Assembly: GCA_030649345.1 (NCBI GenBank)
Contig: JAUSKK010000003.1
Location: 1 to 20,596, forward strand
From: Candidatus Iainarchaeum sp.
GTDB taxonomy: Archaea > Iainarchaeota > Iainarchaeia > Iainarchaeales > 0-14-0-20-34-12
Direction of reading: 5' to 3'
Length of the DNA stretch: 20,596 bases
A program made the translations under genes and the position numbers. Positions 1 through 20,596 of this stretch are shown here, in pieces. How positions within the stretch are numbered: position 1 is the first letter of the stretch; the number at the start of each line of letters is the position of its first letter. The notes beneath the pieces were generated by a model. The model was not told where the DNA came from. It saw only the letters and a list, made by a program, of their open reading frames with translations, and ran no database searches.

Positions 1-10
1 CCGTAAACGA

Positions 11-30
11 TTTTTTGCGTTAGCAAAAAA
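11..30. other. Perfect 8-bp hairpin (TTTTTTGC-GTTA-GCAAAAAA) at the window edge; possible bidirectional terminator-like element or part of a structured RNA
   Basis: Read directly: nt 11-18 'ttttttgc' pairs perfectly with nt 23-30 'gcaaaaaa' around the 4-nt loop 'gtta'. The adjacent 31-98 segment is visibly more GC-rich than the surrounding DNA. Confidence 0.3.
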
Positions 31-213
31 GGGTTTCCGCAAGCTCGCATTCTCTCTGGGGCGCATAAAATTACCTGTCCAGGTTATACTACGGGGCCTA
101 TTTTTGTGTTTCAAAAATATTTTCGATTTTGCGCCAAGGTAATAAAGATTTTATGTTATCAAATCTTTTTATATGCTTTGGATTGTGGCTACCGATTTCG
201 TCTATCCATTTTT

Positions 214-1134
214 TTATTTTACTAATATAATTGTTTCTCCGCCGTGAATAATAAAACTATTCTCAGATTGAGCAACGTAAATTCCTTTTTGTTCTCGTAA
301 AACAGGAAAAGCGCGAATGCATTTGGCTTGAAGTAATTCTTTCAGTCCAGTTTTTCTAGAAAAATCTCCTAATTTTAATTCTTGTTCAATCCAGCGTTCA
401 GCAAAAGGCAAGCCTTGGTATTTTTCAATAACATGTTCCAAGATTTTGCGTGCCTGGGCACTTCGTACATTTCGTACTTCATTTTCTTGAAAAATTTCTG
501 CTCCGCTAGCTTCACTGACATATCCTTTTCCTGTACTTACAAATGGTTCTATTGCATAGGCTTTTTCTTCTTCTATTTTTGCTCCACCTATTTTTGCAAT
601 ATTCGGAATACTAGGGGGCACGTGCTGATTGTACTGACCCAATCCATGGCCCATTAAATTTTCCACTGGATTAAATCCTGCACTTTTAATTTCAGCTTCA
701 ATCACTTTTCCGATTTCTCCAACAAGCATTCCAATTTTTACAGTTTCTAAAGCAGTTTGTAATGCTTTTTCAGAAGTTTGAATTAATTTATTCCATTGTC
801 CGGAAGCATTAAATGAAAATGCACTGTCTGCCAAATAACCTTCTACACTAACCCCAATGTCTACTTTGACTAAGTCTTCTTTTCCTAAAATTCGTTCATC
901 TTGCCATGCAGGCGTATCATGGGCTGCATCTTGGTTAATGCTTAAATTCACTGGCCAAGCTGGAAAACCTTTTTCTTTAATGATAAAATCTTCTATTTTT
1001 TGAGCTATTTCCAGCAATTTAGTGCCTGGTTTTAGTAATTCCAAGGCCTTTTTCTGGGCCTTTCGTGCTATTTTTCCAGCCAATATGTGCTTTTCTAAGA
1101 TTTCATGTTCGATGGTCTCACCAATATAATTCAT
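214..1134 (-). CDS. map: Methionine aminopeptidase, type 2 (archaeal/eukaryotic-like, M24A)
   Basis: 306-aa ORF with an M24 pita-bread metal-ligand pattern (VKVDIGVSVEGYLADSAFS ... GHGLG ... AIEPF ... SENSF). It also has the helical insert 'YQGLPFAERWI' typical of type-2 MetAP. The length matches archaeal MetAPs. Confidence 0.9.
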   Translation of the reverse strand: MNYIGETIEHEILEKHILAGKIARKAQKKALELLKPGTKLLEIAQKIEDFIIKEKGFPAWPVNLSINQDAAHDTPAWQDERILGKEDLVKVDIGVSVEGYLADSAFSFNASGQWNKLIQTSEKALQTALETVKIGMLVGEIGKVIEAEIKSAGFNPVENLMGHGLGQYNQHVPPSIPNIAKIGGAKIEEEKAYAIEPFVSTGKGYVSEASGAEIFQENEVRNVRSAQARKILEHVIEKYQGLPFAERWIEQELKLGDFSRKTGLKELLQAKCIRAFPVLREQKGIYVAQSENSFIIHGGETIILVK

Positions 1135-1235
1135 TAATAGTACTGCTAAAAAGACTGTGTTTGAGAGGTTTTAAAATGGTAATGCAGACAGTAAACAGTA
1201 GGGCTATTTTTTAAAGAATTAGGCTTTTAGCAGAA

Positions 1236-1448
1236 CTATTGGTTGACTAAGTTTTCTAAGTCGTTTAAGTCTTGGCTGATTGCATTTAATTCTGTTCCAA
1301 TGGTTTGACTGGCTTCTTGGGCTTGTTGTTCGTTGGATACTTCTTTTATTTCCGTTAACCCATTTCCTGTATTGGTTGAATTGTTTGTGCATCCAGTTGA
1401 AACTAAAACTAGAATAAGAATTCCAATTAAAATAATTTTTTCTTTCAT
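1236..1448 (-). CDS. Small secreted or lipoprotein-like protein, unknown function
   Basis: 70-aa ORF 6 nt downstream of the DsbA-like gene on the same strand. It has an N-terminal signal peptide with a lipobox-like 'LVSTGC', then a polar/acidic helix-prone tail. No family recognised. Confidence 0.5.
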   Translation of the reverse strand: MKEKIILIGILILVLVSTGCTNNSTNTGNGLTEIKEVSNEQQAQEASQTIGTELNAISQDLNDLENLVNQ

Positions 1449-1454
1449 AGTAAT

Positions 1455-3224
1455 TTATCCTAGAATTGAAAATGCAATTTGAGTCAATCCTTGTTTGATG
1501 GCTTGAATGGTTTGATTTACCAATTCTACAGTTTCATTGGTGAACTGGTTTCCATTGGCTTGAGCTGTTTCTTTTATTTTGTTTTTATTTTCAACCATTA
1601 CATTAATTAATTCTTGGAATTGTTCTTGGACTGTTTTCCAAGCTTCATATTTAGGTGAATTAACTGACTGATAATAATTCATAATTTTTTCTGCCTGTGC
1701 TTCAAGTTTTTCAAATCGAATGCTTAAGTTTTCTAATTTGAATAATAATGCAATCATTTTTTCGCTGGTATCTTCTGAACTATTTTCTTGAGGATCTCCT
1801 TTGTAGGGTGTAGGCTCGTTCGATGGTTCTTTAGGATATCCTTGGGTGGGTGTTGTTTTTCCTTCAATAAAATCTACAAAACTTGCAAACGGCTGGGCTC
1901 CTACAATTTTTTTTCCATTAATAATAAATCCTGGAGTTCCATCAATGCCTGCTTGCATTCCTTCTTGATAATCTGCTTGCACCAATGATTTTTTGTTTCC
2001 ATTTTGAATACATTCTTGAAAAGTATACGTAATTATTCCAGTTGAATCTGCGTATTCTTTAAATTTTTCAATTGGATTGCTTAAGTTAGCCCAATCGTTT
2101 TGGTTTTGGAATAATAAATCATGAAATTCTGAAAATTTTTCTTGATCGCGTGCACATTCACTGGCCTCAGCAGCTATTTCTGCATTGGAATGAAACTGTA
2201 AAGGAAAATGTTTGAATTCATATTTGAATTTTTCTCCGTATCTTGCTTTCAATTGAGGCAAAGTTTGATCAAAAAATATTTTACAAAAAGGGCATTGGAA
2301 ATCTGAATATTCTATAAATTCAATTTCTCCTAAATTTTTCGGCACTGGGCCTAGAGTTTGAGTATTTTCAGTTCCTGATTCTGGTGGCTGTACTATGGGC
2401 GTAGGTTCTGTTTGAGGTACTGGCTGAGTTGTTGTAGTTTCTTGAGTGGGTGCCGGAGTTGCAGTTCCTTGTTCAGTTGTAGTATTGTTAATTACATGCC
2501 GGCCGCTTACATAACCTGATCCTGGTTGAGGCCCATTCTCTAAGTTTTGCACATATGTTGTTGCAACTTTAATAACATAATCTCCGTCTGGAACTTGTGT
2601 TGAATCCCAAGCATACACACATTGCCATGCACTGAATGGTGGTTCAACTGGCGGCTGACTACAGGTTAATTGTGTAATTGTATTCCATTGACTTAAATCA
2701 AATTCTGCAATTGTGTATGTCTGAAAATTATTCACATGATGCGCTTTCAGAATATAGGTCATGCTTTGCGCAGGTGGATTTAAACTGCCGCCTACTTTAA
2801 TTTCAAATATTCCTTGAATGCGTTGATTGGCTGTATATACATCTTGAATGCTGTAGGCTGCGGTTGTTTCAAAAATTGTAATTTCTCCGTTTGTATTGGT
2901 GCGTGTAACTCGAATAGTGTAATCTTCATTGGGTACATTGGTTGACCAGCCATACGTACATTTGGGTGGTTCATTTCCAACATATCCGCAATTTACATTG
3001 GGATTGCTTTTTCCATTGTTTACTTCAATGGTTTCAACTAAGTAGGCTTGCCGATCGCTTACACGAACAGCTTCTAGGGTAATTGTTTGATTTTCATTTA
3101 AATTCGAAATTCCTAAATCCACACCAAGCCAATTGGTTACTGATTGTGTTCCTGCTCCAGCATAAACTTGGGTTAAAAAAAATGTGAAAAATAACAAAGT
3201 TAAAAATTTTATTTTGGCTTGCAT
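1455..3224 (-). CDS. Secreted multi-domain DsbA-like thiol:disulfide oxidoreductase (thioredoxin fold, CPFC active site)
   Basis: 589-aa ORF with a signal peptide (MQAKIKFLTLLFFTFFLTQVYAGAG). Two internal ~110-aa repeats each carry a Cys pair (CGYVGNEPPKCTYGWSTNVPNEDYTIRV / CSQPPVEPPFSAWQCVYAWDSTQVPDGDYVIKV). A Thr/Pro-rich linker leads to a DsbA/thioredoxin-like domain ('EYSDFQCPFCKIF ... GTPGFIINGKKIVGAQP', CPFC at nt 2283-2294). The C-terminus is a helical, coiled-coil-like tail. Confidence 0.8.
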   Translation of the reverse strand: MQAKIKFLTLLFFTFFLTQVYAGAGTQSVTNWLGVDLGISNLNENQTITLEAVRVSDRQAYLVETIEVNNGKSNPNVNCGYVGNEPPKCTYGWSTNVPNEDYTIRVTRTNTNGEITIFETTAAYSIQDVYTANQRIQGIFEIKVGGSLNPPAQSMTYILKAHHVNNFQTYTIAEFDLSQWNTITQLTCSQPPVEPPFSAWQCVYAWDSTQVPDGDYVIKVATTYVQNLENGPQPGSGYVSGRHVINNTTTEQGTATPAPTQETTTTQPVPQTEPTPIVQPPESGTENTQTLGPVPKNLGEIEFIEYSDFQCPFCKIFFDQTLPQLKARYGEKFKYEFKHFPLQFHSNAEIAAEASECARDQEKFSEFHDLLFQNQNDWANLSNPIEKFKEYADSTGIITYTFQECIQNGNKKSLVQADYQEGMQAGIDGTPGFIINGKKIVGAQPFASFVDFIEGKTTPTQGYPKEPSNEPTPYKGDPQENSSEDTSEKMIALLFKLENLSIRFEKLEAQAEKIMNYYQSVNSPKYEAWKTVQEQFQELINVMVENKNKIKETAQANGNQFTNETVELVNQTIQAIKQGLTQIAFSILG

Positions 3225-3241
3225 ATCAATCTCTTCCTATT

Positions 3242-3253
3242 AGTCCTTTTTAA
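3242..3253 (-). promoter_or_regulatory. TATA-box-like element 'TTAAAAAGGACT' upstream of the DsbA-like gene
   Basis: The minus-strand sequence TTAAAAAGGACT lies about 18-29 nt upstream of the ATG at 3224. The identical 12-mer occurs upstream of the 5804 gene. The position fits an archaeal TATA box with a leaderless or very short-leader mRNA. Confidence 0.4.
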
Positions 3254-3289
3254 GCTTTGCATTAAGTTCGGTTTTTTACGTTTGGTTTT

Positions 3290-5713
3290 CTATCCAAAAA
3301 AATGACTTAATGTTTTTTGTTTTCCGCCATGAATTAAGTCTTCTTCTGTATAACCTAACTCATTGATGATTTTGATGACTGCCGGCAATACTTGGTTTTG
3401 AATATAGTAATCCGAATCATAATTTCCTTCTTTTACAAATTCGCTTAATTCAGCTCGATCGCTAATGCTTTTTCCGTTTCTTGTAATAATGTATTCCAAT
3501 ACTGAACCTACTTCAATGCGCACTCCTTTGGCTTGGGCTTTCTTGGCCGCAGCTACATGCGGTCCAATACTTTCATAACTTTTTAACGGCCTTTTAATTT
3601 GAGTATAAATTTTCAAATCTTCTTTCAAAACTTTTCCGTCTTTTAATTCTTGAATGGCTTTTTTTACAATCTGAATTGCTTTTTGAGTATCTCCTTCTTT
3701 GAGCACAGCTTCCAATACCTCTTTTTGGGTTCTCTTAGCAATATTCGACCAATCTCTGCGTACATACTCAAAGCCTACAATCTTCAAATTTCCTTTATGA
3801 TCCATTAATGCATATTTTTTCTTGGCTGCTTCTTCGGTTCCTTTTTTTCCAACAAATATTCCGCGCTTGTAAAAATTTTCAATTTCCAAATTCATATTTC
3901 CTGGTAATTTTTCATTAATTTGTTCTACAAATTTTCTTACATCTTCCTGCGTTTTGGTTTCTGGAATTTTTAAAAAAACAGAATCTGTGTCTCCATATAA
4001 ACTTTTATAGCCTTCAATTTCTGCTTGTTCAGCTACCCATTTCACATACTGTTGACTGTATGCAGTTACTGCGCGTGCACATTCATACGAATACCATCTA
4101 AAGCGGGCGTATCCTAGAGTTCCATAAAAAGAGTTTAGTAAAATTTTTTGACTGTATTGCCGTGCATATAATTTGTTGTATTCTAAAGAATCTTTTTTCA
4201 AGTCTTTTAATTTTCGTTTGAGTTCAATTCGTTTGTTGAAAAGTTCTTCGAGAATGCTAGAAAGCATTCCTTTTCGTTGGGTGCAAAAATAATGATTGGT
4301 CGGCGCTTTATTTTTTTCTTCGCATTCTTTGTGTTTGCAATCCAATGTATCTGCACTGATATTGTGAGAAATCATGATGGTGGGATGCAATGAACTAAAA
4401 TCTAATACAACCATGTTTTCATGCAATCCGTGTTCGGGCTCTTTTACAAATCCGCCTTCATAGGATTGCAGCATTCGCTGGCCAATGGTTCCTTCTTCCG
4501 GTAAATTGGGCAGTAAAATATTTTGTTCAAAACTTTTATTGATTAACAATTGTTCAACCAAAATTCCTGCACTGGCTCGCGTAACCTCAAATAATGGCAT
4601 GCGGACAATTTTTCCCAACTCAATCCAAGTCAGCAAATATTCTTTGGCAATTCGATACGTTGCCCGTGAATCTTCTAAATTGTAATCTGCCAATCGTTCC
4701 AAATTTTTTCCAGTTTCCCAAATTTGGTTAATTTCAGTTGCTTTGACTTTTTCTTTTTTTTCTCCAAACAAAGCTTCATTGACAGATTCTAAATCATACT
4801 TGATTAAGTTGACTACACCGAAGCGTGCCAAGATTTTGGTTAATTCATATACATCTACATGTTCTAAGCCGTTGATTTCAACTACATTTTCTTGCCCTCT
4901 GCGTTTAATGTTGGGCTGACTATTTTCGCATCCAATGCCTACATTGACTTTGAGTTTTTCTCCTCTGGTTTTAATATAAGGCAGATCAAAACTATCTCCA
5001 TTGTAGGTACCAATAACGTCTAATTTTTGTTCTCGGATAGTCTCAATTAATTTTTCCAACAATTCTTTTTCGTTTTTTACCAGCACAGCATAATCTCTAT
5101 TTACTTTTTTTTCTGCCCAAATAATTTCTTTTTCTTCATCTACATACGATGCCATCAAGATAGGATCTAGTTCTGGATTTGAAAAGCGATCCGGCGAGTG
5201 AGTTTCTAAATCAAAGCATCCAATTCGTAAATCTAATTTTGCAGGTTCTTCTTGTTTTATTTCTAGTAATTCCATAGTTTCGGAATCGTACTTTACTGTG
5301 ACTTCATTTAATGGAATCAGTCCAGAATCTACTCTGTATCGTTTGGCAAACGGCATATCGTATTCTCGGCGTTCTCGAACAAATTCAAATTGCATGACTG
5401 CATCCCGTGCGCTTTTCAATTCTGCCGTAGAATTAAAAATTAATTTTAATACCGGAATTTCGTTTTGTTCTGGGCTTAGTTTTTTTTGCACTATTTGAAT
5501 ATCTTGAATTTTGAATTCTGCAAATTTTTTTTCCATGATTTCTTTTTTTCGTTTTTCAGGCTGGTCTACTATGATGTAAAAATAAGGTTTGAATTTTGGA
5601 TCTCGGAAAGCATAGCTTGTTTGATGGTTTTTAACAAAAATTCGAATCACTGAATTTTGCCCTTCTTGCTGGTAGTCTGCATTAAAAAAAATGCCTTTTA
5701 CAACTGTATTCAT
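3290..5713 (-). CDS. polB: Family-B DNA polymerase, archaeal type, intein-free
   Basis: 807-aa ORF with the full motif set. Exo I 'CFDLETHS', Exo II 'YNGDSFDLPY', Exo III 'YNLEDSRATY'. Pol motif A 'LDFSSLHPT', motif B 'KILLNSFYGTLGY', motif C 'YGDTDSVF', and 'AKKKYA'. The length leaves no room for inteins or a protein-primed-type insertion. Confidence 0.95.
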   Translation of the reverse strand: MNTVVKGIFFNADYQQEGQNSVIRIFVKNHQTSYAFRDPKFKPYFYIIVDQPEKRKKEIMEKKFAEFKIQDIQIVQKKLSPEQNEIPVLKLIFNSTAELKSARDAVMQFEFVRERREYDMPFAKRYRVDSGLIPLNEVTVKYDSETMELLEIKQEEPAKLDLRIGCFDLETHSPDRFSNPELDPILMASYVDEEKEIIWAEKKVNRDYAVLVKNEKELLEKLIETIREQKLDVIGTYNGDSFDLPYIKTRGEKLKVNVGIGCENSQPNIKRRGQENVVEINGLEHVDVYELTKILARFGVVNLIKYDLESVNEALFGEKKEKVKATEINQIWETGKNLERLADYNLEDSRATYRIAKEYLLTWIELGKIVRMPLFEVTRASAGILVEQLLINKSFEQNILLPNLPEEGTIGQRMLQSYEGGFVKEPEHGLHENMVVLDFSSLHPTIMISHNISADTLDCKHKECEEKNKAPTNHYFCTQRKGMLSSILEELFNKRIELKRKLKDLKKDSLEYNKLYARQYSQKILLNSFYGTLGYARFRWYSYECARAVTAYSQQYVKWVAEQAEIEGYKSLYGDTDSVFLKIPETKTQEDVRKFVEQINEKLPGNMNLEIENFYKRGIFVGKKGTEEAAKKKYALMDHKGNLKIVGFEYVRRDWSNIAKRTQKEVLEAVLKEGDTQKAIQIVKKAIQELKDGKVLKEDLKIYTQIKRPLKSYESIGPHVAAAKKAQAKGVRIEVGSVLEYIITRNGKSISDRAELSEFVKEGNYDSDYYIQNQVLPAVIKIINELGYTEEDLIHGGKQKTLSHFFG

Positions 5714-5764
5714 CTATAGGTGCTTTGCTGAAAACCATTAAAAACAGCTCTTTCAATTAGGCTT

Positions 5765-5776
5765 TTAAAAAGGACT
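5765..5776 (+). promoter_or_regulatory. TATA-box-like element 'TTAAAAAGGACT' upstream of the 5804 gene, in the region divergent from polB
   Basis: The same 12-mer as at 3242-3253 (minus strand), 28-39 nt upstream of the ATG at 5804. Confidence 0.4.
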
Positions 5777-5803
5777 TGTGTTTAATTATTTACGGTTATT
5801 GGA

Positions 5804-6340
5804 ATGCCTGGAGATAGACTTATTCGAAGACATGAACGCAGACCTATGGGCCCGGGCGTTTCTTCTCAGAACATGCCTTCAGGAATGCCTTCTTTTGAAC
5901 CGACCGATCGCCAAAAACCAGAAGTAGTTATTTCTTTAATGAAAAACGATATCCGTGCTTTGAATAGTGCTATTGCAATTATTTCTCAAAAAATGAAACA
6001 CTTAATTCGAAATGAAAAAATCTTAGGCCGAAATTTAGTTGTATTAAATAAAAAACTCCAGCAAGGAGTTTATTCCAAAGGCCCTGAAGGATCCTCTGGA
6101 TCTTCTTCGGAAGACCTTCAAGCTTTAACTGTTCAACTGGAAAAACAAAACCAAGAAATTCAATCTTTATCTAATCTAATGGCTGAACTGCGTACTTCGC
6201 TGGCTTCCCGCGAAGAAGTCTTGGAATTACGTCATGTAATTGATTCCATTAATCCTTTAGAATTTACGACCCGCGATGATGTCAAAGAATTAATTGCATT
6301 GGCTTTCGAAAAGAAAAAAACAATTGCTAAAGAAAAATAA
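5804..6340 (+). CDS. Hypothetical coiled-coil protein with a disordered basic/Pro-rich N-terminus
   Basis: 178-aa ORF with an ATG start. The N-terminal ~40 aa are low complexity (RRHERRPMGPGVSSQNMPSGMPS), followed by heptad-like helices (LQALTVQLEKQNQEIQSLSNLMAELRTSLASREEVLELR). No family recognised. Confidence 0.6.
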   Translation: MPGDRLIRRHERRPMGPGVSSQNMPSGMPSFEPTDRQKPEVVISLMKNDIRALNSAIAIISQKMKHLIRNEKILGRNLVVLNKKLQQGVYSKGPEGSSGSSSEDLQALTVQLEKQNQEIQSLSNLMAELRTSLASREEVLELRHVIDSINPLEFTTRDDVKELIALAFEKKKTIAKEK

Positions 6341-6360
6341 TTTCAAATCTCATATTCTTT

Positions 6361-7878
6361 TTAAATGTCAATTATTTCAACCAAGTTTTCTGTTTCACTG
6401 CTTAAGCTTGGGCGAATAAAACAACGATAACTTTTTTGTCCTTGAATTTGAATGGCTGCATCGTTTTCTTTCACCAAGGATACAATCGCACTTGTTTTGG
6501 TTTTTGCTTGTTCTGAAATTTCGTTTTCATTTTCTGCTTCCAAAATAACTCCTTTGTTTTTGCTTTGCAGTTTTCCCAAACTGTCTTGGATGGCTTGCAA
6601 GGTTGTGCTGAACTGTTCACTGGAAAGAATGTGTTCTGCTTTCGGTAAAACGATTACCAAGTCACTGGTTTCTTTTCCGCTTTCATATAATTCCAGCAAT
6701 TCTTTAAGTATGCTTTCAATAATCAAACTGTTTTTTCGGTAATCTTTGGATCGCAAACTAATAATATTGGCGCGGCCCAATGTTTTATGTGCTGCCTTTA
6801 AAATTTCGGAGACATTATTTCCATCGCCTAATATTTCTGGATATACTTGGTCTATGACTCGAAGCATTCGCACCATTCTTTGTTTGTTAAAATCACTGAA
6901 TGTTTCTGTAGTCGGCATTTTTTCAGCATTTGAAATTAATTCAGTCATGGACGTAAACTTTTTTTGATTTAGCAAGTTCACTATTTCTTTTTTGATTTTT
7001 TCATTTTCTATTCCAAACAATTCTGCAAAACCTAAGCCATCTATTTTTCCTAAATTAATTCGAATGTCTTTAATGATTTCGAATGTTTTGGTTGGAAACC
7101 CTAAAGGTTCTAAATCTACTTTGTATTTTTCAAGTTTTTTCCGGTCTTTGCTTGGATTTCCTAAACCGGAAAATTCGCTTTCAAATTCAAAAGCAATGAC
7201 TGGAATGCGGGACAACAATGCACTTTCAGTTAATACGCGCAAGGCATGAATTCTATTTTTTCGTTCTCCACCGACTACCAAGGCTGACTTAAAATAAGCA
7301 AACGGTTCTTTGATTCCTGTGCCTTCTTTGGTGATTCCAATAATTGTTTCTCCTATGCTGATTGTTTTTTCGACTATGCTTTTTTCAACATGAATGGTTT
7401 GCTTGGCTGTAAAAATTAAATGAATCAATGGAGTAGAATAAAACAATTCTTTTTCTTCACTGCTGCATTCTTTTAATTTTTTTAATTCAACTTCAAAAGC
7501 TATGCTGCTTTCTTGAATGGCTTTTCCGCGTTCTTCTAGTCTTTGAATCATTTCTTGCACTTCTTGATTAATCGCTGATTCATTGTACGAAACATAACTG
7601 GCTGTAGTGCTGAACATTAAATATTTTTCAACTTTTTCTCCTTTTACAATTAAACCTAAAGCTTTTCCTTTTTGTCCTTCCAGCAATCGTTCTAAATCTC
7701 CTTGAACAGAATACACCAAAAAACATTCCATTAATACGCCTAGCTTTTTTCCTTTTTCTTCATCATTGACTAAAGAAAGAATGAATTCTTCATTGCTGGA
7801 CAATAATTCTGAAAAATGTCCTTCCAATTGTCCGGAAAAAATGTTTTTCCACGGGCCTTGTGCTAGTTTAAAATCCAT
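6361..7878 (-). CDS. HerA/DUF87-like P-loop-fold protein with degenerate Walker A/B motifs (predicted catalytically inactive); tentative
   Basis: 505-aa ORF. 'ALVVGGERKNRIHALRVLTESALLSRIPVIAFEFESEF' has the strand / P-loop / helix / strand-'DxxGEY' layout of HerA/FtsK-type ATPases, but GxxGxGK[ST] is replaced by GGERKNR. 'LVIVLPKAEHIL' sits where Walker B (hhhhDEAH) would be, without the acidic pair. No canonical GK[ST] occurs anywhere in the protein. Confidence 0.4.
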   Translation of the reverse strand: MDFKLAQGPWKNIFSGQLEGHFSELLSSNEEFILSLVNDEEKGKKLGVLMECFLVYSVQGDLERLLEGQKGKALGLIVKGEKVEKYLMFSTTASYVSYNESAINQEVQEMIQRLEERGKAIQESSIAFEVELKKLKECSSEEKELFYSTPLIHLIFTAKQTIHVEKSIVEKTISIGETIIGITKEGTGIKEPFAYFKSALVVGGERKNRIHALRVLTESALLSRIPVIAFEFESEFSGLGNPSKDRKKLEKYKVDLEPLGFPTKTFEIIKDIRINLGKIDGLGFAELFGIENEKIKKEIVNLLNQKKFTSMTELISNAEKMPTTETFSDFNKQRMVRMLRVIDQVYPEILGDGNNVSEILKAAHKTLGRANIISLRSKDYRKNSLIIESILKELLELYESGKETSDLVIVLPKAEHILSSEQFSTTLQAIQDSLGKLQSKNKGVILEAENENEISEQAKTKTSAIVSLVKENDAAIQIQGQKSYRCFIRPSLSSETENLVEIIDI

Positions 7879-7986
7879 TTAAAACTCCTTTGGGCGTTTT
7901 AAAATTTTCAAAACCCCTTGTTTTGAATCCATTTAAAATCCTCTGGATTTTAAAATTTTTAAAATTTTCAATTTTAAATCCATCAT
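7867..7986 (-). repeat. Degenerate tandem repeat (periods 54 and 51 nt) in the divergent promoter region; it creates two mini-ORFs abutting the 6361-7878 start codon
   Basis: The unit 'tttaaaatccatttaaaactcctttgggcgttttaaaattttcaaaa' (from 7867) recurs as 'ttttgaatccatttaaaatcctctggattttaaaatttttaaaa' (from 7921), and its start recurs as 'attttaaatccat' (from 7971). Minus-strand translation gives MDLKLKILKILKSRGF* (7983-7933), then MDSKQGVLKILKRPKEF* (7932-7879), then the main ORF MDFKLAQGPW... (7878 downward). Confidence 0.7.
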
Positions 7987-8021
7987 ATCACTTGTTCAGA
8001 ACCATTAAATACTTGAATTTG

Positions 8022-8033
8022 TTTATATATATT
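8022..8033 (+). promoter_or_regulatory. TATA-like box 'TTTATATATATT' upstream of the 8053/8062 gene
   Basis: A/T-only 12-mer about 30-40 nt upstream of the ATG at 8062. Confidence 0.35.
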
Positions 8034-8052
8034 AAATTCTATTATTAATAAT

Positions 8053-8601
8053 TTGGTTGTTATGCCAGTAAACGAAAAAATTGTCTTGGATACCATTAAG
8101 CAAATGAAAGAAGCCGGCTTAGAGGATTCCGTCATTTTAGCTACTTTAAAAGACATTGGCTTAACTGACTTGGAATCCAAGGAATTTTTAGCCAAAGCCA
8201 CCGGCAAATCAGAACCTTCGGTTCCGATACCTCCCACTAAAACTTTCAGCAAATCCGAAGAACCTAAAGAAGAATCTTTGGAAACCGAAGAAGAACCTAG
8301 TAAAGAAGATTCTGATCTCGACGATGAAGCACAAGAAGACGATTTAGACGATACTGCGCATGCAGTTACTCATGTAGCTTTGCAAGCACAAGGCCAAAAA
8401 TTGGATGACTTGCATGAAAAAGTTTCTGGTTTAGAAAAACCGCTTGAATTGACTCAAATTTTAGCAGAACTTCAATCCATTCGAAGAGACTTACAAGAAC
8501 TCAAAAAACAAGTCTCTGAATCCAAAGCCTTAAATGCAGCCACCCAAGACGTTATGGAAAAAGTTTTAGATGTGAATCGAAAGATTTTGAATAAACAGTA
8601 G
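8053..8601 (+). CDS. Hypothetical acidic coiled-coil protein
   Basis: 182-aa ORF as tracked, which starts at TTG 8053; the ATG at 8062 (MPVNEKIV...) is the more likely start. It has a small helical N-domain, a very acidic Glu/Asp/Ser linker (EEPKEESLETEEEPSKEDSDLDDEAQEDDLDD) and a C-terminal coiled coil (ILAELQSIRRDLQELKKQVSE). Confidence 0.65.
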   Translation: MVVMPVNEKIVLDTIKQMKEAGLEDSVILATLKDIGLTDLESKEFLAKATGKSEPSVPIPPTKTFSKSEEPKEESLETEEEPSKEDSDLDDEAQEDDLDDTAHAVTHVALQAQGQKLDDLHEKVSGLEKPLELTQILAELQSIRRDLQELKKQVSESKALNAATQDVMEKVLDVNRKILNKQ

Positions 8602-8857
8602 TGCTGAACTGTAATTGCGTATAGGTACTTTGAATAAATTAGTCAACTGAACTAATTCTGTCTAAAATTTGAACAGGTCTTTCATACCTCTAGTTTTTAG
8701 TCCAGCAGGTTCTTCTCATTTTTTGGTTGCTTAGTACGCGACTGGACACACTTTCTTTAGTAAATTTTGCATTCAGTAATCTTAGTTGTAAAAATTAAAA
8801 GTCCATAATATGCTCTTTCAATTATTAATTTTTTAACATTAATACTAACTTTTACTG

Positions 8858-9520
8858 TTAAATGGCATGAATATTTTCCTTTTGGACTTCGCCTTTGTTT
8901 TCTTTTTTGCTTTTATGATCTTTGCTTTTTTCTTTATGACTGCTTGTGTCTTCTTTTTTGTCTTTATGCCCATGACTTCCTCCGCCCCCGCCAACTTTTC
9001 CAAATAATCCAAAAAAGCGATTAATAAATTCTTGAGTACCTTGAGATACTCTGGTCAAAATCGGCCGCGTTCTATATCCGCCTTTATTGAATACAATTTC
9101 TGAAGTTTTGTCTGCAATATTGCTGGACATGTCTTGAATGACTCCTATTCCAGGCGGTGTTGGATTTGCTTGTTCTACATCTTCTGCAATTCCTTGAATT
9201 AATTCTTGAGTTGTACTTTTCATTCCATTAACTACTTGCAGAATGCAAATTACTCCCAACAATAACATAAATGAATGCAAAGTAATCCAGCCATAGGCTG
9301 CATCCCAATAGGTTGGCACAATCATGGTGGCATAACCAATCAAAGTCAGCCAAGATAAACCGCCCCAAATAATTAAAATTATAAAAATAAAAAAGAATTT
9401 AATTTCCAATTCTTTGAACACAAATGCATTAATGTAAATTAAAATAAATAAAAGCCATGGACGCCACCAAATCATTTGGTCTTTCCATGGAATATTTTTG
9501 GTCTGATAAGCTTTACTCAT
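8858..9520 (-). CDS. Polytopic membrane protein (~4 TM) with a soluble C-terminal region and a Gly5 plus His/Lys-rich tail
   Basis: 220-aa ORF, the last gene of the co-oriented cassette. Hydrophobic helices include WLLFILIYINAFVF, FFFIFIILIIWGGLSWLTLIGY and ITLHSFMLLLGVICILQVV. The tail reads 'GGGGGSHGHKDKKEDTSSHKEKSKDHKSKKENKGE'. Confidence 0.65.
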   Translation of the reverse strand: MSKAYQTKNIPWKDQMIWWRPWLLFILIYINAFVFKELEIKFFFIFIILIIWGGLSWLTLIGYATMIVPTYWDAAYGWITLHSFMLLLGVICILQVVNGMKSTTQELIQGIAEDVEQANPTPPGIGVIQDMSSNIADKTSEIVFNKGGYRTRPILTRVSQGTQEFINRFFGLFGKVGGGGGSHGHKDKKEDTSSHKEKSKDHKSKKENKGEVQKENIHAI

Positions 9521-9544
9521 AATAGCATCCTTGTTTTGAATGAA

Positions 9545-9862
9545 TTAAAATCCACCCATTCCGCCGCCCATCATGCCCATGTCGCCGCCGGGCGCATACA
9601 TATCCGGCTCTTGTTCTTTGGCTTTAACTCCCAACAATAATGCTAAAATCATTAATCCAAATAAAATAAACGGCCAAAATTCATCAATGGAATTTCGGCT
9701 GACAAAAAACAAAACCAATGCAACCAACAATACAATCGTTGCCGACAAATTACGCAATCCTACAATTAACAAAATAATGGTTCCAAAAATTAGCCAATTT
9801 TGTCCAGTTTGCAAAGACAAGCCAACTAAAATAACTGCAATCAATAAAGTAAATGGATCCAT
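9545..9862 (-). CDS. Small 3-4 TM membrane protein with a Gly/Met-rich C-terminal tail
   Basis: 105-aa ORF, almost entirely hydrophobic helices, ending 'PDMYAPGGDMGMMGGGMGGF'. It lies 24 nt upstream of the next gene on the same strand. Confidence 0.65.
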   Translation of the reverse strand: MDPFTLLIAVILVGLSLQTGQNWLIFGTIILLIVGLRNLSATIVLLVALVLFFVSRNSIDEFWPFILFGLMILALLLGVKAKEQEPDMYAPGGDMGMMGGGMGGF

Positions 9863-9885
9863 ATTTTTTCATCTCCGTGTTAATA

Positions 9886-10146
9886 TTAATCTCTTAAGTG
9901 GTCTTCTCCGCCTACATCAGGGCCTGGCATTTTTTCTACAATATTTTTTCCAAAAAATGAAATCAAAAATAAAATTACTGGAATCCAGATAAGAATTGGG
10001 TGAGTAAAGAATCCTAAATAGGTAATAATGACTGCAAACAAAATAGCTAACTTAGCACTGCCCAATTGATTTTTAGCCCAGCCATAAACCCATACCAAAT
10101 AAAATAAAGAAAGAATAGTCTGCAAATCCGACCATAAATCAGCCAT
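9886..10146 (-). CDS. Small membrane protein (2-3 TM), paralog family 'AK-N-x-L-G-S-A'
   Basis: 86-aa ORF. The motif 'WAKNQLGSAKLAILFAVIITY' aligns with 'FVKNHVGTGPLGLAIMIGISW' (130-aa protein) and 'TVKGYLGSGMIPLLLSAILIY' (110-aa protein). Confidence 0.6.
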   Translation of the reverse strand: MADLWSDLQTILSLFYLVWVYGWAKNQLGSAKLAILFAVIITYLGFFTHPILIWIPVILFLISFFGKNIVEKMPGPDVGGEDHLRD

Positions 10147-10227
10147 AGGTTTTCACTCTATAAATAATACCTTTCTCTGAGTTTAAATACGTATGGCACG
10201 GTGTTGATTGCGCTTTCGCTTGTTTAA

Positions 10228-10560
10228 TTAATGTCTTTTGGTAACCATCATGGCAATGTTTAATCCCCAGATAATTACAGACAAGAAGTTGAATGCCAAT
10301 AGCACGTAAAAGAATACAAATATGCTGGTGGTTAAAAATGCATGTTTGATGACCAGTAAATAAATAAGTATTGCACTTAAAAGCAATGGAATCATTCCAC
10401 TGCCTAAATATCCTTTGACTGTAGAGTATAGCGTGAAAATTAAAATTAAGCGCATAATAATGTCTGCAGCTGGAAAAAACATCATAATCAAAGGAGGAAT
10501 GGCGGCCACTACAATAAAGCCTAACAATGCAAAAATAAACAAATTTCCTTTTGAATTCAT
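10228..10560 (-). CDS. Small membrane protein (~4 TM), same paralog family
   Basis: 110-aa ORF only 4 nt downstream of the 130-aa gene. It shares the 'VKGYLGSG' loop motif followed by a TM helix. Confidence 0.65.
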   Translation of the reverse strand: MNSKGNLFIFALLGFIVVAAIPPLIMMFFPAADIIMRLILIFTLYSTVKGYLGSGMIPLLLSAILIYLLVIKHAFLTTSIFVFFYVLLAFNFLSVIIWGLNIAMMVTKRH

Positions 10561-10564
10561 AATA

Positions 10565-10957
10565 TTACCTTAACATTCTTCCTCTGGCATGTGCTTGATG
10601 CATGGCGTGTTGTCTGGCTCTGTTTCGTTCAGCTACATCGGCTTGAGTTCCTTTGGGTGCTTCCATTCCATGCGGGGTAATGTGTTGTTGTCCCACAAAA
10701 AAGAAATCAATCAAGATTCCAGAAACTCCCATGGTTAATAGAGTGTACAATACGTATACTCCTCCAAAGAAAGACCAGGCATCGAATAAAATAAACCAAG
10801 AAATTCCAATCATAATGGCTAAACCTAAAGGCCCTGTTCCTACATGATTTTTTACAAACGAAATAATACTCAATAAAGCAAATATTTTCAAAGCCAAATT
10901 ATAGTCTTGGAATATTTCAGTAAAAAATAATGCAGTTAAAAAACTAAATTCAAACAT
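10565..10957 (-). CDS. Small membrane protein (3 TM) with a His/Arg-rich C-terminal tail, same paralog family
   Basis: 130-aa ORF 44 nt downstream of the giant gene. It carries the motif 'VKNHVGTG'. The tail reads 'HITPHGMEAPKGTQADVAERNRARQHAMHQAHARGRMLR'. Confidence 0.65.
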   Translation of the reverse strand: MFEFSFLTALFFTEIFQDYNLALKIFALLSIISFVKNHVGTGPLGLAIMIGISWFILFDAWSFFGGVYVLYTLLTMGVSGILIDFFFVGQQHITPHGMEAPKGTQADVAERNRARQHAMHQAHARGRMLR

Positions 10958-11001
10958 AAGATTCGTAGAAATTATAAATTTCTTTGTTTAAAATTGTTAC
11001 T

Positions 11002-12363
11002 TTATTCTGCAATGCACTTGAATTCAGAGTTATCTGGGGCAGTATTCATGGTTTGTTCTAATGCAGTAATTCGTGCCTGATCGTATACTTTCTTTTCATC
11101 CCAGTAAAACAAGATTTTGGTTCCGTCATTAATCATGCACATTTCACCAGTTTGCACCAATTCAAACACTTGGCTAATAGATCCAATTTGAGTTGTTCGA
11201 TTGGCTAAACTCAAAGGTTGGTCTTGGAATCCAGTATGTCCTGCGTTCAATACTTTGGGTTTATTGTTTCCTTCTCCTTGAGTTCTAAAACTATACGTTT
11301 CATTAAACGGAGTATAGACTACTGTTTTTAAGAAAACATTTCCTGTTTTGTCAATCTGGGGCCATTCTTGATAATATGTATTACTTGCTGGGTCTCTAGA
11401 ATCTTGAGTATTATTGAATACATTGGATACTGAAATTCCAGTAAAATCCAAACATCTTCCAGCACCAGTCCAGTAAGTTAACACATTTCCAATATTTTGA
11501 ATTTGATTTCCTGAATCCATTAATTGATAATTGGCTCTATAAGGATCATCGCTTGTTTCAGTTTGATTCATTTTTAATAAAATAGCGTGCGGGTTGTTGG
11601 GTGTAAATTGTATTCTGGCCTGCGTTCCATCTTCGTTTCTTTCAATCTCCATTACTTTTCCTCTATTTTCTATAATATCATTATTCATTTTTTGCAAGCT
11701 TTCTTCTTGCTTTACTTTAAAAGTAACCAGTGGATTGCTGGAATTAATGGGTGTAGTTTTTAAAGTTTCAATATCCCCTGTGCCTGCAATAACATAAATT
11801 TCTTGTCCTTCATTTTCGTAATTCACTCCATATCCTTGTCTTCCATCAGCGCTATTCAATCCAACTTTTCCATCAAATGGCAAATAATAAAATGGGTGAT
11901 CGGGTACAGGATTTTGTATTCTGTCAAATACTGCATTTATGTTTACATTGCTGGCTCCGTTTCTGAAAAATTTCCATTCTTTGTTTCCAAAATCTATTTC
12001 CAAGTTTACTTTATATTTTCCAGGCACTCCAATATTGCTGGTGTCTGTGTATTTTCCTTTGAATTTGAATACTGTTGAATCTCCAAATATTTCTTTTAAT
12101 CCATCTTCGCTTTGCTTAAACCAATCTGGCGTATCTATCACACTATCCAATCCATAGGTTTCCACAAAGTCGGATTGGAAGTCTGTATTGGGATTGTCTT
12201 TCATTAACAAGGCTTCAAACGAAACAGTTTTATTTAAAGTTTGAATATCTGGAATTTCATTTGTCCACTGAACAGTACTTGAGTTAACTGCAAATACTGA
12301 AATTATTGGAACACCTGCAGCTTCTTTGGTAGTGTAAGGCAAAATACATTCTTCGGCTATTCC
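11002..12363 (-). other. Conserved C-terminal module (~450 aa) shared with the paralog at 19132-20596
   Basis: Collinear matches, giant vs paralog. ECILPYTTK / DCEPYTTT. FEALLMKDNPNTDFQSDF / FNAFLMEDGYSEDFRADF. PGKYKVNLEIDF / AGKYKVTLKVTY. DHPFYYLPFDGKVGLNSADGRQGYGVNYENE / DSPFYYMPFDGLLGKDTPNGRQGYGVNFREQ. RCLDFTG / RCKDFTG. GNVFLKTVVYTP / GDLYLGTVFFTP. ISQVFELVQTGEMCM / IQKVIQLVKEGQVCV. The C-termini are KCIAE / LCITD. Confidence 0.8.
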
Positions 12364-15300
12364 TGATTCTCCTTCGATTTGGAATATTTGGCTGGCACTT
12401 CGATTGTTTGCAATTCCTGGCGTAGATTCTTTAACTCCTGCTCCAAAAGCATACACTTTTCCTGGACTTAAATTATAAAAAGTAGTATTTGAAGTTAGAG
12501 TTCCATTGGCTGGCACAGTAATTGGAACTATTGCACTTTGATCTCTGGATCTATCTTGTAATGTAATAGCTGAAAATTGAATTTGTGCTGTTTGTGCTTG
12601 GGTTGTTTTATTTTCCACAGTTGCAGTTATAACTGCCGTTGTTTCCGTGATTTGGGTTTCCACTATTTTGACTCCAATATTTCCAACAGCTATTTCTAAA
12701 TTATTGGGCTGAGCTCCAGCTGCAGCATCTGCAATGGCTCCAGTTATTGGATTGGCTGGACAATTTAAGCTAGTTTCATTTTGTTCCAAAAATGTTTTTA
12801 ATGCATTCATTTTTTTGTTAACCATGATCGCAAATTGAGTTGCATCACAATATACTGCATTTTCATTACTGGCATCACAAGTATTGGCTTCAATTGCAGT
12901 ATTTCCAGTCCAAGTCCAATCAAACTTTACTTTAGGCATACTCGCATTTGTTCCAGTGTCTCCTTGAATTACTCCACGCATACAAGTTTCAGTATCTCTA
13001 AAGCTTGGTCTTTCTGCTGGCTTGGGTTTGGTGGCTAATTTTATGTGGTATTTGACTTCGCGTTCTTTAGTTATTCTTCCAGAACAATCTCCATTGCTGA
13101 AACTAACTTTTCCAGCAGCAAATTCTTGAGGTGTAATTTCATCTGCAAATGCTTCTTCGTCATTTTCGTCTTCTTCACAATATAAGTCATATTCTCCTTG
13201 TGCTTCTGGGCTGTGGGCTAAATCTCCAGCATAAATTCGTTCAGCGTATTTTAATTTTAATATTCCAAATTCATCTTTTACTGAACTAACTCCAGTTGTG
13301 TTGGTGATCTTTAATGCACTTCCGGTTTCAGCTCCATCTTGTTTTAAGTCAATTTCTTTTCTTCCTAATGAAACTGGAATATTGGCAATATCCCATTCAG
13401 AATTGCTTAGTTCTGTAAAGGTATGTTCTGTTAAGTCACTATTATCTAAATTCCCAGAACCGATTTGTGTAACTGGAACAATTCTGGCCATAGTCACAAA
13501 TTCCTCTTCACAATCTGGCCACATTATGATTGTTATAACCAATGCAGATGTTGCTAATATTCCTGCAGCCACCCAGCCAGCTACTGGAATTGTTGCAACT
13601 GTTGCAGCTAAATATAAAATTGGCACTGCAAAAGCTGCCGCTCCAGCACCAGCTCCAACACCTACGCCAATCCAATTTTCATTTTCTTCATCAATATGGT
13701 CTGCTACGCATTTATTAGTTTGAATAGTCACTCGTTCGAAAATATTTTTATTGGTTAAAATTGCAGTATCTTGTGCTTGCGGTCCAATGATTTGGAATGC
13801 GTAATTGCTTAAAGTAATTTGTTCCGAAGAATTGGGTTGAACTTTGACATCCAGTCTTTTAATTTCTTGCCCTGGCCCGGATTCAATAGAACTTTTGGCT
13901 TTAATGGGGATAGTATAAACTCCAGCCAAGTCTCTTCTTTCTACAACAACTTCACTTTCTGCACTTGCTCCAGTTCCAAATAATGTAACTCTTTGATTTT
14001 GCGGGCTGGCAATGGCAATTCTTCCTTCTGAAGTTCCACCGGAACAACCTGGATCATTTTTGCAAAAGTCTAAAGTAATTCTAGCCTGTGCACAATCTGG
14101 AACCAAAGAAACTTTGAATCTTATTTCTTCGGTGTCTGAAGCAATCTCTGGATTGGTTGTATCAATATTAATGCATTGTTCTAAATTCACAATATATGCT
14201 TTGACTGTAATATTTTCTGGAGTGCTTCCAATCAATGGTTGTTCTGCATTTGTTTCTGGATTACTAATAAATCCTTTAATGGTAATGGTGAATCCAACTT
14301 TTTGTCCAATAAATTCTGCATTCGGTCTAAAGCCTAATTGCAAAGAATAATCTTGATCTGTTCGAATTTTTTCCAACAAAGTATTGGTTTGTCCATTGCG
14401 TAAAGGAATAATTGATCCTTCAGAATTCGGGCCAGTCATAGTTAAAGTGGCTGTTCCTCCAGCTGTTGGTCCTTCAGTCCAATTCAATGTAACTTTTAAT
14501 CCATCCAATTCTACAGGCACATCATTGAGTGTACAATTGTTTGTTAGTTTGAACTCTGTAACTTCTTCAATATCTTTGGTTACAATATCCCATACTGGAA
14601 TCTTGTTTCCGTTTAAAACAATACAACCGCTTGCAGGTCTTCCAGCAAACTGTACAGATCCTTGCACTGGAATTTGGAAAGCATAAGCATTATTCACTCC
14701 ATCTAAGAAAGCCAAACCAGTTAATTGAGTAGTAAATGTTTCTGTACTTTCTTGCATTCGCATTTCAGCGTCTCTAGTTAAAGCAGCCAAAGCAGTAAAG
14801 TTTTGAGTTCCATCCACTGAAATGATTTGCAATGCTTCATCTTGACTTTGAGTTTCCAGTAAAGCCTGCATTCTTCCGGTATCAAATATTCCGGGTGTTG
14901 CTCTTTGAATTTCTCCAAATCTTAAATTTTGAATTCGAATATTTGCTCCAGCTCGGTTATGCAAACTAAACGTTTGAGATTCGTCTGTTCGAGTTCTAGT
15001 ATTCAAGTTCATGAATTGAATTTCTTCCGGCAAAAAATCTACCACATTGGTATCTGTATTCAAAACTAATTCGCCTTCCACATATCCTTCTTTGATGGCT
15101 GAAACAATGACTTGAGCATTCGGAGGCAATCCAGGAATAGTGAATAAAACTTGTCCAGTTAAATTTGGATTCGTTCCAGATATTTGAGTTCCGTTTGAAA
15201 TTAATGTAGGATTTAATTCTCCGGGTAATAATGTTCTAACTTCTACTCGTACTCCATCTAAATTAAATTCTCTGGTTTGTTCTGAACTTCCTCTAGTTTG

Positions 15301-18225
15301 AGGTTCAATTCCTTTAATTTGTAATTGCAATTGTGTATCCGAATACGCCGGCAATACTTCTCCTAAAGGTGCAATTTTTTCAATGCTTAATTCTTTTTCA
15401 GACAAAACTCTTAATGCAATAATTTTTTCAAATACAATTTGATCATTTCCAAATAAAGTAATTTTTAAAGTTGTAGCTTTGGCTTTCACTGGTTTAAAAG
15501 AAAGCATTCCTTGAATTTGTTTATTGATGGTGAATTCACCCAATGCACTGGCAGTCACACTTTTTTTATCCGAAGAATTAATTCTGCTGTCTTGTCCATC
15601 TGCATTCACTAACTCTAAAGAACCTACTTCTAAAACTGATTGGTTTTGATTATTGATTTCTTCTACCAATAATCGCATGTTTTCATATTCTGTTCTGGAA
15701 ACATTTCTTAAATTAAATTTTAAATTATAGTTTGAAAAATTTCTTACATTATATCCTTGGGTTACTGGAAAAATTAAGTCTGCTCCAATCCCTGGAATAT
15801 ATCCTTTGAGTTGTTCTCCGCTCCAGCAAAAATTATTGGTTGTAGAATCACAAGCAGAATCTTCGCCTTCTTTGAATTGTGCAGTATATGTTTGAGCATA
15901 AGGTTCATTCACCAATTCAGCAGCACTCGGAGCTAAAGCTAAAACATTATCTAAAGGATCTCTTAAATACGAATTACTGGTATTGGCTCCCCATGCTCTA
16001 TAAAATAAATCTAAATTTTCCAATTCAGCTTCAGCATTTACATGAATTCCTATCCCTACACTGTATTCAATAGGTTCTACATCTATCCAGGAAATATTCA
16101 CCCATTTGGCATTGCTTAAAGTTTCAGTTTCTCCATCCCAGCCAGTATTTTGATTGTAGGTAGTGTATCTTTTTACAATTGGATTTCCGCCTGCATTAAT
16201 TTTGTCAAAAATAACATACAAAGCATCATTCTCAATTCTGTCTGTGTTTCCTACTCTAAAATGAATTCCTCCATTCCGCAAATCTTGTCCTGCTGGATAC
16301 GTTACTTTGAGTCTTGCTTCATAATTCTGTCCAGCCAATAATTGGGTTACACTTTCTTGTCCGAATTCATCAAAAATTCCTTCCAACACAATTTCAGGTC
16401 CTCTTTGATCTCCTTTTCCAAAAAACTGTGGTTTCATTACTCCAGTAACAGCATATTCTTCTTCTGCCCATAAATCAATCACTTGACTTTGCCAAGTCAT
16501 ATAATCTGGATGAGAAATTCGAACATAAATTTTAGTATCTGCTTTTACTTCAATTGAATCTTCGCCTGTAACCAAAGGTCTTTCTCCTTGCAATACACTT
16601 CTTCCATTCCAAGTAAACACTTCATATTTGGCTCGGCCATCATTAATGGTTAAATTGTCTTCAAATTTGACTGCTCGAATATTCAAACCAGCTGTTCCTA
16701 CCTGCATGGTCACCGTAAATTCATTAATAGTTTCCAATTTGATTTCTTTAGAATCTGCTGCAGTTCCTCCTTGAGATCTGCTTTTGACTGCAAAAGCAAA
16801 TACTTCTTCAGTTAAGCTTCCTAAAATAAATTCAACATTTCCATTGACATCAGTAACTTTTTGATTATCTACAGCACTTGCATCACTGACTTCAACTATA
16901 GCTCCATTGCTTTTTTTTCTAAACATGACTCGTGCATTTACAACTTTATCATTGGCTTCGTCTTGGACATGCACTTTAGTTTTTCCTGAATTTAAAGAAG
17001 TAATTTTATCCAAGCGTAAAGTTAAATCTGCGTTAGCATTGGTTGTACTTATTTCTGCGGGAAAATATCCTTCATTGACTCCCCCAATTTTTTTAGCACC
17101 AATCAAGTATTCTTTTTGATCTGTAATTGGAAATTCTACTTGAGTTTGAGTAGCAGTAATTGTTTTTTCGCTTAACACAGTTCCTTCTCTTGCATCCTTG
17201 AGTACAACTATGGCTCCAATCACATTGCTTTGATTGGCTTTATCTAAAACTCTTACTTTGATTCTGCCCAATAAATTTTTGCTAACCCTTAATTCTACTG
17301 GAGTTCTTTGCCCTGAATTAACTTGAATTCCTTCTACATTGCTTGAACCATATTTGTCGGTTGTATCTTCTACACTTACAGTATATCTTCCGGGTGCTAT
17401 TTCCATTCGCACAGTTCCATATTCGCCGGTAGTTTCTGAATAATTTTCTCCAGTTGTTTTCTGTGCTCTGACTGTAAAGCTTGTATCTGTAACTAAATTT
17501 CCAGAACCATCGAGTACACTTACATCGATAAATCCATTGGGTACTGTTCGTTCTTGTAAATTAATTATTTTTTCAGTTTCAGTTTCAGAAAAATTTGCAT
17601 TGCTTTCTTCAAAATCATCGCTGTTCACTTGAACACTTAAATTTCCGCAATTCAATGGAGTTTCAATTTCCATGACTCCATCTTGATCTTCATCACTGGC
17701 TCTGAATGGCGCAATCGTTGTATTGGAACACGAAAAAGTTGCTTGAATATTTTTTCCAGTAATGAGTCCTTGAGAATCCTGGAACAAAATGCTTTTGGTT
17801 CTGGTTTCTAAAAATTTTTCCAAAATTGCAATCGTTTGCGTTAAATCAGTTTCTCCGATTGCAAAATCTTGCTCAAATAGCTGAAATTGTTTTCCGTCTA
17901 ATTCCATTTCATTAATTTTAATTTTAATAATAGAATTGGCTTTGGCTGCCAATACAATTTTTCCAGCTGAATCTGTGTGTCCTTGTTTCCAGTCCCCAGC
18001 CAAAGAAGTATAACTGACTTCCACATTATTTAATGGATTTCCTGTGCTGGTGGTAACTGTAAAAATAGCTTTAACTTGTGCTCCAGTTTCTCCGCTTAAA
18101 TTGGCATTGGGTAATACAAAAAAGTAAACCAAGGCTGCTAAAACAATTAAGCCCAAGACTGCCAATGCTTTCTTGTTTTGAGTTAACTTAGAAAGACTAT
18201 CTGCCAGAGTTTCAGCAAATCCCAT
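11002..18225 (-). CDS. Giant (2407-aa) membrane-anchored, Cys- and sequon-rich surface protein; no characterised family recognised
   Basis: An uninterrupted 7.2-kb ORF in AT-rich DNA is very unlikely by chance. It has an N-terminal anchor (KKALAVLGLIVLAALVYFFVLP), tandem beta-sandwich repeats and many N-x-S/T sequons. An internal double hydrophobic segment spans aa ~1518-1569, and the C-terminal module is shared with the neighbouring paralog. Confidence 0.9.
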   Translation of the reverse strand: MGFAETLADSLSKLTQNKKALAVLGLIVLAALVYFFVLPNANLSGETGAQVKAIFTVTTSTGNPLNNVEVSYTSLAGDWKQGHTDSAGKIVLAAKANSIIKIKINEMELDGKQFQLFEQDFAIGETDLTQTIAILEKFLETRTKSILFQDSQGLITGKNIQATFSCSNTTIAPFRASDEDQDGVMEIETPLNCGNLSVQVNSDDFEESNANFSETETEKIINLQERTVPNGFIDVSVLDGSGNLVTDTSFTVRAQKTTGENYSETTGEYGTVRMEIAPGRYTVSVEDTTDKYGSSNVEGIQVNSGQRTPVELRVSKNLLGRIKVRVLDKANQSNVIGAIVVLKDAREGTVLSEKTITATQTQVEFPITDQKEYLIGAKKIGGVNEGYFPAEISTTNANADLTLRLDKITSLNSGKTKVHVQDEANDKVVNARVMFRKKSNGAIVEVSDASAVDNQKVTDVNGNVEFILGSLTEEVFAFAVKSRSQGGTAADSKEIKLETINEFTVTMQVGTAGLNIRAVKFEDNLTINDGRAKYEVFTWNGRSVLQGERPLVTGEDSIEVKADTKIYVRISHPDYMTWQSQVIDLWAEEEYAVTGVMKPQFFGKGDQRGPEIVLEGIFDEFGQESVTQLLAGQNYEARLKVTYPAGQDLRNGGIHFRVGNTDRIENDALYVIFDKINAGGNPIVKRYTTYNQNTGWDGETETLSNAKWVNISWIDVEPIEYSVGIGIHVNAEAELENLDLFYRAWGANTSNSYLRDPLDNVLALAPSAAELVNEPYAQTYTAQFKEGEDSACDSTTNNFCWSGEQLKGYIPGIGADLIFPVTQGYNVRNFSNYNLKFNLRNVSRTEYENMRLLVEEINNQNQSVLEVGSLELVNADGQDSRINSSDKKSVTASALGEFTINKQIQGMLSFKPVKAKATTLKITLFGNDQIVFEKIIALRVLSEKELSIEKIAPLGEVLPAYSDTQLQLQIKGIEPQTRGSSEQTREFNLDGVRVEVRTLLPGELNPTLISNGTQISGTNPNLTGQVLFTIPGLPPNAQVIVSAIKEGYVEGELVLNTDTNVVDFLPEEIQFMNLNTRTRTDESQTFSLHNRAGANIRIQNLRFGEIQRATPGIFDTGRMQALLETQSQDEALQIISVDGTQNFTALAALTRDAEMRMQESTETFTTQLTGLAFLDGVNNAYAFQIPVQGSVQFAGRPASGCIVLNGNKIPVWDIVTKDIEEVTEFKLTNNCTLNDVPVELDGLKVTLNWTEGPTAGGTATLTMTGPNSEGSIIPLRNGQTNTLLEKIRTDQDYSLQLGFRPNAEFIGQKVGFTITIKGFISNPETNAEQPLIGSTPENITVKAYIVNLEQCINIDTTNPEIASDTEEIRFKVSLVPDCAQARITLDFCKNDPGCSGGTSEGRIAIASPQNQRVTLFGTGASAESEVVVERRDLAGVYTIPIKAKSSIESGPGQEIKRLDVKVQPNSSEQITLSNYAFQIIGPQAQDTAILTNKNIFERVTIQTNKCVADHIDEENENWIGVGVGAGAGAAAFAVPILYLAATVATIPVAGWVAAGILATSALVITIIMWPDCEEEFVTMARIVPVTQIGSGNLDNSDLTEHTFTELSNSEWDIANIPVSLGRKEIDLKQDGAETGSALKITNTTGVSSVKDEFGILKLKYAERIYAGDLAHSPEAQGEYDLYCEEDENDEEAFADEITPQEFAAGKVSFSNGDCSGRITKEREVKYHIKLATKPKPAERPSFRDTETCMRGVIQGDTGTNASMPKVKFDWTWTGNTAIEANTCDASNENAVYCDATQFAIMVNKKMNALKTFLEQNETSLNCPANPITGAIADAAAGAQPNNLEIAVGNIGVKIVETQITETTAVITATVENKTTQAQTAQIQFSAITLQDRSRDQSAIVPITVPANGTLTSNTTFYNLSPGKVYAFGAGVKESTPGIANNRSASQIFQIEGESGIAEECILPYTTKEAAGVPIISVFAVNSSTVQWTNEIPDIQTLNKTVSFEALLMKDNPNTDFQSDFVETYGLDSVIDTPDWFKQSEDGLKEIFGDSTVFKFKGKYTDTSNIGVPGKYKVNLEIDFGNKEWKFFRNGASNVNINAVFDRIQNPVPDHPFYYLPFDGKVGLNSADGRQGYGVNYENEGQEIYVIAGTGDIETLKTTPINSSNPLVTFKVKQEESLQKMNNDIIENRGKVMEIERNEDGTQARIQFTPNNPHAILLKMNQTETSDDPYRANYQLMDSGNQIQNIGNVLTYWTGAGRCLDFTGISVSNVFNNTQDSRDPASNTYYQEWPQIDKTGNVFLKTVVYTPFNETYSFRTQGEGNNKPKVLNAGHTGFQDQPLSLANRTTQIGSISQVFELVQTGEMCMINDGTKILFYWDEKKVYDQARITALEQTMNTAPDNSEFKCIAE
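13519..13677 (-). other. Internal Gly/Ala-rich double hydrophobic segment (predicted TM hairpin) splitting the giant protein into ~1470-aa and ~840-aa parts
   Basis: aa ~1517-1569 read 'NWIGVGVGAGAGAAAFAVPILYLAATVATIPVAGWVAAGILATSALVITIIMW'. That is two ~22-aa hydrophobic stretches joined by a very short 'TIP' turn. Acidic residues flank both sides (DEENEN / PDCEEEF). Confidence 0.6.
16429..18078 (-). other. Tandem beta-sandwich repeats (carboxypeptidase-regulatory-like / Ig-like), about 5-6 copies (giant protein aa ~50-599)
   Basis: Recurrent ~90-aa units have the typical pattern 'v.V.d..g.pl.nA.V.......g...tTd..G...f.l..G.Y.v.v'. Examples are 'GFIDVSVLDGSGNLVTDTSFTVRAQ...GEYGTVRMEIAPGRYTVSVED', 'GRIKVRVLDKANQSNVIGAIVVLKD' and 'GKTKVHVQDEANDKVVNARVMF...TDVNGNVEF'. 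Confidence 0.6.
18109..18174 (-). other. N-terminal signal-anchor of the giant protein, fitting a loose class III (archaeal type IV pilin-like) signal-peptide pattern
   Basis: '...TQNKKA|LAVLGLIVLAALVYFFVLP': basic residues, then Ala, then a ~20-aa hydrophobic stretch. 'KALAVL' fits the pattern [KRDE][GA][ALIFQMVED][ILMVTAS]x3. Confidence 0.35.
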
Positions 18226-18248
18226 ATATAGTATATATTGTATTATTG

Positions 18249-18259
18249 TTTTTAAATTT
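18249..18259 (-). promoter_or_regulatory. TATA-like box (minus strand AAATTTAAAAA) upstream of the giant gene
   Basis: It lies about 24-34 nt upstream of the ATG at 18225, consistent with a leaderless or short-leader archaeal transcript. Confidence 0.4.
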
Positions 18260-18431
18260 GTGTTTTTACGTGAAAAAGTGAGTTTTTTTGGGTTATTGCT
18301 GTTTGTACCATTTTTCGTATTACTTGTGGTTTATGGCAAATATAAGCATTACTTAACTGTATTTTTCTTTACTTGAATGATTTGAAAAAGGTAATGAAAC
18401 ATAACAAATAAAAGGTTTTGACTTCATTATA

Positions 18432-18752
18432 TTGGATATGTCCAAGACTTCAAAACAAAGACTGACAGTCCAGACAATTCTTCAATTGCTTGAAAAAAAT
18501 AAATCCTCTTTTGCATCATTGGGTGTGGAAAAGCTTGGTTTGTTTGGTTCTGTTTTGCATAATCAGCAAAAGTCTGATAGTGATCTGGATTTTTTGGTTT
18601 CGTTTAATCATCCTACTTTTGACAATTATATGAACTTAAAGTTTTCTTTGGAGAAACTTTTTCATCGAAAAATAGATCTGGTTACTGAAAAAAGTCTTAA
18701 GCCATCGCTGAGTTATATTAAACAGGAAGTTCAATATGTCTCATTCACCTAA
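18432..18752 (+). CDS. mntA: Minimal nucleotidyltransferase (MNT), MntA-like antitoxin
   Basis: ~105-aa ORF. The tracked start is TTG 18432, and the ATG at 18438 is more likely. It has the hallmark '[21 protein letters not shown]' (GS-x9-11-DxD pol-beta-type NTase motif). It overlaps the downstream HEPN gene by 17 nt. Confidence 0.8.
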
Positions 18753-19077
18753 GCTTTACTTACAAGATATTTTAGAGTCCATTTCTAAGATCGAGTCTTA
18801 TTCTAAAAATTTATCCAAAGAAAAGTTTGCAGACAATTCTTTGGTGAAAGATGCCGTTGTTCGAAATTTGGAAATTATTGGAGAAGCCGTTAAACAACTT
18901 CCAGTAGAACTAAAGGAAAAGCATTCTGAAATTGACTGGAAAAAGATTGCAGGCTTGCGAGATATTTTAATTCATGCTTATTTTGGAATTGATGTTGACA
19001 TTCTTTGGGATATTGTTCAAAACAAGCTTCCGGAATTAAAAAAAGCTGTTCAGGAAATGAAGGCTGATTTAAAATAA
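18736..19077 (+). CDS. hepT: HEPN-domain (DUF86/HepT-like) toxin
   Basis: 113-aa ORF with the R-x4-H-x-Y motif '[12 protein letters not shown]' in the expected C-terminal third. It is translationally coupled to the MNT gene. Confidence 0.8.
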
Positions 19078-19131
19078 TAATTTAGTTTACTGGAAAAAGT
19101 TAAAAAAAGAAGAAAAATTGAATTAGCTGAT

Positions 19132-20596
19132 TTAGTCTGTAATACACAATTCAGCCAAGTCTTCTCTGGAAACTGTAGCTAATTCTTGTACCAATGCTCT
19201 ATAACCTACTCCGCCGGTTAAAGTAGTTCCTTCGGTTCCAGTTATTCCTTCTGTTCCTGCCAATATGGCTGCTGGATTCCAGAAGAATCTTGCATTTGCA
19301 CTATTGCCGACTCCTTCTACACAAACTTGTCCTTCTTTAACCAATTGAATTACTTTTTGGATGGATTTAATTTGTTCAGATGGGAAGTCTCCGCCAATAG
19401 CTAATTGTTCTGTGACTTCTGTATTGCTTGCATTACTTCCTTGTTTAATAAATTGAGTTCCATCGTCTTGTGCGTCCACCAATCTTAATGTTCCGGCTGT
19501 TCCTTCTTGGGGTGTAAAGAATACTGTTCCTAAGTATAAGTCTCCTGCTTTTTTGATGTCACAGAATTCTAAACCATAATGGCTTGTGCTTAATCCTGCA
19601 CCTGAACATTTAGTGACTCCAACTCCAGCATGCAAGTCTGGACTGTCTCTGTAAGCTGTAGCTGAATCTCTTCCTGTAAAGTCTTTACATCTTAAAGCAA
19701 TGGAATTCCAGTAAGCAATATTTTCTCCAGTTAACTGCGGTTCTCCGTTTAAGGTTAAACTATAATATGCAAATGCTTTGTCTGATTTTCCGCCAGCAAT
19801 TTTTAATACTACTGGAGTTGCTTTGCTGGGACTAAATATTACATTGATTTGTTGTTGAGCTGGTCTTCGTTCTACATTCAATACTAAACCTCGGGTTGAT
19901 TGATCTGTATTTAATTTTTTGAAATCATTTTCTACACTGGTCAAAACCCATCCATTCGGAATTGGATTACTGTTGGCAATTGTGCTGGATAAAATAGTTT
20001 CAGCTAAATCACTAGGCTCATTGAATGTAATGCTTTCAATACTTTGTTCTCTGAAGTTTACTCCATATCCTTGTCTTCCATTGGGTGTATCTTTTCCTAA
20101 TAATCCATCGAATGGCATGTAATAAAATGGACTGTCTGGATCAGGTGCTTGCAGTCTTTCTAAGATTACTTCAATGACTGCTTTGCTGTCTGCTTCTGTT
20201 CCATTTAATCCTAAACTCCAAGGCTTGCTTTTATCGTACGTTACTTTGAGTGTAACTTTATATTTTCCTGCTCTAATTGGTGCATTGGGTGCCTCTAAGA
20301 ATGGACTGACAAATTTGAATTTGTTAGGGTTCGCAAAGTAATTGTTTAATAAATTTCTAAAGTCTGCTTGGCTTGGGAAATCAAAGAATGATTTGGTTAA
20401 AGCATAATCAATAAAGTCTGCTCTAAAGTCTTCACTGTAACCATCTTCCATTAAAAATGCATTAAAGCTGGTTAATTCTGTTGCTTTATTGAAAGCGTCT
20501 CTAGCTTGTCCATTTCCTTCATTGGCTTGCGCGAACTGGGTTAATCTTGTTGTAGTGTAAGGTTCACAGTCTGTGCTGGTAACTCCTGCATTTCCT
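19132..20596 (-). CDS. Second giant surface-protein paralog; only the C-terminal ~488 aa are in the window (5' end beyond the window edge)
   Basis: The frame stays open from the tracked Met (20451) to nt 20596. My translation of 20452-20595 is ...GNAGVTSTDCEPYTTTRLTQFAQANEGNGQARDAFNKATELTSFNAFL, followed by MEDGY... These extra residues still align with the 2407-aa protein, so the Met at 20451 is internal. Confidence 0.8.
   Translation of the reverse strand, partial: GNAGVTSTDCEPYTTTRLTQFAQANEGNGQARDAFNKATELTSFNAFLMEDGYSEDFRADFIDYALTKSFFDFPSQADFRNLLNNYFANPNKFKFVSPFLEAPNAPIRAGKYKVTLKVTYDKSKPWSLGLNGTEADSKAVIEVILERLQAPDPDSPFYYMPFDGLLGKDTPNGRQGYGVNFREQSIESITFNEPSDLAETILSSTIANSNPIPNGWVLTSVENDFKKLNTDQSTRGLVLNVERRPAQQQINVIFSPSKATPVVLKIAGGKSDKAFAYYSLTLNGEPQLTGENIAYWNSIALRCKDFTGRDSATAYRDSPDLHAGVGVTKCSGAGLSTSHYGLEFCDIKKAGDLYLGTVFFTPQEGTAGTLRLVDAQDDGTQFIKQGSNASNTEVTEQLAIGGDFPSEQIKSIQKVIQLVKEGQVCVEGVGNSANARFFWNPAAILAGTEGITGTEGTTLTGGVGYRALVQELATVSREDLAELCITD

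Follow-up and report, generated by a model that had tools for sequence, protein, structure and literature searches.

The 20,596-nt window analysed here, which is the whole of contig JAUSKK010000003.1 from a MAG of Diapherotrites (= Iainarchaeota, DPANN), carries genes for giant Ig-domain proteins followed by a cassette of five small membrane proteins, S5 to S1. This arrangement recurs across genomes and metagenomes, and its products match no characterised family. We tentatively read the locus as a vertically inherited, phylum-wide cell-envelope block of Iainarchaeota that encodes a heteromeric surface structure with a small-protein membrane base. As a conserved block with no described family, it would then probably build a main cell-surface structure of these tiny uncultured archaea.

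Gene organization and conservation of the locus

The initial annotation had placed two giants, one truncated and one of 2407 aa, together with five small genes on the minus strand, and their reading frames, lengths and gaps were all reproduced (Table 1). The gaps in the window are 44 nt (g3–S5), 4 nt (S5–S4), 81 nt (S4–S3), 23 nt (S3–S2) and 24 nt (S2–S1), while the medians across loci are 59 nt for g3–S5, 1 nt for S5–S4 and 10.5 nt for S3–S2, with a 4-nt overlap of S5 and S4 being common at other loci. The S4–S3 gap is the widest within the cassette elsewhere too (median 47 nt), and in the window TTTATA lies in it some 20 nt upstream of S3, where a candidate internal promoter is plausible. 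The 906-nt space between g2 and g3 holds a plus-strand MNT/HepT toxin–antitoxin pair (18432–19077).

Table 1. Features of the locus in the window.
Feature	Position (nt)	Strand	Size or residues	Basis or remark
g2, C-terminal fragment	19132..20596	-	487 aa	Translation open to window end; cut by contig end
g3, giant	11002..18225	-	2407 aa	ORF; cassette-adjacent giant
g3 N-terminal anchor	18112..18168	-	aa 20-38	Hydropathy
g3 first ectodomain	13672..18111	-	aa 39-1518	Pfam, AlphaFold, Foldseek
g3 internal hydrophobic hairpin	13510..13671	-	aa 1519-1572	Hydropathy and conserved flanking motifs
g3 C-terminal region	11005..13509	-	aa 1573-2407	Family profile, AlphaFold
g3 family-defining terminal module	11005..12342	-	aa ~1962-2407	
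S5	10565..10957	-	130 aa	Membrane protein
S4	10228..10560	-	110 aa	Polytopic membrane protein
S3	9886..10146	-	86 aa	Membrane protein
S2	9545..9862	-	105 aa	Membrane protein
S1	8858..9520	-	220 aa	Membrane protein
cc182	8053..8601	+		Divergently transcribed neighbour
u505	6361..7878	-	505 aa	HerA/DUF87-like neighbour

Using S5-specific peptide patterns as a probe, we found one or more giants followed by S5-S4-S3-S2-S1 in all 27 GTDB species-level genomes retrieved, a count that is not a phylum-wide census, as genomes with a very divergent cassette or none escape the probe. The independent cc178 probe returned the same arrangement at 24 of the 26 metagenome loci with enough flank. At the two exceptions (L052 and L068), giants of this family (Gc-type) are missing along with the cassette, and the flanking genes remain. 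The fixed giant–cassette partnership proposed initially is therefore borne out, and the neighbourhood check across genomes and metagenomes shows that it is not peculiar to this contig. Profile and structure searches gave no confident match of any protein of the block to a well-characterised S-layer or adhesin family, nor to a characterised transporter or enzyme family, in agreement with the earlier remark that no catalytic or transporter signature was visible.

In most loci the synteny reaches PolB and methionine aminopeptidase (MetAP), which points to a housekeeping region of the chromosome and makes conserved order alone weaker evidence than had been assumed; part of that order may reflect slow genome rearrangement, not function. 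It could be supposed that there is no system, the giants being independent surface proteins and S1–S5 unrelated genes kept downstream of them only by the slow rearrangement of this region. The inclusion of such clearly unrelated housekeeping genes at most loci would fit this, as would the lack of relationship of S2 and S1 to S3–S5. We nevertheless consider it unlikely: the genes share a strand with short gaps and frequent overlaps, their order holds even where protein identity has dropped to 24–30%, and giants and cassette are absent jointly at L052 and L068. In addition, the cassette occurs once per genome and never apart from a giant at the genome loci, and the L001/L016 lineage keeps the giant–cassette block despite having lost PolB synteny.

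The small membrane-protein cassette

Each of the five small proteins has 2–4 hydrophobic segments of transmembrane length, which upholds their earlier description as membrane proteins. S5, with orthologues in every locus, has three hydrophobic helices, a basic C-terminal tail and invariant residues D18, K24 and D84. Profile comparison with hhalign aligned S5 with S4 (probability 97.4%, E 1e-11) and with S3 (probability 91.9%, E 7e-7), indicating that the three are paralogs. The motif VK[NG]x[LV]G is real, but it occurs in these three and not in all five small proteins. S3 is the shortest paralog, with a [KR]xxLG loop, and is 65% identical to its L003 orthologue and 44% identical to that of L001. 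S2, which is unrelated to S3–S5 (hhalign probability against S4, 0.6%), has three helices and a Gly/Met-rich C-terminal tail, GGDMGMMGGGMGGF, and an orthologue at every locus with flank. S1 is the most divergent member, and the window copy carries a long Gly- and Lys-rich C-terminal extension; a gene of 105–154 aa occupies its position at every other locus, and 23 S1-position genes, window copy included, are linked by BLAST at E≤1e-3. Database searches gave no Pfam, NCBIfam, PHROG or PDB match for S5, no match for S4 in the databases searched and no PDB match for S3.

The giants form three orthologous groups

The g2 fragment, which includes the family's conserved terminal module, is 30% identical to the C-terminus of g3 over 408 aa (E 2e-43), confirming that the tandem giants are paralogs. 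It was assigned to orthologous group g2 because of its identity to the middle giant of L117 (44.7%) and the first giant of L003 (40%), and the best matches of g3 are the cassette-proximal giants at other loci. The NCBI label of g3 is only 'carboxypeptidase-like regulatory domain-containing protein' of Candidatus Diapherotrites. A profile search with the C-terminal region retrieved 757 cluster representatives (50% identity clusters), 483 of them with E≤1e-30; complete family proteins are 2200–3250 aa long and always carry the terminal module at the C-terminus. The giants fall into three orthologous groups, g1, g2 and g3, in an order that is fixed in L117, L118, L001, L003 and the window, and the split appears to be ancient, older than the diversification of the phylum. 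Their initial description as orphans was consequently abandoned. Conservation is fairly even along the giants, with the C-terminal module among the best-conserved stretches, and no relatives were found in viral contigs.

The anchor of g3 has a hydropathy peak of 2.9 and follows a short basic tail that we read as cytoplasmic. Nearly all giants have such an N-terminal hydrophobic segment, and in many homologues it is preceded by the motif LEDKWYxxLDKI...IPIYKVIDPIDKVxPSF, likewise read as cytoplasmic and absent from the g3 of the window. The first ectodomain, about 1480 aa, comprises ~13 beta-sandwich domains, which are of the Ig, prealbumin and macroglobulin types. Among 19 giants searched with Pfam, CarboxypepD_reg was found in all 19, Big_1 in 13, SpaA in 11, MG4 in 9 and bMG3 in 5, and the AlphaFold model of aa 520–1518 is all-beta (pLDDT 80). 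The Foldseek matches of the ectodomain (E 1e-18 to 1e-10, TM 0.1–0.2) are chains of several Ig domains, among them hydin-like proteins, complement C3/C5, alpha-2-macroglobulin and PrgB. The ectodomain contains conserved Cys pairs, and 13 Cys located on either side of the hairpin are invariant across 19 homologues. Sequons number 35 in g3 compared to 26 +/- 4.7 in shuffled sequences (p about 0.04). The sandwich domains, the invariant Cys and this mild sequon excess suggest an extracellular location; of the features cited initially for that reading, the N-terminal anchor, beta-sandwiches and conserved Cys stand, while 'dense' overstates the sequons.

The internal hairpin was absent from the initial annotation. 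It is a Gly/Ala-rich, hydrophobic segment ~60% along the chain, and it keeps its place after the motif LTNxxLxExVxVxAxxCxW and before GGLxGGxFGxDPC...DYVINL. The two arms lie 5 to about 400 aa apart in homologues, separated by an Ala/Ser/Thr/Gln-rich insert that sometimes contains Cys clusters. The hairpin may form two membrane helices with a tight turn, with a topology that is uncertain because the Cys-cluster insert fits an extracellular loop and a metal-binding cytoplasmic loop equally well.

The C-terminal region (835 aa) consists of a low-confidence linker, a Cys-containing helical piece, an Ig/FN3 sandwich at aa ~1850–1949 and the terminal module. AlphaFold modelled the region with pLDDT 77 and pTM 0.65, the terminal module being near pLDDT 90. 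No Pfam match was found for it, and in Foldseek against PDB and BFVD only its one sandwich domain was matched (TMq ≤ 0.12), so that the terminal ~450 aa match no solved (PDB) or viral (BFVD) fold.

A proposed heteromeric envelope structure

In the arrangement that we propose, g1, g2 and g3, of which the window covers g3 in full and g2 only at its C-terminus, would be made as membrane proteins, and each would be held in the membrane of its own cell twice, by the N-terminal anchor and by the glycine-rich hairpin. Two extracellular parts would thereby be displayed, an arch formed by the ~13 sandwiches of Ig/macroglobulin-like type, and a C-terminal arm with the family-specific 450-aa module at its end. 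As three distinct giants have apparently stayed adjacent from a time before the diversification of the phylum, heteromeric assembly is favoured over interchangeable adhesin variants, and the three would most likely form one structure, for example long fibres, a canopy or a coat resembling an S-layer, although no known S-layer protein is among the top Foldseek matches of the giants. The five small proteins, presumably co-transcribed downstream of g3, would most likely constitute a membrane-embedded base that packs against the anchor helices of the giants and either serves as a platform or helps in their assembly and insertion. The fixed-order orthologous groups, the even conservation and the well-conserved terminal module point to a structural role over a variable one.

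A second possibility, put forward initially and to which we give a low probability, is an apparatus for contact with a host or partner cell, in which the giants would reach another cell, the hairpin or the terminal module would engage the partner surface or membrane, and the small proteins would serve as the symbiont-side platform or channel. In cultivated DPANN, Ig-fold-rich surface proteins and lectin-like proteins have been proposed for attachment (10.1101/2023.10.27.564410), which counts in its favour. The organism itself belongs to DPANN, the giants are long Ig-chain proteins, insertion of their hydrophobic, glycine-rich hairpin into another membrane is in principle conceivable, and the block would occupy ~3% of a ~1.2 Mb genome. 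Host-range determinants and host-specific adhesins are usually fast-changing and variable at the tip; it speaks against such a function that the giants are ancient orthologues, conserved evenly along their length and well at the terminal module. Furthermore, the giants gave no match to a lectin, a protease or a toxin domain (Pfam on 19 giants; Foldseek against PDB and BFVD), and the literature searched has nothing bearing on an episymbiotic lifestyle of Iainarchaeota. Contact and the envelope structure are compatible, because a coat can also make contact.

The neighbours cc182 and u505

The neighbour cc182 is soluble and is built of a small helical domain at the N-terminus, an acidic linker and a coiled coil at the C-terminus; Pfam and PDB searches with it gave only coiled-coil noise. 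It is conserved in 24 genome loci and still adjoins the giants where PolB synteny is broken. The second neighbour, u505, has a HerA/DUF87-like P-loop fold from which Walker A and B are missing. It aligned with the bona fide DUF87/HerA_C ATPase P0009 over 284 columns (hhalign probability 97.2%, E 3e-11), with GATGTGKT opposite GGERKNRI and DEAH opposite PKAEH. DUF87 was matched in 7 of 21 u505 orthologues, the PDB match was YjgR (E 0.03), and no conserved Walker A was found in 21 + 40 orthologues. Both neighbours remain where giants and cassette are absent, which makes their membership of the system doubtful; it is uncertain whether cc182 and the catalytically dead HerA-like u505 are a cytoplasmic partner or mere neighbours.

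The fold of u505, its very weak matches to TrbE (E 0.063) and CedD (E 0.046, one orthologue), the PrgB Ig domains among the Foldseek matches of the ectodomain, and the layout of Gram-positive conjugation operons, where adhesins and small membrane proteins precede an ATPase-like gene, might recall a degenerate relative of conjugation-type or Ced/Ted-type translocation, now a static scaffold or used for uptake, with u505 as the HerA/VirB4-superfamily ring, S1–S5 as the VirB2/B3/B6 or CedA/A1/A2 subunits and the giants as PrgB-like adhesins. This is highly improbable: u505 has lost Walker A and B in all orthologues and thus cannot drive transport, the closest active protein to it is of YjgR/DUF853 type and not VirB4, and its gene is kept without giants and cassette. 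Searches of Pfam, NCBIfam and PDB gave S1–S5 no similarity to pilin, VirB3, VirB6 or CedA, and PrgB was matched only through generic Ig similarity. The locus is, moreover, chromosomal, fixed beside PolB, with no coupling protein, relaxase or integrase.

Comparison with known systems

The SlaA/SlaB pair of Sulfolobales is a two-component archaeal S-layer with a separate membrane anchor. In DPANN, the Ig-fold-rich proteins NEQ300, Micr_00292 and MJ1_0160 are putative S-layer proteins (10.1101/2023.10.27.564410). Like the giants as interpreted here, all of these are large, extracellular, probably glycosylated proteins made mainly of Ig-like sandwiches, are encoded beside membrane-attachment genes and lack sequence conservation beyond a narrow lineage. 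The giants differ in being 2300–3250 aa long, with two predicted membrane anchors of their own in each of three conserved paralogs, and compared to SlaA/SlaB their partners are five tiny polytopic proteins, not one stalked anchor.

Gram-positive conjugation operons (prgA-prgB-prgC ... prgJ of pCF10) and the Ced/Ted systems, by which archaea import DNA, resemble the locus in clustering Ig-like surface proteins, small membrane proteins and a HerA/VirB4-superfamily protein. Here, in contrast, the ATPase-like u505 lacks catalytic motifs and its gene persists even in the absence of the others, no similarity to pilin, VirB3, VirB6 or CedA is detectable in the small proteins, and the locus has no DNA-processing genes and is chromosomally fixed and vertically inherited. 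Alpha-2-macroglobulin and complement C3 share a macroglobulin-type sandwich chain with the giants (Pfam MG4 and bMG3; Foldseek). The TM-scores of 0.1 mark this as repeated-domain similarity only, no thioester motif occurs in any of 22 giants, and neither a thioester nor a CUB domain was detected.

Tandem giant extracellular proteins are likewise encoded in other small genomes, examples being Giant1-5 of Apilactobacillus kunkeei (PMC12863079) and the SPEARE giants of Nanohaloarchaeota. In both sets, several consecutive genes for huge surface proteins account for a few percent of the genome, and the proteins have repeated beta-sandwich domains, as do the giants here. They have no sequence relation to the giants and are not known to be accompanied by a fixed set of small membrane-protein genes. 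By comparison, the paralogs of the Iainarchaeota block appear to be ancient, orthologous across the phylum and nearly constant in length.

Gene content of the window

Six-frame ORFs and translations bore out the layout that the initial annotation had read on the minus strand, i.e. a truncated giant protein, a 2407-aa giant and five small membrane proteins, together with the gaps of 24, 23, 81, 4 and 44 nt that run from S1 to the complete giant. Several hydrophobic stretches of membrane-helix length are found in each of the small proteins S1-S5 (the cassette), and the end of the truncated giant is 30% identical to the complete one over the last 400 residues (E 2e-43). Apart from a toxin–antitoxin pair, the remaining genes encode a methionine aminopeptidase-type M24 peptidase (MetAP), a DsbA-like protein, a family B DNA polymerase (PolB), two coiled-coil proteins (cc178 and cc182) and a 505-aa protein termed u505. 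No tRNA or Rfam feature was found in the window, and scanning it for promoters and terminators was uninformative, the models being bacterial and the organism an archaeon.

Features of the window, with giants named by orthologous group (g2, g3)
Feature	Position (nt)	Strand	Length	Remark
DsbA/thioredoxin-like domain protein	1455-3224	-	589 aa	
cc178, coiled-coil protein	5804-6340	+		
u505	6361-7878	-	505 aa	no Pfam match
cc182, coiled-coil protein	8053-8601	+		
S1	8858-9520	-	220 aa	ORF list and translation
S2	9545-9862	-	105 aa	ORF list and translation
S3	9886-10146	-	86 aa	ORF list and translation
S4	10228-10560	-	110 aa	ORF list and translation
S5	10565-10957	-	130 aa	ORF list and translation
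Giant g3	11002-18225	-	2407 aa	
MNT/HepT toxin–antitoxin pair	18432-19077	+		in the 906-nt space between g2 and g3
Truncated giant g2	19132 to window end	-		frame open

Giants and cassette occur together

The first giant homologues retrieved, on a 347-kb Diapherotrites MAG contig and a Logan contig, are tandem giants followed by size-matched small genes, and each small protein of the window has an orthologue in the same order at both loci; the contigs of P0005 and P0081, two proteins from the searches, stop short of the downstream genes. A scan with the S5 alignment, taking one genome per GTDB species, gave 27 loci, of which those with a phylum label are all 'Candidatus Iainarchaeum' and the others are labelled just archaeon. 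The order giant(s)-S5-S4-S3-S2, then the divergent cc182, then u505 was seen in every locus with enough flank, and the position of S1 is held in all loci by a gene of 105-154 aa, 23 of which tie by BLAST to S1 of the window. Median intergenic distances are 59 nt for giant-S5, 1 nt for S5-S4 (often a 4-nt overlap), 47 nt for S4-S3 and 10.5 nt for S3-S2. An independent scan of metagenomes was seeded with cc178, the u505 alignment having no stretch conserved enough to seed one. Of the 80 loci that it returned, 26 extend 1.5 kb or more past cc182, and the cassette is accompanied by a giant with the family-defining C-terminal region (Gc) in 24 of these 26. The initial annotation had proposed such a check of co-occurrence, and genomes and metagenomes alike showed the giants and the cassette to be linked.

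Synteny alone proves less than first appears, since PolB and the M24 peptidase are likewise kept downstream in most loci; the giants and the cassette could then be neighbours by pure coincidence. We consider this rather improbable, as the genes overlap and as two loci lack both partners. In these related metagenome loci, L052 (6471-14257) and L068 (13628-15505), cc178, u505 and cc182 are in place, the cassette is absent, and cc182 is adjoined by an unrelated ORF of >2503 aa with an HExxH motif (MHETDHF), which has no Pfam match and, at a cutoff as loose as E<=10, no match to the profiles of the giants. Of the evidence gathered, this joint presence and joint absence of Gc-type giants and cassette speaks most strongly for one unit. 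As u505 and cc182 persist in L052 and L068 without giants or cassette, we treat them as constant neighbours whose membership is uncertain. Loci of the L001/L016 lineage keep the genes from the giants to u505 and have an ABC transporter next to them where cc178-PolB would otherwise lie; cc178 thus goes with PolB and MetAP, and not with the giants.

No relatives of the block were found in viral contigs, and its chromosomal position is the same in >50 loci. In summary, it is well founded that this family of giants and the cassette of five genes are a conserved unit, probably co-transcribed, and, from the lack of viral relatives and mobile-element genes, that the block is chromosomal and vertically inherited.

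PolB beside the block is about 1200 aa long in four loci (L006 5495-9160; L007 7202-10867; L024 5145-8768; L068 5914-9726) compared to about 800 aa elsewhere, which suggests a possible intein or another insertion.

Three groups of giant proteins

Word-indexed protein searches gave few matches (5 for the giant, 3-4 for u505), and the giant family became visible by exhaustive profile search, in which the C-terminal region of g3 matched 757 representatives of clusters built at 50% identity, with E<=1e-30 for 483. Their sources are mostly Diapherotrites, and the proteins are annotated just as 'carboxypeptidase regulatory-like domain-containing' or 'hypothetical'. Complete members of the family are 2200-3250 aa long, with the module C-terminal in all. 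All-against-all BLAST splits the giants into three groups, g1, g2 and g3, whose order is constant; the complete giant of the window belongs to g3 and the truncated one to g2 (44.7% identity to g2 of L117). In the two complete arrays, L117 and L118, a Cys-rich membrane protein of 555-594 aa stands upstream of the three giants, which are followed by S5-S1.

The Cys-rich protein (L117 105-1772; L118 1-1407) is 28% identical between two genomes and has no Pfam match, and some genomes carry a 165-aa polytopic protein between g1 and g2 (L118 9410-9907; L001 211-714); the block may include these two proteins as well. The g2-g3 gap seems to receive small-gene cassettes repeatedly, as it holds the MNT/HepT pair in the window and a different two-gene pair (93 and 83 aa, opposite strand) at 9276-9813 of L001.

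Pfam searches of 19 giants found sandwich domains only, with CarboxypepD_reg in 19/19, plus Big_1, SpaA, MG4 and bMG3. The AlphaFold model of g3 residues 520-1518 (pLDDT 80) is an all-beta chain of sandwiches, to which Foldseek returned generic multi-Ig matches (hydin-like ciliary proteins, complement C3/C5, alpha-2-macroglobulin and PrgB) with TM-scores of 0.1-0.2. The model of residues 1573-2407 (pLDDT 77, pTM 0.65) comprises a linker predicted as disordered, a helical piece with Cys residues, a single FN3/Ig sandwich and a terminal module of ~450 aa, which has a mixed alpha/beta fold and is predicted well. Foldseek searches of this part against PDB and BFVD matched only the single sandwich, and the terminal module had no structural counterpart in either database. 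Conservation along the giants is fairly even, with the terminal module among the highest, and we regard this part as a new conserved, probably extracellular module of 450 aa, represented by 757 sequence clusters. A polymorphic toxin or hypervariable recognition module (PTS or VARTIG-like) was considered for this region and dismissed: the module is among the most conserved parts and defines the family, and the same five genes, not variable cassettes, lie downstream in every locus.

The initial annotation had described g3 as dense in N-x-S/T sequons, of which a slight enrichment remains (35 vs 26 +/- 4.7, p about 0.04), and it had not recorded a second hydrophobic region at residues 1519-1572. 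Alignment of the giants places this internal region at a constant site between two conserved motifs, where it consists of two glycine-rich arms with 5 to about 400 low-complexity residues between them, sometimes including Cys clusters. There are 13 invariant cysteines, and they lie on either side of the region, which argues that both large parts of g3 would be outside the cell and that the hydrophobic region would cross the membrane an even number of times. A cytoplasmic N-terminal motif is common to many giants and is not present in g3 of the window.

The insert between the arms, aligned to residues 1519-1572 of g3, grows from 5 to about 400 aa and is Ala/Ser/Thr/Gln-rich and coiled-coil-like. 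Expanded inserts were seen in giants of L011, L018, L020, L022, L025 and L027, in g2 of L001 and in g1 of L003, and some inserts hold dense Cys clusters, e.g. CSGACCPDHCTPTCSGCAC. With 13 invariant cysteines in the giants, the 589-aa DsbA-like protein of the window is of interest, although the other genome loci showed no such gene close to the block. Two ideas about the giants were given up: a class III (pilin-like) signal at the g3 N-terminus (KK-A-LAVL in the window) is not conserved at the N-termini of homologues, and the thioester suggested by macroglobulin-domain matches is contradicted by the absence of CxEQ from 22 giants.

The small membrane proteins

Profile–profile comparison identified S5, S4 and S3 as paralogs (97.4% probability for S5-S4 and 91.9% for S5-S3, with a weaker S4-S3 comparison) that have a helix-[KR]xxLG-helix core in common. 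The VK[NG]x[LV]G motif noted at first sight corresponds to this core in S5, S4 and S3 and does not extend to S2, which has a Gly/Met-rich tail and is unrelated to S3-S5; S1 is the most divergent member of the cassette. D18, K24 and D84 of S5 are invariant and K72 of S4 nearly so, all in or near membrane helices. None of S1-S5 matched Pfam, NCBIfam or PHROGs, and the S5, S4 and S3 profiles did not match PDB sequences, which include the solved conjugative and Ced/Ted pili, by methods that are weak for short membrane proteins. Small antiporter subunits of the Mrp/Mbh type were dropped as candidates for the cassette, there being no Pfam match even at E<=1. The paralogs S5, S4 and S3 represent a new family of very small membrane proteins.

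A putative pseudo-ATPase beside the block

P0009, an active ATPase of the DUF87/HerA_C type (PF01935, PF05872), was matched by the u505 profile at E 1.7e-6 in 5.8 billion sequences, and hhalign aligned the two over 284 columns (97.2% probability, E 3e-11). Furthermore, 7/21 u505 members have a DUF87 match, and in PDB u505 matched the HerA-like YjgR (E 0.03). The active proteins closest to u505 are bacterial and of the YjgR/DUF853 type. The Walker A sequence GATGTGKT of P0009 is replaced by GGERKNRI in u505 and the Walker B sequence DEAH by PKAEH, and the Walker motifs are conserved in none of 61 u505 orthologues (21 + 40). Judged by sequence, the description that suits u505 best is that of a HerA-fold pseudo-ATPase, in which the P-loop core of the HerA/FtsK superfamily is recognizable and the catalytic residues are not, and it would be unable to hydrolyse ATP in the usual way. 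Among HerA-like proteins, u505 is a clear case of strict conservation despite loss of the ATPase motifs. The genomic context of P0009, bacterial cell-wall genes, was uninformative about the giants and the cassette.

Profiles of cc182 and cc178 gave nothing but coiled-coil noise against Pfam and PDB. In cc178, one helix (RNEKILGRNLIVLNKK) is almost invariant, and another motif, VIDSINPLE, is conserved as well.

Interpretation and significance

That the three giants are distinct, equally old and constant in order suggests that they may assemble into a heteromeric structure rather than serve as alternative adhesins. Likewise, the predicted double anchoring and the tiny polytopic partners point to the small proteins as a possible membrane base or assembly aid. 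This heteromeric structural assembly is the best-supported reading of the sequences, although we put its likelihood slightly below even. Host contact is compatible with such an assembly, and as an explanation in its own right we consider it unlikely. A bolder reading, which we consider clearly less likely than not, is an undescribed Iainarchaeota-specific envelope machine, in which a doubly anchored giant heterotrimer would be seated in a ring or bundle of S1-S5, perhaps coupled in the cytoplasm to a dead HerA-like ring and the coiled-coil protein. Such a machine would be the main surface structure of the cell and would serve contact or exchange with other cells, and no known system for secretion, pili or S-layers would have supplied any of its parts.

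To our knowledge, the Iainarchaeota are a phylum in which not one cell-surface protein has been established. Because the block takes up roughly 3% of a ~1.2 Mb genome, appears to keep its order across the phylum and consists of proteins almost all of which match no described family, it is the obvious first target for studies of the composition of the cell envelope in this phylum, and of whether its members make contact with other cells and by what means. For DPANN in general, no cell-surface protein has been determined experimentally (10.1101/2023.10.27.564410).

Comparison with known systems

The HerA-like neighbour could hint at a degenerate conjugation or Ced-like origin of the block, which we regard as very improbable since it fails the tests that could be run. 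In T4SS, conjugation and Ced/Ted import systems, the VirB4/CedB-type ATPase retains both Walker A and Walker B, whereas u505 has lost the two motifs, and the matches to TrbE and CedD are weak (E 0.05-0.06). Such systems would also include a VirB2/CedA1/TedC-type pilin and a polytopic subunit of the VirB6/CedA type; the sequence searches with the small proteins, of limited power at this length, gave no match to either. There is also no coupling protein, relaxase or mobile-element context, the neighbours being PolB, MetAP, the DsbA-like protein and an ABC transporter. Profile and structure searches of the kind proposed in the initial annotation separate the giants from the archaeal S-layer families as well, with no S-layer Pfam family in 19 giants and no S-layer chain in the top 50 Foldseek PDB matches of either giant model. 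With alpha-2-macroglobulin and other thioester proteins, the giants share MG-type sandwiches only.

No description of the cluster was found in the literature searched, which included surveys of archaeal 'dark matter' and work on DPANN cell surfaces, and, as judged by profile searches, it is well founded that no part of the block belongs to a described family beyond the generic sandwich domains. Giant surface proteins rich in Ig domains are already known from DPANN, as are tandem genes for giants from small genomes; the novelty lies in the constant trio of giants, in the cassette, in the terminal module and in the HerA-like neighbour without catalytic motifs.

Follow-up and report, generated by a model that had tools for sequence, protein, structure and literature searches.

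A cysteine-containing C-terminal domain of an undescribed family in paired giant proteins of Iainarchaeota, and its possible role in an S-layer-like coat

The two giant proteins encoded side by side on a contig of a Candidatus Diapherotrites (Iainarchaeota, DPANN) MAG end in a homologous domain of ~450 aa. This domain belongs to no described family, and its modelled fold has no solved match and is apparently new. The window analysed here is the entire contig of 20596 bp. In the complete giant, paralog B, the domain comprises residues 1958-2407 (11005..12354, minus strand), as delimited by BLASTP against the other copy, AlphaFold2 and cysteine conservation; in paralog A it comprises residues 8-487 of the in-window fragment (19135..20574, minus strand) and falls into the A clade of the module tree. 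Within the giant proteins it is one of two segments that stand out as best conserved, and its sequence features strongly indicate an extracellular location. Our best guess, held with somewhat less than even confidence, is that it acts as the self-association module of a two-component S-layer-like coat.

The gene for paralog B (11002..18225, minus strand; GenBank MDO8427660.1) encodes 2407 aa, 264 kDa, with a pI of 4.7 and 35 N-x-S/T sequons. Its sole annotation is "carboxypeptidase-like regulatory domain-containing protein", and this and "hypothetical protein" are the only database names recovered for the giant family. Of the gene for paralog A (19132..20596, minus strand), whose orthologs lie upstream of B in ~20 related loci, only the 3' end is in the window because the contig end cuts it. 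There are no tRNAs in the window. A sequence-only reading had marked 11002-12363, which corresponds to paralog B residues 1955-2407 plus the stop codon and coincides with the domain that AlphaFold2 predicts with confidence (residue ~1960 to the C-terminus). It had also aligned the last ~450 aa of both giants collinearly at ~30% identity by eye, and BLASTP bears this out, with 123/408 identities (30%), 49% positives and an E-value of 6e-45 (33% identity in a MAFFT alignment). Three of its conserved islands are present in both copies as described, PFYY[LM]PFDG-x7-[DN]GRQGYGVN, RC[LK]DFTG and [FY]LxTVx[YF]TP, as is the terminal CIAE*/CITD*. A fourth island exists, but its pattern needs correction to ELV[QK][TE]G[EQ][MV]C, and the C-x-x-PYTT given for the first cysteine is true of copy B, whereas copy A has C-x-PYTT. 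The invariant polar residues of the domain are D2019, R2129, Y2132 and D2275, with D2010, D2015, N2181, R2188, D2260 and N2376 near-invariant; the invariant positions are for the most part occupied by Gly, Pro, Trp, Tyr or Cys, a pattern seen in structural domains.

The same reading had rightly noted that the in-window parts upstream of the module cannot be compared, as the contig end truncates copy A; the contig end thus sets the 450-aa extent of the A/B comparison. The homology of a module shared by both giants is real, but the sharing goes beyond it. Orthologs of copy A, which share 46% identity with its fragment in the window, can be aligned to copy B over a C-terminal part that starts near residue 1620/1725 and reaches its end, and they also match it across the N-terminal ~1300 aa. 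By sequence, A and B are ancient paralogs from a full-length duplication that are kept in a fixed order, A then B, and genomes carry at least two of them. A tree of the modules has two clades, and in most of ~20 loci the gene in position 1 belongs to clade A and that in position 2 to clade B. Paralog B is homologous over its full length to 84 of the 87 complete members of the family, a family of giant proteins of 2,200-3,200 aa.

Neither domain copy matched Pfam-A 2025 at E<=1, or NCBIfam 20.0 and PHROGs v4 at E<=0.1, and PDB sequence and PDB profile searches with the domain returned nothing. An AlphaFold2 model built on a 27-sequence alignment reached a pLDDT of 88 and a pTM of 0.80 (pLDDT 29 with just the two window copies as input), and Foldseek found no match to this model in PDB or BFVD. 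The earlier inability to assign the domain to any known family thus holds in these searches, and no lectin, peptidase or glycosidase fold emerged, as neither sequence nor fold led to a similar solved structure. Profile scans of 20 full-length relatives returned generic families alone, nearly all of them beta-sandwiches. Literature searches on giant proteins of Iainarchaeota, on HerA and large proteins in DPANN archaea and on a Diapherotrites S-layer turned up no specific description of the family or the locus, and a gene cluster of this kind does not feature in the ARM-1 papers.

The domain nevertheless has many relatives. A word-indexed homolog search gave no match with the single domain and one protein, P0026, with the 27-sequence profile. 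The HMM search proposed in the sequence-only reading, carried out as an exhaustive profile search, found 558 representative clusters at E<=1e-3 and 278 at E<=1e-30, so that the domain is not the private, lineage-specific duplication that an absence of homologs elsewhere would have suggested. In the best 150 of the 558 relatives the module lies at the extreme C-terminus, at a median of 4 residues from the protein end. The 39 loci in species-representative genomes are labelled nearly all as Iainarchaeum, Micrarchaeota or "archaeon" MAGs and include Ca. Iainarchaeum andersonii; as far as sampled, the giant family belongs to DPANN archaea of the Iainarchaeota (Diapherotrites). Viral contigs, phage genomes and plasmids contained no relative, and a viral or mobile origin was therefore rejected. 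Mean pairwise identity within the family is 0.31 in the module and 0.37 in the Cys-rich piece just upstream, compared with 0.23-0.26 in the N-terminal 1500 aa and 0.13-0.15 in linkers. The module had been called the functional or anchoring core; it is indeed among the best-conserved parts, but an anchoring role finds no basis in it, as the domain contains no hydrophobic segment.

The cysteines point to a disulfide-bonded, extracellular domain. Among 146 modules, C1960 is conserved in 88%, C2258 in 99%, C2363 in 100% and C2404 in 98%, and 130 of the 146 sequences have 4, 6 or 8 cysteines per module (12 have 3). Copy A has six, the four common ones and the A-lineage pair C330/C345. The variable cysteines occur as pairs across the family, and all 39 sequences with the A-type cysteine have a partner 20-26 columns away. 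The even counts fit disulfides, and the paired co-occurrence (phi up to 0.95, for one pair) is the covariation that the sequence-only reading had expected of them. Because the cysteines are near-invariant, even in number and, where lineage-specific, paired, we take them to form disulfides and the domain to be extracellular. From conservation and secondary-structure positions, the pairs are likely C1960-C2258 and C2363-C2404, so that both domain ends are probably held to the domain body; in copy A, C330-C345 is predicted as a further pair. The stand-alone ~1000-aa forms of the C-terminal unit, at least 8 of which begin with Sec-type signal peptides, add a secretion signal to the even, paired cysteines expected of such a domain, and 16 conserved cysteines are distributed along the whole ectodomain. 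The acidic pI and the N-x-S/T sequons of B also fit an extracellular location. The same contig encodes a secreted DsbA-like thiol-disulfide oxidoreductase (1455..3224, minus strand; Thioredoxin_4 E 1.5e-24, DSBA E 1.7e-15), whose N-terminus resembles a signal peptide and whose active site is CPFC; as context, the organism is equipped to form disulfides outside the cytoplasm. This gene is not syntenic in the related locus L002, where M24 directly follows PolB.

Outside the domain, paralog B begins with a hydrophobic segment, a predicted signal-anchor (residues 17-45; 18091..18177, minus strand), which hydropathy indicates and which is conserved family-wide, usually behind a ~30-45-aa motif MGLKDxYYxxED.... 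It is followed by tandem transthyretin/Ig-like beta-sandwich domains (residues ~46-560; 16546..18090, minus strand), assigned by a Pfam scan of relatives: among 20 family members CarboxypepD_reg matched in 20, Big_1 in 14, bMG3 in 13 and SpaA in 12, and such matches are weak in the window protein itself. A relationship to alpha-2-macroglobulin was dropped, since the bMG3/MG4 matches are generic beta-sandwiches in the stalk. After ~900 aa with no domain assignment comes a Gly/Ala-rich hydrophobic hairpin (residues 1518-1572; 13510..13674, minus strand; Kyte-Doolittle >1.6 over 55 residues) with two predicted TM helices, which lies between the N-terminal lobe and the C-terminal unit. B-lineage proteins carry this hairpin; in the A lineage there is a weaker pair of Gly-rich hydrophobic segments, set apart by a Cys-rich insert of 60-450 aa. 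The hairpin site is also the point of gene fission in the L040 lineage, which has a secreted unit of 1007 aa and a partner protein of 1759 aa. The predicted membrane anchors are thus the N-terminal TM helix and the mid-protein hairpin, not the C-terminal domain.

The unit that is conserved behind the hairpin is larger than the 450-aa module of the sequence-only reading. Alignment of A orthologs and stand-alone forms, which match B from about residue 1720/1750, places its upstream part at 12355..13050 (minus strand). This part consists of a Cys-rich subdomain (residues 1726-1835) with invariant C1748, C1783, C1793 and C1822 and the motif YCDATQF, followed by a variable stretch (residues 1836-1957). 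By these alignments the conserved C-terminal unit measures ~690 aa, carries the domain at its end and also exists alone behind a signal peptide.

We propose that the domain would let the A and B proteins assemble as a two-component S-layer-like coat, which the N-terminal anchors would hold on the membrane and which, in some lineages, the separately secreted C-terminal unit would join through the domain. Two observations argue for self-association. When a distal domain stays better conserved than its stalk over deep divergence, an invariant partner is more likely than variable ligands. The fission variant, for its part, is secreted behind a signal that looks cleavable and lacks a strong anchor, so that it can remain on the cell only by binding to something there. 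The best PDB profile match of the full-length family, a weak hint, is 8qox_B (E 4.8e-4, 80 aa), a 475-aa chain that we take to be SlaB of the Sulfolobus S-layer; this match spans one generic mid-giant beta-sandwich outside the C-terminal domain. Against the proposal, canonical archaeal S-layer domains (TIGR01564/TIGR01567/DUF1608) were absent from both giants in NCBIfam and Pfam and from 20 relatives in Pfam. It also has to be considered that the predicted hairpin of lineage B would leave just ~400 residues between the membrane and the domain, which may then not be "distal", and that the conserved polar residues D2019, R2129, Y2132 and D2275 might just as well belong to a binding or catalytic site.

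The proposed role would parallel, by analogy, that of the lattice-forming, Cys-containing non-canonical domains of colossal archaeal S-layer proteins. Likened by description only, PySLP, the 292-kDa "colossal" S-layer protein of Pyrobaculum arsenaticum, and its Thermoproteota homologs (bioRxiv 10.64898/2026.08.21.746120) are of the same size class (~2,400-2,700 aa) and share a single-pass membrane anchor, long Ig-like beta-sandwich arrays, conserved Cys pairs concentrated in non-canonical domains, an acidic character and putative N-glycosylation. The polarity of the giants is inverted, which counts against the coat reading: the anchor is N-terminal in Iainarchaeota and C-terminal with a basic tail in PySLP, and the PySLP layout (N-terminal Sec signal, C-terminal TM after a beta-hairpin, basic tail ending in Lys) does not apply to paralog B, which ends ...KCIAE without a TM. 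The giants further differ in being two or three tandem paralogs with a mid-protein hydrophobic hairpin; the organisms that encode them are low-GC DPANN archaea rather than hyperthermophiles, and a lattice of the giants is hypothetical. Giant DPANN surface proteins proposed for host interaction include the SPEARE proteins of Ca. Nanohaloarchaeum antarcticus, likewise very large and membrane-anchored, with protease, adhesion and nuclease domains, whereas our giants have no recognisable domains beyond beta-sandwiches. SlaA and SlaB of the Sulfolobales S-layer (PDB 8QOX; PMC10903991) are likewise two proteins encoded side by side, but they are far smaller and not paralogous, and the anchor of SlaB is C-terminal. 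SLP_Mh of Micrarchaeota (bioRxiv 10.1101/2021.04.28.441871) is a glycoprotein on the surface of a DPANN cell and has a hydrophobic segment at its N-terminus; unlike the giants, it has a mass of 101 kDa, almost no sulfur amino acids and the canonical TIGR01564/TIGR01567 domains. The Cys-rich proteins of Ca. Huberiarchaeum (PMC6792436) are also very large, membrane-anchored, partly Cys-rich and extracellular, and come from ultra-small archaea with small genomes, but no domains were detected in common. Bacterial beta-sandwich array proteins (CarboxypepD_reg, Big_1, bMG3/MG4 macroglobulin, SpaA/Cna-B) match the N-terminal ~550 aa of family members; the matches are limited to the stalk, and the C-terminal domain is unrelated.

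Other roles for the domain have to be weighed against self-association. It is possible, although we think it rather unlikely, that it is the ligand-binding tip of giant adhesins that attach to a host, microbe, mineral or polymer. The layout of membrane anchor, beta-sandwich stalk (SpaA, Big_1, SdrD_B and Invasin_D3-type matches) and terminal globular domain is adhesin-like, DPANN archaea are mostly episymbionts, and the conserved Asp cluster D2010, D2015 and D2019 is a potential binding site for Ca2+ or glycans. In Huberarchaeota, moreover, a part in host interaction has been proposed for large Cys-rich surface proteins (PMC6792436). However, heads that track a host usually evolve faster than their stalks, and in these giants the head ranks with the best-conserved segments clade-wide; paralogs kept in a fixed order again suggest an invariant partner; Foldseek found no lectin or adhesin fold in PDB or BFVD; and it has been argued that Iainarchaeota are capable of a free-living existence (PMC10936187). 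An extracellular enzyme, such as a new surface-displayed hydrolase or transferase processing glycans or peptides, seems quite improbable to us. The invariant D2019, R2129, Y2132 and D2275 and the dependence of DPANN cells on scavenging would suit it, but no enzyme family was matched by sequence or fold, no His, Ser or Glu is invariant, no Cys falls outside the predicted disulfide pattern, and the predominance of Gly, Pro, Trp, Tyr and Cys among the invariant positions speaks against catalysis. An anchoring or sorting function, through an archaeosortase-type C-terminal signal or lipid attachment at the terminal Cys, is largely refuted and would be very surprising. The near-invariant Cys-Ile 2-5 residues from the C-terminus resembles a CaaX-type motif only superficially; the tripartite PGF-CTERM-type signal is absent, with neither a PGF-like motif nor a C-terminal hydrophobic helix (no hydrophobic segment follows residue 1572), the protein ends 3 residues past its last Cys, and the membrane segments are elsewhere (residues 17-45 and 1518-1572). 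CaaX-like lipidation was dropped because Cys parity and a modelled terminal strand (model residues 457-461, B 2402-2406, which span the terminal Cys and are mostly predicted as beta-strand) favour a disulfide.

The neighbouring genes raise the further possibility, to us a distinctly unlikely one, that the giants are part of an envelope-spanning machine for transport or cell bridging, with the domain as its extracellular working end. Directly downstream of B, at 9545..10957 on the minus strand, hydropathy indicates four small polytopic membrane proteins, m1 (10565-10957), m2 (10228-10560), m3 (9886-10146) and m4 (9545-9862), whose homologs keep the same order in 18-20 related loci. They are followed by a HerA-like protein of 505 aa with a degenerate P-loop (6361..7878, minus strand), found in 14 loci. 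The order A-B-m1-m2-m3-m4-(m5)-cc1-HerA-like-cc2 is conserved in ~14-20 loci despite protein identities of 30-55%, and the conserved cytoplasmic N-terminal motif of most giants could dock cytoplasmic partners. HerA/VirB4-type proteins together with small membrane proteins form the core of conjugation-like and archaeal DNA-import (Ced/T4SS) systems. However, the similarity to HerA is marginal: profile matches to five PDB chains (HerA 4d2i, E 0.0022, and four other HerA or HerA-like chains; E 0.002-0.12) cover the C-terminal ~100 residues only, and DUF87 is found in 2 of 11 family members. The presumed Walker A and B positions, placed by eye in the family alignment, read GGExxDR and LPEA and lack the canonical Lys-Ser/Thr and Asp, which makes this protein unlikely to power transport. 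The proteins m1-m4 match no VirB or Ced family and have no consistent Pfam or NCBIfam match (scattered single-member Pfam noise), and in the L040 lineage the giants are present with no m1-m4 directly downstream. PolB and methionine aminopeptidase belong to the same block, so that part of the synteny may be mere conserved gene order. A bolder and improbable version would have the A/B pair, m1-m4 and the P-loop-degenerate HerA-like protein form an undescribed Iainarchaeota envelope apparatus, with the domain as a new cell-cell contact fold and the B hairpin as a fusion-peptide-like, membrane-inserting bridge opener.

DPANN archaea have genomes of ~1 Mb, and these lineages devote ~15-22 kb to two or three paralogous giants, which suggests a central role in the envelope or in contact with other cells. 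The domain defines a family of several hundred sequence clusters that is absent from Pfam. The family offers concrete targets: a modelled domain, predicted disulfides, a fixed A/B pair and naturally split, expressible forms. Should the domain turn out to be a lattice or heterodimerisation module, a new type of archaeal coat would be added, oriented the other way round from the S-layer proteins discussed above; should it bind a partner cell instead, it would provide a handle on DPANN host recognition.

The C termini of the two giant proteins are homologous: paralog B (2407 aa, complete; 11002-18225, -) and the gene fragment preceding it in transcription order, copy A (19132-20596, -; 1.46 kb from the 3' end of a giant gene that runs off the contig), align collinearly over 408 residues at 30% identity (E 6e-45), as the sequence-only reading had proposed. 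The coordinates given there correspond to B residues 1955-2407; the listed motifs are present in both copies, but one pattern and the spacing at the first cysteine need minor correction. That reading could not assign the domain to a known family, and searches of Pfam, NCBIfam, PHROGs and PDB sequences indeed returned nothing for it. When 1.84 billion representatives were searched exhaustively by HMMER with a profile of the two copies, 558 module-bearing proteins came up at E<=1e-3 (278 at E<=1e-30), so this is not a private duplication. In the best 150 of the 558, most proteins have 2,200-3,200 aa, and only a median of 4 residues (maximum 33) follows the module. Species-representative genomes, scanned for the module, gave 39 loci, nearly all in Iainarchaeum, 'Micrarchaeota' or other archaeal MAGs, one being Ca. 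Iainarchaeum andersonii; the viral contigs, phage genomes and plasmids searched held no relative. Three loci (L020, L022, L024) show the typical Iainarchaeota arrangement, A-B(-m1-m4), in bins labelled Thaumarchaeota, Chloroflexi and Candidatus Falkowbacteria; their common origin in the AB_1215 sample series points to mis-binning. No description of the family or the locus was found in the literature searched, and databases give only generic names; the sole annotation of B (GenBank MDO8427660.1) is 'carboxypeptidase-like regulatory domain-containing protein'.

AlphaFold2, given a 27-sequence alignment, modelled the domain with pLDDT 88 and pTM 0.80; disorder is confined to the first 13 residues, the N-terminal part is alpha/beta and the remainder is beta-rich. 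Foldseek found nothing credible in the PDB (best E 0.014, TM 0.09, small Ig-like pieces) or in BFVD, where one match reached E 6.8e-4 but with TM 0.07 and rmsd 30 A. By the model this is one real domain, and its fold is apparently new.

Because the contig ends inside A, the earlier A-B comparison was confined to 450 aa. The 450 aa do form a discrete structural domain, but by sequence the two giants are paralogs over their full length. Orthologs of copy A, 46% identical to the window fragment, can be aligned to B both across its N-terminal ~1300 residues and from ~1620/1725 up to the C-terminus; of 87 complete family members, 84 match B in the N-terminal ~1200+ residues as well as in the C-terminal region. 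A neighbour-joining tree of 62 modules has two clades, A with 6-8 Cys per module for the upstream genes and B with 4 Cys for the downstream genes, and one window copy falls in each; on this tree, the duplication is ancient and ordered. Three tandem giants instead of two, >20 kb of coding sequence, are present in L013, L037 (Ca. Iainarchaeum andersonii) and L040.

Mean pairwise identity is 0.37 in a Cys-rich piece (B 1726-1835; invariant C1748, C1783, C1793 and C1822), 0.31 in the C-terminal domain (1958-2407), 0.23-0.26 in the N-terminal 1500 aa and 0.13-0.15 in linkers. The evolutionary unit, as delimited by alignment, is ~690 aa, comprising the Cys-rich subdomain, a variable stretch and the domain; it also occurs in stand-alone proteins of ~1000 aa, at least 8 with Sec-type signal peptides. 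In L040 (4670-13024, +) and L041 (same coordinates), one giant paralog, with an intact giant on either side, is naturally split at the hairpin region into a 1759-aa N-part (N-terminal anchor, cadherin-like match near the end, TM absent at the C-terminus) and a C-part of 1007 aa that has a Sec-type signal peptide and contains the conserved C-terminal unit. The suggestion of a 'functional or anchoring core' therefore holds for the core, given 0.31 against 0.23-0.26, but not for the anchor: B is hydrophobic at residues 17-45 and in a Gly/Ala-rich hairpin of 55 residues (1518-1572). On this sequence evidence, the C-terminal domain is not an anchor, and an anchoring signal is largely excluded as its role.

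At the hairpin position, A-lineage giants carry two weaker Gly-rich segments with inserts of 60-450 aa between them, some Cys-rich; some inserts (P0008 ~1480-2000, P0004 and others, equivalent to B 1495-1600) are full of CC/CxxC-like repeats or are Thr/Pro/Ser-rich. The N-terminal ~550 aa of the family members are transthyretin/Ig-like beta-sandwiches (CarboxypepD_reg in 20/20 members, Big_1 in 14/20, bMG3 in 13/20, SpaA in 12/20). Most giants begin, before the first hydrophobic segment, with a conserved motif of ~30-45 residues, MGLKDxYYxxEDxYY...DxIDKxVPSF (for example P0012, P0021, P0024 and the 1759-aa protein of L040), which would be cytoplasmic if anchoring is N-in; residues 1-16 of B hold only a short, degenerate form (MGFAETLADSLSKL).

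Four cysteines are near-invariant among 146 modules: C1960 (88%), C2258 (99%), C2363 (100%) and C2404 (98%). Counts are mostly even, with 4 in 87 modules, 6 in 37 and 8 in 6; 3 occur in 12 sequences, and 5 or 7 in 4. Disulfide pairs had been expected to covary, and lineage-specific cysteines are indeed gained and lost in pairs: one pair co-occurs with phi 0.95, and the A-type cysteine has its partner 20-26 columns upstream in 39/39 sequences. In the model, the first strand contains C1960, and C2404 is one of the last residues (457-461, mostly strand); the likely pairing, C1960-C2258 and C2363-C2404, would thus staple both termini to the body. Considering this pattern, the 16 conserved cysteines of the whole ectodomain, the acidity of the giants with 35 sequons in B, and a secreted DsbA-like protein with CPFC on the same contig, the sequences strongly indicate that the domain is extracellular and disulfide-braced.

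The window, a complete 20,596-bp contig of a Candidatus Diapherotrites (= Iainarchaeota, DPANN) MAG, is AT-rich (GC ~0.32-0.38). The 906-bp A-B gap contains, on the opposite strand (18432-19077, +), an MntA/HepT toxin-antitoxin pair. Its nucleotidyltransferase gene (18432-18752, +; PF01909/PF18765, E 3e-11) shares 17 nt with the gene for the HepT-like HEPN RNase (18736-19077, +; PF01934, E 2.9e-32). The pair looks like a local insertion, since A-B spacing in related loci is only ~10-100 bp. After the membrane-protein and 505-aa genes, the family-B DNA polymerase, DsbA-like and M24 aminopeptidase genes come last (all -). The 589-aa DsbA-like protein (1455-3224, -) has a signal-peptide-like N-terminus, ~290 unassigned residues, partly Thr/Pro-rich, the thioredoxin domain and a helical-looking C-terminal tail; NCBIfam links it, with a score under the family cut-off, to the Rcas_1661 thioredoxin-like lipoproteins, and its gene is missing at this position in L002.

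The order A-B-m1-m2-m3-m4-(m5)-cc1-505-aa gene-cc2-PolB is repeated in ~14-20 loci whose proteins share just 30-55% identity. In one rival reading, the domain would be the working end of a machine built with m1-m4 and the 505-aa protein. Directly 3' of B lie four small polytopic membrane proteins and a poorly conserved fifth (8858-10957, -); m1-m4 (9545-10957, -; 86-130 aa) keep their order in 18-20 loci with identity up to 66%, and have no family match in Pfam or NCBIfam. The 505-aa protein (6361-7878, -) is marginally HerA-like by profile against the PDB (4d2i, E 0.0022, and four other HerA/HerA-like chains), with a DUF87 match in 2/11 members of its family; the presumed Walker A/B positions, placed by eye, read GGExxDR and LPEA, which makes a catalytically dead protein more probable than an active ATPase. 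Its opposite-strand flanking genes (8053-8601, +; 5804-6340, +) each encode ~180 aa that look coiled-coil by composition and faint Pfam matches (ATG16, DUF6674); all three genes keep their synteny with the giants in 8-16 loci.

What needs explaining is a conserved, evidently secreted and disulfide-stabilised domain on giant, N-terminally anchored proteins in a fixed paralog pair. We propose that it may serve for self-association in a two-component coat resembling an S-layer. Its conservation above that of the stalk over deep divergence suggests an invariant endogenous partner, and the C-terminal unit, where naturally split off, has no strong anchor and so must be held by something on the cell. 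The best PDB profile match of the giant family is 8QOX chain B (Sulfolobus S-layer, presumably SlaB), only over a generic 80-residue sandwich. Also in favour of the coat, the newly described 292-kDa Pyrobaculum arsenaticum S-layer protein shows the same ingredients: an Ig-like pillar, Cys pairs that occur only in the non-canonical domains forming the lattice, and a crown domain that no known structure matches (bioRxiv 10.64898/2026.08.21.746120). Against it, the polarity of the giants is inverted, the B hairpin would set the domain fairly near the membrane, and an NCBIfam scan of the giants did not find the canonical S-layer domains that the Micrarchaeota S-layer protein has (bioRxiv 10.1101/2021.04.28.441871). 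Further rivals are an adhesion head that would bind a host or a surface, and an enzyme. The giants themselves are a variant of giant archaeal cell-surface proteins; for their terminal domain, described families and solved structures have so far supplied no relative. Its proposed function is inferred; the domain itself is real, occurs widely in a phylum about which little is understood, and lends itself to structural work.

Follow-up and report, generated by a model that had tools for sequence, protein, structure and literature searches.

A Gly/Ala-rich helix-turn-helix inside a giant protein family of Iainarchaeota, with a possible role as a membrane hairpin

A 53-residue Gly/Ala-rich helix-turn-helix lies two-thirds of the way along a giant protein encoded in the window, by which we mean the whole 20,596-nucleotide stretch of Candidatus Iainarchaeum sp. 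DNA analysed here (contig JAUSKK010000003.1). We lean towards the reading that it is a helical hairpin of the glycine-zipper type which sits in the cell's own membrane between large ectodomains and is probably clamped by a disulfide. Iainarchaeota (Diapherotrites) are uncultivated DPANN archaea for whose cell envelope our literature search turned up no description. A conserved, phylum-specific module is present in their genomes: 2-3 tandem genes for proteins of ~2300-2700 aa are followed by genes for small polytopic membrane proteins. The giant proteins have an unusual layout in common, which combines an N-terminal anchor with an internal, Cys-bracketed, putative glycine-zipper membrane loop between ectodomain blocks.

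The hydrophobic segment, its protein and its locus

The segment, NWIGVGVGAGAGAAAFAVPILYLAATVATIPVAGWVAAGILATSALVITIIMW, is encoded at 13519-13677 on the minus strand and comprises residues 1517-1569 of the product of a 2407-aa ORF (11002-18225, minus strand, by ORF translation). A sequence-only reading of this DNA had quoted the segment and placed it ~1500 aa from the N-terminal anchor, and both statements are correct, the anchor being at aa 17-45. The features on which the analysis draws are as follows:

11002..18225, minus strand: giant ORF, 2407 aa, member of an unannotated giant-protein family found almost exclusively in Iainarchaeota
18091..18177, minus strand: N-terminal signal-anchor, aa 17-45, NKKALAVLGLIVLAALVYFFVLPNANLSG, N-terminus predicted to be inside
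13696..14028, minus strand: Ig-like β-sandwich, aa 1400-1510, ending in a conserved V-x-V-x-A-x-x-C-x-W strand before the loop
13708..13710, minus strand: Cys1506, first Cys of the putative clamp (Cys1), found in 83 of the 89 non-redundant relatives with a short loop
13588..13674, minus strand: arm 1, aa 1518-1546, WIGVGVGAGAGAAAFAVPILYLAATVATI, Gly/Ala-rich, with a glycine-zipper motif and marginal hydrophobicity
13576..13587, minus strand: turn, PVAG, aa 1547-1550, uncharged, read off the sequence
13519..13575, minus strand: arm 2, aa 1551-1569, WVAAGILATSALVITIIMW, of transmembrane-grade hydrophobicity, with a Trp at each end
13510..13512, minus strand: Cys1572, second Cys of the putative clamp (Cys2), inside the acidic exit WPDCEEE
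11005..13008, minus strand: C-terminal module, aa 1740-2407, with invariant Cys and the motifs YCDATQF and FYYLPFDG, predicted to be extracytoplasmic
19132..20596, minus strand: C-terminal part of the second giant in tandem, a paralog with a gene that leaves the window end
8858..10957, minus strand: five small polytopic membrane proteins directly downstream of the giant, co-conserved with the giants
10565-10957, 10228-10560 and 9886-10146, minus strand: a paralogous trio among these small membrane proteins
9545-9862 and 8858-9520, minus strand: two further small membrane proteins

Kyte-Doolittle 19-residue windows exceed 1.4 at aa 14-45 and aa 1518-1572 only, the next best reaching 1.39. The maximum is 2.91 in the N-terminal anchor and 2.06 in arm 2. 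On the Hessa biological hydrophobicity scale the sum is -3.9 for the N-terminal segment, -0.56 for aa 1551-1569 (arm 2, insertion-competent) and +2.2 for aa 1528-1546 (arm 1, marginal for insertion alone), and it lies above +8 in every other window of the protein. A single 19-residue window of 2.06 is unremarkable for the composition, being reached in 489 of 2000 residue shuffles; the 50-residue stretch scores 1.88, whereas shuffles average 0.92 (sd 0.19, maximum 1.86) and none of the 2000 reached it. The ~50-residue core contains no charged residue. The turn lacks positive charge, and in relatives its place is taken by Gly/Pro or CPxC. Both arms have at least the bilayer-spanning length (~18 residues) that the two apolar helices of a transmembrane hairpin would need. 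In arm 1, GxxxGxxxG occurs at aa 1520-1530 (GVGVGAGAG, GVGAGAGAA), a case of (G/A/S)xxxGxxxG in an apolar helix, and the small-xxx-small density is 0.21 versus 0.04 in the rest of the protein.

A segment at the homologous position is present in P0002-P0004 despite 24-31% identity to the window protein, and it is therefore no assembly or frame artefact. We regard an antisense ORF overlapping the hairpin (13298-13723, plus strand) as spurious, since conservation lies in the minus-strand frame. What is conserved in the segment is composition and architecture, not sequence. The sequence-only reading had held that lack of conservation in orthologs would argue against a functional role; as a feature, the segment is kept at the same position in most relatives.

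The family itself stood outside annotation. A Pfam search of the whole protein returned nothing above threshold (best, CarboxypepD_reg, 22.9 bits versus a cutoff of 32.3), NCBIfam and PDB-sequence searches with the 2407-aa protein gave zero matches, and a literature search on giant proteins of DPANN or Iainarchaeota found nothing that covered this family. A word-indexed homologue search returned just 4-5 true relatives, and it was an exhaustive representative search that revealed the family: 494 cluster representatives, mostly of 2200-2700 aa, with matches falling mainly in the C-terminal module. Nearly all of the lineage-named entries among 228 species-genome matches are Iainarchaeum/Diapherotrites. 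Almost every full-length relative has a hydrophobic N-terminal segment; its reading as a type IV pilin-like signal, from the K-A-L-A motif, was rejected because, by inspection, relatives do not conserve the motif. The invariant columns of the C-terminal module include C1748, C1783 and C1793, and classical signal peptides open two ~985-aa relatives of this module. Weak MG-domain matches in relatives had suggested an alpha-2-macroglobulin identity, an idea rejected because the thioester motif is missing: the window protein has no CxEQ (searched as C.EQ), and C[GLAS]EQ occurs in just 8 of 280 family sequences. These MG-domain matches reflect generic β-sandwiches.

The gene order in the window, giants followed by small membrane proteins, is repeated in dozens of Iainarchaeota loci, where 2-3 tandem giant genes are without exception followed by 2-5 genes for small polytopic membrane proteins. 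The product of 19132..20596 is 30% identical to giant aa 2002-2380 (E 3e-41) and its frame is open to the window end; this 439-aa ORF is the end of the second giant gene and not, as first considered, a cytoplasmic C-terminal domain copy that lacks a signal. The small membrane proteins, whose family was found only in Diapherotrites-type records (118 of 119 matches without a Pfam domain), are candidate membrane partners of the giants, and both are unnamed or "hypothetical protein" in the records examined. Conserved gene order at giant loci extends to polB, so part of the synteny may merely reflect conserved genome order. For this reason we dropped a T4SS/Ced-like system, which had been considered from the small membrane proteins and a 505-aa protein resembling a degenerate P-loop ATPase and had a TrbE match (E 0.063) as its sole support. 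A gene for a secreted DsbA-like oxidoreductase lies in the same window.

The Cys-bracketed loop in relatives and in the structure model

In most relatives the corresponding place, between two β-sandwich regions, is taken by a variable loop that is bracketed by Cys and has an acidic exit; usually the loop contains a first helix rich in Gly/Ala and a second, more hydrophobic helix. Among 80 non-redundant Cys-closed short loops, 67 have more than 30 residues in hydrophobic stretches, 8 have merely 12-30, insufficient for two spans, and 5 have fewer than 12, those inspected being short and Trp-rich. Gly and Ala make up 30% of the loops versus 15% of whole proteins, and in a comparison over 67 relatives the C-terminal arm exceeds the N-terminal one in hydrophobicity (mean KD 1.89 versus 1.01, Wilcoxon p 5e-11). 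The hairpin is evolutionarily labile within the family: loop lengths span 19 to >100 residues, some hairpin-less relatives keep both neighbouring domains, and at ~14 of 40 loci the giants evaluated had no transmembrane-grade hairpin. At many loci one giant bears the hairpin while another is of the long-linker type or has no hairpin. In the long-linker paralogs a Cys-rich insert of ~200-500 aa separates two Gly-rich helices; because this insert is Cys-rich (2.4 versus 1.2 Cys per 100 aa), more acidic than basic and has sequons at the family-average density, it looks extracellular. If it is, these helices would not simply cross the membrane, and across the family the element may instead be interfacial or monotopic.

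The two bracketing Cys are kept or lost together. Both are present in 81 of the short-loop relatives, neither in 6 and one only in 2, Cys2 never occurring alone (co-occurrence Fisher p 5e-8, a value that ignores kinship and in which some "neither" cases are motif mis-calls). This joint behaviour suggests that both loop ends lie on the same side, and a Cys1506-Cys1572 disulfide probably closes the base of the hairpin. In 66 of 80 relatives at least one of the two residues preceding Cys2 is acidic, and both flanks are acidic, with DWEEA... ahead of the loop and (E/D)DPC(D/E) behind it, which by the positive-inside rule suits a non-cytoplasmic location. Further, both flanking blocks have conserved Cys and sequons, the window protein having 11 Cys before the segment and 11 after it, with 20 N-x-S/T sequons before and 15 after.

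The AlphaFold model covers aa 1380-1860 and was built on a 24-sequence alignment (mean pLDDT 62); an earlier run on aa 1208-2407 with 6 sequences gave pLDDT 21-31 near the hairpin and was uninformative. In the model two helices, aa 1525-1543 and aa 1551-1567, are flanked by β-sandwich domains predicted with confidence; across the hairpin itself pLDDT is low (32-69). Residues 1-125 of the modelled fragment, the Ig-like domain before the loop, are all β (pLDDT 70-91), and this domain (aa 1400-1510), used as a jackhmmer anchor, was found in 116 of the family proteins tested. Burial of the segment as a core strand or helix of a soluble domain had been named beforehand as the outcome that would count against a hairpin; the model instead places the helices between the β-sandwich domains, in a region of low confidence. 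A Foldseek search of the model against PDB and BFVD viral models (E<=1e-3) returned generic Ig-like matches only, and a fusion-protein fold was dropped after this result.

Proposed membrane anchorage and the alternatives

Of the roles that the sequence-only reading had offered, the best supported is that of an anchor, hairpin or re-entrant, to which two ectodomains are tethered. It is supported by the helical arms, the Pro/Gly turn and the insertion-competent arm 2, and further by the acidic flanks, the co-varying Cys bracket and the signal peptides on the two ~985-aa relatives; the DsbA-like oxidoreductase encoded in the window and the glycine-zipper matches of relatives' loops also count in its favour. 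Against it stand the low pLDDT across the hairpin, the marginal arm 1, the lability of the feature among relatives, the extracellular-looking insert of the long-linker paralogs and the turn without positive charge. We infer membrane insertion, the topology and the choice of membrane as follows. Residues 1-16 would be cytoplasmic and aa ~20-41 would form TM1, followed by a first ectodomain (aa ~46 to ~1516) whose checked parts are predicted to be Ig-like or prealbumin-like β-sandwiches. Arm 1 (aa 1518-1546) would go into the membrane and, after the uncharged PVAG turn, arm 2 (aa 1551-1569) would lead back outside to a second ectodomain (aa 1573-2407). Capture of arm 2 by the Sec translocon would allow the marginal, Gly/Ala-rich arm 1 to insert with its aid, and export of the C-terminal 840 residues would then re-start. 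The small-xxx-small faces would permit tight arm-arm packing and might also pack against other copies or co-encoded small membrane proteins, while the disulfide, just outside the arms, would probably staple the hairpin base. The junction of two large extracellular blocks would in this way be fixed to the cell's own cytoplasmic membrane by a hairpin that either spans it or dips into it.

A related proposal puts protein-protein packing first and overlaps with anchorage: the zipper faces might bundle the hairpins of paralogs, or dock the small membrane proteins, into an oligomeric platform, ring or channel. The GxxxGxxxG motif, the small-xxx-small density 5 times that of the rest of the protein, the tandem giants followed by 2-5 small polytopic membrane proteins and the many mixed loci, at which a giant with the hairpin stands beside one that is long-linker or hairpin-less, are all consistent with assembly, as is the resemblance of relatives' loops to the Pfam glycine-zipper, Mic10 and Romo1 families, since Mic10- and SlyB-type hairpins oligomerise in membranes. 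However, the hairpin is conserved in composition only, whereas specific interfaces usually leave conserved positions, and the synteny reaching polB may be partly plain genome order; we hold assembly as the primary role to be unlikely. Quite unlikely, in our view, is a deployable loop, fusion-loop-like or pore-hairpin-like, that is exported, shielded and inserted into a partner or host membrane on contact. In our searches the family turned up almost exclusively in a DPANN lineage, and cultivated DPANN archaea need cell contact with a host. The loop is probably disulfide-closed and is Gly/Ala-rich, or Trp-rich in some relatives; the loops of hairpin-less relatives contain 20-32% Trp+Phe+Tyr, and their best 11-mers score -3.3 to -6.2 kcal/mol on the Wimley-White interfacial scale. 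Loops from 3 of 40 relatives match a model of the phage P22 gp7 ejection protein. In filovirus and arenavirus GP2 the internal fusion loop is likewise closed by a disulfide between Cys (PMC6926192, PMC10831964), and T7SS effectors use glycine-zipper segments as membrane-depolarising toxins (PMC12744356, PMC12955049). Against such a loop, a transmembrane-grade arm 2 should be held by the producer's own translocon during export, β strands rather than a heptad repeat or coiled coil follow the loop in the AlphaFold model, no fusion protein or toxin was matched by Foldseek in PDB and BFVD (E<=1e-3), and the range of 19 to >100 residues is unlike the constrained loops of fusion proteins. The likeness to fusion peptides that had been suggested earlier thus holds for composition, and possibly for disulfide closure, but not for heptad repeat, coiled coil or fusion-protein fold. 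A bolder form, which we regard as improbable, is that the tandem giants and small membrane proteins make up an Iainarchaeota-specific surface machine whose loop inserts into a partner or host membrane to attach, form a channel or fuse; this would be an archaeal contact apparatus with a fold unrelated to known fusogens.

Two further explanations are a processing site and a non-membrane element. If arm 2 were an internal signal peptide, or if an Asp-Pro bond were cleaved, the giant would yield two disulfide-held subunits. The exit reads as "G, then acidic, then C" in 32 of 80 relatives (e.g., LFGEDPC), like a signal-peptide c-region, "DPC" occurs in 32 of 80, and each of two shorter relatives of the C-terminal module has a signal peptide of its own at its start; some self-processing modules use Asp-Pro bonds, and in AB toxins and viral glycoproteins a disulfide across the cleavage site keeps the chains linked. 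The window protein, however, reads ...ITIIMW-PDCEEE, with Trp at -1, no small -1/-3 residues and no Asp-Pro, and so neither cleavage mechanism fits it. The motif is also not universal, and the loop persists without a hydrophobic arm in relatives that keep the Cys pair. The processing site proposed in the sequence-only reading thus finds no support in this protein, and we consider it very improbable. We give similarly little credence to a non-membrane element whose two helices are buried in the core of a soluble domain or oligomeric stalk, although AlphaFold confidence over the helices is low, the Gly-rich helices of long-linker paralogs are less hydrophobic and lie beside an extracellular-looking insert, and paralog P0078 has Asp and Glu inside its helices. 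The flanking β-sandwiches leave no room for two ~20-residue helices, the ~50 residues are uncharged with an arm 2 that scores as transmembrane, the variability of the loop in length (19 to >100 aa) and sequence is unlike a folded core, and both neighbouring domains are retained in some relatives from which the element is missing.

If anchorage in the cell's own membrane is true, the protein would be tied to the membrane at two points as a large arch, which would constrain models of the envelope, S-layer-like or fibrous alike. Should the loop instead be aimed at other cells, Iainarchaeota would possess a contact or fusion device of a new kind. Under either reading the loop is a short, synthesisable and mutable experimental handle, and it is a clear annotation marker for the giant family.

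Comparison with known systems

Like the fusion loops of filovirus and arenavirus GP2, the segment is internal, hydrophobic, Gly/Ala-rich and flanked by two Cys. It is, however, far longer and more hydrophobic (~50 apolar residues, one arm transmembrane-grade), its disulfide is putative, and the giant has no adjacent heptad repeats, fold similarity or visible cleavage-priming site. The three-domain β fold of class II/III fusogens or fusexins (HAP2/Fsx1-like) was absent from the Foldseek results (PDB and BFVD, E<=1e-3) for the aa 1380-1860 model (mean pLDDT 62).

Mic10 (MICOS) and Romo1 are likewise membrane hairpins with glycine-rich helices, as predicted for the giant, and both oligomerise via glycine motifs. 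Relatives' loops match them weakly in Pfam (DUF543, 1 member, E 0.01; Romo1, 3 members, best E 0.3), but Mic10 and Romo1 are stand-alone small proteins of eukaryotes, the window loop has no such match, and homology is unsupported. The giant also resembles archaeal S-layer stalk or anchor proteins in its predicted membrane anchorage and β-sandwich domains. The family profile matches one domain of 8qox_B ("Conserved membrane protein", 475 aa; E 3.6e-5), which we take to be Sulfolobus SlaB. This likeness consists of one generic Ig-like domain, and SlaB, which has no internal hairpin, contains a coiled coil and is anchored once, at its C-terminus.

Bacterial glycine-zipper lipoproteins (PF05433, SlyB/Pcp and the Rickettsia 17-kDa antigen; PF13488, Gly-zipper_Omp; PF13441, Gly-zipper_YMGG) are surface proteins, as the giant is predicted to be, and share with it two short Gly/Ala-rich apolar helices, a tight turn and (G/A/S)xxxGxxxG. 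SlyB is a glycine zipper 2TM protein (bioRxiv 10.64898/2026.06.08.730324), and YfgH has been described similarly (bioRxiv 10.64898/2025.12.22.696046). Neither the whole window protein nor its loop alone matched PF05433, PF13488, PF13441 or PF13436 at E<=1. At the same cutoff, loops of 40 relatives matched Gly-zipper_Omp in 8 cases, Gly-zipper_YMGG in 7 (best E 7.8e-6), the glycine zipper 2TM domain in 4 and the fourth family, PF13436, in 3, matches that may be compositional rather than signs of common descent. The giant differs in its single-membrane archaeal host, in having the hairpin internal to a 2407-aa protein, in its aliphatic, transmembrane-grade arm 2 and in the conserved Cys pair that brackets the hairpin.

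Finally, the segment is like the helical hairpins of polytopic membrane proteins in pairing a marginal with a strong apolar helix around a Pro/Gly turn, with both ends presumably non-cytoplasmic here, and in Sec-dependent insertion a weaker first helix can rely on a stronger second one. Unlike those hairpins, it has an uncharged turn and belongs to no helical bundle, separating instead two β-rich putative ectodomains of ~1470 and 840 aa.

The hydrophobic segment of the giant protein

The giant gene is a single unbroken ORF of 2407 amino acids (window 11002-18225, minus strand). Residues 1517-1569 of its product, encoded at window 13519-13677 (minus strand), are NWIGVGVGAGAGAAAFAVPILYLAATVATIPVAGWVAAGILATSALVITIIMW, a translation identical to the string from which the sequence-only reading had proposed a Gly/Ala-rich hydrophobic hairpin. 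As judged by 19-residue mean Kyte-Doolittle (KD) values, only two regions of the protein exceed 1.4, namely residues 14-45 (maximum 2.91) and residues 1518-1572 (maxima 2.06 and 1.94); the highest value elsewhere is 1.39. Because a single 19-residue window of 2.06 was equalled by chance in 489 of 2000 residue shuffles, one arm by itself would be unremarkable by this measure. The 50-residue stretch as a whole has a KD of 1.88 compared with a shuffle mean of 0.92 (sd 0.19), a value reached by 0 of 2000 shuffles. This stretch of ∼50 residues is free of charge, and a glycine-zipper motif, GxxxGxxxG, lies at residues 1520-1530. The description of both flanks as rich in cysteines and sequons was borne out, with 11 Cys and 20 sequons upstream of the segment and 11 Cys and 15 sequons downstream. 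The nearest cysteines are C1506, 11 residues ahead of the segment, and C1572, 3 residues past it. Antisense to the hairpin region runs a GTG-initiated ORF of 141 amino acids (window 13298-13723, plus strand), which we took as spurious because the conserved frame is that of the minus strand.

An AlphaFold run on 1200 residues with six sequences gave pLDDT values of 21-31 around the hairpin and was discarded; the model used covers residues 1380-1860 with 24 sequences (mean pLDDT 62). Here the β-sandwich ahead of the segment was modelled confidently (pLDDT 70-91), followed by helices at residues 1505-1515, 1525-1543, and 1551-1567 (pLDDT 32-69) and then by further β domains. The segment is thus predicted, at low confidence, to form two helices between β-sandwich domains, and this is not the buried core strand that would have spoken against the sequence-only reading. 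Searching the PDB and viral models with this structure in Foldseek gave no match at E ≤ 1e-3, only generic Ig-like domains.

Protein family and gene neighbourhood

Searched whole, the giant protein had nothing above threshold in Pfam (the best was a weak CarboxypepD_reg match), zero NCBIfam matches, and zero PDB sequence matches. A word-indexed protein search found four relatives only. When cluster representatives were searched exhaustively using the C-terminal 1200 residues, 494 matched at E ≤ 1e-3, of which 238 reached E ≤ 1e-30; typical lengths are 2200-2700 amino acids. A scan of one genome per species yielded 228 stretches encoding the family. Nearly all of the records that name a lineage are Candidatus Iainarchaeum or Diapherotrites, and many others are titled just "archaeon" or "uncultured archaeon"; two records carry the labels Thaumarchaeota and Chloroflexi and may be binning errors. 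The family is present in Ca. Iainarchaeum andersonii and in the complete genome CP064981.1, and also in the complete genome CP010424.1 (AR10), labelled just "archaeon". Where relatives are named at all, the name is "hypothetical protein". Several carry CarboxypepD_reg/prealbumin-like β-sandwich domains in their N-terminal region, and the family profile matched only generic Ig-like domains in the PDB (best 8qox_B, E 3.6e-5 over 80 residues).

The giant genes are arranged as two or three tandem paralogs, and other genes of the window are as follows.

Genes accompanying the giant gene (window coordinates, strand, description)
1455-3224, minus: DsbA/thioredoxin-fold protein of 589 aa (Thioredoxin_4, E 1.5e-24)
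5804-6340 and 8053-8601, plus: two coiled-coil-like proteins, syntenic with the giant cluster
6361-7878, minus: soluble protein of 505 aa, no significant Pfam match
8858-10957, minus: five small polytopic membrane proteins directly downstream of the giant gene (ORFs 10565-10957, 10228-10560, 9886-10146, 9545-9862, and 8858-9520)
18432-18752, plus: nucleotidyltransferase (Polbeta/NTP_transf_2, E 3e-11)
18736-19077, plus: HepT-like RNase (E 3e-32)
19132-20596 (ORF 19132-20451), minus: end of a second tandem giant paralog, 30% identical to residues 2002-2380

The 439-aa ORF in the last line is the C-terminal end of a giant, in a frame open to the last base of the window, and the window therefore holds two tandem giants, as in related loci. 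Among the small membrane proteins, those encoded by ORFs 10565-10957, 10228-10560, and 9886-10146 (minus strand) are paralogs of each other. In dozens of Iainarchaeota loci the giants are followed by three such paralogs, a protein of ∼105 amino acids, and a protein of 65-170 amino acids that is a relative of the window's 220-aa protein; in a second type of locus the giants are accompanied by two larger relatives (∼190 and ∼125 amino acids). This family of small proteins was found in Diapherotrites-type records only, and all hits but one are without a Pfam domain. The ∼105-aa protein (window 9545-9862, minus strand; 18532-18870 and 24927-25268 in the related loci L001 and L003) has a conserved Gly/Met-rich C-terminal tail, …PGGDMGMMGGGMGGF.

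The nucleotidyltransferase and HepT-like genes, which overlap by a few codons, lie between both giant genes on the opposite strand and look like an MNT/HEPN toxin-antitoxin pair. The equivalent gap in L001 is occupied by two other small opposite-strand genes. The 505-aa protein is faintly similar to TrbE/VirB4 over the C-terminal part of the latter (NCBIfam E 0.063) and, by eye, looks like a HerA/FtsK-type fold whose Walker A motif (ALVVGGERKNR) is degenerate. It and the two coiled-coil-like proteins keep their synteny with the giant cluster across 30-37 loci; because polB is also syntenic (27 loci), this linkage may be merely conserved gene order.

The cysteine-bracketed loop among relatives

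Using the β-sandwich domain (residues 1400-1510) and the conserved module beginning near residue 1740 as anchors, we cut out the region between them in 116 family proteins, and in 235 sequences once genome loci were added. The subfamily with a short linker between these anchors, to which the window protein belongs, shows a consistent pattern: an entry of the form V-x-V-x-A-x-x-C-x-W-(E/D)-(E/x)-A, then some 10-15 polar residues, a helix rich in Gly and Ala, a turn with Gly/Pro, a strongly aliphatic helix, and an exit of the form (E/D)-(D)-P-C-(D/E) followed by L-x-D-Y-V-I-N-L.

Residues in hydrophobic stretches (80 non-redundant loops that the second cysteine closes)
More than 60 residues: 11/80
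31-60 residues: 56/80
12-30 residues: 8/80
Fewer than 12 residues: 5/80

Gly and Ala make up 30% of the loop residues compared with 15% across whole proteins, and of the two arms the C-terminal one is systematically the more hydrophobic (mean KD 1.89 versus 1.01 for the N-terminal one; Wilcoxon p 5e-11). The hairpin and its position, whose conservation the sequence-only reading had tied to a functional role, are kept in most of these relatives in composition and architecture, the sequence itself not being conserved. A C[PG]xC motif occurs within the loop in 13 of the 80 sequences. In the relatives inspected, CPxC (or CxPC) lies at the turn, where the second hydrophobic arm begins (P0016, P0039, P0043, P0047, P0061, P0057, P0077, P0054, P0064, P0148, and P0030, and several loci); in a membrane-spanning hairpin it would face the cytoplasm, and metal binding, a redox function, or helix capping are candidate roles. 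At this position the window protein has PVAG.

Members without the hairpin retain both cysteines around a short aromatic-rich loop, e.g. CFWGKDGKLDWWGDIWDDWDC. Trp, Phe, and Tyr account for 20-32% of such loops compared with 9% family-wide, and the best 11-mers within them score favourably for Wimley-White interfacial energy. In the long-linker subfamily, which numbers ∼65 paralogs, both Gly-rich helices are present, split by an insert of ∼200-500 amino acids that is Cys-rich (2.4 versus 1.2 per 100 amino acids) and more acidic than basic, with sequons at average density. This design is seen in about half of the family (e.g. L001:882-9053, L003:155-8260, P0018, P0051, and P0125), and the insert holds as many as 48 Cys in 479 amino acids.

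The two bracketing cysteines, equivalent to C1506 and C1572, were both present in 81 of 89 non-redundant short-loop sequences and both missing from 6; the first occurred alone in 2 and the second alone in 0 (Fisher p 5e-8, kinship among sequences ignored). In three clean cases (P0046, P0053, and P0076) both were lost and the hydrophobic hairpin was kept; the "first only" cases P0151 and L045 and the "neither" cases P0116, P0153, and L063 look like motif mis-calls. Such joint retention and loss is what a disulfide predicts, and a putative C1506-C1572 bond would put the two loop ends on one side of the membrane. The number of internal cysteines is even, zero included, for 68 of 80 loops. The DsbA-like protein of the window, which by eye has an apparent N-terminal signal peptide, fits with disulfides forming outside the cell and could supply this activity. 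Its N-terminal extension is long and β-rich, its linker is rich in Thr and Pro, and its C-terminal tail is helical; its gene is not syntenic with the giant cluster in other loci.

Proposed membrane association and comparison with known systems

On the Hessa scale, arm 2 (residues 1551-1569) sums to -0.56, arm 1 (residues 1518-1546) to +2.2, and the N-terminal anchor to -3.9, with all other segments above +8. The Sec translocon would be expected to take up a segment like arm 2, and the positive-inside rule and the acidic entry and exit would place both hairpin ends outside. Arm 1 would then act as a weak stop-transfer sequence with support from arm 2, which would also re-initiate export of the final 840 residues. 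In P0139 and P0158 (∼985 amino acids) a classical signal peptide precedes the C-terminal module (residues 1740-2407 of the window protein), which supports an extracytoplasmic location for that module. These two cases also hint that genes were split or fused near the hairpin, where arm 2 looks like a one-time signal sequence; in P0139, DDNPC follows the signal peptide. The most economical reading would be a three-segment topology that ties the protein to its own membrane at the N-terminus and at residues ∼1520-1570, where C1506-C1572 would staple the base of the hairpin and the glycine zipper would allow tight packing of the arms, possibly of several copies.

Overall, we lean, at little better than even confidence, towards a hairpin, spanning or re-entrant, embedded in the producing cell's own membrane. 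The Hessa sums, the acidic ends, and the cysteine pair favour this form of the tether suggested by the sequence-only reading. Assembly through glycine zippers, or docking onto the co-encoded small membrane proteins, is compatible with such an anchor and is in keeping with the invariant gene neighbourhood and with weak matches to glycine-zipper, Mic10, and Romo1 models among the loops of relatives; the unconserved loop sequence disfavours a specific interface, and we consider this role rather unlikely. Insertion into the membrane of a partner cell would suit the Trp-rich loop variants and the DPANN setting, and the likeness to fusion peptides proposed from sequence holds insofar as a Cys-flanked hydrophobic loop is also found in the internal fusion loops of filoviruses and arenaviruses (PMC6926192, PMC10831964). 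It does not extend to heptad repeats, absent from the AlphaFold model, or to fold similarity by Foldseek, and insertion is hard to square with arm 2 being captured, as expected, by the translocon of the producer itself. We regard partner insertion as improbable and a contact or fusion device as a distinctly doubtful interpretation.

Cleavage at the hairpin into two subunits, also raised by the sequence-only reading, finds a hint in the DPC present in 32 of 80 relatives; the WPDC of the window protein does not fit, and a processing site is very unlikely. Similarly, a buried core is scarcely credible next to β-sandwich domains and in view of the missing charges over 50 residues and the variable length.

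The own-membrane hairpin is itself labile across the family. Certain relatives have interfacial Trp-rich loops only, some have one stretch of 24-30 residues, insufficient for two spans, and a transmembrane-grade hairpin is missing in about 14 of 40 loci among the giants evaluated. The long-linker insert, moreover, is apparently extracellular, in which case its flanking helices would not be ordinary membrane spans. Because of this lability, the family-wide common denominator may be a Cys-bracketed loop with membrane affinity, of which the full transmembrane hairpin seen here would be the strong version.

By the features tested, the element belongs to no class of fusion proteins, and identity with alpha-2-macroglobulin was ruled out because the thioester motif is absent. 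Closest in function and composition are the glycine-zipper two-helix hairpins of bacterial surface lipoproteins (PF05433, PF13488, and PF13441); SlyB, and similarly YfgH, is described as a glycine zipper 2TM protein (bioRxiv 10.64898/2026.06.08.730324, 10.64898/2025.12.22.696046). The window's loop matches none of the glycine-zipper Pfam models, whereas relatives' loops match at modest E-values that may reflect composition. Unlike the bacterial lipoproteins, the host here is an archaeon, and the hairpin is internal to a giant protein and carries a cysteine clamp. In the searchable literature the placement of the loop, the family, and the tandem-giant module are undescribed. Apolar helical hairpins and glycine zippers in membranes are already known as a type of element; what is new is a Cys-bracketed, highly variable loop set between two ectodomain blocks of huge size, the family in which it occurs, and an Iainarchaeota-specific module of tandem giants with dedicated small membrane proteins.
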